64,000 nt of DNA from a bacterium. Its GTDB lineage: Bacteria; SAR324; NAC60-12. This document shows positions 1-64,000 of the stretch, piece after piece. Numbering within the stretch: the first letter of the stretch is position 1; every line of letters begins with the position of its first letter. The translations under genes and the position numbers were made by a program. The stretch is taken from the NCBI GenBank assembly GCA_965233585.1, contig CBDDTI010000746.1, positions 766,720 through 830,719 on the forward strand, written 5' to 3'. Below the pieces are notes generated by a model that ran no database searches, had not been told where the DNA came from, and saw only the letters and a program-made list of their open reading frames with translations.

Positions 1-1664
1 TGAAAAGATTGATGCTGCCATAAGAACGCACCTGCCATGAAATAAACCTCCATTCTTTGAGCCGTTTCAAAGGTCAATGTTTTACCAAAGCCTCCTTCAA
101 ATTTTTTTACGTGGTTCAAAGTTTGGTCGGTCTCTAATCCCAAACGAAAACCCCATGCCCACTTGGCAAAAAAGGGAAGTGCCAGCGACGCACCATTCAA
201 TGCCCTCACTCTAATCAAATCTAACTGGTGCAGTTTGACTTCGTCATCAGCTGTTCTCAACCTCAAGTCCAAAGTCACCAAATCTGCATCAAACACACGT
301 CCAATGTCTAAGCCTAAAACATCATGGTAAGACGTCCAAATGCCTAATTCTGTGAAAGATTCCTTTGAGTTGTTTTGGAATTGGGCAAGACGTAGGCGAT
401 GAGGAGGAGAGCCTTGCGTGGGAGGGCGAAGACGGAACGGAGCAAGTGGTTTTTCAGCAGGAAGCTGGCTTCTCATTTGAAGCAGTTGAATCCTTTGCTG
501 TTTGGAAAGTAAAGGAGAATCATTTGCTTTTCTGTATTGATGGTAATCAAGGAGCAGGTCAAGAGATTCTGCTTGTTCTTCATCGGTTGCTTTTTGAAAA
601 AGTGGGTCATTCCAGCTGTCTGGGGATTCTGCGAGTGTTGAAAACAAAAGGCGTGCAGTAGGCGAGGCTTGCGAGAGACGTTGTAATAGTTTTCTTTCAC
701 GGGAGGGAATCAATCTAATGTTGGAGACAAGAGGTTTTGTTTGGTCTGATGTTTTCATTGTGGCAAGTGATTCAAACACTTCCAGAGGCATGAGCCAAAG
801 CTGATGTTCCTGTGTCAAACTTGGTGTGTCCCATGCCATTTCCAAAAGTTCTGCCAGCCTGTATGCACAATTTTCTTTAAAAAAGAAGTAATCAAATTCT
901 CCATTCAAAAGAAGTTCCCAAGCATGAGAGACGACACGCATCATTTCATACTTCGTCAAACGCAGCTCATATTCCCATAAATCCCGCAACTCTGATTCAC
1001 CATAAAGATTAGAAAAGTTATAAAACCGCTCATCTGCAAGGCGTCCTTTGTATGCACCAAAAACTCCCTTCAACGCATAAGACAAGACACCATCATCTGG
1101 AGAAATCAATGCACCAAAATTCAGTGTTGGGGAAAGCAGAGGGTGTCCAAAGATTCCACTGGTGTAATTCAGTCTCATTAAAAGATGACCATAGATAGAT
1201 GCAGGATTGCCCATGTAAGAAGAGGCAAAGATCATGCTGATTGAACCCAAACTTTCCAAATTTGCCCACTTTTCAAAGGCTTCACAAGGTGTCTGCAAAG
1301 ATTCTTTGAGTTGAGGCAAAGACATTTTGAGCCATTCAAAACGTGCAGGGAAGAGGCATTGAGGACGTTGGTCGCCTTGTGAGTCGCTTGACCAAAAGGC
1401 TCTGATAGTGGCTTCTAACTCTTGTTGTGCAGAAAGGTGTCCTTGTGCAGAGAAAAAGAATTGAGCATTTGTAATTTCACTTCGGTCGCCTTGATAATGC
1501 AAAAGGCGTCTCCAGTAAGGGTGTGATGACAGATTGAAACGTCTGGCTTGCTGAATCGTTTGTTTTTCTAATAAATCAGTTTTTCTGGATTCTTTTGCAA
1601 AAACAAAATCATTAGAAGTGATAACAATCAAGGAGATTGCCATCAGGACAAAAGTGAACTTCAT
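1..1664 (-). CDS. DUF4105 / Lnb-like exported protein (runs off the left edge; absent from the ORF track)
   Basis: Translated by hand from ATG 1664, which overlaps the glyQ TGA. Signal peptide [12 protein letters not shown], then [61 protein letters not shown]. The frame was open in every stretch checked down to base 1. Confidence 0.75.
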
Positions 1665-2545
1665 GCAATGTTTTGACTCAAGGGAAAGCCAAGCCGTTGA
1701 CGTTCATCAAAATAGAGTTTTGCCGCACGTTGGGTCAGTTTGCGTATTCTTGAGATGTAGGCGGCACGTTCTGAAACTGAAATTGCCCCTGCTGCATCAA
1801 GCAGGTTAAAAGTATGTGAACATTTGAGAATGTAATCATAAGCAGGGACGACTACTTCAGCATCCAAACACTGTTTGGCTTCTTGTTCATAGGCAATGAA
1901 TCTGTCAAAGAGCTGTTCTGGCTGGCAGATGTCAAAAGTATATTTAGAATGCTCAAACTCTTGCTGTTTAAAAACTGCTTCATATGAGACACCTTGAACA
2001 ACCTCTAAATCAAAGACATTTTCTTTGTTCTGCAAATACAAGGCAATTCTTTCTAAACCGTAAGTGAGTTCCACAGAAACAGGCTGGCACTCTAATCCTC
2101 CGACTTGTTGAAAATAGGTATATTGCGTCACTTCCATTCCATCAAGCCAGACCTCCCAGCCCACGCCCCATGCCCCAAGAGTTGGAGCCTCCCAGTTGTC
2201 CTCTACAAAACGAATGTCATGGTCTTCTGCAGAAATTCCAAGGCAACGAAGAGACTGCAAATAAAGTTGTTGAGAGTCTTGAGGTGAAGGCTTCAATAAA
2301 ACTTGGTATTGGTGATGTTTATAAAGGCGGTTTGGATTCTTTCCGTAGCGTCCATCAACAGGTCTTCGTGAGGGTTCAACATAAGCAACTTTCCAAGGTT
2401 CTGGACCAATAGCAGCCAAGCAAGTTGCAGGGTTCATTGTCCCTGCCCCTGTTTCTACATCGTAAGGATTGGCAAGTAAACAGCCTTGATTTGACCAAAA
2501 TTGATTTAGGGCTTGGATAATGTCTTGCAAAAAATAAACTGCCAT
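1661..2545 (-). CDS. glyQ: glycyl-tRNA synthetase alpha subunit
   Basis: Motifs [44 protein letters not shown] at 2545 follows AGAGG. Confidence 0.97.
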
Positions 2546-2555
2546 GCCTCTAACT

Positions 2556-3539
2556 CTATGCCGTTTCTGACTCAATCTTACGTTTCAAAAATGAAAACCA
2601 AGTACTACGCATTGTAAACAAAGCACGATCCAGCACGTACATTGACGAATTTCCATCTTCATAAAGGTCTTTTAAGGCTTGCAGCGACTTGATATTGCCA
2701 TCTGCCACAATGGGCTTTGGCGTATTTTGACGAATGAGAGCCAGCAGGTTGTCTTCAGATTTATCAAATTTATTCATAATGTAGGGCATAAAAGGGTGGA
2801 AGATGTCTAACCCTGCTTGGTCTAACAGACTGACAATTTCAGGAATATCTTGATCTGTAACGCCTTCTTCCAGCTTTTCATAGAGTGAAAAATGATAGCT
2901 AATCGGGACTTCTGGAGACACTCTTTCTCTGATGGCTTGAATGATCTCACACACAAAACGAAAGCGGTCTTGGAGCGTTTTACAACCATATTCATCATCG
3001 CGGAGGTTATAACGAGATGAAATACATTGGTCTAGCAAAAGTTGCTGTGTGCCATTGAGTTCTATGAAGTCTGCACCTGCCTCTTCCGCACGTTCTGCTG
3101 CATGCACAAAAAACATGATAATCTCTTGACGATCGCTTGCATCAAATTCCCGACTACTGCTGTATTCTTTGCTGATGTTGATGCGAGAAGGGGCAACTGG
3201 CTCTTCTCCGCAGATGTCTTCTGTGGTCTTCGCACCTGCATGGCTGAGACTCACTCCGACTGATGCTCCTTCTCTTTTGAGTGCTTTGATGAGGACTGCT
3301 AACTTCGCTAAATGTTGTTCGCTAGAGAGTCCAAGCTGGTGCATATCCGAGCTTCCTTGTTTCATCACATAAGCAGACTCTAACATGACAAGACCTGCTC
3401 CTTGAATGGCACGTTCGCGATAATGCCGAGTCATTGCAGGAATTGCTAACCCTTTTTTATCTGCTTGGTTTTCTTTGATAGCTGGAACAATGAGACGATT
3501 GCGGAAGGAAGCCCCCCCGATTTCAAATTTTTGAAACAT
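2556..3539 (-). CDS. Old Yellow Enzyme / NADH:flavin oxidoreductase-fold protein with degenerate active site
   Basis: [46 protein letters not shown] and RFRFVCEII match the OYE layout. The HxxHGYL motif reads NGTQQLL. Confidence 0.8.
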
Positions 3540-3831
3540 GATGAAATGTTGTGCTAAATCAGGTCATTAAGGAATTGAAAAGCTGATAGTCTAGCATGAA
3601 AAATGTGAATTGTTAAAGATTGACAAAAATTGTTAAAGATTGTTGGGAGTCCATGCCATGCCTGATGATAGATGACGTCTCAAGTCAAATGCAGAACCTG
3701 TCTTTCTGCCTATTTTTAAGCAGTGTTTTGAAAAATGCGTTTCTTTCTTTTCCTAAATATTATAGACTTGTAGCCGTTATTCAGTTTAGTTTTTTTCTCT
3801 TCCACCTTCTAATCCTGCCTGTTAGGCAAAG

Positions 3832-5568
3832 ATGCTATCCACTCGCAAAAAAGCTGTTAGAAAGTTTCAACCACATAAAGAAATTGACAAGCAAGTGTTT
3901 GTTTGTCAGTTATTGAGAGGCAAGCAAGTCACTTTGGCATTGCCTATCGCCAAGCAATCGGGGGTCTCTTCTATTGTGATTCCCAAAAGACATGACCTGT
4001 TGCACGCAAAAAACCAAGACTATGTGCAAGTGAGGTTGCTGAGAAGTCAGAAGAAGAGTAGAGATGTCTATGGTAAAGTTGAGCAAATTTTAGAGGGCGC
4101 TTCACCAGAAGGCTTGGCAATAGAGGCAATGTTAAGTCATAGAGAAGTGCGGAGAACTTTCCCTAAGGCTGTTCTGAAGGAAGCAGGGCAATTTTCATCG
4201 CGTGTGGCTCTTAAGGAAGGAAGAAAAGATTTGCGAGCGTTGCCTTTTGTAACGATTGATGGTTGCAATGCCAAAGATTTTGACGATGCCGTTTTTGTAG
4301 AAAAACAGGAGTCAGGTTGGCAAGTCTATGTGTCTATTGCAGACGTTGCCCATTACACCAAACCTCATTGTGAAATTGACAAGGAAGCGTACCTGCGGGG
4401 GACAAGTACCTATTTGCCCCAATTTGCAATCCCCATGCTACCTGAAAAATTAGCGAATGACCTTTGCAGTTTGCGACCTCATGTCAATCGGTTGACCTTG
4501 ACCTGTCAAATGGAACTTGATGCAAAGGGTTTTTTGAAGTCCACACAAATTTATGAGAGTGTGATTTATAGCTATGGGAGGTTGACCTATCAGCAAGTAG
4601 ATCAGCTGTTTCAAGGCAACCCGAAGGCAGTACGTTCCGAACAAGTTGCAGATTTATTGCATACCATGAACGAGCTGACCGACACTTTAATCCAGAAACG
4701 AAAAGAACGCGGAACATTGCAATTTGAGTTTGCTGAATATGTGCCTTTCTTTGAAGAACAGCAATTTGCACGATTCCAAAAACAACCTCCTTCTCGTTCT
4801 ATGAAACTCATTGAAAACTTGATGCTAGAAGCCAATGAGGCAGTCGCTCAGTACTGTCTTCAACACAAGTTGCCTGTGCTTTACCGAATCCATCAGTTTC
4901 CAAGCCAAGCTAAGCTGGGAAGACTTCACTCTATACAAGAACTCACTCAATTTGAATCCTCTCCGATTGAATCGCACCAGCAGATCAATCAACTGCTTAA
5001 CCATGTCTCCAGAAGTGTCTATGACAAACAGACGCAGCTGACCTTGCTTAAAGCCATGCCTCTTGCATCTTATCACCCTAAAAATCAAGGGCATTTTGGA
5101 CTGTCAGCAAAATTTTACACCCATTTCACGTCCCCTATCAGGCGTTATCCAGACTTGATTGTGCATCGTGCTATCAAGGCGCATCTAGCACAAACTCAAC
5201 AAACTCAACTCCCTGCTGATGCTGGGGACGTGCTTTCACAACGGGAACGTTTTGCTGAGAGTGTGGAACGTGAAAGTCTAGCGATTTTAAAGCTGGCGTA
5301 CTTTCAGAAGTATCTTGGACAAATTTTGGTTGGACAGGTTTGTGCAGTAGAGAATGGAGGGATTTTGTTGGAGTTTTTAGAGCTAGAATTGGAGTATTTT
5401 TTACCTCTACGTTTTTTGATTGATGATTTTTATTTGTATGATGAAAGTCAATTTTTGATGATAGGACAAGATTTAAGCAGGAAGATTACGCTTGGCAAAC
5501 GTCTCAAGTTGCTGGTGAAATCAGTCAATCTTTTTCAGCAAACACTTCAACTGAAATGGGTGAAATGA
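3832..5568 (+). CDS. rnr: RNase R / RNB family 3'-5' exoribonuclease
   Basis: TIDGCNAKDFDDA, IADVAHY, GHFGL, YTHFTSPIRRYPDL, and an S1-like C-terminus. Confidence 0.9.
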   Translation: MLSTRKKAVRKFQPHKEIDKQVFVCQLLRGKQVTLALPIAKQSGVSSIVIPKRHDLLHAKNQDYVQVRLLRSQKKSRDVYGKVEQILEGASPEGLAIEAMLSHREVRRTFPKAVLKEAGQFSSRVALKEGRKDLRALPFVTIDGCNAKDFDDAVFVEKQESGWQVYVSIADVAHYTKPHCEIDKEAYLRGTSTYLPQFAIPMLPEKLANDLCSLRPHVNRLTLTCQMELDAKGFLKSTQIYESVIYSYGRLTYQQVDQLFQGNPKAVRSEQVADLLHTMNELTDTLIQKRKERGTLQFEFAEYVPFFEEQQFARFQKQPPSRSMKLIENLMLEANEAVAQYCLQHKLPVLYRIHQFPSQAKLGRLHSIQELTQFESSPIESHQQINQLLNHVSRSVYDKQTQLTLLKAMPLASYHPKNQGHFGLSAKFYTHFTSPIRRYPDLIVHRAIKAHLAQTQQTQLPADAGDVLSQRERFAESVERESLAILKLAYFQKYLGQILVGQVCAVENGGILLEFLELELEYFLPLRFLIDDFYLYDESQFLMIGQDLSRKITLGKRLKLLVKSVNLFQQTLQLKWVK

Positions 5569-6038
5569 GAACGCTTACTACAAGAGAACTTGTTTTGCTT
5601 GGCGTGATGATTGTGTTGGCAGTGGTGTTTTTCATGATATTCAACACTCAAGGTCAACGTCCTCTTCCTGCCGCAGTGAAACCAAAGATTGTGAACGCTG
5701 GACAGCTGGACGCACTGGAACAACAATGGCGTCAAGTAGAAAGTCAAAAACTTCCACCTCTGCTGTCAGAACCTCTTTATATTTTTTTGGAAAAGAAAGC
5801 AGAAGAATTAGACCTAATCAAGCTGTTAGAATTGAATGAACTAGCCACCGCACCAGAGGGACAGGAAGGAGTTGGCGTAGAACTAGACCGCATTTATTTT
5901 GACAAACTCATTGAGTTTTTGTATGCCCTTGAAAATAACAAACCTGTCATTTTGGTCAGGCAATTAGACATCACACTTGTTCCGGGGACAGATTTGCTAC
6001 GGGCGTCTTTTCAAACCTACAAACAAACGAATCTCTAA
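5565..6038 (+). CDS. type II secretion GspM-like protein
   Basis: LTTRE followed by a single TM helix, and a C-terminal ferredoxin-like segment (LIEFLYALE). Near gspN-like and gspF genes. ATGA overlap with rnr. Confidence 0.65.
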   Translation: MRTLTTRELVLLGVMIVLAVVFFMIFNTQGQRPLPAAVKPKIVNAGQLDALEQQWRQVESQKLPPLLSEPLYIFLEKKAEELDLIKLLELNELATAPEGQEGVGVELDRIYFDKLIEFLYALENNKPVILVRQLDITLVPGTDLLRASFQTYKQTNL

Positions 6039-6983
6039 ATGGCTGTCCGTATTTCTCCAGCTGTTCTTTCCTTTTTCAAGGTCATCAATACCAAGTGGAC
6101 GCGTTGGGTCTTTGGGACGTTAGTCATCGTTGTCCTTCTAAACGAGTTGCTTTTTTTAGGCTTCAAGCAGACTTTTCCAAGCGTAGAAGTGTCTGATTAC
6201 ATCAAGCAACAAATAGAGCCTCATACCTATTTAAGCGTCAAAGTTGAGCCTGTGAAGTTGGACAGTTGGAGGCAGCTCACCTTTCCTCACCTCAGGTTAA
6301 CTGACCCAGCAAGCAATTCCCCTTTTTTTGACCTCTCTCAAGCGACTTTAAAATGGAAACCGGGATTTTCTCAACAATCGGTTTCATTGTCAGGTCAATT
6401 ATACGGGGGACAGCTTTCTGGACTGCTACAAGCCTTCCCTCTTGGAGATGGACAGTTGTCTTTGGAAAATGTGGCACTTCAGCAAGTGATCGCATTGCAT
6501 CATCTGCCTTATGTCAAACTTTCAGGCGTGTTGAAAAACCTCCGTGTCAAGATTGATGAAGCACAGCAACTGATGCAACTCCCCCAAGTTCTTCCCACTG
6601 GCTTTATCAATGCTTCTTTGCAAAATTTGAAGTTCCAATTCGCTCAAACACTGCCTTTGCCTATACAAGTACCAGAAATTACCCTGTCTGATGTCCAGTT
6701 TGTCATCATGTACGGGGAAGTTATTGAGGTACAGGAAGCTGTCCTTTCTGGCGACCTTGAAGGCACTGCTAGTGGAACAATTCAGGTAGACCGTGCCAAC
6801 TTTCTTAACTCTACTGCTACGTTCACGGTGAAATTTAAGTTGAGTCCTGATTTTAAAGAACGTTTAGCCAAAGACATCACGTTGAACTCTGTTTTATCTA
6901 TTGTCAAATGTGGTGATTTGATTCATGCAAAATTAAGTGGGACGTTACAGCTTTGGAATCCCCCTGCCAAACTTTGTTCATGA
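6039..6983 (+). CDS. type II secretion GspN-like protein
   Basis: N-terminal TM then TFP, LYGGQLSG, beta-rich body and terminal LSGTL, resembling deltaproteobacterial GspN. Follows the gspM-like gene. Confidence 0.6.
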   Translation: MAVRISPAVLSFFKVINTKWTRWVFGTLVIVVLLNELLFLGFKQTFPSVEVSDYIKQQIEPHTYLSVKVEPVKLDSWRQLTFPHLRLTDPASNSPFFDLSQATLKWKPGFSQQSVSLSGQLYGGQLSGLLQAFPLGDGQLSLENVALQQVIALHHLPYVKLSGVLKNLRVKIDEAQQLMQLPQVLPTGFINASLQNLKFQFAQTLPLPIQVPEITLSDVQFVIMYGEVIEVQEAVLSGDLEGTASGTIQVDRANFLNSTATFTVKFKLSPDFKERLAKDITLNSVLSIVKCGDLIHAKLSGTLQLWNPPAKLCS

Positions 6984-7993
6984 ATTGGAAAACTCTCTTA
7001 GCGGGGTGTGGGGCGTTATTCGTTTCGTTAGTGTTGACGATTTTGTGGCTCGTTTTTGACTACCTGCATTCTCCCATTTCTTCACAAACTCAAGACCAAA
7101 TGCTCATTATCAAGTCAGGCAGTAGCTTTGCCAAAGTAGAACAGCAACTTGTGGAATTAGGGTTGTTAGAGAAACCTGAAGAACTCAGGTTGTTGGCAGA
7201 GTGGCAAGGGGCGATTTACCGAATCCAGTCAGGAGAATATTTGATTTCTCCAAAATGGACTCCTGTTGAGTTGCTGGGGCGTTTGACTTCAGGGCAAACC
7301 ATGTTGCACAGCGTCACCTTACCAGAGGGCAAACGTTTTATTGAAGTTGTTGATATTCTACAAAAAAAGGGATTTGGACAAAAGGAGGATTTTTTAGTGT
7401 TGTTTGAAGATGAAGCCTTGTTAAAACAAATTGAAGTGTCTCCTACTCCTGCTAATCTTGAGGGTTTTTTATTTCCAGAGACGTATCTCTTTTCAAAATC
7501 TCTATCTCCACGCAAGATTTTCGGGGCAATGATTCGTCAGTTTAATCAAAATTATGTTCCACTCAAACCCCAAGCACGTAGGATTGGTTGGAGTGACCAG
7601 TCTGTCATCACTTTGGCATCTATCATTGAAAAAGAAACAGGGTTGTCCAAAGACCGTCCTCTCATTTCTGCGGTCTTTCATAATCGCCTCAAACGACGAA
7701 TGCGTTTGCAAAGCGACCCCACCGTCATTTATGGCATCGTCAATTTTGATGGAAATCTGACACGTCAGCATCTCAGAACAAAGACACCATTTAACACTTA
7801 CACTCATCGTGGCTTGCCCCCTCACCCGATTGCAAACCCCGGTCAAGAATCCATTCAAAGTGCTTTGCAACCTGCTGATGTCAATTACTTATATTTTGTG
7901 GCACGTGGGGACGGTTCAAGCCAGTTTTCCAAGACTTTGAAAGAACACAATCAAGCCGTGTGGAAATATCAAAAAAAACGTTCAAAACCATAA
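6980..7993 (+). CDS. mltG: endolytic transglycosylase MltG
   Basis: LEGFLFPETY, LASIIEKET, NRL...LQSDPTVIY, GLPPHPIANPG, YLYFVARGDG. Confidence 0.95.
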   Translation: MNWKTLLAGCGALFVSLVLTILWLVFDYLHSPISSQTQDQMLIIKSGSSFAKVEQQLVELGLLEKPEELRLLAEWQGAIYRIQSGEYLISPKWTPVELLGRLTSGQTMLHSVTLPEGKRFIEVVDILQKKGFGQKEDFLVLFEDEALLKQIEVSPTPANLEGFLFPETYLFSKSLSPRKIFGAMIRQFNQNYVPLKPQARRIGWSDQSVITLASIIEKETGLSKDRPLISAVFHNRLKRRMRLQSDPTVIYGIVNFDGNLTRQHLRTKTPFNTYTHRGLPPHPIANPGQESIQSALQPADVNYLYFVARGDGSSQFSKTLKEHNQAVWKYQKKRSKP

Positions 7994-7996
7994 ATT

Positions 7997-9250
7997 ATGC
8001 CCATTTTTCAATACAAAGCCTTTGACAACTCTGGACGCCAGAAAAAAGGCACATACGACGCCTCCTCTCCCCAAGAAGTGAGGCAATATATTCAGAGCCA
8101 ACAATGGCATCCTGTTGAGATTACAGAGTCTCATTTCATCAAAGGTTCTCCTTTACCCAACCTCCACATCCTAGAAAACCTCACTTCTTTTCTTGGAACA
8201 TTGATTCCATGGAAAAAAAACTACCGCAAAGCTGTTTCTACATTGAGCAGACAATTAGAGATTTTGCTTGGGGTGGGCATTCCCTATGACAAAGCCTTAG
8301 AGATGGTTGGTTCACAAACGCAAGACAAGGAGTTTCAGCACATTCTTTCAGGTGTGCGTGCCAAAATTTTGGAGGGTGAAAGTTTGCACAGTGCCTTAAA
8401 AAAATACCCAAAAGTGTTTTCTGTGATGTTTGTGAGCATGGTACGGTCTGGTGAAAATAGTGGACAACTTGACCAGATTATGAAAAGGCTTGCAGATTAT
8501 TATGAAAATCAAGAACAACTGATTGCCAAGCTCAAATCTGCCATGACCTATCCTATTTTTATGATGGTCTTCAGTGTGTCAGTTGTGATTTTTATGATGA
8601 CTTCCATTGTTCCCAAAATTACTGCTGTTTTTGAGACACGAGGTGCGGCATTGCCTATTCCCACCCAAATTCTAATCAATGCCAGCGACTTTTTAGAAAA
8701 CAACGGCAAGCTGACAGCTTTTTTGACAATGGTTTGCATCATGTCAATTTATGGATTCTTACGTTCTGCTGTTGGCATCAGATGCAAAGAACGCGTGCAA
8801 CTTCAAATCCCTGTCCTGAAAGACCTTGCGTTGAAGTCGTTGATTTTACAATTTTGCCAAACCCTTTCTACTTTGTTGCATAGCGGGGTGGATTTGAAAA
8901 ATGCACTTGAGATTGCAAAAAATGTGGTGGTGAATCATGTCTTGCGAGAAAAAATTGAGACATTAATTGTGGAAGTCAACAATCAAGGGTCATCACTTTC
9001 CAATGCCATGAGGCGTTCGGGCATCTTTCCTGAATATGTCTTACACGTGGTGTCTGTGGGGGAAGAGGCGGCAAAACTTGATGAGCTACTAGGCAAAGTG
9101 GCAGTCCGCATGCAAACAGAAGTGTCTAATACCATCACAACCCTCACCTCACTACTTCAGCCTTTGATGGTGATTTTCATGGGGGGCATGGTCGGTTTTA
9201 TTGCACTGGCAATGCTTCTACCCATGCTTGACATCAATCGGTTGTTGTAA
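7997..9250 (+). CDS. gspF: type II secretion inner-membrane platform protein GspF/PilC
   Basis: MPIFQYKA, RQLEILL, GENSGQL, LKSAMTYP and a duplicated T2SSF domain. Confidence 0.9.
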   Translation: MPIFQYKAFDNSGRQKKGTYDASSPQEVRQYIQSQQWHPVEITESHFIKGSPLPNLHILENLTSFLGTLIPWKKNYRKAVSTLSRQLEILLGVGIPYDKALEMVGSQTQDKEFQHILSGVRAKILEGESLHSALKKYPKVFSVMFVSMVRSGENSGQLDQIMKRLADYYENQEQLIAKLKSAMTYPIFMMVFSVSVVIFMMTSIVPKITAVFETRGAALPIPTQILINASDFLENNGKLTAFLTMVCIMSIYGFLRSAVGIRCKERVQLQIPVLKDLALKSLILQFCQTLSTLLHSGVDLKNALEIAKNVVVNHVLREKIETLIVEVNNQGSSLSNAMRRSGIFPEYVLHVVSVGEEAAKLDELLGKVAVRMQTEVSNTITTLTSLLQPLMVIFMGGMVGFIALAMLLPMLDINRLL

Positions 9251-9353
9251 ACACTGGCTCAAAATCAAATCCAGAACCTTTGACCTGTCAAAGTTAAAAA
9301 TCTCTTTCAAATCAAGAATTTCTCTAATAATTCAGATATTTTTTTTAAAAATA

Positions 9354-9382
9354 TTTACTTCTTGATAGATTGAGAATACAAT
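9354..9382 (+). promoter_or_regulatory. sigma70-type promoter of the lipoprotein gene
   Basis: TTTACT-17bp-TACAAT with an AT-rich upstream tract. Followed by a 5'UTR hairpin GTTGGGA/TCCCAAC (9396-9414) and an AAAGGAG RBS before ATG 9455. Confidence 0.55.
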
Positions 9383-9454
9383 GTATCACTCTGTGGTTGG
9401 GAGTGGTTCCCAACTTGTTAAACTTAATTCAATAACTTAATAAAGGAGTTCAAA

Positions 9455-10463
9455 ATGTACCAAAAACGTTTTAAAACCCTAAAAGTGTTAGCCGTCTCAA
9501 CAGCGTTTTCTTTGGGAGTGGCGGCATGTAACGAGAGCAAGTCAGATGAGGACGGTGATGAATTAACCCCCCCCCGAGCTAAGTTTTTCAGGGATTGATG
9601 TGACTTGTGGAATGCAAGTGACAGAAGCAGACATTCTTGAAAAAGTCACAGGTGAAAAACAAGGCTTTGTCCTGAAAAAAATTGAAGGAGTGAGTGGTGA
9701 TCTGGCAACTGTGTCAGAGGAAAAGAATCTCTCCTTTGCAAATGGGAAAACAGGGCAGGTCACGGCTACTTTGATTTTAAGCCAAGACGGCTATGAAGAT
9801 GCAACCATTGAAAATGCAAGATTCGCTACTAGTTCCATCAGTAATAACGGAGTGGATTATTGTGTTGTCAAAACCAAGACAGGACGCATCTGGCTAGATA
9901 GAAACCTTGGGGCAGAACAAGTGGCAGCTGCTGTTGACGACTCAAAAAGCTATGGCGACCTCTATCAGTTTGGACGAGGAAATGATGGACACCAGAAACG
10001 AGATAGCACCGTTATAACGACCAAAGCCACTGGAACCACTGCACCTGTGCCAGGTCATGGTAACTTCATTTATGATAGAGGTGAACTAAACTGGCATAGT
10101 GGTAAAAAAGAGGCAGAATTTTGGAAAGAAGATGGTTCTGGGATCAATAATCCTTGTCCTACTGGATTCAGAGTGCCAACGTCAGCTGAATATAATGCAG
10201 AAATTCAGCATTTTAACCCCCAAAATAAGGACGGTGCTTTCCAAAGTGCTTTAAAACTGCCGTCCAATGGTGACAGAGGTAGAACAGTGGCTCCGGGAGG
10301 ATTTTTTGGAATTTATTGGACTGCTAGTCTTAATAACCCGGATGATCCTACTGCCGCTACAGGTGATGACACTGGTTTTGCTTTAACTATCGCGGTGGTT
10401 TCAAACAGGGTTAAATCTGAGGAGAGACAAAAAGGTTTCGCGATTCGTTGCATCAAGAGTTAG
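9455..10463 (+). pseudogene. lipoprotein with C-terminal Fib_succ_major/FISUMP (C-type-lectin-like) domain, frameshifted at a poly-C tract
   Basis: RBS plus signal peptide/lipobox MYQKRFKTLKVLAVSTAFSLGVAAC. The C9 at 9567-9575 leads to a stop at 9598. The +1 frame carries WLDRNLGA, YGDLYQFGR, NPCPTGFRVPT and GFAIRCIK. Confidence 0.8.
9567..9575 (+). repeat. poly-C (C9) homopolymer at the frameshift
   Basis: Sequence ttaa-ccccccccc-gag. C8 or C11 would restore the full ORF. Confidence 0.9.
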
Positions 10464-10483
10464 TCTGATTTTCTTCTTCATTC

Positions 10484-10508
10484 AATTCCTGCTTTTTGGG
10501 CAGGAATT
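10484..10508. terminator. hairpin between convergent genes (probable terminator)
   Basis: AATTCCTGC-7nt loop-GCAGGAATT just after the stop at 10463. The U-tail is weak. Confidence 0.45.
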
Positions 10509-10643
10509 TCCTCATCTTCCAGCAAATCATGCTTGTTCTGTGCGTGACGCTTTTCCTTTAGTTTCATTTGTTTTGGCAAGGTTTTGTGTTTTCTAGGTTT
10601 CTCTTTTTAAGGAAGAGTTTGGGTTTTCCTGCCTGATAACAAG

Positions 10644-11603
10644 TCAAAGGTTTTGAATTTGAGTTTGAGAGAGTCCTGTGACGGATTCAATCAAGTCTTT
10701 ATCCAATCCTTGAGCCAGCATGTTTTGAGCAATTTGAATTTTTTCTTGCTCAATGCCTTTTTCCATTCCTTTTTCCATTCCTTTTTCCATGCCTTCTTCA
10801 ATCCCCTCCTTACGTCCTTTTTCCATGCCTTGTTTGACACCTCTTTCTATGCCTTGTTTGACACCTTTTTCCATGCCTTTTCGGAAGTTAAGTTGTTCAG
10901 CACCTTTGATGACTGCTACAAATTCTTGCCTTTTATAGACCATCTCTAGCTCTTCGGGAGAAAGTCCTGCTTGGTCAACGACCTGCAAGGCTTGTTGAAT
11001 TGTAGGATTCAAAACTTCTGGGATGTCTTGTAGCTGTTCTGCATGCTTGATGAAGTAAATCCATTCTTCTTGCAATGCGTCTAGTTCATCTAAAGACTTT
11101 TGAAACTTGGGAAGTTCTACAAAGATGAGTTCTATGTCATCAGAATATGGGGTCAGTGTCTTTTTGTTCAAAAGTTTAAAAGAATTGATGATGTTGGTAT
11201 TGTCTTCAAACATGATGAAGTCTAGGACATTCAAAGCGATGACAGGGTTCAGCAGGTGATATTGGTCTCCTTTGACCAGTTGCATGGAGTAGTTTTTACA
11301 AGCATTGTAGAGGATTCGCTTCTCAAAACCATCGTGGTTGACAATCTGCATCTCAATCAAGACTTGTTCTCCTGTGTCAAGTCTTGCTTTCACATCAACG
11401 AAGGTGATTTTCATGCCTTGCAGTAAAGGCGGATTGTAAGGGTCTTGAATGACCAAATCTTGCACTTGCTGTTGATGAGGGAACTCTATCATCGCATTGA
11501 GAAAGCTGATCAGCAGCGCTTTGTTCTTCTCATCTCCAAACAACATCTTGAACGCATAGTCTGTCTTAATGTCTAAAAATCTCATGGTCTGATTATGGGT
11601 CAT
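10644..11603 (-). CDS. Rpn family PD-(D/E)XK nuclease / putative transposase (copy 1, intact)
   Basis: FLDIKTDYAFKMLFG, VDVKA, IEMQ, FVELPKF, a G(M/I)EK repeat linker and the C-terminal IAQNMLAQG...TGLS helix. Confidence 0.9.
   Translation of the reverse strand: MTHNQTMRFLDIKTDYAFKMLFGDEKNKALLISFLNAMIEFPHQQQVQDLVIQDPYNPPLLQGMKITFVDVKARLDTGEQVLIEMQIVNHDGFEKRILYNACKNYSMQLVKGDQYHLLNPVIALNVLDFIMFEDNTNIINSFKLLNKKTLTPYSDDIELIFVELPKFQKSLDELDALQEEWIYFIKHAEQLQDIPEVLNPTIQQALQVVDQAGLSPEELEMVYKRQEFVAVIKGAEQLNFRKGMEKGVKQGIERGVKQGMEKGRKEGIEEGMEKGMEKGMEKGIEQEKIQIAQNMLAQGLDKDLIESVTGLSQTQIQNL
10745..10884 (-). repeat. imperfect 12-bp tandem repeats encoding GMEK/GVKQ/GIEE in the Rpn C-terminus
   Basis: About 11 units of the type AAAGG(C/A)ATGGAA. 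Confidence 0.85.
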
Positions 11604-11721
11604 TCCATTATGATGTTAAACCTTTGCTCTCTTTTTGACTCATAAAGTTCTTTAGAATAATGAAGGTCTTCTAAGAGGAGACACCAATCTATTTCTTTTT
11701 TTCTCATTTGACTGAAAATAT

Positions 11722-11928
11722 TTAAACTTCACTTAAGTTTTCTTCTTTATATTTTTTAATAAGACCATCTGCCTTCTCTTTTATATCTTCTAACCAAACG
11801 TCAGAATCAATTTTGTCAGAAGAATTTGTAATGACTGTGACTTTTTCAGAGAGACGGTGAGTGTTTTTCTGAAAAGAATCATAGTCAGCATTGATACCAG
11901 CGATATGTTCTTCTTCTTCTTTTTTCAT
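11722..11928 (-). CDS. small acidic hypothetical protein
   Basis: 68-aa ORF in an AT-rich gap. No family recognised. Confidence 0.4.
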   Translation of the reverse strand: MKKEEEEHIAGINADYDSFQKNTHRLSEKVTVITNSSDKIDSDVWLEDIKEKADGLIKKYKEENLSEV

Positions 11929-12037
11929 AATTCTCTTTAATTTTCTTTAATGTAATATTCAAATTAAAACGCAAATTCTATCACAAAAAATGATTATTTT
12001 TTAAATTTTTCATTCTTTAAAATCAACTTAAATAGTT

Positions 12038-13669
12038 TTAAGCAGCAGCAATTTTGGGAGGAATCCATGACTTACCGGGGATAGAATCCAGTAAGGTTTT
12101 TGTGTAGTCATGTTGAGGATTAGTAAAGACGTCATAGGTTCTGCCACACTCTACAATTTGTCCAAATTGCATGACAGCAATTCTGTCACAAATCTTGGCG
12201 GCAACTCGTAAATCGTGAGTGATAAAGAGAATGGACAAATTCATTTGATTTTGAATGTCTTGCAAAAGTTGCAAAACCTGCTCTTGCACAGAGACATCTA
12301 ATGCAGAAACTGCCTCATCAGCAATGATAACTTGGGGTTTGAGAGCCAAGGCACGTGCAATTCCAACCCTCTGACGTTGACCTCCTGAAAATTCATGGGG
12401 ATAACGTTTGGCAGCCTGTTTGGGCAAACCAACCAAATCTAGCAATTCATAAACTCTTTGGTAGGCTTCTGCTGGAGTAATGCCATGAATGATTGGACCT
12501 TCTGCAATGGCGTCTCCCACTGAACGTCTAGGATTTAAAGAAGCATACGGGTCTTGAAAAATCATTTGAATATGCCTGCGAAATTCATGAATGAATTTAG
12601 GGTCACGCAATTTATAAAAATCTTGACCCTCAAAAATCACTTGCCCTTGGTCAGCTTCTATCAACCTGACAATACAACGTCCTGTTGTAGATTTGCCTGA
12701 CCCTGATTCACCTACGATGCTAAACGTCTCACCTTGACGAATACTAAAATTGATGTTATTAGAAGCATGCACTTCACGGACTTTCTGACCCCAAAGACCC
12801 GATTTAGAAATATACTTTTTGTCTAAATTTTTGATTTCAAAAATAACAGGCGTGTTCAAATCTTGTCGTTTTTCAGGAATAAAATGAGGCACGGCAGCAG
12901 CAAGTTTTTGAGTGTAGGGGTGTTGCGGTTGATTGAGGACAGCATTGGCAGTGCCTGATTCTACAACTTTCCCCTCTTTCATCACAATGACACGGTCTGC
13001 AATTTCTGCAACTACTCCAAAATCATGCGTGATAAACATGACTCCCATCTTATGACTTTTTTGTAAATTCAAAATGAGTTTTAAGATTTGTGCTTGTGTG
13101 GTGACGTCAAGGGCAGTGGTTGGTTCATCTGCAATCAAAACCTTCGGTTCCATCGCCAATGCCATAGCAATCATCACACGTTGTCTCTGTCCACCTGACA
13201 GATTGAATGACCAGCTGTGATAAATTTTTTCAGGTTGTGGCAAGCCAACATCTTCTAGCAGTTGAATAGATTGAATTTCTACCTCACGGGCAGACATGGT
13301 GCTGTGATATTGAAACACCTCTGACATCTGCTTGCCTATTTTCATCATTGGATTGAGTGCCGTCATCGGTTCTTGAAAAATCATGCTGATTTGAGAACCT
13401 CTGATGTTGCGAATCTGCGAGGCTTTCAGTTTCAGCAAATCTTGGTTTTCAAACAAAATTTGCCCCTGCACAGGCTTCACGTGAGGCAAGGGCAAAAGTC
13501 CCATGATAGCGTTGGCAGACATAGATTTGCCTGACCCTGATTCACCCACTATACACAACACTTCTTCAGGATAAATCTCAAAGTTCACATCTTCAATAGC
13601 AAGGGGACGGTCTGCCCCAACTGGTAGCGCAATAGACAAGTTTTCAACTTTTAAAATAGGTACAGACAT
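12038..13669 (-). CDS. peptide ABC transporter, double ATPase (DppD/F fusion)
   Basis: Two Walker A motifs GESGSGKS, signatures LSGGQRQR and FSGGQRQR, DEPTTALD. Confidence 0.95.
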   Translation of the reverse strand: MSVPILKVENLSIALPVGADRPLAIEDVNFEIYPEEVLCIVGESGSGKSMSANAIMGLLPLPHVKPVQGQILFENQDLLKLKASQIRNIRGSQISMIFQEPMTALNPMMKIGKQMSEVFQYHSTMSAREVEIQSIQLLEDVGLPQPEKIYHSWSFNLSGGQRQRVMIAMALAMEPKVLIADEPTTALDVTTQAQILKLILNLQKSHKMGVMFITHDFGVVAEIADRVIVMKEGKVVESGTANAVLNQPQHPYTQKLAAAVPHFIPEKRQDLNTPVIFEIKNLDKKYISKSGLWGQKVREVHASNNINFSIRQGETFSIVGESGSGKSTTGRCIVRLIEADQGQVIFEGQDFYKLRDPKFIHEFRRHIQMIFQDPYASLNPRRSVGDAIAEGPIIHGITPAEAYQRVYELLDLVGLPKQAAKRYPHEFSGGQRQRVGIARALALKPQVIIADEAVSALDVSVQEQVLQLLQDIQNQMNLSILFITHDLRVAAKICDRIAVMQFGQIVECGRTYDVFTNPQHDYTKTLLDSIPGKSWIPPKIAAA

Positions 13670-13714
13670 AGAATGAATTTTGGTTGAAATGAAGTGGATT
13701 GGTTGAATTTGAGT

Positions 13715-14605
13715 TTACGCCTTACGTTTCCTTCCCCGTGGGTCTAGTGCGTCTCTAAGACCATCACCAACCAGATTAATTGCCAACACGGCAATGAGAA
13801 TCATAATTCCCGGGAAGGTGATAATCCACCAAGCACGCAAGATAAATTCCCTTGCATCACTGAGCATCGTCCCCCATTCAGGCGTCGGTGCTTGCGCACC
13901 AATTCCCAAAAATCCCAAAGCTGCTGCATCAAGAATGACAGAAGAAAAGCTCAACGTTGCCTGCACAACCAATGGAGGCATACAGTTTGGCAAGATATGC
14001 AAGAACATCTGACGAAACTTGCCAGCCCCCAAAACCACTGCTGATGCTAGATAATCTTTGGCTTTTTCATTCATCACTTGTCCCCGTGCAAGCCTGACAA
14101 AGTGGGGTAAATAGACAAAAGCGATGGCAAGAATTGCATTTCTCAAACCCGGTCCCAAAATTGCCACCACCACCAATGCCAGCAAAATACTGGGAAAAGA
14201 TAAAATGACGTCCATCACTCGCATAATCAAGGTGTCAATCAGACCACCAAAATAGCCAGAAACTAGACCAAGCAAGATGCCAAGAATTAAAGACATCGTG
14301 ATGACCACTAAACCAATGGAAAATGAATAACGTGTCCCATGAATGAGCCGAGACAAAATATCACGACCCACCGCATCAGTGCCAAGAACAAACTGCCAGC
14401 TTCCCCCATCTTGCCAAACAGGAGGCACCATCAAAAAGTCTCTGAATTGAGAGCTTGAATTGTAAGGGGCAATCCATGTTCCAAAAATGGCAAGAATGAG
14501 AAAGACTGCCAAAATACCTAACCCCAACACTGATGCCTTGTTTTGTGAAAACGATTGCCAGAGTTCTAAATATTGCTGCGTTTTTGAGTTGGTTTGTGTC
14601 TCCAT
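13715..14605 (-). CDS. dppC: dipeptide ABC transporter permease
   Basis: LGTDAVGRDILSRLIHG, HILPNC, PTPEWG, GDGLRDALDP. Confidence 0.9.
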   Translation of the reverse strand: METQTNSKTQQYLELWQSFSQNKASVLGLGILAVFLILAIFGTWIAPYNSSSQFRDFLMVPPVWQDGGSWQFVLGTDAVGRDILSRLIHGTRYSFSIGLVVITMSLILGILLGLVSGYFGGLIDTLIMRVMDVILSFPSILLALVVVAILGPGLRNAILAIAFVYLPHFVRLARGQVMNEKAKDYLASAVVLGAGKFRQMFLHILPNCMPPLVVQATLSFSSVILDAAALGFLGIGAQAPTPEWGTMLSDAREFILRAWWIITFPGIMILIAVLAINLVGDGLRDALDPRGRKRKA

Positions 14606-14740
14606 TTTAAATTTTAGAAAAGTTTGGATTTTAGAAAAGTGTTGATTTAATTTCGGTCAAGCTCTCGTTCTACTGATTCATCATCAAGCTATCAATCTTT
14701 GAAAATGTTAATTATTGAAAATGTTAATTGTTGAGGCATG

Positions 14741-15856
14741 TCAATTTTCAGAAGTATCAAGCAGTTGTTGGAGAATTTTTGCAATGCGGGGTGCGGTTTG
14801 TCCGTCCCACATTTCAGGGGTCGCACAAGAACTGAAGTCTGTTTGTAGAATCTCTTTTGCTCTTTTGGCAACAAGAGAGGCATCTAATGCAATCAATTCA
14901 TTTGTTCCACAATCAATGGTGACGGGACGTTCTGTTGAGCTGCGAATGGTCAAGCAAGGTGTTTTTAAAAAAGTTGTTTCTTCTTGAATCCCCCCAGAAT
15001 CAGTCATCACCAGAGACGCTTTTTCCATCAAGTGTAAAAAGTTTAAATAGTCGCAAGGCTCGGTCAAGACTAAATTTTCAAGGGATTTGAGTTGGGTCAG
15101 CAGGTGAGATTCTTCCAAGCGGCTTTGGGTTCTGGGGTGCAGAGGAAGCACCACAGGTTGAATGGACGTCAGTTGCTGTAAAATGTCCACTACATGCTTT
15201 AAATTTTCAAGATTGTCCACATTCACAGGGCGATGAATGGTAGCCAAAATGAACTGTTTTTCTGTTAAATTCAGCTCTTTCAAAATCGTTGTCTGACGTG
15301 CCTGTTGCTGAAAAGCAACCAGCGAATCAATCATCACATTGCCCACAAAAAAGATTTTTTCATCAGCAACACCTTCTTTCTCCAAGTTACAAACCCCGCT
15401 CGGTTCTGAGACAAACAGCCAATCTGCCAAAGCATCTGTGACCAATCTGTTGATTTCTTCAGGCATGGAACGGTCAAAGCTCCTTAACCCTGCCTCCACA
15501 TGAGCCACAGGAATCCCCAGCTTTGCACACACAAGAGAACAAGCCAACGTAGAGTTAACATCACCAACCACGATGACTGCATCAGGTTTTTCCTCCAAAA
15601 CAACCTTTTCAAACGCTGTCATTACCAATGCTGTTTGTTCGGCATGACTTCCTGAACCCACGCCCAAATGACGATGAGGCTTTGGCATTTGAAATTGCCG
15701 AAAAAACACATCGCTCATACTATGGTCATAGTGTTGTCCTGTATGAATGATATAAGAGTCAAACGCCTTGCTTGCCTCAAATGCACGATGAAGTGGTGCA
15801 ACCTTCATAAAATTAGGTCTTGCTCCAACAATATTAAAAAGTTTCCACCGCCTCAT
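14741..15856 (-). CDS. wecB: UDP-GlcNAc 2-epimerase (non-hydrolysing)
   Basis: VGARPNFMK, HTGQHYD, HVEAGLRS, TDSGGIQEE. Confidence 0.93.
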   Translation of the reverse strand: MRRWKLFNIVGARPNFMKVAPLHRAFEASKAFDSYIIHTGQHYDHSMSDVFFRQFQMPKPHRHLGVGSGSHAEQTALVMTAFEKVVLEEKPDAVIVVGDVNSTLACSLVCAKLGIPVAHVEAGLRSFDRSMPEEINRLVTDALADWLFVSEPSGVCNLEKEGVADEKIFFVGNVMIDSLVAFQQQARQTTILKELNLTEKQFILATIHRPVNVDNLENLKHVVDILQQLTSIQPVVLPLHPRTQSRLEESHLLTQLKSLENLVLTEPCDYLNFLHLMEKASLVMTDSGGIQEETTFLKTPCLTIRSSTERPVTIDCGTNELIALDASLVAKRAKEILQTDFSSCATPEMWDGQTAPRIAKILQQLLDTSEN

Positions 15857-16166
15857 TAGACCTTCCTAGACATTGGGGACTCTTACCCTTGTGATGATTT
15901 GAATCCTGCCACTCTTGGGGAGTGTAAGTTTTAAGAGCCAGTGCATGTATTCCATTTTGAAGTTCGTTAGCCAAAATGGCATACACTTGTTGATGTCTTT
16001 TAACTCTGCCCATACCCTCAAAGTTTTGCGAGACCAACACCACCCTGAAGTGTGTTTCAGAATTTTTTGGGACGTTGTGTTTGTGGCTTTCATTGATGAC
16101 TTCTAAATAAGTCAGGTGGAATGCAGATTGTAATTTGTCTTCTAAAAGTAACCTGATTTGCATCAT
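15834..16166 (-). CDS. bolA: BolA family protein
   Basis: NESHKH, SETHFRV, RVKRHQQVY, IHALAL, SPQCLG. Start moved to ATG 16166. Confidence 0.9.
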   Translation of the reverse strand: MMQIRLLLEDKLQSAFHLTYLEVINESHKHNVPKNSETHFRVVLVSQNFEGMGRVKRHQQVYAILANELQNGIHALALKTYTPQEWQDSNHHKGKSPQCLGRSNEAVETF

Positions 16167-16281
16167 ACGTTCGGCACTATTGTTCAAAAAGGCTTTCAAA
16201 AAAAGTGCTAGCTTATCAGCCCTTCCACAAAGAAACAAGACCTTTTTCAGGTGATAAAAATCTTGTCCTAATGTATAAAAA

Positions 16282-16680
16282 TCACTCTGCAGTTGTGCCA
16301 AAAATGATACGTTTTGCTCCAACTTCTTTGAGCAAGTTCATCAAAAAAACGGTTGTGCCATGTTTGACACGTTTGTCAATATGCAATGCAATCACAGAAT
16401 CTGGCTGTTCCTTCATCAAAGAAGCAATGCGTTGTTGCAACTGGTCTTGTTGCATTTTTTGATTTTGAAACCAGAAAGTTTCATCGTCTTTGACAATGAT
16501 TGTAGGAATGGTAGCACTGCCTTTTTCATTCTGTTTGCTTTGAGGCAATTTGAGACCAATCGCACCTTCATCTACAATTTGGGAAGAGACTGCAAAAAAG
16601 ATGATTAAAACAAACAAGACATCAATGAAAGGAGTCAAAAGCGGTGCTGGTTTTTTACGGTGCCGATGAAAGAACTTCAT
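16282..16680 (-). CDS. exbD: ExbD/TolR family protein
   Basis: LTPFIDVLFVLIIFF. Follows an ExbB-like gene. Confidence 0.88.
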   Translation of the reverse strand: MKFFHRHRKKPAPLLTPFIDVLFVLIIFFAVSSQIVDEGAIGLKLPQSKQNEKGSATIPTIIVKDDETFWFQNQKMQQDQLQQRIASLMKEQPDSVIALHIDKRVKHGTTVFLMNLLKEVGAKRIIFGTTAE

Positions 16681-17306
16681 GATGGATTTGGGAACAACAG
16701 CTGATAAAATTGCAACGTTTCTCTTTCTAATTGCAAAGCTAAAGCCTCAACTTTTCTGGAAAAATAGCCGTATGCCAAAGAAGCAGGAATGGCGATCGCC
16801 AATCCAAAGACGGTGGTGATGAGTGCTTGAGAAATTCCGCTGCTCAAGGCACTGGTGCGGTCTAACGTCTGCAAAGACAGGTTTGCAAACACATCAATCA
16901 TGCCAAGAGAAGTGCCAAGTAGTCCCATAAGGGGTGCCAACCCTATTGTGGTTTCCAAAAAAGACAACCCTCTTTCAAGCAAATAAATTTCATGTCTGGC
17001 ATGCACCTCTACCGATTCACGAAAGTCAGTTTGATTGGAGTGATGTGAGGCATGTTTGAGAACCCTTGCAATGGGAAGATGAGACAAGGTCAAAAAATGT
17101 TGCAACTTCTCAGGATTTTGTAAGGCAATTTGTTGAAGCTGTTGTATCTGTTTTTTTGGAAAAAGCCTTCCCCGGCGAATCATAAAAGCTCTTTCAATAG
17201 CAATCGTTAAAGTCATTAACGAAAGCACCCAAAGGGGAATCATCATAATTCCCCCACGTTCATACAACATTTGAAAGACTTCCAGTTGCAAAAATTCTGG
17301 AATCAT
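16677..17306 (-). CDS. exbB: MotA/TolQ/ExbB proton-channel protein
   Basis: APLMGLLGT, GISQALITTVFGLAIAIP. ATGA overlap with the methyltransferase gene. Confidence 0.88.
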   Translation of the reverse strand: MIPEFLQLEVFQMLYERGGIMMIPLWVLSLMTLTIAIERAFMIRRGRLFPKKQIQQLQQIALQNPEKLQHFLTLSHLPIARVLKHASHHSNQTDFRESVEVHARHEIYLLERGLSFLETTIGLAPLMGLLGTSLGMIDVFANLSLQTLDRTSALSSGISQALITTVFGLAIAIPASLAYGYFSRKVEALALQLERETLQFYQLLFPNPS

Positions 17307-18481
17307 CGCGTTAAATGAATCAAATGCTCCCATCGTCCTTGATTTTCAAAAACTTGTGCTTGTTGTGAAGAATGACAAGCTCTTTGGATTGAGACAGCAG
17401 AACTGACACAGAACCCGACGCTGTCTGCATATTTTTTCATGTAATCCAAAGCACTGACTGGCTTCTTTCCCTCCGCCCAGTCTCCCATGACCAAATAGCA
17501 TGAACCACTCGGTTTGAGTATCCTCCTCAATTTAAGTAACACCTGACGAAATTGCTCCCGCCATTTTCCTGAAACACCAAAACGTTTGGCTCCTAGCTCA
17601 CCTTTTTGAAAGCTCTCTGAAACCAAATTAAGCCACTGCATTCTTAGCTGATGTTGTTGGTAATAATCGTAAGTGCCAGGGTAAGGAGGGCTTGAAAGAA
17701 TGAAGTCCATTGTGCCTGCTTGGAGTTCTTGAAAGTGTGACATATTCTGGCAAAAGACAGTGGCAGAATTTGCATGAAAGCCGACTTTTTTAGAAAACTT
17801 CGTTTGTGCCTCAACCAGCTCCTGAGTTTTAGAAATCATCATGCGAGAAAATGCTCCTTTGGGGTACTGAATAGGCTGTTTTGAAACCTGTGAGCTAGAG
17901 TCAGATGAGTAATAAGAATATTTAACAACGAGTGAAGAAAACACTGCCTGTAACGTCTGCTTGTCTGTGTCATACTGAAGTCCATCAATGGCTTCAATCC
18001 ACTCCAACGCTTCTACAAAAAGATGAGGTGGGTAGCTCTGCCTCAACGCCTGCAAGTGAGGTCTATTGAACTTTTTGCGATATTTGAACTTTTGGGAGTT
18101 GGTCACCCGTTCTGCAATCCTTTTAGCATGAGAGACAACATGAGACTGCCTTTGTATCAAACGGGTACGTTCTTTGGCAATCAGGCAGGCAATCGGGTTG
18201 AGGTCATTGCCAAAGACTTTTAAATTTTTCAACATGCCTTCCACAAGAACCGTTCCCCCACCCATGAATGGATCAAACACGCTTTGATTCGCTTTTCCCA
18301 CTTCCTGAAAAAGAGTATGTGCAATTTTAGGGTGAAAGCGTCCGGGGTACGCATGGAATTTGTGAGTCAGAAAATGTTGTCCATACTGAGAGGCTTGAAA
18401 CGCCTTCAAAAGTAACCCTGAATTTTTACCAAATTGTTTAATGTCAAGGTCTGCTTGAGATGCAGAACGTCTGTGATTCAT
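17303..18481 (-). CDS. amino (N4-C/N6-A) DNA methyltransferase, orphan
   Basis: HAYPGRF, SAM-binding FDPFMGGGT, and catalytic SPPY near the C-terminus. Confidence 0.75.
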   Translation of the reverse strand: MNHRRSASQADLDIKQFGKNSGLLLKAFQASQYGQHFLTHKFHAYPGRFHPKIAHTLFQEVGKANQSVFDPFMGGGTVLVEGMLKNLKVFGNDLNPIACLIAKERTRLIQRQSHVVSHAKRIAERVTNSQKFKYRKKFNRPHLQALRQSYPPHLFVEALEWIEAIDGLQYDTDKQTLQAVFSSLVVKYSYYSSDSSSQVSKQPIQYPKGAFSRMMISKTQELVEAQTKFSKKVGFHANSATVFCQNMSHFQELQAGTMDFILSSPPYPGTYDYYQQHQLRMQWLNLVSESFQKGELGAKRFGVSGKWREQFRQVLLKLRRILKPSGSCYLVMGDWAEGKKPVSALDYMKKYADSVGFCVSSAVSIQRACHSSQQAQVFENQGRWEHLIHLTR

Positions 18482-18501
18482 AAACCTTTGCTAACCTTCG
18501 C

Positions 18502-18972
18502 CTACAACGATTGAATTTGCATTGAGATAGAAATCATCTCTAAAGCGGCAATCATCGCATCAGCACCTTTATTACCCCCCTTGATTCCTGAACGTTCAAA
18601 AGCCTGTTCCATCGTTTCAACAGTGATGACCCCTAAAATGATGGGTGTGTTCAACTCTAAAGAAACAGCACCAATTCCATTTGAAGCGTGCGAGCAAACA
18701 TAATCATAGTGGCTGGTGTCGCCGCGAATGACAGCACCCAAGCAGACAATGGCATCATATTTTTGTTTTTGTGCAAGTTGTTTGGCAATCAAAGGCAATT
18801 CATAAGCGCCGGGAACATGAACAACGACAAGCTGTTCTTCTTGTCCTCCATGTGCTTTAAACGTTTCTGTCGCCCCCTGTTCTAGCTTCTCTGTGATGGT
18901 GCGGTTGAAGTCAGAAACAACAATCGCTACTTGAGCAGAAGAAAGGATTCTTTGAGGTCGTAAAATTTTCAT
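18502..18972 (-). CDS. ribH: 6,7-dimethyl-8-ribityllumazine synthase
   Basis: VPGAYELP, LGAVIRGDTSHYDYV, GNKG. Confidence 0.97.
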   Translation of the reverse strand: MKILRPQRILSSAQVAIVVSDFNRTITEKLEQGATETFKAHGGQEEQLVVVHVPGAYELPLIAKQLAQKQKYDAIVCLGAVIRGDTSHYDYVCSHASNGIGAVSLELNTPIILGVITVETMEQAFERSGIKGGNKGADAMIAALEMISISMQIQSL

Positions 18973-18984
18973 TGTTTCAGTTAT

Positions 18985-20316
18985 TTAAAGTTCAAGGTTT
19001 GTAAAGATTTCCAAAGCGGCTTCTCCAAGGACGTCTTGGTGGTCTAAATCTCGCTTAATGCTTAAGTCTCTTTCAGTCATCAAATCTACAAAAAAAGGTT
19101 TGGCGAAGTCATTGCCATCAGCATCACGAAACACAACAACCTGCGGTCTTTCTAAATCGTCTTTTGGCACATTGACCACAAAAGCAAGCGTTCCATCACT
19201 TAACTCTAACAATGAGCTTTTGGGATACATTCCCATTGAATTGACAAAGTCGTTCCAAACATCTTGGTCAAATTCCACCCCTGCCAAAGAGCTGATAAAA
19301 CGAATGGCAGCAGGAGGCGCCCACGAACGTTTGTAGGAACGTCTGCCTACCAATGCTTGATACACATCAACAATGGAGGTAAGCCGTGTTTCGTAGAGGA
19401 CATCTTGATAACTCACACCTTGAGGATAGCTGGAATTAAGTGAATCATTGCACTTGACATGATGATATTGAGCCATGTTGACAATGTATTCAGGCATGCC
19501 CATTTCGCTGAGTAATTGCCCACCAAAAACGGGGTGAGACTGCAACATCTTCATCTCTGCACTTTCACGTTCAAAACGTTCATTGCTTTCCAAAATGTCT
19601 TTTGGCACTTTTGCTTTGCCAAAGTCGTGCATGAATGCCCCAAACATTGCAAAATTACGGTCTTTAAAAATCGGGGCTTGTCCTTTTCGTGCTTTGATGT
19701 CGTAGTAAACGGTTGTAAAAATGGCAGCGGCATCTATACAATGCGCATAAGTTTGGTCGCTACTTTCCAAAGAGGCAACAGCACTCAATGCTTCAGAGGT
19801 GGAATTATTCATGATGTTGTCAATGCTGTATTTGACTTCTTTGGGGTTCGGTTTACCCAGCCTCGTTTTCTCCAGCATATTTTCTGCAGCCTCTTGACCT
19901 TGCTTTCTAAATTTCAATGCTTCTTTGGTCTTAGCAATGAACTCACTTGCTTCTCTAATGCCTTGTTCATTGATTGCTTTTTTTGAAGAACTGTTATCAG
20001 AGTTGACAATCATAAACTCAGTGAAGCCTCTCTTTTCCAGCTCTACTAGTAATCCTTGGGACACAAGCGTCAGCTGTTGGAGCGTGTTAGGAAGGTCAAA
20101 AATTTTGAGAAGTTGGTCTCCTTCTTTTAAATCTTTTGGGTTGCATGTTTTTTGAGACCCATTGCGATTGATGTCAACGAGGGTGCCTGGGAAATTGTGA
20201 GAGAGGAAACGAATCTGCTTATTTGTCATCTGTTTGTAGTCTTCAGAAAATCCTACAAATTCAAAAATTCGCATATTAGGCTTCAAGTTTTTCAAAGCCA
20301 TCTTTTTGTAATCCAT
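18985..20316 (-). CDS. HD-GYP-type metal-dependent phosphohydrolase
   Basis: TYAHC, MHDFGK, QYHH, SSYP, IVDVYQAL, RRSYK, and GMYP...ELSDG C-terminus. Confidence 0.8.
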   Translation of the reverse strand: MDYKKMALKNLKPNMRIFEFVGFSEDYKQMTNKQIRFLSHNFPGTLVDINRNGSQKTCNPKDLKEGDQLLKIFDLPNTLQQLTLVSQGLLVELEKRGFTEFMIVNSDNSSSKKAINEQGIREASEFIAKTKEALKFRKQGQEAAENMLEKTRLGKPNPKEVKYSIDNIMNNSTSEALSAVASLESSDQTYAHCIDAAAIFTTVYYDIKARKGQAPIFKDRNFAMFGAFMHDFGKAKVPKDILESNERFERESAEMKMLQSHPVFGGQLLSEMGMPEYIVNMAQYHHVKCNDSLNSSYPQGVSYQDVLYETRLTSIVDVYQALVGRRSYKRSWAPPAAIRFISSLAGVEFDQDVWNDFVNSMGMYPKSSLLELSDGTLAFVVNVPKDDLERPQVVVFRDADGNDFAKPFFVDLMTERDLSIKRDLDHQDVLGEAALEIFTNLEL

Positions 20317-20319
20317 AAT

Positions 20320-20646
20320 TTAAGATGTTTGAGATTGACAAATAGGGCATTGGCAAATGTTCCGCAACATACGGAAAGTGTAAATGCCAGTCTGATGATT
20401 GTCAGACCATGAAATGTTTAATGCGTAACTCCCAACGTAGTAGCAGTTGACAATGGAGACATGGGTTGGAATTTGAGTGGGGTCTAAAATTTTTTCCCCT
20501 GTCAATTCATGGATACACACTGCACAAGGACAGGCACAACGTAGGGTAAAGAAATCATATCGGCTTTCATGCCCATCTTTCCACAAGATGTATAAATCCT
20601 TGTCAAAAAGAACTGCCTCTACACGATGATGCCCCCTTTTTTTCAT
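20320..20646 (-). CDS. DUF971 / GBBH-like N-terminal domain protein
   Basis: WKDGH, LRCACPCAVC, VGSYALNISWSDNHQTGIY. Confidence 0.88.
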   Translation of the reverse strand: MKKRGHHRVEAVLFDKDLYILWKDGHESRYDFFTLRCACPCAVCIHELTGEKILDPTQIPTHVSIVNCYYVGSYALNISWSDNHQTGIYTFRMLRNICQCPICQSQTS

Positions 20647-20785
20647 ATCGCAAATCTTCTCAAATATGTTACACTTCAGGCGTTGCTGTTTTCACCAATC
20701 TTGTTGAAGTCAGCTTTTTAACAAATCCCGCTTATCATTGTAAATGTAAAAGGTTTCAAGGTCATCAATTTCTTTTCTTCAAAAT

Positions 20786-21652
20786 ATGAAAGGCGTTATT
20801 TTAGCAGCTGGTTATGCCACTCGTTTTCTACCTGCATCAAAGACCATTCCCAAAGAAATGTTCCCACTGATTGACACCCCTGTCATAGACTACATGGTGC
20901 GTGAAATGGTAGATTCAGGCATTCATGATATTTTGCTTGTCTCCTCAAGACGAAAAAAATCAATGGAAGACTATTTTGACCGTGAAGTTGAGCTTTCTAG
21001 CCAGTTTACTGCCACACAAAAGTTTGACAAGCTGGAGGTGATTCAACCCATTGAAGCCAATATCTTCATGCTCAGACAGCAATACATGATGGGGACAGGC
21101 AATGCCTTAAAACTGGTCAAGCCTTTTGTTGACGACTCTCCTTTTGTAGTCGCTTATCCTGATGACATCGTCTTGAGTGAGATTCCACTGACTAAACAAC
21201 TCATTGATGCGTATCAACAAACAGGCAACACCCTTTTAGCTGTGCAAAAACTTGAGACAGGTGACATTTCTCGCTATGGAGTAATTGACCCTGAAACTGA
21301 AGGTTCTTTGATGAAAGTTAGAAAGATGGTTGAAAAACCTACCCAAGGCAAAGAACCCAGCCGTTTTGTCTCTTATGGACGCTATCTTTACACTGCTGAT
21401 ATTTTTGACAAATTAGAATCACACGTTCCAACGGCTCACTCTCACACCGAATTTACACAAACAGAAGTCATCAATCTCCTTGCTAAACAAGGTCAAGTCT
21501 CGGCATTACAATTTCAAGGAATCCGCTACGATGTTGGAGAACCTTTAGGCTACATTCAAGCAACCCTTAAAATATCCCTGACAAGAGCTGATTTCAGAAA
21601 GCCTATGCTTGACTACATGAAACAAATCCTTCAAGAAGAAGGAATTTGTTAA
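20786..21652 (+). CDS. galU: UTP-glucose-1-phosphate uridylyltransferase
   Basis: LAAGYATRFLPASKTIPKEM, VEKP, RYDVG. Confidence 0.9.
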   Translation: MKGVILAAGYATRFLPASKTIPKEMFPLIDTPVIDYMVREMVDSGIHDILLVSSRRKKSMEDYFDREVELSSQFTATQKFDKLEVIQPIEANIFMLRQQYMMGTGNALKLVKPFVDDSPFVVAYPDDIVLSEIPLTKQLIDAYQQTGNTLLAVQKLETGDISRYGVIDPETEGSLMKVRKMVEKPTQGKEPSRFVSYGRYLYTADIFDKLESHVPTAHSHTEFTQTEVINLLAKQGQVSALQFQGIRYDVGEPLGYIQATLKISLTRADFRKPMLDYMKQILQEEGIC

Positions 21653-21701
21653 GTTTCATACTTTTTGAGTCAAGAATAAGTCTTGTTGAGGCAGTCCAAC
21701 C

Positions 21702-22871
21702 ATGAAACTGGTGTTTCGTCATCTTGCCAATTCAGTCAGGGTTTGCATTCTGTTAATGGTTTTTTTTCCATTTTCGGGAATGGCTCAGAACATGGTGTCT
21801 GCAAATCATGGATTACCTTACGCCGTAGGAGGCATGGCATTTGATCAATCCAAGTTTCAAACTCCTGCAAAAACACTTTCAGTCAGGTATTGGCATTCTT
21901 CCAAAGTTATCATTACTCTTGACCGTGCTGTGCCTTATGTTTACGGGATTCTCTCAAAACTTTCAGGTCAGCAACGGATTTATCTTGACCTCTTTGATAC
22001 TACCCTGACCACACAATTACAACAACCAGTTGAATCCCAAGCCTCTCAAAATTCCCCAAAAATTTATCAGTTGAATCCAAGAATTGTCCGCTTTGAGATG
22101 ATGGTCAACGGTTTAAGTTCGGTCGTTGCAATGGACTACGATGCAGTCGGTCAAAGACAAATTATTTTAGAGGCAAGATTTTTACAAAGTTCATCAAAAA
22201 AAAAAGATTCACCAGACAAACGGGCAATCATCATTGACGCAGGACATGGAGGTGAGGCTTTGGGAGCAGTTGCCAACGGATTGGAAGAACATGCTATCGT
22301 TTTACAAGCGGCTCTTTTTTTACAAAAAGAGTTGAAGGCACTGACAAAAATCCCTGTGTTACTCACCAGACAAACGAACAAAACGATGTCCATTGATGAG
22401 CGACTTGCCTTTGCAGACAAACATCATGGCTCGCTGTTGATTTCCATTCATGCCAACGCATACCGTGACCCCAAAGTGAGAGGGACAGAAGTGTATTTTT
22501 TAAACAGCACTGAGGACCAGAGTGTGTCTAATTTAGCGTCTCGTGAAAATGAGATGAGCCTTGCAGAATTGCAAAAGTTTCAAAAAATCTTGACTGATTT
22601 AAAGCTAGGGACTCACATTGCACGTTCTGAAAAACTGGCAAAGTCTGTTCATTTTCATCTAATTAAGAGTTTGAAAAAACGTTACACCACCCGTGATATG
22701 GGAGTGAAACAAGCCCCCTTTTTAATTCTTTTTGCAAATATTCCTGCTATTTTGGTGGAGTTAGAATTTCTAACCAATCCTCAAGCGGCAAAATTACTCA
22801 CCTCTCAAACCTACCTTCAAACGACAGCTCAAGGTATTGCAAAAGGAGTAATGACGTTTCTCAACAAGTAA
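21702..22871 (+). CDS. N-acetylmuramoyl-L-alanine amidase (Amidase_3)
   Basis: IIDAGHGG, ISIHANA, GTEVYFL, ILVELEFLTN. N-terminal signal peptide and AMIN-like region. Confidence 0.9.
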   Translation: MKLVFRHLANSVRVCILLMVFFPFSGMAQNMVSANHGLPYAVGGMAFDQSKFQTPAKTLSVRYWHSSKVIITLDRAVPYVYGILSKLSGQQRIYLDLFDTTLTTQLQQPVESQASQNSPKIYQLNPRIVRFEMMVNGLSSVVAMDYDAVGQRQIILEARFLQSSSKKKDSPDKRAIIIDAGHGGEALGAVANGLEEHAIVLQAALFLQKELKALTKIPVLLTRQTNKTMSIDERLAFADKHHGSLLISIHANAYRDPKVRGTEVYFLNSTEDQSVSNLASRENEMSLAELQKFQKILTDLKLGTHIARSEKLAKSVHFHLIKSLKKRYTTRDMGVKQAPFLILFANIPAILVELEFLTNPQAAKLLTSQTYLQTTAQGIAKGVMTFLNK

Positions 22872-22879
22872 CGTATCTT

Positions 22880-24196
22880 TCAAACTTGGAATTGTAATTC
22901 TCTATCCAGATGGCTTGTGCTTTCTATGATGTCTCCATCGCAAAAGACTGTTTCACCTGCCACCAACGTCCGCTGAATCACCCCTTGAATCGTCCAATGA
23001 TGATAAGGAGACCAGTTGACTTTAGTATGTAACTTGCCATTGGTAATCGTCTGGGATTGGTTCATGTCAACCAAGGCAAAATCTGCATCATACCCAATTT
23101 CAATGCGTCCTTTGTTGGCAATGCGATAAAGTGATGCTGGTGCTTGTGCTGTCCACTTGGCAACATCAAGAAGGGAGCATAAACCCTGTGCTGCTTGATT
23201 GAGCATGAGTGGCAAAAGTGTTTCAACGCCGGGCATTCCAGAAGGCGCCTTGCCGTAGGGTTGATTCTTTTCTTCAATCGTATGGGGTGCGTGGTCTGTA
23301 GCGACGCAGTCAATGATGCCATCTTTGAGCGCCTGCCATAATGCAGTTGCATGCCGTTTGGAACGCAAGGGTGGGTTCATTTGTGCAAATGTGCCTAGTT
23401 TTTCATAGCATTCTGGGGCAATAAGCAAAAATGCTTGGGGACAAACTTCTGATGAAATACGATTGTCTTTTGGAATCCTCCTTAAAAGTCTGGTTTCTTC
23501 TTGAGTCGTGAGATGCAACAGATGCAAACGTCTTTGATACTTCAGAGAAAGCTCAACAGCTAATTCTGAAGCACTCAATGCCGCAGAGGCGTCCCTAAAC
23601 TGAGGGTGTTGCCTGACATCACTTGGTTCAATCAAGGTTTGGTTTTCGTTCAAAATAGACTCATCTTCTGCATGGGTGGCAATGAGTCTTGTCCCATTGG
23701 CAAAGATGTGTTCAATCGCTTGAGGTTCGCTGACCAACAAATTTCCTGTGGAAGACCCCATAAAAATTTTGATTCCGCAAACATTGGGGGTCTGATTCAG
23801 TTCATCAAGATTGTCTGGTGTCGCACCAATAAAAAATCCATAATTCACCAATGAATCTTTGTTGGCTCTTTCTTTTTTAGAGGCAATGCCATCAGCAGAA
23901 ACGGCAGGAGGTTGATTGTTTGGCATGTCCAAAAAGCTGGTCACACCACCCGCAGCAGCAGCTCTTGAACCTGTGTAGAGATTTTCTTTGTGTTCCCCTC
24001 CCGGTTCTCTAAAATGCACTTGTGGGTCAATGGCACCGGGCATGACAGTCAAACCTGTTGCATCAATGATTTGGTCTGCTTGTCCCAGCCTTTCCCCAAT
24101 TTTTGCAATTTTGCCGTCTTCAATCAGCAAATCAGTCTTGGCAAGGCATGAGGGTAAAACCAGAGTTCCGCCCTGAATGAGTCTTGTCTTTGTCAT
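22880..24196 (-). CDS. pyrC: dihydroorotase (type I amidohydrolase)
   Basis: PGAIDPQVHFREPG, DMPN, MNPPLR, ATDHAPH. Confidence 0.85.
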   Translation of the reverse strand: MTKTRLIQGGTLVLPSCLAKTDLLIEDGKIAKIGERLGQADQIIDATGLTVMPGAIDPQVHFREPGGEHKENLYTGSRAAAAGGVTSFLDMPNNQPPAVSADGIASKKERANKDSLVNYGFFIGATPDNLDELNQTPNVCGIKIFMGSSTGNLLVSEPQAIEHIFANGTRLIATHAEDESILNENQTLIEPSDVRQHPQFRDASAALSASELAVELSLKYQRRLHLLHLTTQEETRLLRRIPKDNRISSEVCPQAFLLIAPECYEKLGTFAQMNPPLRSKRHATALWQALKDGIIDCVATDHAPHTIEEKNQPYGKAPSGMPGVETLLPLMLNQAAQGLCSLLDVAKWTAQAPASLYRIANKGRIEIGYDADFALVDMNQSQTITNGKLHTKVNWSPYHHWTIQGVIQRTLVAGETVFCDGDIIESTSHLDRELQFQV

Positions 24197-24239
24197 CGTT
24201 TCTCTCTCAATTTTAATCTTTTTCTCAAACCTGATTGTT

Positions 24240-25217
24240 TCAATACTTTTCTTTCAATAACTGTCCTGCTTCCTTGGCAAAGTATGTCAAAATCATGTCA
24301 GCACCTGCTCTTTTAATGCCCAGCAGTGTCTCCCACATGACAGGTTCTTTTGCAAGCCAACCTTTTTGAGAGGCGGCAAGAATCATCGCATATTCTCCTG
24401 ACACTTGATATGCCGCCACTGGGACTTGTAACTCCCTCTTCACTAAGTGAATCATATCAAGAAAAGCAGGTTTGACCATAATGACATCTGCCCCCTCTTC
24501 CCAATCCAGTTTGGCTTCTGTCAACGCTTCCAAAGAGTTCGCAACGTCCATTTGGTAGGTCTTTTTGTCCCCTGATGAGGGTGCTGAATTGAGAGCGTCT
24601 CGGAAGGGGGAATAAAGGGAGGAGGCATATTTGACAGAGTAAGCAAGGATTCCAACAGATTGGTAGCCTGCTTGGTCTAGCGCATCTCGGATTGCACCGA
24701 CTCGTCCGTCCATCATATCAGAGGGGGCTACCCAATCTACACCTGCTTCTGCATGAGCCAATGCCATTTGGCAAAGCACTTTGACTGTTTCGTCATTGAC
24801 CACTTGACCATCAACCACCAAGCCATCTTGACCATGAGAAGTGTAAGGGTCAAGGGCAATGTCAGTTTGAACGCAGAGTTCTGGAAACGCCTTTTTAATC
24901 TGGCGAATTGTAGAACAAATCAGATTATCAGGAGCATAAGCATTTGTTCCTAACTCATCTTTTTGACCAGAATCACAATGACCAAATAAATTGACTGCAC
25001 CAACACCTAACTTTAACAACTCTTCACATTCCCTAAGAACTTGGTCACATGAAAGTCTGTATTGATTGGGCATGGACTCAATGGGTTCACGTTTGTTGAC
25101 TCCGTCAATAACAAACATGGGATAGATTAAATCTTGGCAGGTCAGCACCGTTTCACAAACTAGTCTGCGAATAGCTTCTGATTGACGCAAACGGCGTGGA
25201 CGACGTTGTAATTTCAT
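24240..25217 (-). CDS. hemB: porphobilinogen synthase
   Basis: RPRRLR, DPYTSHGQDG (Asp-rich type), PSDMMDGR, MVKP, AYQVSGEY. Confidence 0.97.
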   Translation of the reverse strand: MKLQRRPRRLRQSEAIRRLVCETVLTCQDLIYPMFVIDGVNKREPIESMPNQYRLSCDQVLRECEELLKLGVGAVNLFGHCDSGQKDELGTNAYAPDNLICSTIRQIKKAFPELCVQTDIALDPYTSHGQDGLVVDGQVVNDETVKVLCQMALAHAEAGVDWVAPSDMMDGRVGAIRDALDQAGYQSVGILAYSVKYASSLYSPFRDALNSAPSSGDKKTYQMDVANSLEALTEAKLDWEEGADVIMVKPAFLDMIHLVKRELQVPVAAYQVSGEYAMILAASQKGWLAKEPVMWETLLGIKRAGADMILTYFAKEAGQLLKEKY

Positions 25218-26338
25218 AACTCTCCTTTTGCTTTGTTTTTTTCAAATCTACGCATTCTCACATTGAGCAATAAACCAATTCCAAACATAGATGAAAGCAT
25301 AGATGAACCTCCATAACTAAAAAAAGGCAATGGCACACCCACCACGGGTAACAGCCCCAAAACCATGTCTATATTCACAAAAATTTGAGACGCCAAGACA
25401 AACACAACGCCAACAGTGATAATGACACTAGAACGGTTGGGAGGAGACCACAGAATGGACAAAGGCCATGTCAATAAGAGGAGGAATAAAAAGAGTACGA
25501 CCATTGAGCCAATGAATCCTTGTTCTTCAGCAAAAATGGCAAAAATAAAATCAGTATGATGTGCAGGTAAGAAATTCAATGAACCTTGTGTCCCTTCCAA
25601 AAATCCCCTCCCACTGACCATGCCACTACCCACCGCAATTTTGGATTGAGAGACGTGATACCCAGACCCCAAAGGGTCTCGTTCTGGTGCAACAAACGTG
25701 AGAATACGGTCTTTTTGATAAGGTTTCAGGACAAACTGCCAGGCAATGGGGGCAGAAGCAACAGCAATACAGACTAACCAAAACGCCACACGTTTTTGAA
25801 GACCTACCAAAATAGTGATGACAATGAAAACAATCAGTAACAAAAGGGACGTTCCGAGGTCTGGCTGTTTGAGAATCATCACAAATGGAATGCCCACAAT
25901 CACAGAAGGAATGATGAGTTTGATGAATCCCAATTTGCCAATTCTCCAACTATGGCTGAAGTAACTTGCTAAGACAAGGACTAAAGCGTATTTCGTCAGT
26001 TCAGAAGGTTGAATAAACACGCCTCCTACTCTTAACCAGCGCTTCACAGAAGACCCTTGCCCTCCTGTTCCCCAAAATAAGACCATCGCCAATAAAGCAA
26101 GACTTATCATGTATAAAAACCAGCTGTACTTGACAAATAAACGGTAATCAAACAAGGTTACAGCAAACATTACAACAAAGCCCATCGCAAACCAATAAAT
26201 TTGACGTATGGCTAAAGGGTAGAGAGTTGGGGAGTTGTATGTTGCCGCATACATGGTTGACCAACCAATGAGGCACAGAATGACAACAAGGATAAAAAAG
26301 AACCAATCAAAGTTTGTGATGAGTCGTCTGTCAAACAT
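25214..26338 (-). CDS. rodA: rod shape-determining protein RodA (SEDS family)
   Basis: IQPSELTK, QPDLGT, YHVSQSKIAVGSG, HTDFIFA, PFFSYGGSS. Confidence 0.93.
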   Translation of the reverse strand: MFDRRLITNFDWFFFILVVILCLIGWSTMYAATYNSPTLYPLAIRQIYWFAMGFVVMFAVTLFDYRLFVKYSWFLYMISLALLAMVLFWGTGGQGSSVKRWLRVGGVFIQPSELTKYALVLVLASYFSHSWRIGKLGFIKLIIPSVIVGIPFVMILKQPDLGTSLLLLIVFIVITILVGLQKRVAFWLVCIAVASAPIAWQFVLKPYQKDRILTFVAPERDPLGSGYHVSQSKIAVGSGMVSGRGFLEGTQGSLNFLPAHHTDFIFAIFAEEQGFIGSMVVLFLFLLLLTWPLSILWSPPNRSSVIITVGVVFVLASQIFVNIDMVLGLLPVVGVPLPFFSYGGSSMLSSMFGIGLLLNVRMRRFEKNKAKGEL

Positions 26339-26346
26339 TAACTCTT

Positions 26347-27300
26347 TTAGAGGAAGGCATTGAGTGCCTGACAATTTTTCTGTTGACCAGAAAAGATGTC
26401 ACGCGTGGCTTCTATCGCTTCTTGCAACGTTTTTAAGCTGTCAGAACCAACTAATTCACCAAACTGTGCTGCAGCATTGTCTGCGTCATCTAGTAGCTGG
26501 TCAATGCTTCTTCCATCTGGAGAAGTGGTAGAAGAAGAGCTTCCAGAAATACTTTGACAAACTTTTTCCAAATTACCCCCAATATCCAGTTTCCGATTCC
26601 CTACACCGGGGACATTGATTGTCGCAGAACTAGGAAGCATTGCCATACGAAGCTCTTGGTCCCACAATCTGCCATCTCCTTGCTTCAATACCTCTGAAAC
26701 CTCTTCACCATTATTTAGTTGGGTAATGATAGGGCTTTTATTATTGGCAATCAGTGTAGCCACTTCAGTTCTTAGGGCGGCTTCAGTCGTAGCTTTGATG
26801 GAAGTCGCTTTGCCTATGTCCAGCAGAAGCACCATCTCTAGCTGACTTCCAAAAACGGTAGCAAACACATAGAGAATTTTCTCATCGTTATTCAAGTCAT
26901 CTTGCCCATCAAAAAGCTCAATCACTGAATCAAATGACTGCTTGGCTCGCTGAATCCGAGAAACTCTGCTTTCTGTGTGAGGGATATGTTGATTTGACAG
27001 CTCAAGAGAATTGACAGTCACGTTTGCAAGAGAAACATCTTCTTTCCCCAAAACTCTTGTTGCATTGGTGTCTGTGTTTGGCTTCACTTCTTCACGGTTC
27101 AAGAAAGCAGGGACCCTAAAGCCAGCAAATCCCATGTGTGCTTCTGCAATTTGTTGACGGTTCTCACAAGATTCAATTGCTTTTTCATACTGCCTATCTT
27201 GCAAATCTTTTTGACACCCAGAAAGATTCTCGCTCGTGATTCTATCTGCACAAGAGCTGATGAGCATGACAAGAGAGGTTAAATAAATTTGAGTTTTCAT
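26347..27300 (-). CDS. hypothetical lipoprotein
   Basis: Signal peptide ending ISSC. No family recognised. Confidence 0.65.
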   Translation of the reverse strand: MKTQIYLTSLVMLISSCADRITSENLSGCQKDLQDRQYEKAIESCENRQQIAEAHMGFAGFRVPAFLNREEVKPNTDTNATRVLGKEDVSLANVTVNSLELSNQHIPHTESRVSRIQRAKQSFDSVIELFDGQDDLNNDEKILYVFATVFGSQLEMVLLLDIGKATSIKATTEAALRTEVATLIANNKSPIITQLNNGEEVSEVLKQGDGRLWDQELRMAMLPSSATINVPGVGNRKLDIGGNLEKVCQSISGSSSSTTSPDGRSIDQLLDDADNAAAQFGELVGSDSLKTLQEAIEATRDIFSGQQKNCQALNAFL

Positions 27301-29867
27301 GTTTGGGGTATAAGCGTTTGTTGAAGTTTGTCAATTTCTTCACGTAGCACTTGTTGCTGAAATTGGTCTCCTTGTAATTGAGACTCCTGTTTTTGCAACT
27401 TTTGGGCACGTTCAAAAATGGGTTGAGAATCTTGTATGAGAAGTTGCAACGATTTCTCTAGCATGGTCATAATTCTACGAAAAGCATTGATTTTTGCAAC
27501 GACTTTCATCTTTTGCAACTTGTCCATCAACCCAACAAAATCTAATTGAGGTCTTTCAGAGTTCAGTTGATTGTGCTGTTGGACAACATCTTTAAATTTT
27601 TCTCCAAGCACATGAGTGATGCCCTCATATAGGGGATTCCACGTTTGTGGCATCTCTATCACCTCTGTTTGATTGAGTTCTGGAGAAATAGCTTGAATGA
27701 TTTCTCTCAAAAGAAAACGCCACTTCGTATAAACCTTATTGCTGCATTCTTCACTGCTCAAAGAAGGAAACTCTTTTTGAGTTTGAGCAAGAATATGGTC
27801 ATACATCTGTTTGGAGATTTTATTGGAATACCCCTCCTGTTCTGCCAAAGAAAGTGCCAGCGCATTTTGCAAAATATTTTTGACATTTTGGTATTGGACA
27901 TCATCTAACCGAATAGACGTTTTTTCAAAATCAGCCATGCTCTTTTCCAGATGTTCTGCATGTAGAATTTTTTGAATTTTAGCCTTTGCCAGTTCTCTTT
28001 GTTCAATCATTTCTTCAAGATGCTCAATAGATTTATCAATCAAACACTGCATAGTGCGGACATAATTTTGAGCAAAGCTGTCTTGGGGTAAAACGTCAGA
28101 TATTTCCCACTCTAAGTAAAAAATAGGAATGCAAAAAAATAAAATTCTTTGTTCAGTGACGTTGTCTTCTGGAATGAACAGACTCCATTCTTGCTCACTT
28201 TCCTGACGAGACCAAGATTTTCCCCCAATCATTGTCCCCACAGTTAGCTCACAACACTGCGTGTTTCCGTTCATCAAAAACACCCCTTTTGACGCAATAA
28301 TCCAATAATTTTTTGCCAACTCTTCTCCGTGCATTCTATCGCCTCCATTGCCTTCTGTCAAAAAAATATTATATTTTAAGAAGCGAATTGGCATTTGTGG
28401 CCCCATTTGGAATTGAGCAAGAATGGCATAAAACGCCCTTTCTAGCTCTACGCGTCTGGTGCGGATGCTGGAGCATTTGGCAAATGAGCCAATATTGGGG
28501 GTAATATCACGGAGGAATTGAATTTTGCCACGATGTTTATACTCAATGAGAACCTGACGTCCAAAGGCTTCAAACATTCCAGTCAGTTGCAGCACATGCT
28601 TTTCTAAAGAGACTTTTTCTTCAGATGGCTTTGATGATTTCTGCTGAATAGACAGTTTGCTCACTTTGTCTAAAAATGCTTTGATTTTGAGGATAGACGT
28701 GTTGAATTGATTTTCACACTCTGCCGTAATCAACGCAGCACGTTGTGCGATTTGAGCTTGAATTTTCATTGGAGAAGGTAGCTCAAATGTCCTTTCAAAG
28801 ACTTTTAAGTAGTGTTGTAGTTCAAATTCATGCTCATTCTCCCCTCGTTTAAAAAACTGTCCTAATTGGGGGAGTTTGACAGGTTCAACTTGCTCACCTG
28901 TGTCTGACTCACTTGTAACAACTTTAAACTTCAACTGCTTTTCTGCATTTTTCAACAAACTGGCAATTCTGACACGATAATTCAGAGGGTTAAACAATTC
29001 TAAATCATCTAAATGAAAAGGCATGTCTTCTGGTTCTAAATGCCTTGAGATGATGCCCCCTAGTTGTGTCAACCACCCTCTCCAAAGTTTATTTTTGACC
29101 TGAAGAAACTCATTGTCCTTGCCTTGGAAAGCAGACCGCTTGACTTTGTTTTCTAAAAGCTGATGAAGAACATCGCGTAAATTTGGGATATTAAGGGGGA
29201 CTTTATTAGTCCATGTAAAATCCAAAGTGTTGGTCAACCATTTTTGTAAATCGTTGATGGTTTTGGGGGAACATTTGAGTTCTTGACGAGAATCAATTTT
29301 TTTGGCAAGAAACTGAATATTCACTGCCTTAAGTGATGAATTCGCCTCGTCCCAGATGCTTCGCTGTAAATTGATATAACTGAACAGTCTTTTTTGTACT
29401 TCGTTAAAGACACTGCAATATATTGAAAGTTCTTGATGAAAAGACTCGTCCTGAACAGAAGAATCATGGAAATCCCGAAGGAATAATCCCATTGGAATTT
29501 TGATGAAAAGGCTCTGCTTCCCTTTGACACAACGAATGGTTGCCGCACGTTTAGATGCAGTTTCAACAATCGCTTTGTCTCCCAGTAAAGTTGGAGCTTG
29601 CATTTGCATAATGACACTGTCATTGACCAAGACATCTACCTCACCACTACAAAGTAGAAAAAGGTCTTTGCCTGATTCTCCCTGTGTCAGAATCTTTTGA
29701 TGCTCTTCAAAAAAAACAAAAGAAACTTGCTCCAGCAATTTTTGTCCAAGAACATCTAAGCAGGCGGCTGTGAGGGGGTAGGCATAAAGTAATGCGGAGA
29801 CATTAGCAAGGGCATCTGGTTGTTCCTTTGCAAAAACGTAGTAGCGGTTCGTCTCCCATTTCATCAT
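27297..29867 (-). CDS. large cyclic-nucleotide-binding domain protein
   Basis: N-terminal cNMP domain ILTQGESGKDLFLLCSGEVDV...LGDKAI...RAATIRC. The remainder is mostly helical and unassigned. Confidence 0.75.
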   Translation of the reverse strand: MMKWETNRYYVFAKEQPDALANVSALLYAYPLTAACLDVLGQKLLEQVSFVFFEEHQKILTQGESGKDLFLLCSGEVDVLVNDSVIMQMQAPTLLGDKAIVETASKRAATIRCVKGKQSLFIKIPMGLFLRDFHDSSVQDESFHQELSIYCSVFNEVQKRLFSYINLQRSIWDEANSSLKAVNIQFLAKKIDSRQELKCSPKTINDLQKWLTNTLDFTWTNKVPLNIPNLRDVLHQLLENKVKRSAFQGKDNEFLQVKNKLWRGWLTQLGGIISRHLEPEDMPFHLDDLELFNPLNYRVRIASLLKNAEKQLKFKVVTSESDTGEQVEPVKLPQLGQFFKRGENEHEFELQHYLKVFERTFELPSPMKIQAQIAQRAALITAECENQFNTSILKIKAFLDKVSKLSIQQKSSKPSEEKVSLEKHVLQLTGMFEAFGRQVLIEYKHRGKIQFLRDITPNIGSFAKCSSIRTRRVELERAFYAILAQFQMGPQMPIRFLKYNIFLTEGNGGDRMHGEELAKNYWIIASKGVFLMNGNTQCCELTVGTMIGGKSWSRQESEQEWSLFIPEDNVTEQRILFFCIPIFYLEWEISDVLPQDSFAQNYVRTMQCLIDKSIEHLEEMIEQRELAKAKIQKILHAEHLEKSMADFEKTSIRLDDVQYQNVKNILQNALALSLAEQEGYSNKISKQMYDHILAQTQKEFPSLSSEECSNKVYTKWRFLLREIIQAISPELNQTEVIEMPQTWNPLYEGITHVLGEKFKDVVQQHNQLNSERPQLDFVGLMDKLQKMKVVAKINAFRRIMTMLEKSLQLLIQDSQPIFERAQKLQKQESQLQGDQFQQQVLREEIDKLQQTLIPQT

Positions 29868-29870
29868 CAA

Positions 29871-30269
29871 TTATTCCATACGGAATTTATGACTCAAGAA
29901 GTCATCGTATTCATCAGCAAGAATGGCAATACATGCGATCATCCAGTCCAATTCTTCGGGGTCTAGCCCCACAATCGGTCTGACAAAACTTAACACGACA
30001 TGCTTGTTGCGTATCCCAAAAGAAGCCCCCTTTAAATTGAAGGTTCCGTTCAGTTGCAAAATATACTTGTAAAGCGATGGAGATTCTCTATCAAGATGCA
30101 GTAAATTGGCAGCGACTATCAATTCTGCATCTTCTTCTAGCGAGCTTAAAAAGATTTGAACTTTGACCGACCCGTTAATGACCCACCACTCAGTAGAGCT
30201 GACAAAACCTTTCTCTGCTTCTCCACACTCGTTGAGGTAATCTGTAATGAGTTGACTATATTGTGACAT
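29871..30269 (-). CDS. YbjN / CesT-like (type III chaperone fold) protein
   Basis: Small acidic protein with YILQLN...GASFG...GLDPEE...ADEYDD pattern. Confidence 0.7.
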   Translation of the reverse strand: MSQYSQLITDYLNECGEAEKGFVSSTEWWVINGSVKVQIFLSSLEEDAELIVAANLLHLDRESPSLYKYILQLNGTFNLKGASFGIRNKHVVLSFVRPIVGLDPEELDWMIACIAILADEYDDFLSHKFRME

Positions 30270-30344
30270 ACGACTGATTTGAAATAAAAAATTAACAAAA
30301 AATACAACAAAACAACAAAAAATCAGGAGCCACTGGGACTCATG

Positions 30345-30920
30345 TTAAGAAGGCAATTTTGCCAAATCGTCCAACAATAACTTGATGAAGTGACTGACTA
30401 CCTGATTCATAGTGACTGCAAAATCATAAGGAGTCTCTGAAGCAGACTTCTGTTGATAGCGATATGTTTTTTGCCACATTTGAGAGTCTTCCCCAGCACG
30501 CAGGGCAGACACCCAGACTTGCAATGACGCATGAACTTGTCCATTTTCAACACGTTGCGAAAAATCTTCAATACGCAAATTTAAAAGATAATGCGGTGCT
30601 TGCTTCTTTGGACTCACTGCCACAGCTTTTTTTAAAAGGGGGGCAAGCATTTCAACAGGCGGAGCCACCCATTTGGCATAGTTATAAAGTCGTACTTCTG
30701 CACGTCTTGGCACGATGACAACATTTGCAGTCTGGTAAGGCGGAACAGCTTCCAAACGATTCCAACGAAGACTTGGCAAATTGACCTGCTCCAAACTTTC
30801 CAACTTCTGACCTTCTTCAATCCAATAATATTGGGTAGGTGGTGCTGTCTTTGACGAGCAGGCAACGCCAACCCAAACCATCAACGCTAAACTAAAGAAG
30901 TAACCTTTAGAGCCAATCAT
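30345..30920 (-). CDS. ABC-type transport auxiliary lipoprotein (PqiC-like)
   Basis: Lipobox VGVAC, PTQYY, YNYAKWVAPPVEML, IEDFSQ. Confidence 0.7.
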   Translation of the reverse strand: MIGSKGYFFSLALMVWVGVACSSKTAPPTQYYWIEEGQKLESLEQVNLPSLRWNRLEAVPPYQTANVVIVPRRAEVRLYNYAKWVAPPVEMLAPLLKKAVAVSPKKQAPHYLLNLRIEDFSQRVENGQVHASLQVWVSALRAGEDSQMWQKTYRYQQKSASETPYDFAVTMNQVVSHFIKLLLDDLAKLPS

Positions 30921-31065
30921 CTTTTTTAAATCAAGTTTCACTTGCAAATTTAGGGAAGGTACACAAAACTTTCTGGTCTGACTGATGCCTTTGTCAAAAT
31001 TTATTAAAAAGTGCGTTCAGTTGCAATCAAGGTTGACATTTTAACATTCATCAGAGAAAAAAAGA

Positions 31066-31809
31066 ATGCCAGATATTCAAGTCATTGTAAATGGTGCAAA
31101 GGGGAAGATGGGCAAAATTGCCATTGAATCCATTGAACAAACAACAAATCTTCATCTTGCAGGAAGCTGTGACTTGCATGATGACCTTTCATCATTGATT
31201 CAACAGACACAGGCACAGGTTGTTGTAGATTTTACCAATGCGTCTTGTGTGTTTGAAAATGCCCAAAGCATCATCAATGCAGGGGTTTCTCCTGTGATTG
31301 GCACAAGTGGTTTGTCTCAAGCACAAATTCAGTCTTTGCAAGAGATGTGTTGCAAGCAAAAAATAGGTGGTTTGATTGTGCCTAATTTTGCCATTGGTGC
31401 AGTGTTGATGATGCAATTTGCCAAACAAGCCGCACGTTACCTTCCCAACGTGGAAATCATTGAACTCCATCATCATCAAAAACTTGATGCCCCTTCTGGA
31501 ACAGCCTCAAAAACTGCAGAGCTGATTGCACAATCCAGACAACAACCACCCGAATCCACCCCAAATTATGAAGTCCATCAAGGAGCAAGAGGAGCAAGTT
31601 ACCAAGAGGTCTCTATCCATTCTGTCAGACTGCCGGGACTTGTTGCACACCAAGAAGTGATTTTTGGAGGGATTGGAGAAACCTTGACCATTCGGCATGA
31701 CTCCATGAGCCGTGAATCCTTCATGCACGGAATCGCACTAGCTTGTCAGCATGCACCCAAGCTCTCTCAATTACACTACGGACTGGAACATATTTTGGAT
31801 ATGATTTGA
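31066..31809 (+). CDS. dapB: 4-hydroxy-tetrahydrodipicolinate reductase
   Basis: GAKGKMG, IELHHHQKLDAPSGTA, HSVRLPG. Confidence 0.96.
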   Translation: MPDIQVIVNGAKGKMGKIAIESIEQTTNLHLAGSCDLHDDLSSLIQQTQAQVVVDFTNASCVFENAQSIINAGVSPVIGTSGLSQAQIQSLQEMCCKQKIGGLIVPNFAIGAVLMMQFAKQAARYLPNVEIIELHHHQKLDAPSGTASKTAELIAQSRQQPPESTPNYEVHQGARGASYQEVSIHSVRLPGLVAHQEVIFGGIGETLTIRHDSMSRESFMHGIALACQHAPKLSQLHYGLEHILDMI

Positions 31810-31937
31810 CTTTTCTTGTTGATTTATCACTTCCCTGTTGATTCAACAGATTGGATCGCTCAAGAAGACTTTAGCTTTTTATCTTAGCGATTTTTGAAAA
31901 AATCAACTCATAATCAACTCATCAAATTGGTCAAGAC

Positions 31938-33311
31938 TTGCCTATCTTTGAACACAAATCTTTGGTCAAAAGACTCACCTATTTTGCTGATTTTCAAGCA
32001 GATTCACTTGCTATCAAGAGCAAAGACCACAGCTATTCTTATCAGCAACTTTTACAAAAAGCCATTGCATTAGGTCATTTTTTTAGCAATCAAACCCCCA
32101 TTGCAGGTCGTCTGCTTTTTTTATGTGAAGACCTCGCTGATGTTGTCCTTTGTGCATTAGGTTGTGCATTATCAAACAGAGCCTTTGCAGTGCTTCCCCC
32201 CTCTACACCTCTTCCTTTCTTGAAAGCCTGTCAAATGATGATTTGCCCTGATTTGACTTTGTCCAGTCAAAACATCAAGCACCTCATTTCTCAACAAAAC
32301 TCTACTGGCACAGAACACAATCATAATCCCAACGCCTTGTTTTATATTGGTTTGAGTTCAGGTTCAACAGGTTTGCCTAAAGCGGTTGTTAGAACACTGA
32401 CCTCGTGGGAGGAATCCTTCTGGCAACTGGAGCAAAGAATCAAATTGCAATCAAACAGCATGGTAGGAGTTTTGGGGACTCTCTCGTTTTCACTTCCTGT
32501 GTTTTCTGCATTGCAGACGATTTACAGCGGAGCTTGCCTTTGTCTTGCAAACTCTCAACATACAAGCCAAATGACGCATCTTTTTTCTGCCCCCGCTCCC
32601 CTAAAACTTTTCCTGACACGTTTTCAGGAAGCATCTTTGCCAAACTTAAAAATGTTGGTCATTGGTGGAGACTTTTGCACACGTGAAATTGTTCAGCTTA
32701 AACCTCCCCAAACGCAGATTGCTTATTTTTATGGAACGGTAGAGCTTTCTTTGATTGCATTGAAATTCTTGCAAGAAGACCATGCCGTGCCTCAAGTGGG
32801 AGATTTATTTGACGTAGTGGAGGTTTGTTTGGAAGGTGAACAAATTTTTGTCAAAAGTCGTCAATCTTGTGTGGGTTACTTGAGTCAAGGCAGGCTGAAG
32901 TCTTTTCCAGAATGGATTGCAACTGGGGATTTGGGAACTTTTGATGGAAATGGTCAACTTTGCCTTAAAGGCAGAATTGGAAGACAGTTTTTAGTTAACG
33001 GAGTGATTGTTTACCCTGAAGTCATAGAAAATCAGTTGAGACAACTGGAAGCGATTCAGCAATGTGTCATCTTTCAATCACAAACTAAATCAGGTTATGA
33101 CGAGCTGTGTGCTGTTTTGGTCACGAACCAAGACGTCAGCAAAAAAGGACTCAAGCACGCATGCCAGAAATTCCTGCCAGCGTCACAAATTCCCAAACGT
33201 TTTTTTCTTGCAGAATCACTTCCCCAAACACATTCTGGGAAGATAGATTTTTTGAAAATTCAAAAAGACCCTCTTTTTTTGCAAAATTGCATCGCTTTGT
33301 CATGGCATTGA
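31938..33311 (+). CDS. AMP-binding acyl-CoA synthetase (YhfT-like)
   Basis: SSGSTGLPKA, FYGTVE, TGDLG, PQTHSGKI. Confidence 0.85.
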   Translation: MPIFEHKSLVKRLTYFADFQADSLAIKSKDHSYSYQQLLQKAIALGHFFSNQTPIAGRLLFLCEDLADVVLCALGCALSNRAFAVLPPSTPLPFLKACQMMICPDLTLSSQNIKHLISQQNSTGTEHNHNPNALFYIGLSSGSTGLPKAVVRTLTSWEESFWQLEQRIKLQSNSMVGVLGTLSFSLPVFSALQTIYSGACLCLANSQHTSQMTHLFSAPAPLKLFLTRFQEASLPNLKMLVIGGDFCTREIVQLKPPQTQIAYFYGTVELSLIALKFLQEDHAVPQVGDLFDVVEVCLEGEQIFVKSRQSCVGYLSQGRLKSFPEWIATGDLGTFDGNGQLCLKGRIGRQFLVNGVIVYPEVIENQLRQLEAIQQCVIFQSQTKSGYDELCAVLVTNQDVSKKGLKHACQKFLPASQIPKRFFLAESLPQTHSGKIDFLKIQKDPLFLQNCIALSWH

Positions 33312-34423
33312 TCGTTGCAGCAAAACGCACGGCACTTGGCAAGGTCAATGGCATGTTCCGTCATACTCCTGCAGAAGACCTCGTTGCCCCTTTGATAAAA
33401 ACGCTCATCAAACAAACTCATGCTCCTGTGGATTGTGTCATTTTAGGCAATGTGCTTGGAGATGGAAACCTTGCAAGACTTGCAACACTGCAAGCCAATT
33501 TAGGCTGGAACGTCCCTGCACTCACCATTGACACGCAATGTTGCTCTGGGCTTGACGCCATTGTCACAGCAGCGGCTTATGTAGAGAGTGGCAAAAGTGC
33601 CTGTTGTTTAGCTGGCGGTGTGGAAAGCATCAGCCTTGCCCCCAAACGTATGAGAAAGCATGCCCCTGAATTGGAAGAATGGACAGAATACAAACAAGCC
33701 CAATTCAGCCCAGATCATCTTGGCAATCCTGGAATGGGACAAGCCGCAGAAGCAATCGCCCAAACATTCAATATTTCAAGAGAAGTACAAGATGCTTATG
33801 CTTTGCAAAGTTACCAAAAAACATTGGCGTCCCGTGTGAAGCATCAGCAAGAAATTGTTCCGATTCTAGGAACTCAAAGCCTTGTTGATGAACTTCCCAG
33901 AACCATGACATTACCACTGCTCAGACGATGTCCTCCTGCATTTGTCAAAGATGGAACTGTGACCGCAGGCAATTCATGTGCCGATGCAGATGGAGCCTCT
34001 CTGGTGTTGGTGATGTCTGAAGCATTAGCAACATCTCTTCAACTGGATAAAGCCTTACAAATTTTAGGAACTGCATCGGTTGGGACAGACCCAAATCTGT
34101 TAGCATTGGCTCCCGTTTTGGTGATGGAACAACTGCAGAACAAAGGCATGCAAATAGACAAGCTAGATTTAGTGGAACTCAATGAGGCGTTTGCAGTCAA
34201 AGCATTGGTCTTTCTGCAAAAAACGGGGATTACTCCCGAACTTCTCAATCCAAGAGGTGGAGCTATTGCTTTGGGACATGCCTACGGTGCGTCTGGGGCA
34301 AGTTTGATAGTGCGAGCATTTTATGAAGTCTTTGAACCCCAAGCATCTATCAAACAAGGGGTTGCTGTTTTGGCAGCAGGAGGGGGCATTGGCACAGGAA
34401 TTTGGTTTAAAAAGTGGAAGTAA
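33302..34423 (+). CDS. thiolase family protein (YhfS-like)
   Basis: QCCSGL, AGGVES, TVTAGN, ELNEAFA, GHAYGASG. Start moved to ATG 33302. Confidence 0.88.
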   Translation: MALIVAAKRTALGKVNGMFRHTPAEDLVAPLIKTLIKQTHAPVDCVILGNVLGDGNLARLATLQANLGWNVPALTIDTQCCSGLDAIVTAAAYVESGKSACCLAGGVESISLAPKRMRKHAPELEEWTEYKQAQFSPDHLGNPGMGQAAEAIAQTFNISREVQDAYALQSYQKTLASRVKHQQEIVPILGTQSLVDELPRTMTLPLLRRCPPAFVKDGTVTAGNSCADADGASLVLVMSEALATSLQLDKALQILGTASVGTDPNLLALAPVLVMEQLQNKGMQIDKLDLVELNEAFAVKALVFLQKTGITPELLNPRGGAIALGHAYGASGASLIVRAFYEVFEPQASIKQGVAVLAAGGGIGTGIWFKKWK

Positions 34424-34447
34424 TTTTTTAAAAATAAAAACATGGCT

Positions 34448-35215
34448 CTAATATGATTCTATCGTGTGAATCATGCGTTTTTCTTTCTTTTGAAAAAGCA
34501 TTAAAAACTCTTGATTGTTGCTTTTTTTACCACGGACGGGAGACTCTGTTGAGGCAAGGCATTCCAAATCAGAATCACATGCAGATTGAATGGTCTGTTG
34601 GCAGACTCGTTGGTGGGTTTCCTGACTTTTAACTGTGCCTCCTTTGCCAACTTCCTGACGACCTGCCTCAAATTGAGGTTTCACTAAAGCAATCACATGT
34701 CCCCCTTCTTCTAGCAAAGCCGACACTTTGGGGAAAACCAACTGCAAAGAAATGAAAGAAACATCAATAACGACTAATTGAATGCTATCTTGAAGGTGAG
34801 CAGGTTCAAAATATCGGATATTCGTGCGTTCAATCACCACGACACGCGGGTCTTGCCTCATTTGCCAAGCTAGTTGACCATATCCCACATCAAGGGCAAA
34901 CACACGTTTTGCACCATGCTCAAGCAGACAATGTGTAAAACCACCTGTTGACGCACCCACGTCCAATGCTGTCAGATTTTTAGGAGAAAACTGGAAGTCT
35001 TTCAAGGCATGTTCTAGCTTTAAACCGCCACGGCTCACATAGGGATATTCCTGTGGAACAATCCTTAAATTTGCATCAGACGCCACAAGTTTACCTGCTT
35101 TTTCTTCTTTGTGATTTTCTATAAACACAGCACCTGACATGATGAGGGCTTGAGCTTTTTGTTTGGATTGGACAAAGCCCCGTTCTAACAACACTTGGTC
35201 AAGGCGTTTTTTCAT
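34448..35215 (-). CDS. tlyA: TlyA family rRNA methyltransferase
   Basis: S4 domain, YVSRGGLKL, DVGASTGGFT, DVSFISL, KPQFEAG. Confidence 0.95.
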   Translation of the reverse strand: MKKRLDQVLLERGFVQSKQKAQALIMSGAVFIENHKEEKAGKLVASDANLRIVPQEYPYVSRGGLKLEHALKDFQFSPKNLTALDVGASTGGFTHCLLEHGAKRVFALDVGYGQLAWQMRQDPRVVVIERTNIRYFEPAHLQDSIQLVVIDVSFISLQLVFPKVSALLEEGGHVIALVKPQFEAGRQEVGKGGTVKSQETHQRVCQQTIQSACDSDLECLASTESPVRGKKSNNQEFLMLFQKKEKRMIHTIESY

Positions 35216-36534
35216 GAAAAGAAGATACGAATGACGTCATTGTACGTGACTAACAGCATCAAAAGCACCAGTGTAGAAAATCCAACAAATTGCAGTTTTT
35301 CACGCACGGCAAGACTCATGGGTTTCCCAAGAACATATTCCACCCCAAGCAAAAAGATATGCCCACCATCAAGTGCAGGAATGGGTAGAAGGTTCAAGAT
35401 TCCAAGTTGCAAGCTAATCAATGCCATCACCATCAGCAAATCATTGACTCCACTCCTTGCCGCTTGCCCGATGTACGAACCAATTTGAATTGGTCCCCCA
35501 ACATGGTCCAAAGAAGCATTGCCTGTGACCACTGTCTTTAAAAAAGAAAAAATCCCAAGCGTTCCTGTTACAAGTTGGTTCGTTCCCATAGCAACAGACT
35601 CGCCCAAAGAATAAGACTGCACAGAGCTTTCCATCAGCGGGCTAATCCCAATCAAATACTGATTCCTTTGAGTATGAAAATAAGGTTTTAATGACAATAA
35701 TACTTCCTGACCATCACGACTGACTAAGACATCAATCTCTTTGGCTTCTTGAGTTTGTAAAGACTGTGTTGCTTGAATTTTAAATGCAATGTCATACCAA
35801 GAATCAACAGGTTGCTGATTGATTTGTAAGACGCGGTCATTGACCAAAAACCCTGATTTTTCAGCTGGAGAGTCAGGAGAAAAACTGCCGATGGTAGGAG
35901 CCACGTAATGTCCCCAATTATAGTCTTGGGGTAGTTGCAAACGGTCTTGGACTTCAATCAAGCGACTGTCTCGCTGAAGCACTACCTTGAAAGAATCTGT
36001 GCTGCCTTGTGGCAAAAGTTGGTATAAGTCTGACCATGTTTTGACGTCCTGACCTTGGGCTTGAACAATGAGGTCACCCACTTGAAAAGATTGACGTTGC
36101 ACAAAACTCCCTTCAGGAACAGTTGCAATCACAGGTGATTCATTGAGATATTTGGGAGTTTCTAGTCCTGACCAGTAAATGAAAGGCATCAAAAGAAAAG
36201 CAAAGGCAAGGTTCATCAAAGGACCTGCAACCAAAATATAAAACCGCTGCCATTTTGTTTTAGAGGCATAGTTACTGGGATTATCTGGTTCTTCATCGTC
36301 ACTGTTCTGTCCAAACAAACGGACGTAGCCCCCCAGTGGAATCCATGAAATACAATATTCTGTTGTCCCAAAACGTTCTGAATGGATTCTTTTACTCCAA
36401 ATTTTTGGAGGAAATCCTATTGAAAATTCATCAACGCGAACGCCAACATGCCTTGCCGCCAAGAAATGCCCCATCTCGTGAATAAAAACCAGAAATCCTA
36501 AAACAAGAATGAAAGTGATGATTGTCAGTAACAT
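35212..36534 (-). CDS. rseP: RIP metalloprotease RseP
   Basis: HEMGH, PLGGYV, two PDZ domains, NLLPIPALDGGH. Confidence 0.95.
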   Translation of the reverse strand: MLLTIITFILVLGFLVFIHEMGHFLAARHVGVRVDEFSIGFPPKIWSKRIHSERFGTTEYCISWIPLGGYVRLFGQNSDDEEPDNPSNYASKTKWQRFYILVAGPLMNLAFAFLLMPFIYWSGLETPKYLNESPVIATVPEGSFVQRQSFQVGDLIVQAQGQDVKTWSDLYQLLPQGSTDSFKVVLQRDSRLIEVQDRLQLPQDYNWGHYVAPTIGSFSPDSPAEKSGFLVNDRVLQINQQPVDSWYDIAFKIQATQSLQTQEAKEIDVLVSRDGQEVLLSLKPYFHTQRNQYLIGISPLMESSVQSYSLGESVAMGTNQLVTGTLGIFSFLKTVVTGNASLDHVGGPIQIGSYIGQAARSGVNDLLMVMALISLQLGILNLLPIPALDGGHIFLLGVEYVLGKPMSLAVREKLQFVGFSTLVLLMLLVTYNDVIRIFFS

Positions 36535-36713
36535 GATTTAAATTGAATAAAGGTCAGTATGAAAGCATTTTGGAATGCTTAAAATTGGTTTGTTGCTAAA
36601 AATCAAGAGGCAAAAGTTATTAAATCTTTAGTTATAGATTGTATAAATTATAGGTTTTACAAAATATTTTGAAAAATTTTCTTGCAGGTAAATATAATTT
36701 TGATGTCTATTCA

Positions 36714-37376
36714 TTATTGGATTTTTTTTAATAACATAAAACTTTCTGCATATTTACATCCGGCTATTGCACCACGAAAAGTTGCAAGAGCTTCTATATT
36801 TTTTATACTTCTCGGAAATGGATGATCTTCAATTTCATTTTTAAAAATTTGCATAATTTTTATTTTTTCATCTATAAATTGAGTAATATCTACAAATACA
36901 TTAGGTATAAAAGCATTTTCTTGACTACTCGGAGCAAACTCTGTTTCACTTAAAATCTCCATCATGTAAATAGTTTTCAAATAAGGGTATCTAAAAGATT
37001 TGCTACAACTAAAAGCAGCATCAAAAATTTTTCTATGATCAGAATGTATATCATGCTTAAATGGCAAATATAAAACGCTAGGTTCAATCTTTTGGATTAC
37101 TTTAGATATTTTATCAACAAGATATTTCATACTGTATTCATCAACACGCATAGTACTTAAACCTAAGTAATGCACACTGTCAAAATTATAAAGATCAGAA
37201 ACAATTTCAATCTCTTTTTGTCTGGTTTTAAAATTTTCACTATTTTTATCTTCTACTTGTGTAGCAATCAACCAATGAATATGATCACCATTTTTTCTGT
37301 GCTTCAGTAAAGTCCCACCAGCGCCCAAAGTTTCATCATCAGGATGTACAGCTAAAACCAAAATACTATGGCTCAT
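36714..37376 (-). CDS. PIG-L/LmbE family de-N-acetylase
   Basis: AVHPDDETLGAGG, DIHSDH, HPFPRS, AESF. Confidence 0.9.
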   Translation of the reverse strand: MSHSILVLAVHPDDETLGAGGTLLKHRKNGDHIHWLIATQVEDKNSENFKTRQKEIEIVSDLYNFDSVHYLGLSTMRVDEYSMKYLVDKISKVIQKIEPSVLYLPFKHDIHSDHRKIFDAAFSCSKSFRYPYLKTIYMMEILSETEFAPSSQENAFIPNVFVDITQFIDEKIKIMQIFKNEIEDHPFPRSIKNIEALATFRGAIAGCKYAESFMLLKKIQ

Positions 37377-38248
37377 AGATAATCTCCTATTTGAGGCAAC
37401 GGTTTAAACTCATGTTTTATAATTCTTATTGCTTTATCATAGCATTTCACTGTGATCATATCATTTTTAACTTCCAGCACTTTCCCATGCTCTATATTAG
37501 AAATTTGGCAATCTACTTCTTCAACTTGCCAAATACTAATTTCTTGACTCTTATATATCAAAAAAGCTCCAGGGTAAGGCTTATGTAATGCTCTTACTAA
37601 GTTATAAATGGCTCTACCAGTCATTCTAAAATCAATTAAACCATCTTTTTTAGATCGTTTACGCCATATATTAGACTGGCTATCATCTTGTATGACACTT
37701 TGATAATTATCATTTTGTAATTTGGGCAAAAAATCTTCTACTTGAGATAAGGCAATACGAGTCATTTTATCATACAAACTTTGTGCATTATCTTCATAAG
37801 TAATGTCAAAATCAACTTGAGACAATATACTTCCACTATCAGCACCTTCGTCCATTAAAAAAAACGTAGAAGCACTATTTTCCAATCCTAATACTAAAGC
37901 CCATATTAAAGGATGCCTGCCTCTATTTTTTGGTAATTTTGATGGATGATAACCAACTGTAGGAGCTATGTTAAGCACGTCTTTTGTAAGTAAAAAAGAC
38001 CAACCAAAACAAAATATGAAATCTGGCTTTAAAGATTGAATCCATTCAATATTTTCTTTATCATTGATATTGCCAATGTATTTATAAGGAATAGATACTT
38101 TATCACAAATGAAAGACAGATCACAAAAATCAGTATTAAAAGAAGATTTTTTTTTAGTACCAACTCCAACTATATTTGCTTCAAGATCAATTAATTTTTC
38201 TAAGATTTTTAAAGAAAATAAAACTGATCCTACAAATAATATTCTCAT
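37373..38248 (-). CDS. sugar N-formyltransferase (Fmt-like)
   Basis: GYHPSKLPKNRGRHP, DEGADSG, and Fmt C-terminal RALHKPYPGA. Confidence 0.88.
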   Translation of the reverse strand: MRILFVGSVLFSLKILEKLIDLEANIVGVGTKKKSSFNTDFCDLSFICDKVSIPYKYIGNINDKENIEWIQSLKPDFIFCFGWSFLLTKDVLNIAPTVGYHPSKLPKNRGRHPLIWALVLGLENSASTFFLMDEGADSGSILSQVDFDITYEDNAQSLYDKMTRIALSQVEDFLPKLQNDNYQSVIQDDSQSNIWRKRSKKDGLIDFRMTGRAIYNLVRALHKPYPGAFLIYKSQEISIWQVEEVDCQISNIEHGKVLEVKNDMITVKCYDKAIRIIKHEFKPLPQIGDYL

Positions 38249-38254
38249 TTTATA

Positions 38255-39424
38255 TTAAAAATTTATATCAAAAAATGATTTTTTTAAAATATTTTTTAAA
38301 TTGATAGACTTTAGAATTTTAACAACTTCCTCACTAGGATATTTGCTATTATCATAAGGATTTTTTACTTGATCAAGCGTTGATTTAAAATCTTTAGAAA
38401 ATGCTGTTTCAAATGCTTTTTTAATAGATAAAGTATCAGGTGTACAATCAATTACACTATCAGCTTTGATTCTACCTTTTTGCCGATCTCCCATATTTAT
38501 AGTTGGTATTTTAAAAGATGGAACTTCTATCAATCCACTAGAACTATTACCTATTACAGCATCTACAAATTGCAAAGTACTTAAATATCTCAATTGTCCT
38601 AAAGAAGTAAAAGCTATTGATTTATTCTTATGAATATCAACAAACTCATCTATCATCCTATTGATGATTCTACCATCAGTATCACTATTTGTTTTTGTAA
38701 AAATAATATGCGTTTTCTCTAAAGATTCGAGAACTTCTAAAAGATTAGCAAATTGTGTTTCAGCTGTGTTTTTTTCTAAAGTGACTGGATGAAAAGTGAC
38801 TAAAATATTTTTTTCAGCAAGTTTAAAATTGATACTCTTTTCAAACTCTTCTCTATTTAGAAGAGTTAACTTTTTAATATTTTCTATTCCCATTCCACCT
38901 ACATTAAAAACATGTTTAGGATTTTCACCTAACTGAATCACACGTTTTCTATAATCATGAGTTGCTACAAAATGCAAATGACTCATCTTAGTTAGACTAT
39001 GACGAATAGGTTCATCAATTAAACCTTGCGTAGCTTCTCCTCCATGAATATGGGCAATAGGAATGTTGGCTATCATTGCAGCACTAGCTGCTGCAAAAAT
39101 TTCATAACGATCTCCCAAAATGACAAGAACATTAGGTTTTAATTCCTCAAAGCATTCACTAAAAGAAATAGTTGCTAATCCCATAGATTTGGCTATTCCT
39201 ATTGCAGTATCTGAAGAAAGCAACATCTCTATTTTTTTAGAAATCAAAAAACCATCTTTCTCTATGACTCTATAAGTCATCCCAAATTCCGGACTTAAAT
39301 GCATTCCCGTAACAACTAACTGTAGTAATAAATGTTCGTCCTGATCTATAGCTTTGATTAACCAATACAACAAACCATATTCTGCTCTTGTACCGGTAAT
39401 GACACAAATTTTTTTAGGGATCAT
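38255..39424 (-). CDS. neuC: hydrolysing NDP-sugar 2-epimerase (NeuC/LegG)
   Basis: TGTRAEYGLL, TGMHLSPEFG, LGDRYE, HIHGGE, GNSSSG. Confidence 0.92.
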   Translation of the reverse strand: MIPKKICVITGTRAEYGLLYWLIKAIDQDEHLLLQLVVTGMHLSPEFGMTYRVIEKDGFLISKKIEMLLSSDTAIGIAKSMGLATISFSECFEELKPNVLVILGDRYEIFAAASAAMIANIPIAHIHGGEATQGLIDEPIRHSLTKMSHLHFVATHDYRKRVIQLGENPKHVFNVGGMGIENIKKLTLLNREEFEKSINFKLAEKNILVTFHPVTLEKNTAETQFANLLEVLESLEKTHIIFTKTNSDTDGRIINRMIDEFVDIHKNKSIAFTSLGQLRYLSTLQFVDAVIGNSSSGLIEVPSFKIPTINMGDRQKGRIKADSVIDCTPDTLSIKKAFETAFSKDFKSTLDQVKNPYDNSKYPSEEVVKILKSINLKNILKKSFFDINF

Positions 39425-40428
39425 ATCAAATCATCTTTTTGATAATCTTTTTTTGCCATACTGCCTACAATTTCATCCCAACACATAGGAGATATTCCGC
39501 TTCCTGGTCTTTTAACCGCTAATTTTTCTTCAGTCAGTAGTTCTCCTTTTTGAATTGAACAATCTGCAACAATAGATTTTCTTACAATTTTCATATTTGA
39601 GGTTTCACTCGGACTTGGTGCTTTGATACCATCACCTAAAGCAACTTCAATATTTCTTATAGCTTTGACCATTGCTTCCAATTCACTAGGTTCTAAAGAT
39701 GCTTTATGATCAGGTCCTTTCATATTGTTATCTAAAGTGAAGTGTTTTTCTATAACACTTGCTCCTAAAGTCACAGCAGCAATTGGTATCTCTATCCCTA
39801 AAGTATGATCACTATATCCATAGTTTACATCCAATGCTTTTCCTATCGTTACCATTGCTTTTAAATTGACATCTTCTATAGGAGTAGGATATTGAGTGTT
39901 GGCGTGTAGCACAGTGATATTGTTTTTATCTGTGCCAGCATTTGTTAAAATATCCAATGCCTGTTCTATTTCTCCAAGTGTTGCCATACCTGTAGATACA
40001 ATCACTTTCTTTTTCAAAGCACCTATTTTTCTCAAATAAGGGAGATTGGTGATTTCTCCACTAGGTATCTTAAATATCTCAAGTCCTAAATTTTGCAACA
40101 AATCTATACTATCTAAATCAAAAGGAGTGGATAGAAATAAGATATTTTTAGCTTGGCAATACCCAATTAATTCTTTGTGCATGTCTTCGTTAAGTTCCAA
40201 AGATTTGAGCATTTCATATTGAGATTGTCGTTGACCGGTAGTTTCATTCTGATAGGCAGCTTTTGGAGCATTTTTGCTGGCTATTGCATCAGCAGTAAAG
40301 GTTTGAAATTTGACTGCATTAGCTCCAACTTGTGTTGCTATATCAATGAGTTTCTTAGCAGTATCTAAACATCCATTGTGATTCACTCCTGCTTCCACAA
40401 TGATGAAGGTTTTGTTATAGGAAATCAT
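39421..40428 (-). CDS. neuB: nonulosonate synthase (NeuB/LegI)
   Basis: EAGVNHNG, KFQTF, KIPSGEITN, GYSDHT, EKHFTL, GPDH, and an AFP-like C-terminus. Confidence 0.93.
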   Translation of the reverse strand: MISYNKTFIIVEAGVNHNGCLDTAKKLIDIATQVGANAVKFQTFTADAIASKNAPKAAYQNETTGQRQSQYEMLKSLELNEDMHKELIGYCQAKNILFLSTPFDLDSIDLLQNLGLEIFKIPSGEITNLPYLRKIGALKKKVIVSTGMATLGEIEQALDILTNAGTDKNNITVLHANTQYPTPIEDVNLKAMVTIGKALDVNYGYSDHTLGIEIPIAAVTLGASVIEKHFTLDNNMKGPDHKASLEPSELEAMVKAIRNIEVALGDGIKAPSPSETSNMKIVRKSIVADCSIQKGELLTEEKLAVKRPGSGISPMCWDEIVGSMAKKDYQKDDLI

Positions 40429-42131
40429 TTTTGAATCAAGAAATCGTTGATAACCATATACTTTAAACCACTGTTAAAAAATGTAGTCAAAGCATCATCT
40501 GGAGAATTAACGATAGGTTCACCATTGATATTAAAGGAAGTGTTGAGTGCAATAGGAAAGTTAGAGATTTTACCAATTTCTAAAAGAATATTATAAAATT
40601 TCTCATTGTGTTCTTTTTTTACAGTTTGAAGTCTTGCAGAGCCATCAACATGTGTTATAGCAGGGAGTTTATGTCTGTAATCTAATCTAACAGGAACCAC
40701 CTTTTCCATAAAAAAACATTCATAACCTTCTTCTACATCAAAATATTCATGACTTTTTTCATAAATTATAGCGGGGGCAAATGGTCGATAACTTTCTCTA
40801 TATTTAATAATACTATTGATTTCATCTTTTATACCTTCTTTTGTAGGATCTGCAAGTATTGATCTATTACCTAAAGCACGTTCTCCAAATTCCATTTTTC
40901 CATCAAAATGAGCAACTATTTCTCCACTAGTAATTAATTCAGCAATAGTTTTCGGTGAATTGTCTAATAATTCATATTTAATATTTCTTTTTTGTAGAGA
41001 CTTTTCAATGCTTCTACTATTAAAAGAAGGTCCTAAATAGCTTGAATTGAATGAGTAATCTCTTTTTTGAGATTTAATACAGTGTGCTACATAAAGCGCT
41101 GCTCCTATACTATTACCGACATCAGATGGAGAATGAGAAATATACAAGTTGTTAAATGGAGTTTTTTCTAAAATTTTACCGTTATAAACTGAATTCATAA
41201 AAAATCCACCTCCAACTACTAAATTTTTAGATTGAGTGATTTTATACAAATGTTCAAGTGTATGAGAGGCTATTTCTTCAGAAACTATCTGCATGGCTTT
41301 TGCAACTTTTATTTTCCATTCATTAATCTCTTTATCTTTCATATAAAGATGACCTTCAAGCAAGTCTATTAGTTTATCAGTGTATAAATTAGGTTGTTCA
41401 ACTAAAGCTCCTTTGTAGTACGATTGATCTAGTACAAAAGTACCATTTTCAGTTAGCTCAAAGGTGCTTTTGATCTTATTTATGAAATCTTTACATTCTA
41501 TATTAAAAGCAGAAAGTGCCATAACTTTCCATTCATCATTATCGGGACGATAGCCTAGCATCTCTGTATAGGTAGCATAAAACATTCCTAATGAATTAGG
41601 TACGTTTTGTGTTAATAGAGTTGTTATATTATTTTCTTTTCCGATAGCTAAAGTGAGGCATTCCAGTTCTCCTTGATAATCTAAGGTACAAATGGCAGCT
41701 TCTTCAAATGGTGATAAAAAAAAAGCATTAGAAGCATGACATCTGTGATGTTGAACATAATAGATTGGAGGTATTTCGCTACCATTTGGAAAATCCATAT
41801 AAACCCAATCTTTAGGTGCTCTATCAACTAAATTAAACAAATTGTCTGTTATTGAATAAAAATAATCTTCTCTTTTAATTCTGTTAGCAGAAATAAAAGG
41901 ATTATATTTAACCCAAGCCGCCCCCGGATTCCAAGATTGTGCAATATAATCAATATCTCTTAATTTTAAGTGATTGACTTCTAAACAAAATCTAATTGAT
42001 AAGTTCGGAAATTTATTAGTTTGCTTTTGTCTGCTAAATCTTTCTTCAGGAGAAGCTGATATTATTTTTCCAGACTTATACAAAGCCGCGGAAGAATTGA
42101 TTTCCCCATGATTCAATCCAAGGATTAACAT
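40425..42131 (-). CDS. NodU/CmcH family carbamoyltransferase
   Basis: EERFSR, HHRCHA, EWKVMALS, EFGERALGNRSIL, RPFAP, HVDGSARLQ, NTSFN. Confidence 0.92.
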   Translation of the reverse strand: MLILGLNHGEINSSAALYKSGKIISASPEERFSRQKQTNKFPNLSIRFCLEVNHLKLRDIDYIAQSWNPGAAWVKYNPFISANRIKREDYFYSITDNLFNLVDRAPKDWVYMDFPNGSEIPPIYYVQHHRCHASNAFFLSPFEEAAICTLDYQGELECLTLAIGKENNITTLLTQNVPNSLGMFYATYTEMLGYRPDNDEWKVMALSAFNIECKDFINKIKSTFELTENGTFVLDQSYYKGALVEQPNLYTDKLIDLLEGHLYMKDKEINEWKIKVAKAMQIVSEEIASHTLEHLYKITQSKNLVVGGGFFMNSVYNGKILEKTPFNNLYISHSPSDVGNSIGAALYVAHCIKSQKRDYSFNSSYLGPSFNSRSIEKSLQKRNIKYELLDNSPKTIAELITSGEIVAHFDGKMEFGERALGNRSILADPTKEGIKDEINSIIKYRESYRPFAPAIIYEKSHEYFDVEEGYECFFMEKVVPVRLDYRHKLPAITHVDGSARLQTVKKEHNEKFYNILLEIGKISNFPIALNTSFNINGEPIVNSPDDALTTFFNSGLKYMVINDFLIQK

Positions 42132-42151
42132 ATATCTTTAATTATTATTTT

Positions 42152-42406
42152 TTAATTTACATTACTTGGTATATTGACTACTCTACCAACTAACCATTCA
42201 GAATGGTCAAACTATTGCTAATTAAACATTGGTAAAGTATTTATCAATTTCCAAATGGGTCTAGTTATCACACCATTTTCATTTGTCAATTTTAAAAATA
42301 GATCTCTTTGAGTTTTATTTTTTAAAATAATAGTCTGTAACCAATAGTTAAATTTTATATTTAGAGTCTCTTTTACAATTTTAACCTCTTTAAAATCTTT
42401 CAAAAA
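42152..42406 (-). pseudogene. decayed duplicate of the legC 3' end
   Basis: FLKDFKEVKIVKE...NYWLQTIILK...TRPIWKL...PMFN* aligns with legC ~42556-42822. Contains internal stops. Confidence 0.88.
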
Positions 42407-42449
42407 CATTGTTATTCACTCCTACTTCTACAATGATAAATGTTTCCAT
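42407..42449 (-). pseudogene. 5' fragment of a second neuB
   Basis: METFIIVEVGVNNN versus KTFIIVEAGVNHNG in the intact neuB. Confidence 0.8.
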
Positions 42450-42559
42450 TCAATTACTCTTAACAACTGTACCTACCTTCCTTAAAACACTAATTTGAGC
42501 ATATTCTTTTGATATAGTATTACTGCCACACCACCAATTAAAACAATAGATTCTTTCAT
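42450..42559 (-). pseudogene. internally deleted NeuD/PglD (LegH-type) acetyltransferase remnant
   Basis: ATG overlapping the legC TGA gives MKESIVLIGG (NeuD/PglD-like N-terminus). It is joined out of frame to a hexapeptide-like tail GSNTISKEYAQI...VGTVVKSN*. Confidence 0.65.
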
Positions 42560-43710
42560 AATATTACACCACTTGGAATGTTGACTGTTCTATCAGCTAG
42601 CCATTCAGCATGTTTTAAATTACCGCTAATGGATTGATTAAACATTGGTAAAGTACTCATCAATTTCCAAATGGGTCTAGTCATCACACCATTTTCATTA
42701 GTTAATTTTAAAAACAAATCTCTTTGAGATTTATCTTTCAAAATAATAGTTTGTAACCAATAGTTAGATTTTGTATTGAAAGGCTCTTCTACAATTTTAA
42801 TGTCTTTAAAATCTTTAAAAAACTCCTGATATTTCAAAAAGATTTTTCTTTTTTTCTCTAAGAATAAATCTAATTTTTCTAATTGTGCAACTAGTAAAGC
42901 GGCATTGAGATTAGGCATTCGGTAATTATATCCTATTTCATCATGGATATATTCATAACTGTGAGGTTGTTTAGCTGTGGTCGTCAAAAATTTGGCTCGT
43001 TTTGCTAAGTTTTCATCATCAGTTACAAGGCATCCGCCACCGCCTGAAGTGATAATTTTGTTACCATTAAACGAAAAAACTCCCATTTTCCCAAAAGTAC
43101 CTGTGTGTTGATCTTTAAAATAACTTCCTAAACTTTCAGAAGAATCTTCTACCAAAGTAAGATTCCATTTTTGACAAATCATTTGTATCTGATCTATTTG
43201 ACAGGAATGCCCAAAAGTGTGCATAGGTAAACATGCTTTCACAATTTTTCCACTTACTTTATGCACACATTTATTTTTAACTATCTTACAATGCTGTGTT
43301 AAAAAATCACTCAGTGCTTTTGGTGACAACCCCATAGTGATTTGATCCACATCTACAAATACGGGTTCTGCACCAACATAATTGATAGCATTACAAGTAG
43401 CCACAAAAGTTAATGGTTGTGTAATGACTAAATCATTTGCTCTGACACCTGCTAATAATAAAGCAATATGTAAAGCACTTGTTCCATTTACACATGCTAC
43501 AGCATAATAACTACCAACTTTTTTAGCTAATTTTTTCTCTAGTAGATCAACATATTCTCCAACAGTGGAAACAAAAGAACTATCTATACAATCTATAAGA
43601 TATTTTTTTTCATTTCCTATGAACTTTGGTTCATGCAAAGGAATAAATTCTTTGTTTTGATAAAGATTTTTTACAAAATCTATAAAATCTATAAATTCTT
43701 TTTGCATCAT
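42556..43710 (-). CDS. legC: LegC family (DegT/DnrJ) aminotransferase
   Basis: IPLHEP, NGTSALH, FSFNGNKIITSGGGG, GYNYRMPNLNAAL, TRPIW. Confidence 0.9.
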   Translation of the reverse strand: MMQKEFIDFIDFVKNLYQNKEFIPLHEPKFIGNEKKYLIDCIDSSFVSTVGEYVDLLEKKLAKKVGSYYAVACVNGTSALHIALLLAGVRANDLVITQPLTFVATCNAINYVGAEPVFVDVDQITMGLSPKALSDFLTQHCKIVKNKCVHKVSGKIVKACLPMHTFGHSCQIDQIQMICQKWNLTLVEDSSESLGSYFKDQHTGTFGKMGVFSFNGNKIITSGGGGCLVTDDENLAKRAKFLTTTAKQPHSYEYIHDEIGYNYRMPNLNAALLVAQLEKLDLFLEKKRKIFLKYQEFFKDFKDIKIVEEPFNTKSNYWLQTIILKDKSQRDLFLKLTNENGVMTRPIWKLMSTLPMFNQSISGNLKHAEWLADRTVNIPSGVIL

Positions 43711-43719
43711 TCAATATTT

Positions 43720-44479
43720 GGCACTGTTAAGTAATAAGTGATAGCTGATTATTCCGTTTTGCCATGAACAAAAGAACAGAATATTGTAATGCTTTAAGAG
43801 ACTTGCTGTAACATTTGGTTTTCCTTCTCATTCTTGCCAAGAAATGTCTCAAGAGAGAATTATACCCTTCTATCGTGTATGTTTCTGCCTTGGAACATGT
43901 ATGAATTTCTTTGGGAATGACTTGTTTGTAAGCCTTGCAGTGATCAGTCATCACCTGAAGAGGTTTTGTTTCCTTGACCTTGTCCCATAAATGCCTACAG
44001 GCTTTTGAGTCTCTGTTTCCAAGCACACAATTGATAAATTGCTTCCCACATCTATCAACAGCAATCCAGAGCCAGCAGTAGTTTTTTTTGACTGGATGTA
44101 GGTGTGCATTTCATCAATTTCCATAATTTCAATGTCTGTGTCCTTTCTTAATGCCTTGAGCTGTTCGCCAAAACTACAGACCCAATTATAAACTGAAACA
44201 TGAGAACAATTCAGCAAACGACCGATTGACCTGAAACCAAGACCCTCCAAATACAACTCTAATGCTCTTCTTTTGATCTGTGGTGAGATTTGACCACGAT
44301 AGGACTTGGTATATTGATAGTTGCAGGCATTGCAACGCCTCCTCGGTTTACCATATAAGAAACCATTCTTAACCGTCTTCTCACTTTCACATCTAGGACA
44401 CGACTTCATTGCTACACCATGACTATCAATTCAATTAAATGAACTTAATATCGCATATCACTTATAGTTTAACAATACC
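43720..44479 (-). mobile_element. IS1 family insertion sequence, 760 bp
   Basis: Imperfect terminal IRs GGCACTGTTAAGTAATAAGTGATA / GGTATTGTTAAACTATAAGTGATA. 8-bp target duplication CAATATTT at 43712-43719 and 44480-44487. Confidence 0.95.
43727..44409 (-). CDS. IS1 transposase InsAB (programmed -1 frameshift)
   Basis: Zn ribbon CPRC...CNAC, HTH, EIDEM. The A8C slippery site (44081-44089) shifts into KKNYCWLWIAVDR...TD...TYTIEGYNSLLRH. Confidence 0.92.
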
Positions 44480-45452
44480 CAATATTTTTATATTGAAGAT
44501 CATCAGGGTTTTTAATAAATCCTTCTTGAATGATTTTAATAATTTGTTGAATCCCATCAGGGACTGTTTTAGTAATTTTGAAATTGAGTTCTTTTTTTAT
44601 TTTCTCAAATGAAACTTTATAATCTCTAGGATCTTCTTCTTTATTTACATATTTAATTTGAGAATGGGGAAGTTGTTTTTTAATTTCATTGACAATCATT
44701 TGTTTTTGATAATTTTCTGAAGTATCACCTACATTATAAACATTAAACGCAACTAAATTTCTATCTGCTCTCAATACATTCATTACACTTCTGCAAAGAT
44801 CTACAACATGACAATAAGGTCGCCAAAACTGTTTACCAAATACGATTAGTTCTCTACCTAAAGCTAACTCTTTAGTAAATTCATTCACCGTTAGGTCAAA
44901 TCTAATTCGTGGTGATAGACCATAAACAGTAGAAAATCTTAAACAAGTTGGTTTTGTCGTACTATCTCTTTGTTTAGATAACAAAAACTTTTCAAACTCT
45001 ACCTTTGTTTCTGCATATAGTGAAATAGGTTTTAATTCTGAATCTTCATCTACATAAATTTTAGAATCTTTCATTCTTCCATAATTACTACAAGTAGAAG
45101 CAAAAATAAATTGTTCTACTCCTTCTTGATTGGCTATATTATAAGTCAGTTTTGCCCCTTCTGTATTCACTGCCTGCGTTAAACTTGGATTGACTGCACA
45201 AGCTGGGTCTCCAACAATAGAGGCTAAATGAACAACACTATTAACCCCTTCCATAGCTTTTATAACATCTTGTTCATTTCTAACATCGCCTTTAATAAAT
45301 TCAAAATGATGATGATTGAGTAATTCTAAAATAGACTCTCCACTAAAAGATAAATTATCTAATACTTTGACAAAATATTTTTCCTGAAGCAACAATCTTA
45401 CTAGAAGACTTCCAATATAACCAGCTCCACCAGTCACTAAAACTTTTTGCAT
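44469..45452 (-). CDS. NAD-dependent epimerase/dehydratase (extended SDR)
   Basis: TGGAGYIG, STCSNYG, YAETK. The last codons and stop are supplied by the IS end. Confidence 0.9.
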   Translation of the reverse strand: MQKVLVTGGAGYIGSLLVRLLLQEKYFVKVLDNLSFSGESILELLNHHHFEFIKGDVRNEQDVIKAMEGVNSVVHLASIVGDPACAVNPSLTQAVNTEGAKLTYNIANQEGVEQFIFASTCSNYGRMKDSKIYVDEDSELKPISLYAETKVEFEKFLLSKQRDSTTKPTCLRFSTVYGLSPRIRFDLTVNEFTKELALGRELIVFGKQFWRPYCHVVDLCRSVMNVLRADRNLVAFNVYNVGDTSENYQKQMIVNEIKKQLPHSQIKYVNKEEDPRDYKVSFEKIKKELNFKITKTVPDGIQQIIKIIQEGFIKNPDDLQYKNIGYC

Positions 45453-45490
45453 GTTTTTAAAGAAATTAATTGATAAGTATAAAAATATAT

Positions 45491-46192
45491 TTACTCCAAA
45501 TTGATATTATATTTATTCATAATAAATTGGGCAAATTGAAAATCTAACTCTGTATCAATATCAATAGATTTTTCTCTACTCATAATGAAAGCAAAGATAT
45601 TATCTTTTATGAATAATGTTCTTTCTTTTAAAAATCTTTTCATACAACAAATATAAATCGCCCCATTTAATCGGTAATAAGCTGGAATATCTTGGCTTCT
45701 TTTGTTAGTGAACTCATTTTTTACAAAATTTATCATGCTATGATTTTTAGGCAAAGTATGACACCACATAGGGCTGTGATTTTCTTCACATACTGATATG
45801 ACAGCGTCTGCTTGCTTGTCGTCTAAATACTCTATTGCTTGATCTATATCCTTTTGATTTCTTAATGGTGAAGTGGGTTGTAATAGAACGATGTAATCAT
45901 AACCACTATAAGTTTGAAGGACATGATGGATCACATCGGTTGTTAAACTTAAATCTGTTGCTAAATCACAAGGTCTTTTGATGACTTTGATATTATATTT
46001 CAATGCTTCTTCTAAAATCAAGTCATCATCACTTGTGACAACAAGATGATCTATGTATTGACTTTTAATACCTGATTCTATACTCCAAGAGATAAGAGGT
46101 GTACCACATAAATTTAATAAATTTTTATTAGGCAATCTTTTACTTCCTCCTCGTGCGGGGATAATTCCCAAAAAAGATTTTGAGTTAAACAT
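45491..46192 (-). CDS. neuA: CMP-nonulosonate synthetase (NeuA/LegF-like)
   Basis: IPARGGSKRLPNKN, LQPTSPLR, RSQD, NGAIY, SIDID. Confidence 0.9.
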   Translation of the reverse strand: MFNSKSFLGIIPARGGSKRLPNKNLLNLCGTPLISWSIESGIKSQYIDHLVVTSDDDLILEEALKYNIKVIKRPCDLATDLSLTTDVIHHVLQTYSGYDYIVLLQPTSPLRNQKDIDQAIEYLDDKQADAVISVCEENHSPMWCHTLPKNHSMINFVKNEFTNKRSQDIPAYYRLNGAIYICCMKRFLKERTLFIKDNIFAFIMSREKSIDIDTELDFQFAQFIMNKYNINLE

Positions 46193-47240
46193 TGTAAAGG
46201 CTATAATAGTCTTGATTAGCTTTTCTATATTCCTCTAACTGCCCTATATCTATCCAATACTCTCTAATAGGAAATGCTATAACTTTTTGCTGGAGAGATA
46301 TTAATTTCTCAAAAAGATTCGTCATATCATAAAACGTATTTTTTGGAATATATTGAATAACAGATGGTGATAAAATATAAATACCAGCATTCACAAAATA
46401 TTGTTGTGATGGCTTTTCTACAATAGAAGAGATTTCTATACCATTTATTTTGACTACTCCAAAAGGTATTTCAGATGTATATGTTCTTACACACATTGTG
46501 GCTATAGCATCTTGATTCAAATGATAGTCTAGCAAATGTTCAAAATTGACATCAGTTAATATATCTCCATTCATCACAAAAAAAGGTTGTGTAGGTCTAT
46601 CTTCTAAAAGACTTAATGCTCCTGCTGTTCCCATTTTTTGATCTTCTAAGGTATAAGTAATATTGACATCAAAATCAGATCCATCTTTAAAATATTCTTT
46701 AATAATTTCTGCTCTATAATTGACACATAAAATAATATTTTTGAAATTATTCTTTGAAAATTTTTCTATAATGTTTTGTAAAATAGGTTTTTCTCCTATT
46801 GGTAGCATAGGTTTTGGAACATTATGAGTTAATGGATATAGCCTCTTGCCGAGACCTCCTACCATCAATATCACTTGATTAGCTTTCTTTTCTTGTTTTA
46901 TTAAATCATCTAAAATTTCCAATCCTATCAATTTTAAAGATTCATTAACAATAGGAATTTGATGAATTTTATGAGTCAAACAAAGTTTAATAATATCTGA
47001 TTTTTGAGTGTTGACTTGTACATAAATTGGATGAGTAGAATAAACATCTTTGATGGAGCTATTCAAATCTTTTCCTTTTAAAATAGCTCTTCTAATATCT
47101 CCATCATTTAACGTTCCTAATAAAGTTTGATTTTGATCGGTAACTAAAACAATTTGTTTAGATGTGTTATCTATAATTTGGATAGATTCCAAAATCGTAG
47201 TAGATTCTTGAATAATGATGTCTTGGATATCTGTAATCAT
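46185..47240 (-). CDS. CBS-domain nucleotidyltransferase (PtmE/LegX-like)
   Basis: N-terminal CBS pair (DGDIRRAIL), GGLGKRLYPLT...PKPML, MNGDILT, YWIDIG. Confidence 0.88.
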   Translation of the reverse strand: MITDIQDIIIQESTTILESIQIIDNTSKQIVLVTDQNQTLLGTLNDGDIRRAILKGKDLNSSIKDVYSTHPIYVQVNTQKSDIIKLCLTHKIHQIPIVNESLKLIGLEILDDLIKQEKKANQVILMVGGLGKRLYPLTHNVPKPMLPIGEKPILQNIIEKFSKNNFKNIILCVNYRAEIIKEYFKDGSDFDVNITYTLEDQKMGTAGALSLLEDRPTQPFFVMNGDILTDVNFEHLLDYHLNQDAIATMCVRTYTSEIPFGVVKINGIEISSIVEKPSQQYFVNAGIYILSPSVIQYIPKNTFYDMTNLFEKLISLQQKVIAFPIREYWIDIGQLEEYRKANQDYYSLYNV

Positions 47241-47267
47241 TAATTAAAATGAAATCTGCACAAAAAA

Positions 47268-47924
47268 TCAAACCATCTGCTGTTCAGGTGGAATCATAGA
47301 TTTTCGTTCTAAAATAGTCAAGATTGTACTACATTCAATCCAAGCAGGCAATGAGATGATTTGATTAGACAATCCAGTGGGTTCTTTCCCAAATTGAAAA
47401 TGTTCAATGTCTTGCAAAGGGAATTGAAGCCCTCCAGATTTGAGATGTTTTAAAGGGCAAAACAAAGGGAACAGTGAAATCGTGTCATTGAGTTGTGCAG
47501 GAATTGTCCAATGCCCGTGAATTACCTCTATTCGTTCCGTTTCATTCCACATCACTATTTTCAGCTGTTTGGAATACTTATAGAGGACTTCTACATTTGC
47601 CAAAAACTGAGCATTCCGTAAACCTGTTGCCCCCAGTAAATCTACATGAACAATCTTATTTTTTAGGCAATAACAAACCGCTTTGTCTGCATCGTTTGTC
47701 TCAACATTGACAGAAGGAATGATGTTAAGATTCTGCAAATGTAGAGATGTTTCAAATGAATCCAAATCACCAATGATCACATCAGGAATCAGACCGTGCC
47801 GAAGTGCTGTGTTAGCTCCCCCATCTGCACAAATACGTAAATCAGCCTGCTCCCAAAAATGTTGAAGCAACACTTCATCAGGTGGCTCACCATTGCATAA
47901 AATCAATGCTTTTTGATAAATCAT
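47268..47924 (-). CDS. thiN: thiamine diphosphokinase
   Basis: ICADGGAN, IIGDLDS, GLQFPL, GLSN. The usual RxDH motif reads RNAQ. Confidence 0.85.
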   Translation of the reverse strand: MIYQKALILCNGEPPDEVLLQHFWEQADLRICADGGANTALRHGLIPDVIIGDLDSFETSLHLQNLNIIPSVNVETNDADKAVCYCLKNKIVHVDLLGATGLRNAQFLANVEVLYKYSKQLKIVMWNETERIEVIHGHWTIPAQLNDTISLFPLFCPLKHLKSGGLQFPLQDIEHFQFGKEPTGLSNQIISLPAWIECSTILTILERKSMIPPEQQMV

Positions 47925-48022
47925 GTCAAAATAAAAATATGTTTTTAGACTATACCTATTCTCAAACCATCTCCGCTGACATAAAATAGTAGGTCAGTCT
48001 ATCATTTTCGTCATCTGCATTT

Positions 48023-48538
48023 ATGAAAAATAACACTCCCATTTCATTATTTCCATTTGTCAGTGTCCTGCTTTGCATGATTGGAGCATTGGCTTTGATT
48101 ACTGTGGCGATGCCCATTTCTGAACAAGCACAAGAAGAGCCAGAACAGCAGCAAAATTTAGAATTTCAATGGATTGGCGCCCCTGAATACGCTAGACCCT
48201 TCTTAATCCGTTGCTTTGAAAACTCCATTGTCTTTGACAATATTTTGCTTGGCACAACCCAGACATTGACTTTAAAAGAGTTGTTGAATGAATTACAAAC
48301 TCCAAGCACTTTCTCAAGATATTTAGGGCAGATTCAAATGCAAAATTTAGCATTCCAAAAACAACAAAATGACATTGAATACTATCCCATGCTGTTAGTT
48401 TATCCTAACTCTGCAAGAACTGTAGAAATCCTAGAATGGTTTTTAGAAAGTTCTGGTATTCAAAATATAGGGCTTGAACCCATGCTTCAAGAATGGAACG
48501 TCCCCTATCACACTTCCCTCACTCCAAAGAAAAATTGA
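48023..48538 (+). CDS. hypothetical single-TM protein
   Basis: N-terminal TM ISLFPFVSVLLCMIGAL. Confidence 0.6.
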   Translation: MKNNTPISLFPFVSVLLCMIGALALITVAMPISEQAQEEPEQQQNLEFQWIGAPEYARPFLIRCFENSIVFDNILLGTTQTLTLKELLNELQTPSTFSRYLGQIQMQNLAFQKQQNDIEYYPMLLVYPNSARTVEILEWFLESSGIQNIGLEPMLQEWNVPYHTSLTPKKN

Positions 48539-48543
48539 AAGTA

Positions 48544-49221
48544 ATGCGAACTAGACGAAAAAAATTAAGGCAAAACTCTACCTCAAATCTTGATGCCTTG
48601 ACTGACGTAGTTTCAAATAATGTTGGAATTTTTGTATTGCTAGCAAGCGCCTTGTCGTTATTCATGGTCATCAATCATGCAACAAACACAAAACAGAAAG
48701 AAGACACCCCTCCTCAAGACCTGATGAAACAGATTCTAATCCCGTGGACCAGACCCTCACAAAAATCACCTGTTCTGTTCTTGCTTGCAAACCAAAAAAT
48801 CACCTATCTCAATCGCCATAAAGCCCTTGAAAACATCGCAGAAGCCCTTGAAAACAGACCCCAAACCATCGGTCAAGACTCTAACCTTCAACGTGTTTAT
48901 AGGCTAGATTTTGAAAAGTATCAGATAGAATACTCAATTTACTCGCAATTTACACAATGTTTTTTATTTGAGCCAAAACCGCACCAGTCCAAAGACACCC
49001 AATATTTAGAGCAACAACTCATGGAGGTGATGAAAGACAAAAACGTCACAAGTTTCTATGCGTTTTTTTGGGTAGATTCCCAAAGTTTAGAAATGTTTAG
49101 AGAGGTCAGGCAATTTCTCTGGGATCAAAAGATTCAGGTTGGCTGGAGACCCATCAACAAAGAGACTGAAATGCGTTATTGCATTGGAGCAAACAATGGC
49201 ATCGGATTCCGTCCACAATGA
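48544..49221 (+). CDS. hypothetical single-TM protein
   Basis: Basic N-terminus, NLDALTDVVSNNVGI TM segment, C-terminal VGWRP. Confidence 0.6.
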   Translation: MRTRRKKLRQNSTSNLDALTDVVSNNVGIFVLLASALSLFMVINHATNTKQKEDTPPQDLMKQILIPWTRPSQKSPVLFLLANQKITYLNRHKALENIAEALENRPQTIGQDSNLQRVYRLDFEKYQIEYSIYSQFTQCFLFEPKPHQSKDTQYLEQQLMEVMKDKNVTSFYAFFWVDSQSLEMFREVRQFLWDQKIQVGWRPINKETEMRYCIGANNGIGFRPQ

Positions 49222-49231
49222 CTAAATGTCA

Positions 49232-50128
49232 CTAAATAGTTAGCAAATCTAAACCATTTTGAACCCTAGCGGCATTGACTGTGTTGAACATGAGCATCGC
49301 CACTGTCATCAATCCAACACCGCCTGGGACAGGTGTGATTTTTGAGCAAATTGGAAGCACCCCTTCAAAATCAACGTCTCCACAAATTCTATACCCCCTT
49401 TCACTTGTAGCATCATCTACCCGATTGATTCCAACATCAATGACAACCGTATGACTTTTGACCATTTCTTTAGCCACAAAATGAGGTTTGCCCATTGCGG
49501 CAACCAAAATATCTGCTTGCCTTGTCACAGATGCCAGAGCTTTTGTACGAGAATGACAAAGGGTGACTGTGCAATCAGTTCCTTTCTGAGAAAGCAATAA
49601 AGACAAAGGACGACCTACAAGCTGGCTTCGTCCCAAAATCACAACATGTTGACCTGCTAAATCTACGTCTAAATTCATCAGCATTTGCAACACTCCCAAA
49701 GGCGTACAGGGGACAAAGCATGCCTTTCCTGATGCAAGCAAACCCACATTAAACGGGTGAAGTCCGTCAACATCTTTTTGTGGAGAAATGGTTTGAATCA
49801 CTGAATCTGCATTAAGACCTGAAGGCAAAGGAAGCTGGCACAAAATCCCATGAATGCTTGGATTGTTGTTAAGACTGACAATTAATTCTTCTAGTTCTCC
49901 TTGAGTTGTCTTTTGACCAAGCTCAAAACTTTCAGAGCGAATACCTAGTGTTTCACATGTCTTGCGTTTGTTATGGACATAAATTTGAGAGGCAGGATCA
50001 TCACCAACTAAAATCACTGCCAAACAAGGCTTTATTCCTTTCTCCTTCAACAATTTCACTTCTTCCTTCACTCTCTGCTTCACTTGCTGGCTAGCAAGTT
50101 GTCCTGAAATGATTTTGTTTTGTAGCAT
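49232..50128 (-). CDS. folD: methylenetetrahydrofolate dehydrogenase/cyclohydrolase
   Basis: KDVDGLH, PCTP, GRS.LVG, TPVPGGVG. Confidence 0.97.
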   Translation of the reverse strand: MLQNKIISGQLASQQVKQRVKEEVKLLKEKGIKPCLAVILVGDDPASQIYVHNKRKTCETLGIRSESFELGQKTTQGELEELIVSLNNNPSIHGILCQLPLPSGLNADSVIQTISPQKDVDGLHPFNVGLLASGKACFVPCTPLGVLQMLMNLDVDLAGQHVVILGRSQLVGRPLSLLLSQKGTDCTVTLCHSRTKALASVTRQADILVAAMGKPHFVAKEMVKSHTVVIDVGINRVDDATSERGYRICGDVDFEGVLPICSKITPVPGGVGLMTVAMLMFNTVNAARVQNGLDLLTI

Positions 50129-50135
50129 CTAAATC

Positions 50136-50981
50136 TTAATCTCTGTTAAAAATACAATTTCCAAGGGTGTGTCCTTGCATTTCAATACGTTGTTGCAATG
50201 TTAATGAAAAACCAGCACGTTCTATTTGTGATTTGATTTGTTGCTGTGAGTAGTTAGATTGACTCAAATCCAACTCTATTAAGATTGATTTAAGACGTGA
50301 ATCTCGTAAAGTTTGCTTTGCACCCTCAATGATTAAATGCTCAATTCCGTCAACATCTATTTTTAAGTGATTGGGAAACGGTGGATTAAATACCCTGATA
50401 AACTCATCTATTGAATACCCAATCATGCTATGACGAAAAACTGTCTTAGCATTTTGATTGAGTGAATCAATGGTATCTACTTCTTCTCCAAAGTGATGTA
50501 ATGCTCCTCCTGCTTGAACATCCCCCATATTAATTGTACCTAACTCTACCTGATGACTAAAAGCGAGGCAAACTGGAGAGACAAGATGTTGAAATTGGTT
50601 CAGTTGAACGTTTTTAACTAGAATATGGTAATTGAAAGCAGAAGGCTCAAATGCAAAGACTTGATGTTCTTGTTTTGCCGCATAAAGTGAATAGACACCT
50701 ACATTTGCCCCAATATCATATAAAATCTGTTTTTTTTCAAATTGATTAATCCATTCAATCGTTTCAGGTTCTTTTGTCAATAAAGTCTGAGCACGCCATA
50801 GCGGTAAAATTTCAGGACAAAAAAATTGAATTTCTCCATGCGGTGTCTTTTGCCTTTTCACAGGGACTATTTCATTTTGTAATTGAGCAATAATGCGTAA
50901 CCTACGGTCTTCTTCTAAAAAACTAAGTGCAAATTTAATAACTCTGATAATCAAACAGCTGATTTGATGCAAAAAGGTCAT
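50136..50981 (-). CDS. FkbM family methyltransferase
   Basis: KEPETIEWI, DIGANVG, FEP, LKIDVDG. Confidence 0.88.
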   Translation of the reverse strand: MTFLHQISCLIIRVIKFALSFLEEDRRLRIIAQLQNEIVPVKRQKTPHGEIQFFCPEILPLWRAQTLLTKEPETIEWINQFEKKQILYDIGANVGVYSLYAAKQEHQVFAFEPSAFNYHILVKNVQLNQFQHLVSPVCLAFSHQVELGTINMGDVQAGGALHHFGEEVDTIDSLNQNAKTVFRHSMIGYSIDEFIRVFNPPFPNHLKIDVDGIEHLIIEGAKQTLRDSRLKSILIELDLSQSNYSQQQIKSQIERAGFSLTLQQRIEMQGHTLGNCIFNRD

Positions 50982-51044
50982 GTTAATGAAATGTTATAAA
51001 TGGGAGTAAAGTTCAAAGCAAACAAGATGTTCTAAGTTTGACTT

Positions 51045-52331
51045 TTACAAACTCCAATAGTTTGAGTGAGGAAAGTCATTTTGAGAGAAAGCAGACTTCA
51101 CATCAACCACAACAGAAGGACGTTCGTCTTCCAAACAGGATTGAATGAGGTTGAGATTTTCTAAAAAAGCATCGTGTGCAGTGGCGATGATGACCGTATC
51201 ATACACTTTTCTTTTGGGAAGGCTATGCAGCAAGTCTATACCATAACACTGCTTGACGTCATTTTTATCTGCCATCGGGTCAAAGACCTCTACATGACAT
51301 TGCCATTCCTTTAACTCATGGACAATGTCAATCACTTTGGTATTGCGGACATCGCAGACGTTTTCTTTAAAGGTGAAGCCTAAAACCAAAATTTGTGCTT
51401 TATAAGGAACAAGGCGAGATTGCAAAAGAAGTTTCACCGTCTTTTGTGCTATGAATTGCCCAATAGAGTCATTGATTTTGCGACCTGCAAGAATAATTTC
51501 AGGCTGATAGCCAACCTCCAATGCTTTGTAGGTCAGGTAGTATGGGTCAACGCCAATGCAGTGTCCCCCAACTAACCCCGGTGAAAATTTGGAAAAATTC
51601 CACTTTGTAGAGGCTGCTTCTATGACTTCATGGGTTGGAATCTGAAGTCTGTCAAAAATCAAAGCCAGTTCATTCATCAAAGCGATGTTTAAATCACGTT
51701 GCGTGTTTTCTATCACTTTTGCCGCTTCTGCAACCTTGATAGAAGATGTTGGGAACACTCCTTTTTTGACAATTTGTTGATAGACTGATGCGACTTTTTC
51801 GCACGTTTCGCTGTCTGAACCTGACACAATTTTGACCACGTTTTGTAATGTATGAATGCTGTCACCGGGGTTGACTCGCTCTGGTGAATAACCCACAGTA
51901 AAATGTTCTCCAAACTTCAAGCCCGATGACTTCTCTAAAACAGGAACACATTCTTCCTCTGTTGTGCCTGGGTAAACAGTGGATTCATAGACAACAATGT
52001 CCCCTTGACAAAGAACATTTCCAACAAGATTACTTGCATTTAACAATGGACCTAAATCAGGTTTGAGGGCATCGTCAACTGGAGTAGGAACTGCAATGAT
52101 GTAAAAATTACATTTTTTCAAAAGAGTGGGTTCATGGGTAAGTTGAACAGATGACTCTTTTAAACTTTTATCTGAAACAATCCCTAATGGGACAGTTCCT
52201 TTTTGCAATGCTTCAACTTTATCTTTTGAAAGGTCAAAGCCAGTTACAGGCATTTTTTTTGAAAGTTCTAATGCCAAAGGAAGCCCAACATAACCTAAAC
52301 CAATGACTGCAACATGAAAAGAATTTACCAT
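51045..52331 (-). CDS. nucleotide-sugar 6-dehydrogenase (TviB/WbpO-like)
   Basis: GLGYVGLP, YESTVYPG, YSPERVNPGD, GGHCIGVDPYY. Confidence 0.9.
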   Translation of the reverse strand: MVNSFHVAVIGLGYVGLPLALELSKKMPVTGFDLSKDKVEALQKGTVPLGIVSDKSLKESSVQLTHEPTLLKKCNFYIIAVPTPVDDALKPDLGPLLNASNLVGNVLCQGDIVVYESTVYPGTTEEECVPVLEKSSGLKFGEHFTVGYSPERVNPGDSIHTLQNVVKIVSGSDSETCEKVASVYQQIVKKGVFPTSSIKVAEAAKVIENTQRDLNIALMNELALIFDRLQIPTHEVIEAASTKWNFSKFSPGLVGGHCIGVDPYYLTYKALEVGYQPEIILAGRKINDSIGQFIAQKTVKLLLQSRLVPYKAQILVLGFTFKENVCDVRNTKVIDIVHELKEWQCHVEVFDPMADKNDVKQCYGIDLLHSLPKRKVYDTVIIATAHDAFLENLNLIQSCLEDERPSVVVDVKSAFSQNDFPHSNYWSL

Positions 52332-52442
52332 TTGTAATCCTCTGTGCCTTTGATAAAGCATACTAGCTTATACTAGATTGAGATAAATAAAAGTGCTTTT
52401 TAAAAAAGACAGGTAGATTTTTAGCAATTCCAGTTTGAAAAA

Positions 52443-53087
52443 TTAATGGGTTGGAAAGTGAATAGACGGAGTAGAACAATAATCTTTAAGATACTGCAAA
52501 AAAGATTGTCTGGGGATAAAGCAAGCCCCCATACTCTCTAAATGGTTGGTGTGCATTTGGCAGTCAATGAGCGCAAAGTCCAGAGAACAAAGGAACACAA
52601 GAGCCACCTTAGAAGTGTTAGATGCAAGAGAAAACATAGATTCTCCAAAAAAAATCTGACCAAGATGCACGCCATACAGACCACCTACCAGACACCCCTC
52701 TTGCCAGACTTCAATAGAACTTGCATACCCGTTTTGATGAAGTCTGCAATAGCTTTCTATCATGTTTTCATCAATCCATGTGCCTTCGTTCATTCTCACT
52801 TTTGCACAATTTGTGATGACATCGTAAAAAGAAGTGTTGGTGCGTACTTCAAATCGTTTGAGAACCTTCTTTAAACTCTTTGAAATTTTAATTTGGTCAG
52901 GAAACAAAACAAAGCGGGGGTCAGGACTCCACCACAAAATCGGATCGTTCTGAGAGTACCAAGGAAAAATCCCCTGATAATAAGCACTCAAAAGTCTTGG
53001 CAACGAAAGGTCTCCTCCGTATGCAAGCAAACCTGCAGAAGTACTGGCTTCGTGTGGTGGGAATGGATACAGATTGCTACCTAGCAC
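52443..53087 (-). CDS. aat: leucyl/phenylalanyl-tRNA-protein transferase
   Basis: GIFPW, WWSPDPR, GGLYG, FGESMFS, IDCQ. Confidence 0.95.
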   Translation of the reverse strand: MLGSNLYPFPPHEASTSAGLLAYGGDLSLPRLLSAYYQGIFPWYSQNDPILWWSPDPRFVLFPDQIKISKSLKKVLKRFEVRTNTSFYDVITNCAKVRMNEGTWIDENMIESYCRLHQNGYASSIEVWQEGCLVGGLYGVHLGQIFFGESMFSLASNTSKVALVFLCSLDFALIDCQMHTNHLESMGACFIPRQSFLQYLKDYCSTPSIHFPTH

Positions 53088-53214
53088 AACAGAAGAATTG
53101 CTTGAAATGAATCAAAACTATATCAAGATTGATGAAAAAGAGACTTGCCTTTATTAAAAAGCTACATTAGGCTTTTCATGTTTTGGATTATAAATATTTT
53201 GTGTTGAAAAGAAA

Positions 53215-53631
53215 ATGGATAGAGGTACTTTTTTAAAAATACTAGGGGCAACAAGCACTGGATTCCTTTGTTCAGGCAGTATAGAAGCAGAATCAGACAT
53301 CTTTTTGGACAGAAAAAGGGTGAAAGTCTATGACAACTACGTCAGAGGATTAACCCATTACAGTTGGAAACACTTGAGAGACCAAATTTCTCAAGGCGAC
53401 GAAATTTCTTTGATGAGAGATGCACAAAATGAATATGATTCCTTTGCAGTGGCAGTCATGTATCAAGGACATCAATTAGGATATTTACCCGCGTATGAAA
53501 ATATTACTATTGCCAACCTCATTGACAATGGTGTGACCTTGCAAAGCCGAGTCAGTCAACTGGAGTTAGATGATGAACTAGATGATGAAGATGACTACTA
53601 TGGACAAGAGCTAGCGATAGAAGTTTTTTAG
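53215..53631 (+). CDS. HIRAN domain protein with Tat-like leader (possibly frameshifted; alternative end 53732)
   Basis: MDRGTFLK leader. HIRAN core VRGLTHY...LMRDAQNEYDSFAV...LGYLP. Confidence 0.75.
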   Translation: MDRGTFLKILGATSTGFLCSGSIEAESDIFLDRKRVKVYDNYVRGLTHYSWKHLRDQISQGDEISLMRDAQNEYDSFAVAVMYQGHQLGYLPAYENITIANLIDNGVTLQSRVSQLELDDELDDEDDYYGQELAIEVF

Positions 53632-53784
53632 ATGTTCTTACTCCACGTTATCACATCAAAACACAAGAACTCACAAATCAACGTGCAAGCGATGCTAACG
53701 ATTTGTATAGACAAAGATATTCTTTAAAATAAAATATTCTGTTTTTCTCATTTTTTATAAATCTCAAATAAATAGACAACTGCC

Positions 53785-55191
53785 ATGAGCAAACTCAATA
53801 CAACAGTAGAACAATTAAGCAACGACCTCATTTTAAGAGTCAGATTTGCCAAAACCGTTGGCATAATTGGAGTCATTTCTGCAGAAATTGCAAAACTTGG
53901 AGGTCAAATTACAGCCATTGATTTAGTCCAGACAGACAAGGAGGGAAGCATCCGTGATTTAAGCATCATTTGTGAAAGTTTGGAAAGCACCAAAAAAATT
54001 ATTCAAATGCTTGAAGAAAGCACCAAAGTTGAGTTAATTCGCTACTCCGATCGCACATTTCTGTCCCATATTGGGGGCAAGATTGAAATTGCCAACCGTA
54101 TCCCCGTCAATAATCGTGAAGACCTGTCTATTGCTTACACGCCCGGTGTTGCAAAAATTTGCACAGCCATTCAGCAAAGCCCTGATGATGCTTACAACCT
54201 CACAATCAAGGGTAATACGGTTGCCGTTGTGAGTGATGGCAGTGCTGTGCTGGGTCTTGGAAACATTGGAGCGCGTGCGGCAATGCCTGTCATGGAAGGT
54301 AAAGCGATGCTTTTTAAACGTTTTGCCAACATTGATGCCTTCCCTATTTGCTTAGCAGAACAAAAGACAGCTGACATCGTCAAAATTGTGAAAGCATTAG
54401 AACCCACTTTTGGCGGAATCAATTTGGAAGACATTGCCGCACCTCGTTGTTTTGAAATTGAAAAACAACTCCAAGATGAACTGGACATTCCTGTTTTTCA
54501 CGATGACCAACATGGAACTGCTGTTGTCTGTACTGCCGCCTTAATCAATACTCTCAAACTCATTGGTAAAAAAGCCAAAGACTTAAAAGTCGTGATTCTT
54601 GGTGCAGGAGCAGCAGGAACAGCATGTGCGAAAATGATTGCGGAACTAGGAGTCCCCAATATCATTGCATGTGATAGAAAAGGGGCGATTCACAAAGCAA
54701 GAACAGACTTGACGCCTGAAAAACTCTGGCTTGCAGAACATACCAATACCCAACAGCTCAGAGGTGATTTAAGTCAAGTGATTCGTGGTGCAGACGTGTT
54801 TCTTGGGGTGTCAGGACCGGGTTTGCTTTCGTTAGAAAATTTAAAATTGATGGCAAAGGACGCTGTTGTTTTTGCAATGGCAAACCCCATTCCTGAGATC
54901 ATGCCAGAAGAAGCGTTGCCTCATGTGGCAGTCATGGCAACAGGGCGAAGCGATTATGCTAATCAAATCAATAATGTACTTTGCTTTCCCGGCATTTTTC
55001 GTGGTGCATTAGATTCCAAAGCCAAATGTATCAGCGAGGACATGAAAATGGCAGCAGCGATTGCCATTGCTCACACGATTGAAGAAGAAGAGCTACAACC
55101 TGAATACATCATCCCAAGTTGCTTTGACCTTCGTGTTGTTAAAAATGTTTCCCAAGCTGTTGCCAGAGCTAGCTCAAAAGTAAGCACCTGA
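53785..55191 (+). CDS. malic enzyme with N-terminal ACT domain
   Basis: AYTPGVA, DGSAVLGLG, MEGKA, NLEDI, HDDQHGT, TGRSD. Confidence 0.93.
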   Translation: MSKLNTTVEQLSNDLILRVRFAKTVGIIGVISAEIAKLGGQITAIDLVQTDKEGSIRDLSIICESLESTKKIIQMLEESTKVELIRYSDRTFLSHIGGKIEIANRIPVNNREDLSIAYTPGVAKICTAIQQSPDDAYNLTIKGNTVAVVSDGSAVLGLGNIGARAAMPVMEGKAMLFKRFANIDAFPICLAEQKTADIVKIVKALEPTFGGINLEDIAAPRCFEIEKQLQDELDIPVFHDDQHGTAVVCTAALINTLKLIGKKAKDLKVVILGAGAAGTACAKMIAELGVPNIIACDRKGAIHKARTDLTPEKLWLAEHTNTQQLRGDLSQVIRGADVFLGVSGPGLLSLENLKLMAKDAVVFAMANPIPEIMPEEALPHVAVMATGRSDYANQINNVLCFPGIFRGALDSKAKCISEDMKMAAAIAIAHTIEEEELQPEYIIPSCFDLRVVKNVSQAVARASSKVST

Positions 55192-55959
55192 AAGCATCAT
55201 GGAACGGTTGACCGATTGAAGTTGCTCGCCCATTTCTACAAAATCCAGAGGAATTTTTGTCTCCAGTTGTTTGGCACGTTTTTGCCTCTCTTGATAGTTT
55301 GGAATGGGATTTGATGTATTTGATGTTAAAATAATGGCATTTTCCATTTGCAAAGCAGAGATCAAAAAAAGATGACAAAAGACTGTGTCCCCTATTCGCA
55401 GTTGCCTAGAAAGAGAAAAATTGGCAGTCCAAGTGTTGGTGACAACCCAACCATCTGGTGTGAGCATCTGACTGAGTTGGGCATAAAAAGGTCGTTGTTG
55501 CAGCTCACTTGGTGTACCTTCTGCCGTGAAAGCGTCCATAAAAATTAGGTCATAGTTCTCACCTTCATTTTTCCATGTGGAAGCATCTGCTAAATGCACT
55601 TTTGTCGTGGCATGAGGTTTGAACCCGAAGTATCGTTGTGCAACTTCTATGACAACAGGATTGTATTCTAGGATCTCCTGTTTCACATCAGGAAAGTAAT
55701 TTTGAAAAAAACGTGGCAAGGCGGCTCCGCCTAGTCCAACGTGTAACACACGTTCTATTTTGGGACACAAAAGTAAGGCAAGCGTCATATATCTGGTATA
55801 AGCCAAGCTCAAAGTCTCTGGTGAATCAAGAAGGATTTGACTTTGCTTGACTCTATTGCCAAAACGCAAGATTCTTGAATTGGGTGTTTCAAAAACCTGT
55901 ACTAAAGTTTTGTTCCAGTTTGACTGAAAGATGAGTTTTTCTTGGGAAAATAACCACAT
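55174..55959 (-). CDS. spermidine-synthase-like SAM-dependent protein
   Basis: LAYTRYM, VGLGGAAL, YDLIFMDAF. Confidence 0.75.
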   Translation of the reverse strand: MWLFSQEKLIFQSNWNKTLVQVFETPNSRILRFGNRVKQSQILLDSPETLSLAYTRYMTLALLLCPKIERVLHVGLGGAALPRFFQNYFPDVKQEILEYNPVVIEVAQRYFGFKPHATTKVHLADASTWKNEGENYDLIFMDAFTAEGTPSELQQRPFYAQLSQMLTPDGWVVTNTWTANFSLSRQLRIGDTVFCHLFLISALQMENAIILTSNTSNPIPNYQERQKRAKQLETKIPLDFVEMGEQLQSVNRSMMLSGAYF

Positions 55960-55974
55960 TTTGAGAAATTGAAG

Positions 55975-57216
55975 ATGAAATTGAATGACGCCATTGTCTC
56001 AGAAAATTTTCAAGAAGTAGAGATGCTATTGCAAAGCGGAACAGATATAAATCTCAAAAACGCTGAAGGTTTCTATCCCATTCATTATTGCGTACAACAA
56101 AAACAGCTGGAGATTCTTAAATTGTTGCTCAGCTATGGTGCATCAGCTCATGCAGTCAATGCTTCAGGCAATACAGTGTTACACGATTGTGCGGCTTGGG
56201 GAAATACAGAGGCTCTTTTGCTACTTATACAATATGGGGCAAAAGTCAATAGTCAAGACCGTTATGGCAACACTCCTCTGCATCATGCGGCACAAAGGGG
56301 GCATGATCAAGCAATTCAACTGCTTTTAACATCAGGTGCGAACATCAATGATGCGAACAATTACGGCAACATTCCCCTACATTGGGCTGTGGAGTCAGGA
56401 CATGCTGAGTCTGTCAGAAAGCTCATCGCCTATGGCTCGCACATTGATTGCCAAAATGCGCAAGGATATACCCCCCTTCACTATGCGGCAGAATGGGATC
56501 GGTCTGACATTTTGGGGCTACTGATTGACTCTGGTGCAAATGTCAACAATCGCAATAAAAAATATGGAGACACCCCTTTGCATACAGCCATTTACAAAAA
56601 AAATATTAAAATCATAGACCAGTTGTTGCTAAGCAGCGCCAGTACCTCCATAGCCAACCAAGAGGGACTGACTCCTATTGACTTTGCAAATCAGCATCAC
56701 CAAAAAGACATTGTCTCTATTCTTGAAAGTTTCCAGTCGTATGAAGACGATCATAATTTATCAGAAATCTCGTGGTGTTTAGACAATCCTGACCAAATCC
56801 AAAATCCGCATCTCAAAGATGAAAATGGAGACACCCTGCTTCATTTTGCAGCAGAACAAGGACGTCATCTGGTTGTTGGTAGGCTTCTCATGCTAGGTGC
56901 TTCAGTCAATGAGGCAAACCGTCAGGGACACACCCCTTTGCACGAGGCAGCGATGCGGGGGCATACTCAAGTGATAGGACAATTTATTGTTGCAGGGGCA
57001 ATGGTCAATGCACAAGACCATCAAGGCAACACCCCTTTGCATCATGTTGCCAAAATTGGCAAGGAAGATGCAGGAGTCCTTTTGATCTTAAACCATGCAG
57101 ACATTGCCTTGCAGAACTGTGACAACCAAACGCCTTTTGACGTCGCATTTCTTCATGGAAATAAGACAAGTCTGTTAAAATGGAAACAATTCAGAAAAAA
57201 AAGATTTAATGACTGA
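55975..57216 (+). CDS. ankyrin repeat protein (~11 repeats in two blocks)
   Basis: Repeated GxTPLHxAA...GAxVN motifs. Confidence 0.93.
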   Translation: MKLNDAIVSENFQEVEMLLQSGTDINLKNAEGFYPIHYCVQQKQLEILKLLLSYGASAHAVNASGNTVLHDCAAWGNTEALLLLIQYGAKVNSQDRYGNTPLHHAAQRGHDQAIQLLLTSGANINDANNYGNIPLHWAVESGHAESVRKLIAYGSHIDCQNAQGYTPLHYAAEWDRSDILGLLIDSGANVNNRNKKYGDTPLHTAIYKKNIKIIDQLLLSSASTSIANQEGLTPIDFANQHHQKDIVSILESFQSYEDDHNLSEISWCLDNPDQIQNPHLKDENGDTLLHFAAEQGRHLVVGRLLMLGASVNEANRQGHTPLHEAAMRGHTQVIGQFIVAGAMVNAQDHQGNTPLHHVAKIGKEDAGVLLILNHADIALQNCDNQTPFDVAFLHGNKTSLLKWKQFRKKRFND

Positions 57217-57514
57217 AAATATTACCTTGGATACTCTTTCTAACAAAGACGGAGTCAGAGTGACTGTGAACTGTATAGATATGAATCAGAATGGACGTGC
57301 TGATTTACTCTCTTTTATAGGAGAAAAAGGGAGTATTGGTATGGCTGTGGTAGATTCAGAAAATCACACGATTTCTAGCATGTACATCTTTCAAGACATT
57401 ACAGGAGATGGCATGCTAGACGAAGACGATGAAACCCGCCTTCGTGACATGTCAGAAAAAATACTTCAGAAATACTCTAGTCAAATTCCAAGTCAGGTGG
57501 ATATTTTATTGTGA
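57209..57514 (+). CDS. small acidic protein with Dx[DN]xDG-like loops
   Basis: DMNQNGRAD and DITGDGMLDEDD. Overlaps the ankyrin gene stop. Confidence 0.6.
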   Translation: MTENITLDTLSNKDGVRVTVNCIDMNQNGRADLLSFIGEKGSIGMAVVDSENHTISSMYIFQDITGDGMLDEDDETRLRDMSEKILQKYSSQIPSQVDILL

Positions 57515-58192
57515 AGTCTCTTCTAACTTCACATAAATATACTGAACCACATCAAAAGGAAGCGTCACCTGTTGCTTAGTCGCATGAACTTCCAACGTGA
57601 CAGAGTGTGTGGAATCCAGTCGTTCTGACATCGTGTGAACAGAATTAGGAACAACACCTTTATTGTGAAGATGCTTGAGCAATTCTTCTGAATCCTCCAA
57701 AATTTCATCAACCATCATCACCCTAAAAGATTGTCCTATCTCAACAGATTGCAAAGCAATCCATTGGCTCAACTCTTCCCTGTAACCGTAGATAGGGACG
57801 CCATGCGGACAAAATTCAGGATAATTCAGAAACTCTGCAAGTTTTTCCACAACCAATGGAGCCATCGCATGTTCCAATGTATGGGCGTATTTGTGGACTT
57901 CATACCAGGGAATTTTGAGTGTTGATGACAAGAAACATTCTGTCAAGTTATGGCGATAAATCAGCTTTTTTGCTTCCATCTCTCCAAATTCTGTCAGTTC
58001 TACTTTTTTCTTGTCATTGATGATAACCAAGTGGTCCCGCCCCATTCTCCCCAATGTCGCATGGACAGTGGAGGGAGTGGTTTTTAGACGTTTAGAAATG
58101 TCAATTGCTCTGACCCTTCCTCTTTCACCTCTAATTAAATAAATCGCTTGAAGATACTCCTCAATGACGGGAGAAAGTCCCTCTTCTGCCAT
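57506..58192 (-). CDS. DtxR/MntR family metal-dependent regulator
   Basis: EEYLQAIY, RHNLTECFL, LEHA, CPHGVPI, and a FeoA-like tail. Confidence 0.9.
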   Translation of the reverse strand: MAEEGLSPVIEEYLQAIYLIRGERGRVRAIDISKRLKTTPSTVHATLGRMGRDHLVIINDKKKVELTEFGEMEAKKLIYRHNLTECFLSSTLKIPWYEVHKYAHTLEHAMAPLVVEKLAEFLNYPEFCPHGVPIYGYREELSQWIALQSVEIGQSFRVMMVDEILEDSEELLKHLHNKGVVPNSVHTMSERLDSTHSVTLEVHATKQQVTLPFDVVQYIYVKLEETSQ

Positions 58193-58227
58193 ATTTCACC
58201 TTTTGTTTTTTGTTCAATGTTAATCAA

Positions 58228-60327
58228 TTAGTCTTCTTCTTTTAAAAGCTCTGATCGTTCTTTGATGACTTTATCTTGGACAAATGATGGAGTTTTTGCA
58301 TACTTCTCAAATTCCATAGAATAACCTGCTTTACCTGCAGTCAGAGAACGAAGTTGCGTCGCATAACCAAACATTTCAGATAAGGGGACATGTGCAGTAA
58401 TCACGGTGTCATCTCCCTCTACCGACGTGCCTTGAATTTCTCCACGTCTTGAGCTTAAATCACCAATCACAGAGCCTTGATAGTCTGTTGGGGTCTCTAC
58501 TTCTACCTTCATCATGGGTTCTAACAATGCGGCATTGGCACGTTGAACTGCCTGTTTCATGGCAGCACGTGATGCTAAACGATAGGCGAGGTCACTTGAA
58601 TCCACATCGTGATATTTTCCATCGTTCAACGTCACTTTGACTCCTACCATTGGAAACGCTGCAAGCGGTCCTTTTGACATCACATCTTGAAAACCCTTTT
58701 CACATGCAGGAATATGTTCGGAAGGAATGGATCCTCCAAAAATATCATTCACAAACTCAAAACCTGTCTCATGGTTTAAGGGCAGTGGTTCTATCTTGCC
58801 TGTGACTCCCGCATACTGACCTGAACCTCCTGTTTGCTTTTTGTGCAAATAATCAAATTCTGCCTCTGTGCTGATTGCCTCGCGATAATTCACCTGAGGT
58901 GCGCCAACAGCAACCTCTACCTGATACTCACGTCTCATACGTTCAATGTAAATATCAAGATGAAGCTCTCCCATGCCAGAGATATGCGTCTCGCTTGACT
59001 CTTCGTCAAACGACACACGGAACGTTGGGTCTTCACGCATAAAGCGACCTAATGCTTTACTCATACGGGCTTGATTGTCATTGTCTTTGGCTTCAATGGA
59101 CAAAGAAATCACAGGAATCGGCACGTGCATTGACTCACAAGTCACTTTCTGTTCTGAGGAGCAAAAAGTGTCCCCAGAGGCACAATCTACCCCTATCATG
59201 GCAATAATGTCTCCTGCACCTGCTACATCAATATTTTCACGATCGTTGGAGTGCATACGAACCATGCGTCCCACACGAAATTTTTTACCAGTGCGGACGT
59301 TGACAACTTGTTCACCTTTGCGGAGTGTCCCCTGATAAATTCTTGTATAGGTCAGCTGACCAAATTGTTCTTCTGTCAATTTAAATGCCATAGCAACTAA
59401 AGGCTTGGAAGAATCTGGGACAAGCTCCACCACTTTTGACTCATCTTGAGGGTCTTTGGCTTGTGATGGCTCTGCTTCCAATGGAGATGGCAAATAACGT
59501 GTGACAGCATCAAGCAAGACTTGAACACCTTTGTTTTTAAAGGCAGACCCCATCATCACAGGGCAGAGTTGCAGACTTTGCACGCCTTTTTTAATGGCGG
59601 CATGGATTTGCTCTTCCTCAATGTCTTTATCTTCCAGCAAATCCTCCATCAGCTGATCGTCAAACATAGATGCGGCTTCCAAAAGCTCCATACGTCTTTC
59701 CTCTGATTCTTCTTGCAAATGTTCTGGAATCTCCTCAACGCGAACAGTCTCTCCTTGAGTCCCATCAAAGTAAATGGCTTTCATGCTAATCAAATCCACA
59801 ACTCCTTGATGGTCATCTTCTAAACCTATCGGAATCTGCATGGCAACAGCATTCAAACCAAGCGTTTCACGAAGTCCTTTAACCCCTTTGAATGGATTAG
59901 CTCCCATGCGGTCTAGCTTATTCACAAAAGCAATGCGTGGCACACGGTATCGCTTCATTTGACGGTCTACCGTAATGGATTGGGATTGTATTCCTGCCAC
60001 ACCGCATAACACAAGGATTGCACCATCAAGGACACGCAGTGAACGTTCCACCTCTACTGTGAAGTCCACATGTCCCGGTGTGTCAATGATGTTGATAGTC
60101 TTGTCTTGCCAAAACACTGTGGTTGCCGCCGAGGTAATGGTGATGCCTTTTTCCTTTTCCAGCTCCATGTGGTCCATCGTGGCACCACTTCCGCCCCCTC
60201 TCACTTCTTCCACCTTGTGAATTTTACCTGCATAAAACAAGATCCGTTCTGTCAATGTGGTCTTTCCGCTGTCAATGTGAGCAGAAATACCAATGTTCCT
60301 CATGTTGTTGATTGCTTTTTGATCCAT
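58228..60327 (-). CDS. fusA: elongation factor G (spdEFG1-type)
   Basis: [46 protein letters not shown]. Confidence 0.96.
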
Positions 60328-60683
60328 ATTCAATTTCTTACTTCTGAAGTCAATTAAATTCGGTTATGCTAATTTTTTTCAGAAAAATATTCAACCTATA
60401 TTTTTAAAATTTTAAAAAAAATTTTGACATGACCCATTCCATTGAGGTTTTTCGTAGTCAATTTTTGATGAGTGAAGAGCCAAGCAGAAACTCATATTTC
60501 CTCTTATTTCCTTCGGTCAAGTACGGTGAGACGTTGGAACAACTGGTCAAAGGAGGCTGGCATTTCAAGCTAAGAGTAGTTTAGAATAGTCGGTTTTGAT
60601 TGAAAGGAGGTTAAGAATGACTTCCAAGACCATTCAGTCTGTTCATCATTCCAAATTCCAAAAGAAAATTTATCAAGACCATT

Positions 60684-61118
60684 ATGAAACCATCTAATGA
60701 AAGAGACGTGCAACTGTTGCAGTCTATTCACGAGGCAATCAAAAGTTTTGTCATCTCTGAGGCACAGATGCAAGAGCTTCAACCTATGCCATCTTTTGAA
60801 CGTCGTATGGTGCATGAGGCGGCAAGATCATACCAAGTGCGGACAGAGTCTGTTGGAGAAGAGGAACGATTTATCTGCCTGATTAGAACGGAGCAGTCTC
60901 ATGTCCCTGAACATCTTGAATTTGGTTTCAAAGACAGTTCAAACATCACTTATGATTTTGGAGACCAAATTTTCTATGCAAAACCCAATACCCAAATTGC
61001 TTTGTTCGGTGATGGAAGTGTTGGGGTGCATCAAGGGCAACCATGTCTGGATTCTAAAATCATCGTCAGAGGGGACTTTTGTATTCGCAAAAGTCGCATC
61101 ATCTCGCCTCCTGCATAA
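60684..61118 (+). CDS. R3H domain protein
   Basis: LQPMPSFERRMVHE...TESVGE..R. Confidence 0.8.
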   Translation: MKPSNERDVQLLQSIHEAIKSFVISEAQMQELQPMPSFERRMVHEAARSYQVRTESVGEEERFICLIRTEQSHVPEHLEFGFKDSSNITYDFGDQIFYAKPNTQIALFGDGSVGVHQGQPCLDSKIIVRGDFCIRKSRIISPPA

Positions 61119-61279
61119 TACAACGATTATTTGCTGAACGCTGGGCTATGCAAATCTTTGAAAAATCACCTTTCAAAACATTCGCCTCATCTGAAAAAGT
61201 CAGTCAAGATTTGTGATTCCAAACCATTGCTTTTTTGGCAAGCCTCTAGCTTTTAAAACATTCAAACCATAGAAAACAC

Positions 61280-62143
61280 ATGAAAGTCATCGTTTTTGGA
61301 GGTTCTGGTTTTTTGGGGTCTCATGTTTGTGACAAGCTAAGTGATGAAGGGTATTTGGTCAGTATTTTTGACTGCAACACCTCACCTTACCAAAGAGCAA
61401 GCCAAGAAATGATCGTCGGTGACTTACTAGATGAAACGTTGGTGTCCAAAGTTGTCAAAAATGCTGACATTGTTTTCAATTTTGCAGGAATTTCTGATTT
61501 AGGCGATGCCAATAGAGAACCTGTGAAAACGGTGAAGTATAATATTTTGGGCAACTCCATCGTCTTAGAGGCATGTCGTCAAGCCAAAATCAAACGTTAT
61601 GTTTTTGCAAGCTCGGTCTATGTTTACAGCTCATCAGGGGGGATTTATCGTAGCACCAAACAAGCATGTGAATTGCTGATTGAGAACTATCAAAACCTGT
61701 TTGGTTTGGAGTATGTCATCTTACGTTATGGCTCGCTTTATGGTTTGAGGTCTGATAAACGCAACACCATCTATCGTCTCGTCAAACAAGCCTTGCAAGA
61801 GAACAAGATGAGCTACACTGGAGCAAGTGATTCATTGAGGGAATACATTCATGTAGAAGATGCGGCAAGGGCAAGTGTGCATCTTCTCAAACCAGAGTAT
61901 CGCAACGAGCAAATTGTTCTCACAGGGCATCACCCCCAACCTGTGCAAGATGTGATGAAAATGATTGCTGAAATTTTAGGCAGTCCCATTGAAATGGAAT
62001 TTGAAATCAACCCAGATGATGCCCATTATGCCCTGACTCCTTATTCTTTCAACCCTCGTTTAGGCAAAAAATTCATTCCTCCGCTCCATGTAGATTTAGG
62101 TCAAGGGATTTTACAGCTCATTGAAGACTTGAGTTGCACCTGA
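61280..62143 (+). CDS. NAD-dependent epimerase/dehydratase
   Basis: GGSGFLG, ASSVY, YRSTK, LRYGSLYG, REYIHV. Confidence 0.9.
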   Translation: MKVIVFGGSGFLGSHVCDKLSDEGYLVSIFDCNTSPYQRASQEMIVGDLLDETLVSKVVKNADIVFNFAGISDLGDANREPVKTVKYNILGNSIVLEACRQAKIKRYVFASSVYVYSSSGGIYRSTKQACELLIENYQNLFGLEYVILRYGSLYGLRSDKRNTIYRLVKQALQENKMSYTGASDSLREYIHVEDAARASVHLLKPEYRNEQIVLTGHHPQPVQDVMKMIAEILGSPIEMEFEINPDDAHYALTPYSFNPRLGKKFIPPLHVDLGQGILQLIEDLSCT

Positions 62144-62237
62144 CCTCTCCCTTCAAAAATCATTTCCTCTCAACTTAAACCTTTTTACGACTAAGTCTTT
62201 CAAATTTCATTAAGAGTTTGTTTTTTTAATTTTTTTC

Positions 62238-62267
62238 TTGACAGCGAAATTGCTCATTGATTAAAAT
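62238..62267 (+). promoter_or_regulatory. sigma70-type promoter
   Basis: TTGACA-18bp-TAAAAT with upstream T-tracts, before ATG 62302. Confidence 0.55.
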
Positions 62268-62301
62268 AGTTTATTTTTTAAATCTTTATCAGGAACTTGT
62301 C

Positions 62302-62925
62302 ATGAAAAATATTAAAAATTGGGTATCTCTTTTATTCATTGGGGCAGTAGGTGGGCATCTTTACGCTCAAGGGGCAGGTGGTTTTTTTGGGCATACGTAC
62401 ACACAAAAACTTGAAATCAATGAAGAACGGGAGACAGATTTGAGAGGGATTGGTGGAGGAGGTTTTGGTTGGATTTCTGAACGCGTGGCATTGGGTGGCG
62501 AGCTTAGTGCTGCCCCAATCGTGGTCAACAGAAAAGTTTCAGACTTAGATGAAGACATTGCCAAAGAAGAGTCTAAAGACGACAAGGTGGAATTTGAATA
62601 TAGTGGCAGTATTGCTCTTGGGGGCTTAACAACAGATATTGCTCTCATCAAAGGTGAGAGTCTTCAGGTCACGGTCGGTGGATTATTTGGTGTACTGAGC
62701 TATAACCTCACTCGTAAAACATTTACTACTAAAGATGAAGAAACCAAAGAAGAAGAAAAACGTTTAAGAAATGAAACAGAATTTGTCGCTGTGCCAACTT
62801 TCATCACACGTTTCATTGTCGCACCACCACTAGCGATTGAGGTCAAATACCGCCACGTCCCTCCAAAACTTGAGTTTGACGGCGGTCCCAACGTTTCTTT
62901 AGGATTCTATTTTGGCAGATGGTAA
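62302..62925 (+). CDS. putative outer-membrane beta-barrel protein
   Basis: Signal peptide (LYA-Q), Gly/aromatic-rich strands, terminal LGFYFGRW. Confidence 0.6.
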   Translation: MKNIKNWVSLLFIGAVGGHLYAQGAGGFFGHTYTQKLEINEERETDLRGIGGGGFGWISERVALGGELSAAPIVVNRKVSDLDEDIAKEESKDDKVEFEYSGSIALGGLTTDIALIKGESLQVTVGGLFGVLSYNLTRKTFTTKDEETKEEEKRLRNETEFVAVPTFITRFIVAPPLAIEVKYRHVPPKLEFDGGPNVSLGFYFGRW

Positions 62926-62948
62926 ATCTTTCCTAAAACTTGCTTTCT

Positions 62949-63012
62949 GTCATTCTGCACTTGATGCGGAATCTCAAACTCTCTCCGTCATTCCGCACTT
63001 GATGCGGAATCT
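62949..63012. repeat. two tandem REP-like palindromic units
   Basis: GTCATTC(T/C)GCACTTGATGCGGAATCT at 62949-62974 and 62987-63012, each able to form a hairpin. Confidence 0.8.
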
Positions 63013-63247
63013 GTCATCAATCCTTTCGTCGTGCCTGCTTGATTCGCCAACGCAAAGAACGAGAAATCTACGGAGTGCCAATCCAAAATATGAGTCATGT
63101 TTGACAATCAACTCAAAAAAGGCTGAAGCCTTCCACTTGACCTTGACCAAATGACATCTCTATTCGCTTCAATTTGCTGATTGTTATAAAATCGGCTAGA
63201 TTAGTCTTTTGCTGCTGGATTAATAAAACCCCTATGAAAAAACTGCC

Positions 63248-64000
63248 ATGAGATTTTTAGACATTAAGACAGACTATGCGTTCAAGATGTTGTTTGGAGA
63301 TGAGAAGAACAAAGCGCTGCTTCTCAGCTTTCTCAATGCGATGATAGAGTTCCCTCATCAACAGCAAATACAAGATTTGGTGATTCAAGACCCTTACAAT
63401 CCGCCTTTACTGCAAGGCATGAAAATCACCTTTGTAGATGTGAAAGCAAGGCTTGACACAGGTGAGCAAGTGTTGATTGAGATGCAGATTGTCAACCATG
63501 ATGGTTTTGAGAAGCGAATCCTTTACAATGCTTGTAAAAACTACTCTATGCAACTGGTCAAAGGAGACCAATATCACCTGCTGAATCCTGTCATCGCTTT
63601 GAATGTCTTAGACTTCATCATGTTTGAAGACAATGACAACATCATCAATTCTTTTAAACTTTTAGACAAAAAGACTCTGACCCCATATTCTGATGACATA
63701 GAACTCATCTTTGTAGAACTTCCCAAATTTCAGAAGTCTTTAGATGAATTAGAAGCCTTGCAAGAAGAGTGGATTTACTTCATCAAGCATGCAGAACAGC
63801 TACAAGACATCCCCAGAAGTTTTGAATCCTACAATCCAACAAGCCTTGCATGTCGTTGATCAAGCAGGGCTTTCTCCTGAAGAACTGGAGATGGTCTATA
63901 AAAGGCAAGAATTTGTAGCTGTCATCAAAGGAGCAGAACAACTCAACTTCCGAAAAGGAATGGAAAAAGGAATGGAAAAAGGACGACAAGAAGGAATTGA
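63248..64000 (+). pseudogene. Rpn family PD-(D/E)XK nuclease (copy 2), +1 frameshift, runs off the right edge
   Basis: Near-identical to 10644-11585. CCCC at 63811-63814 versus CCC in copy 1 leads to a stop at 63859. Homology continues in the shifted frame. Confidence 0.88.

Follow-up and report, generated by a model that had tools for sequence, protein, structure and literature searches.

In Campylobacter jejuni, the GDP-linked pathway to legionaminic acid uses PtmE, LegB, LegC, LegH, LegG, LegI, and LegF. Formylated nonulosonates have also been described. 5-N-formyl-legionaminic acid is a known sugar of Halorubrum sp. PV6, according to the available part of that report (PMC6137143), and the available part of a preprint on Ca. 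Kuenenia stuttgartiensis describes a deacetylase and a formyltransferase encoded within a leg-like cluster, together with CMP-nonulosonates formylated on one amine (bioRxiv 10.64898/2026.04.20.719630). PseJ is the N7-formyltransferase of Pse5Ac7Fo (PMC11040635) and has been solved as 6ci2. In the literature we found no description of a carbamoylated nonulosonate, in line with the initial annotation of this DNA, which knew of no characterised one, and no paper linking a NodU/CmcH/TobZ-type carbamoyltransferase (CT) to nonulosonates or bacillosamine-type sugars.

We analysed a 64,000-nucleotide stretch of DNA (the window) from a bacterium of the SAR324 lineage. The island genes were identified by Pfam and NCBIfam profile searches, and all lie on the minus strand. 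The features are as follows.

47268-47924: thiamine diphosphokinase (TPK), host flank
36535..47267, minus strand: low-GC island with ten biosynthetic genes, inserted between the host genes TPK and rseP
46185..47240, minus strand: CBS-domain sugar-1-phosphate nucleotidyltransferase, PtmE-like (Pfam CBS and NTP_transferase, 161 bits)
45491..46192, minus strand: CMP-nonulosonate synthetase, NeuA/LegF-like cytidylyltransferase (Pfam CTP_transf_3, 93 bits)
44469..45452, minus strand: SDR of the extended class at the LegB position, here called "type 2" (motif S-T-C-S-N, lacking Glu)
43720..44479, minus strand: IS1-family insertion sequence (NF033558 at 95 and 70 bits in two frames; inverted repeats)
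42556..43710, minus strand: LegC-family aminotransferase, intact (TIGR04181, 548 bits, cut-off 420)
42453..42559, minus strand: possible internally deleted legH (from its position and a weak resemblance to five LegH-like proteins)
42152..42418, minus strand: degraded duplicate of the 3' end of legC (187-nt direct repeat at 89%; TIGR04181 positions 275-336)
40425..42131, minus strand: NodU/CmcH/TobZ-type CT in the LegH slot (Carbam_trans_N 140 bits, Carbam_trans_C 207 bits)
39421..40428, minus strand: NeuB/LegI-like nonulosonate synthase (TIGR03569, 504 bits, cut-off 400)
38255..39424, minus strand: NeuC/LegG-like hydrolysing NDP-sugar 2-epimerase (TIGR03568, 490 bits, cut-off 236)
37373..38248, minus strand: ArnA-N-like formyltransferase (Fmt) of a PIG-L-paired subfamily (Pfam Formyl_trans_N/C; ArnA alignment)
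36714..37376, minus strand: PIG-L/LmbE-family de-N-acetylase (PF02585, 72 bits; overlaps Fmt by 4 nt)
35212-36534: rseP, host flank

The operon genes named in the initial annotation are present, including a core that resembles the leg pathway and a CT with both Pfam domains that lies between legC and neuB and shares 4 nt with the start of neuB; the IS element and the non-canonical SDR had been overlooked. The best solved relatives of the CBS-nucleotidyltransferase are sugar-1-phosphate guanylyl- and uridylyltransferases, and the CMP-nonulosonate synthetase scores 148 bits against TIGR03584 (PseF), under the cut-off of 206. The order SDR-legC-(slot)-neuB-neuC is that of canonical clusters in the same phylum. 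GC content is 28-35% per island gene and 39-43% in the flanks (TPK 39%, RseP 42%), and in 40 genomes from its own family or order the best CT homologue reaches only 37% identity. The island is horizontally acquired, and its best explanation is a leg-type pathway mosaic, formed by recombination of two cluster types and later struck by an IS element.

The CT aligns over its full length with the solved relatives 7xb6 (E 5e-86), NovN, GdmN, and TobZ (E 5e-86 to 7e-67). Sixteen of 18 CT-related loci, spread over many phyla, are 49-62% identical. The neighbours include neuB at 9 of the 16 loci. Another 5 adjoin a DegT aminotransferase with no neuB in view; of these, 4 have an SDR or a PglF-like dehydratase and 4 a PglC-like transferase. 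One locus, on a short contig, adjoins a CBS-nucleotidyltransferase. Among the ORFs scanned, a PglD-type acetyltransferase was found in only one CT locus (L023), and in another (L012) a 198-aa hexapeptide transferase lies 7.7 kb from the CT, beside another DegT. PglD_N exceeded its cut-off in none of five CT-cluster genomes (metagenome bins of unstated completeness) and is absent from the genome of the window. Of seven other genomes in this phylum that are LegC-positive, six have it, adjoining legC in 3. Among the 16 CT loci available, the nonulosonate or bacillosamine-type clusters almost always lack a PglD/LegH acetyltransferase. The system is undescribed, as first proposed, yet the window cluster is one member of a common CT variant and not a one-off.

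Assembled oligosaccharides are the substrates of NodU and of the core-heptose carbamoyltransferases, and glycosyltransferases and methyltransferases also occur at several CT loci. The CT could be a passenger serving another glycan, for example by modifying a polymer hexose after assembly as NodU does. We regard this as very improbable, since the island lacks glycosyltransferase genes, translation of the CT is coupled to that of neuB, and the constant neighbours across phyla are aminotransferase, dehydratase, and synthase genes, with no one glycosyltransferase among them. The CT is likely to act on a sugar of the leg-like pathway.

LegH is missing from the island, and a search of the entire assembly (92.5% complete), where the initial annotation had advised looking, found no PglD/NeuD/LegH-type gene. 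The acetyltransferase remnant proposed there is mainly the legC duplicate: the 63-aa ORF between legC and the CT was rejected as such a remnant, being a decayed second legC 3' end. The duplicate has 88% mean column identity and frame-breaking deletions of 8 nt and 1 nt, its own stop lies 20 nt ahead of the CT start, and it marks a recombination joint. Next to legC, the signs of a legH remnant are no more than suggestive: ten codons that overlap the legC stop resemble a LegH N-terminus, and 27 residues in another frame resemble the C-terminus (best E 0.24 in a 520-nt search space, not significant). The donor cluster, as the duplicate shows, already had the CT directly after legC; this arrangement matches other CT clusters, so the loss of legH looks native to the cluster type.

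An 8-bp target duplication, at 43712-43719 and 44480-44487, borders the IS1 element as direct repeats. The element sits exactly at the former overlap of the SDR stop and the legC start. It altered only the last residue(s) of the SDR and left legC whole. Its family has 33 near-full copies in the genome with 98.8-100% identity. Lying between the SDR gene and legC, the element may have a polar effect, which counts against our best explanation. The legH loss and the IS element might have broken or silenced the pathway, the CT, Fmt, and PIG-L being then a recombination accident. Imprecise recombination, as seen in the legC duplicate and legH stub, and an expanding IS family fit such damage, as does the lack of any glycosyltransferase or Maf gene in the island and of any MptE/Maf match across the genome. 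The combination of NodU, Fmt, and PIG-L, for which the initial annotation had proposed a search, is also rare: the CT occurs at none of 71 Fmt-related loci, and Fmt/PIG-L at none of 18 CT loci. We nevertheless consider a damaged mosaic improbable, as each of the ten genes has an open frame of full length and its conserved motifs, the 4-nt overlaps at CT/neuB, neuB/neuC, and Fmt/PIG-L are kept, the insertion spared legC, and legC-CT without legH also occurs in other CT clusters.

The SDR is not a canonical LegB. It scores 86 bits against TIGR04180 (LegB; cut-off 475), and it shares S-T-C-S-N with four relatives, whereas 11 canonical LegB neighbours have S-T-S-E. The LegB model fails these type-2 SDRs, the window and four relatives, and passes 3 of 3 canonical LegBs tested. 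Its best solved relative is 6vo6 (178 bits), which we take to be Cj1427, a GDP-heptose C4-dehydrogenase that acts without dehydration. That function of Cj1427 is given in the available parts of two papers (PMC10680097, PMC7949155). Motif, model failure, and best solved relative would all fit a C4 oxidase in place of a 4,6-dehydratase, a reading compatible with the others considered here. The C9 hydroxyl would then be kept, and the backbone would be a 5,7-diamino-3,5,7-trideoxy-nonulosonate, not legionaminic acid. We hold this to be rather unlikely: in L011 and L014 the type-2 SDR occupies the place of the PglF-like 4,6-dehydratase of L021, and in L107 it is the first gene of an SDR-LegC-LegH-NeuB-NeuC cluster that is canonical in all else. 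The non-canonical SDR still counts against a legionaminic-type explanation.

Fmt and PIG-L end the operon, as the initial annotation had stated, but they are not a remodelling specific to it: the pair occurs widely as a conserved module in leg-type clusters, partly in print and usually found alongside LegH. Among 41 metagenome loci with Fmt at no less than 41% identity, PIG-L lies directly downstream of Fmt in 31 of the 33 with room and NeuC directly upstream in 26 of the 29 with room. At the eight Fmt loci (two of them near-duplicates) that show both legC and neuB, the slot between these genes holds a PglD/LegH-type acetyltransferase in six (five Pfam-checked) and a second, canonical formyltransferase in two. 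With an acyl enzyme in that slot, N7 is served separately and the Fmt/PIG-L pair is left with N5, where the window Fmt most likely acts. The H-P-D-D-E and H-S-D-H motifs of PIG-L align to solved deacetylases. In Fmt, G-Y-H-P replaces N-x-H, changing the catalytic Asn to Gly, and the motif is found in 46 of 46 subfamily sequences; as this subfamily lacks the catalytic Asn, even formyl transfer is putative. A swap of N5-acetyl for formyl is probable, with somewhat less assurance than we give to the CT acting in the pathway.

We infer the following route. The CBS-nucleotidyltransferase would activate a hexosamine-1-phosphate, the type-2 SDR would form a 4-keto sugar, and LegC would convert it to the 4-amine. 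Because there is no LegH, the TobZ-type CT in its slot would cap the 4-amine, using carbamoyl phosphate and ATP to place a ureido group at the future N7. NeuC would release and 2-epimerise the sugar and NeuB would condense it with PEP; PIG-L would remove the N5-acetyl, its partner Fmt would put formyl there, and the cytidylyltransferase would yield the CMP-sugar. The expected free sugar is C11H19N3O8, with a computed mass of 321.117 Da. This leg-type route with N7 ureido and N5 formyl is our best explanation overall, held tentatively at somewhat less than an even chance.

N7 as carbamoyl acceptor, taken by itself, comes close to an even chance. It is supported by the CT occupying the LegH slot and by CT clusters almost always lacking PglD/LegH. 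Within the CT superfamily, the Kae1/TsaD branch uses an amine as acceptor for a carbamoyl unit. Bacillosamine-type sugars have only N4 and O3 free, and O3 becomes the nonulosonate ring oxygen. L023, with a PglD-like gene and a CT together, and the hexapeptide transferase of L012 count against N7. In the same pathway the CT could instead modify a hydroxyl, O4 or O8, or else O9 where the SDR leaves C6 oxygenated, and N7 would stay a free amine like that of the Kuenenia sugars; the product would be an isomer of the ureido sugar, with the same formula. All characterised or solved CT-family members returned (TobZ, NovN, GdmN) are O-carbamoyltransferases, the available part of one review assigns hydroxyl acceptors to the CT fold and amine carbamoylation to an unrelated transcarbamylase fold (PMC6022934), and the co-occurrence in L023 also fits. 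The free-amine nonulosonates of Kuenenia are CMP-activated, as far as the available preprint text describes (bioRxiv 10.64898/2026.04.20.719630), so N7 need not be capped. O-carbamoylation leaves the CT location in the LegH slot and the near-constant absence of LegH/PglD from CT clusters unexplained; moreover, the only hydroxyl in L011, L014, and L021 is O3, normally the glycosylation site, and the canonical LegB of L013 (507 bits) leaves that locus without a primary hydroxyl. We judge it doubtful, yet a serious rival. Of the formylated and/or carbamoylated sugars first suggested, a nonulosonate with both groups is the most economical reading, and the island probably makes a sugar decoration so far undescribed chemically.

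Like the C. jejuni pathway, the island has a CBS-nucleotidyltransferase, LegC, a NeuC-type epimerase, a NeuB-type synthase, and a CMP-transferase; it differs in lacking LegH, in an SDR outside the LegB family, and in adding the CT, PIG-L deacetylase, and formyltransferase. The leg cluster of Halorubrum sp. PV6 has a predicted formyltransferase beside legG/neuC and an N5-formyl product, but the available description, on which this comparison rests, mentions a NeuD-like acetyltransferase and neither a deacetylase nor a carbamoyltransferase (PMC6137143). Ca. Kuenenia stuttgartiensis likewise has a deacetylase and a formyltransferase inside a leg-like cluster, with no LegH named and CMP-sugars carrying one formylated and one free amine; the available text, compared by description and not by enzyme subfamily, does not mention a carbamoyltransferase (bioRxiv 10.64898/2026.04.20.719630). 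PseJ is also a formyltransferase-fold enzyme tailoring a nonulosonate amine, but the window Fmt matches it weakly (E 3e-7) and has Gly for the catalytic Asn. The Bacteroidota loci L011, L014, and L021 resemble the PglF-PglE-PglD-PglC pathway in having a dehydratase, DegT, and PglC-like transferase beside the CT, and differ from the bacillosamine pathway in having a CT and no PglD; the window, in turn, continues to a nonulosonate. Finally, the window CT shares the two-domain architecture of TobZ, NovN, GdmN, NodU, and CmcH. Its similarity to NodU is in the range of 28% or lower (curated model, 131 bits versus 1000), and, unlike these enzymes, it sits in a nucleotide-sugar cluster lacking an N-acetyltransferase; an amine acceptor, if true, would be new for this family.

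The island is a single string of minus-strand genes (36535-47267) in which the GC content per gene is 28-35%, and its flanks have a GC content of 39-43%. On one side, a host-like thiamine diphosphokinase gene (47268-47924) has its stop codon 27 nt before the gene string; on the other, the string stops 179 nt short of rseP (35212-36534). Genes were called by Pfam and NCBIfam profile searches and are listed in the order of transcription.

Genes and elements of the nonulosonate island
46185-47240, minus strand: CBS-domain sugar-1-phosphate nucleotidyltransferase (PtmE-like); CBS domain and PF00483, 161 bits
45491-46192, minus strand: cytidylyltransferase (CMP-sugar synthetase); PF02348, 93 bits
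44469-45452, minus strand: extended SDR in the LegB position; TIGR04180, 86 bits (cut-off 475)
43720-44479, minus strand: IS1-family element; NF033558, inverted repeats, 8-bp duplication
42556-43710, minus strand: LegC-family aminotransferase; TIGR04181, 548 bits (cut-off 420)
after legC and before CT: joint of 424 nt
40425-42131, minus strand: NodU/CmcH-type carbamoyltransferase (CT); PF02543, 140 bits, and PF16861, 207 bits
39421-40428, minus strand: NeuB-type synthase; TIGR03569, 504 bits (cut-off 400)
38255-39424, minus strand: NeuC-type hydrolysing 2-epimerase; TIGR03568, 490 bits (cut-off 236)
37373-38248, minus strand: ArnA-N-like formyltransferase (Fmt); Formyl_trans_N, 64 bits, and Formyl_trans_C, 67 bits
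36714-37376, minus strand: PIG-L deacetylase; PF02585, 72 bits

The CT/neuB, neuB/neuC and Fmt/PIG-L gene pairs each overlap by 4 nt. The LegC, NeuB, NeuC, CMP-sugar synthetase and CBS-nucleotidyltransferase of a C. jejuni-type legionaminic acid cluster are all present, and for the last two all NCBIfam equivalog models score under their cut-offs. The island has no glycosyltransferase, and a search of the genome for MptE/Maf found none.

The slot between legC and neuB, where a PglD/LegH-type 4-N-acetyltransferase normally sits, is filled by CT. The initial annotation considered legH reduced to a remnant in the cluster. In the genome (92.5% complete), PglD_N (PF17836) has no match, and the NeuD/LegH model TIGR03570 has six partial hexapeptide matches, the best of 61 bits vs a cut-off of 160.8. 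As a control, 88 genomes of the same phylum were searched, and LegC exceeded its cut-off in eight, the window's own included. PglD_N was present in six of the other seven, the exception being a 59%-complete bin, and it adjoins legC in three of these genomes, in canonical SDR-LegC-LegH-NeuB-NeuC clusters without Fmt, PIG-L or CT. Since the genomes are few and related, we read this as a pattern, not a statistic. A second NeuB locus of the same genome was considered as the site of the missing acetyltransferase and rejected, as none is found there and the cluster is of a different kind. This ulosonic-acid-type cluster (L098, G000:C295:236500-256400) contains a short NeuB (278 aa, no SAF domain), a xylose-isomerase-like TIM barrel, two short-chain dehydrogenases, a family-8 polysaccharide lyase, a cytidylyltransferase and a GT92-like glycosyltransferase. 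Its pairing of NeuB with AP_endonuc_2 is also seen in three loci with CT relatives (L017, L018 and L024).

CT is a full-length member of the TobZ family, with a Kae1-like N domain and a YrdC-like C domain, and its residues 12-568 align to 7xb6. It scores 131 bits on the curated NodU equivalog NF041651, under the cut-off of 1000. CT-related loci were found at 18 places in species-representative genomes, 16 of them at 49-62% identity, and these 16 belong to Elusimicrobia, Pseudomonadota, Bacteroidota, Gemmatimonadota, Actinomycetota, Nitrospinota and SAR11 bins. neuB lies beside CT in nine loci (L010, L012, L013, L016, L017, L018, L019, L022 and L024). In five others (L011, L014, L015, L021 and L023) neuB is not in view and CT lies beside a DegT aminotransferase, which is joined by an SDR or PglF-like dehydratase in four (none seen in L023) and by a PglC-like phosphoglycosyltransferase in four (not L015). 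L020, a 2.6-kb contig, has a CBS-nucleotidyltransferase beside CT, and tblastn shows no such neighbor in L009. Among the ORFs of these loci scanned with Pfam (109 of the 162 listed, then 34 more, with the 12 L009 ORFs and the CT genes outside the scan), a PglD-type acetyltransferase occurs only in L023. In L012, a hexapeptide transferase of 198 aa that lacks the PglD N-domain lies 7.7 kb from CT, next to a second DegT. PglD_N exceeded its cut-off in none of five CT-cluster genomes, which are metagenome bins of unstated completeness.

Across phyla, the enzymes consistently found with CT are those for an NDP-2-acetamido-4-amino-2,4,6-trideoxyhexose, and the one consistently missing is the acetylase for its 4-amine. 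Apart from this amine, only O3 of the intermediate is free, and it ends up as the ring oxygen in the nonulosonate. Because of these partners, the absent acetylase and O3 as the sole alternative, CT may act on the 4-amine, the future N7. We tentatively propose, with less than even confidence, that a TobZ/NodU-fold enzyme takes the role of LegH/PglD by N-carbamoylating the C4 amine of an NDP-4-amino-4,6-dideoxy-HexNAc, so that leg- and bacillosamine-type pathways of many phyla would lead to ureido sugars, and here to a 5-N-formyl-7-N-carbamoyl nonulosonate. In this route CT would carbamoylate the 4-amine of the NDP-sugar, the Fmt/PIG-L pair would turn the N5-acetyl into an N5-formyl group, and the product would be a CMP-activated 5-formamido-7-ureido sugar (C11H19N3O8, computed mass 321.117 Da). 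We regard the gene-level facts as solid and infer the chemistry of the whole route throughout.

A close rival is that CT O-carbamoylates a hydroxyl and leaves N7 free. The characterized relatives of CT from the structure search are all O-carbamoyltransferases, and a review names the transcarbamylase fold as the one that carbamoylates amines (PMC6022934). Moreover, L023 holds both a PglD-type gene and CT, and nonulosonates with a free amine exist, according to a preprint (bioRxiv 10.64898/2026.04.20.719630). Family precedent favors a hydroxyl, whereas the gene context of CT favors an amine. Weighing these, we consider O-carbamoylation somewhat less likely than carbamoylation of the amine, which itself falls a little short of an even chance. 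We reject 9-O-carbamoylation as a general rule, as L013 pairs CT with a canonical LegB.

The SDR in the LegB position carries an S-T-C-S-N motif, shared with four relatives (L107, L016, L014 and L011), and we refer to this form as type-2 SDR. The window SDR (86 bits vs 475) and the three relatives tested all fail the LegB 4,6-dehydratase model TIGR04180. An S-T-S-E motif is common to 11 SDRs that occupy the LegB position elsewhere, and all three tested score 501-529 bits on the LegB model. The closest solved structure to the window SDR is 6vo6, which is probably Cj1427, a GDP-heptose C4-dehydrogenase. In several clusters the type-2 SDR stands where LegB or PglF would be; one of them, L107, comes from a related genome and is otherwise a canonical leg cluster. 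Position argues for a dehydratase-equivalent role, because L021 has a PglF-like enzyme in the same slot and a type-2 SDR heads the canonical cluster L107. If the enzyme oxidizes C4 only, the backbone would retain the C9 hydroxyl and the product would not be legionaminic acid.

Fmt and PIG-L form the other tailoring module. Scanning metagenomes with Fmt gave 71 loci, in 41 of which Fmt is at least 41% identical. Within these 41, PIG-L lies directly downstream of Fmt in 31 of the 33 loci with at least 650 bp of room. On the upstream side, 29 loci have room, and NeuC adjoins Fmt in 26 of them. Both legC and neuB are in view in eight Fmt loci, of which L048 and L049 nearly duplicate each other. 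In the slot between the two genes, six loci have a ~207-aa gene and two (L031 and L035) a second formyltransferase, and all five of the ~207-aa genes scanned with Pfam are PglD_N plus hexapeptide acetyltransferases. With a slot enzyme in these clusters, N7 has its own acylating enzyme and the Fmt/PIG-L pair is left with N5. The second formyltransferase in L031 (975-1889) and L035 (5290-6174) is canonical (N-x-H) and occurs besides Fmt/PIG-L; clusters of this type are predicted to make a di-N-formyl nonulosonate.

The window Fmt matches the ArnA N-domain (E 3e-31), and its catalytic Asn-x-His...Asp triad is incomplete: His and Asp are kept, and Asn is replaced by Gly (G-Y-H-P). G-[YFL]-H-P is found in all 46 sequences of the paired-Fmt subfamily (at least 33% identity, window included); of 20 formyltransferases that are more distant, 19 have N-x-H. 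The PIG-L motifs H-P-D-D-E and H-S-D-H are kept and align with solved deacetylases. Deacetylation followed by formylation would give 5-N-formyl-Leg, the sugar known in Halorubrum sp. PV6, which is reported to have a cluster with a predicted formyltransferase (PMC6137143). A 2026 preprint connects a leg-like cluster of Ca. Kuenenia stuttgartiensis that has a deacetylase and a formyltransferase with CMP-nonulosonates bearing one formylated and one free amine (bioRxiv 10.64898/2026.04.20.719630).

The two modules rarely meet in our samples: no CT homologue was found in the 71 Fmt-related loci, and no Fmt/PIG-L in the 18 CT loci. In the window their combination was visibly made by recombination. 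The 63-aa ORF after legC, which the initial annotation took for an acetyltransferase remnant, instead aligns to the LegC model at positions 275-336. The final ~265 nt of legC occur a second time at 42152-42418, with a mean column identity of 88% and deletions of 8 nt and 1 nt. The stop codon of this copy lies 20 nt ahead of the CT start, and therefore the donor cluster of CT already had legC directly followed by CT. The leftover legC fragment thus offers a direct view of the swapping of tailoring modules between clusters. A 25-codon ORF with a PglD/LegH-like N-terminus opens on the stop codon of the intact legC, and a 27-residue stretch in another frame, between the intact legC and the duplicate, resembles the C-terminus of PglD/LegH. 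When six LegH-like proteins were compared with the 520-nt joint, the best E value for the relevant stretch was 0.24, which is insignificant. A legH remnant at the joint is plausible by its position.

The best CT homologue among 40 genomes that share the family or order is only 37% identical, and the nearest relatives (49-62%) belong to other phyla; the island was therefore acquired horizontally. Island DNA recurs in two samples of one study (public sequencing-run contigs). The element between the SDR gene and legC belongs to the IS1 family, with a two-frame transposase (NF033558, 95 and 70 bits, each frame alone being below the cut-off of 100 bits set for the whole protein), imperfect terminal inverted repeats (31 nt, 81%) and a target duplication seen as 8-bp direct repeats at 43712-43719 and 44480-44487. 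Once the element and one repeat copy are removed in silico, the SDR gene and legC again share an ATGA-type stop/start overlap. Two translationally coupled genes were therefore split by the insertion, which altered the SDR in its last residue only. The 12-Mb genome has 33 near-full copies (38 blastn hits) of ~760 bp at 98.8-100% identity, indicating that the element is expanding. Its depth is ~20x that of its flanks in public contigs, and no IS-free allele of the island was seen in contigs of four public runs. The runs of a second organism contain the element without the island.

Around the island, the region 49232-52361 encodes folD, a methyltransferase of the FkbM family and a TviB-like UDP-GlcNAc 6-dehydrogenase, 2-5 kb off the island and with host-like GC. 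FolD is the source of the formyl donor; that folD lies near an island with a formyltransferase is probably a coincidence. The gap between the island and folD (48023-49221) has two overlapping plus-strand ORFs of 171 and 242 aa without Pfam or NCBIfam matches. Elsewhere in the window are four successive minus-strand ORFs (26347-30947; 317, 857, 132 and 200 aa) without Pfam matches at E 1e-5, two PD-(D/E)XK 'transposase' (PDDEXK_2) genes (10644-11603 and 63248-63859) and a 415-aa ankyrin-repeat protein (55969-57216).

The leg core, N-formyl-Leg and the idea of a deacetylase/formyltransferase pair are already in print. Our search, with subscription journals and unsearchable manuscripts outside its coverage, found no literature that connects nonulosonic acids or bacillosamine with a carbamoyl group or with a carbamoyltransferase of the NodU/TobZ type, and a carbamoyl (ureido or carbamate) substituent was not found in the nonulosonate repertoire described in the searchable literature. 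The gene neighborhoods suggest that such a substituent is made in many phyla. Nonulosonic acids occupy the outermost positions on the surfaces of bacteria and archaea, and their N-substituents govern recognition by phages, antibodies and lectins. If our proposal is true, it would add a new class of N-substituent to sialic-acid-like sugars. An amine acceptor would be the first for the TobZ/NodU family, hence a new reaction type, and LegH/PglD would gain a non-homologous functional replacement. In two CT-bearing leg clusters from Pseudomonadota bins, L012 (15573-17336) and L013 (17319-19076), a NodB-type (CE4) deacetylase and a SAM methyltransferase lie on the opposite strand; with CT, they echo the NodB/NodS/NodU trio of Nod-factor tailoring.
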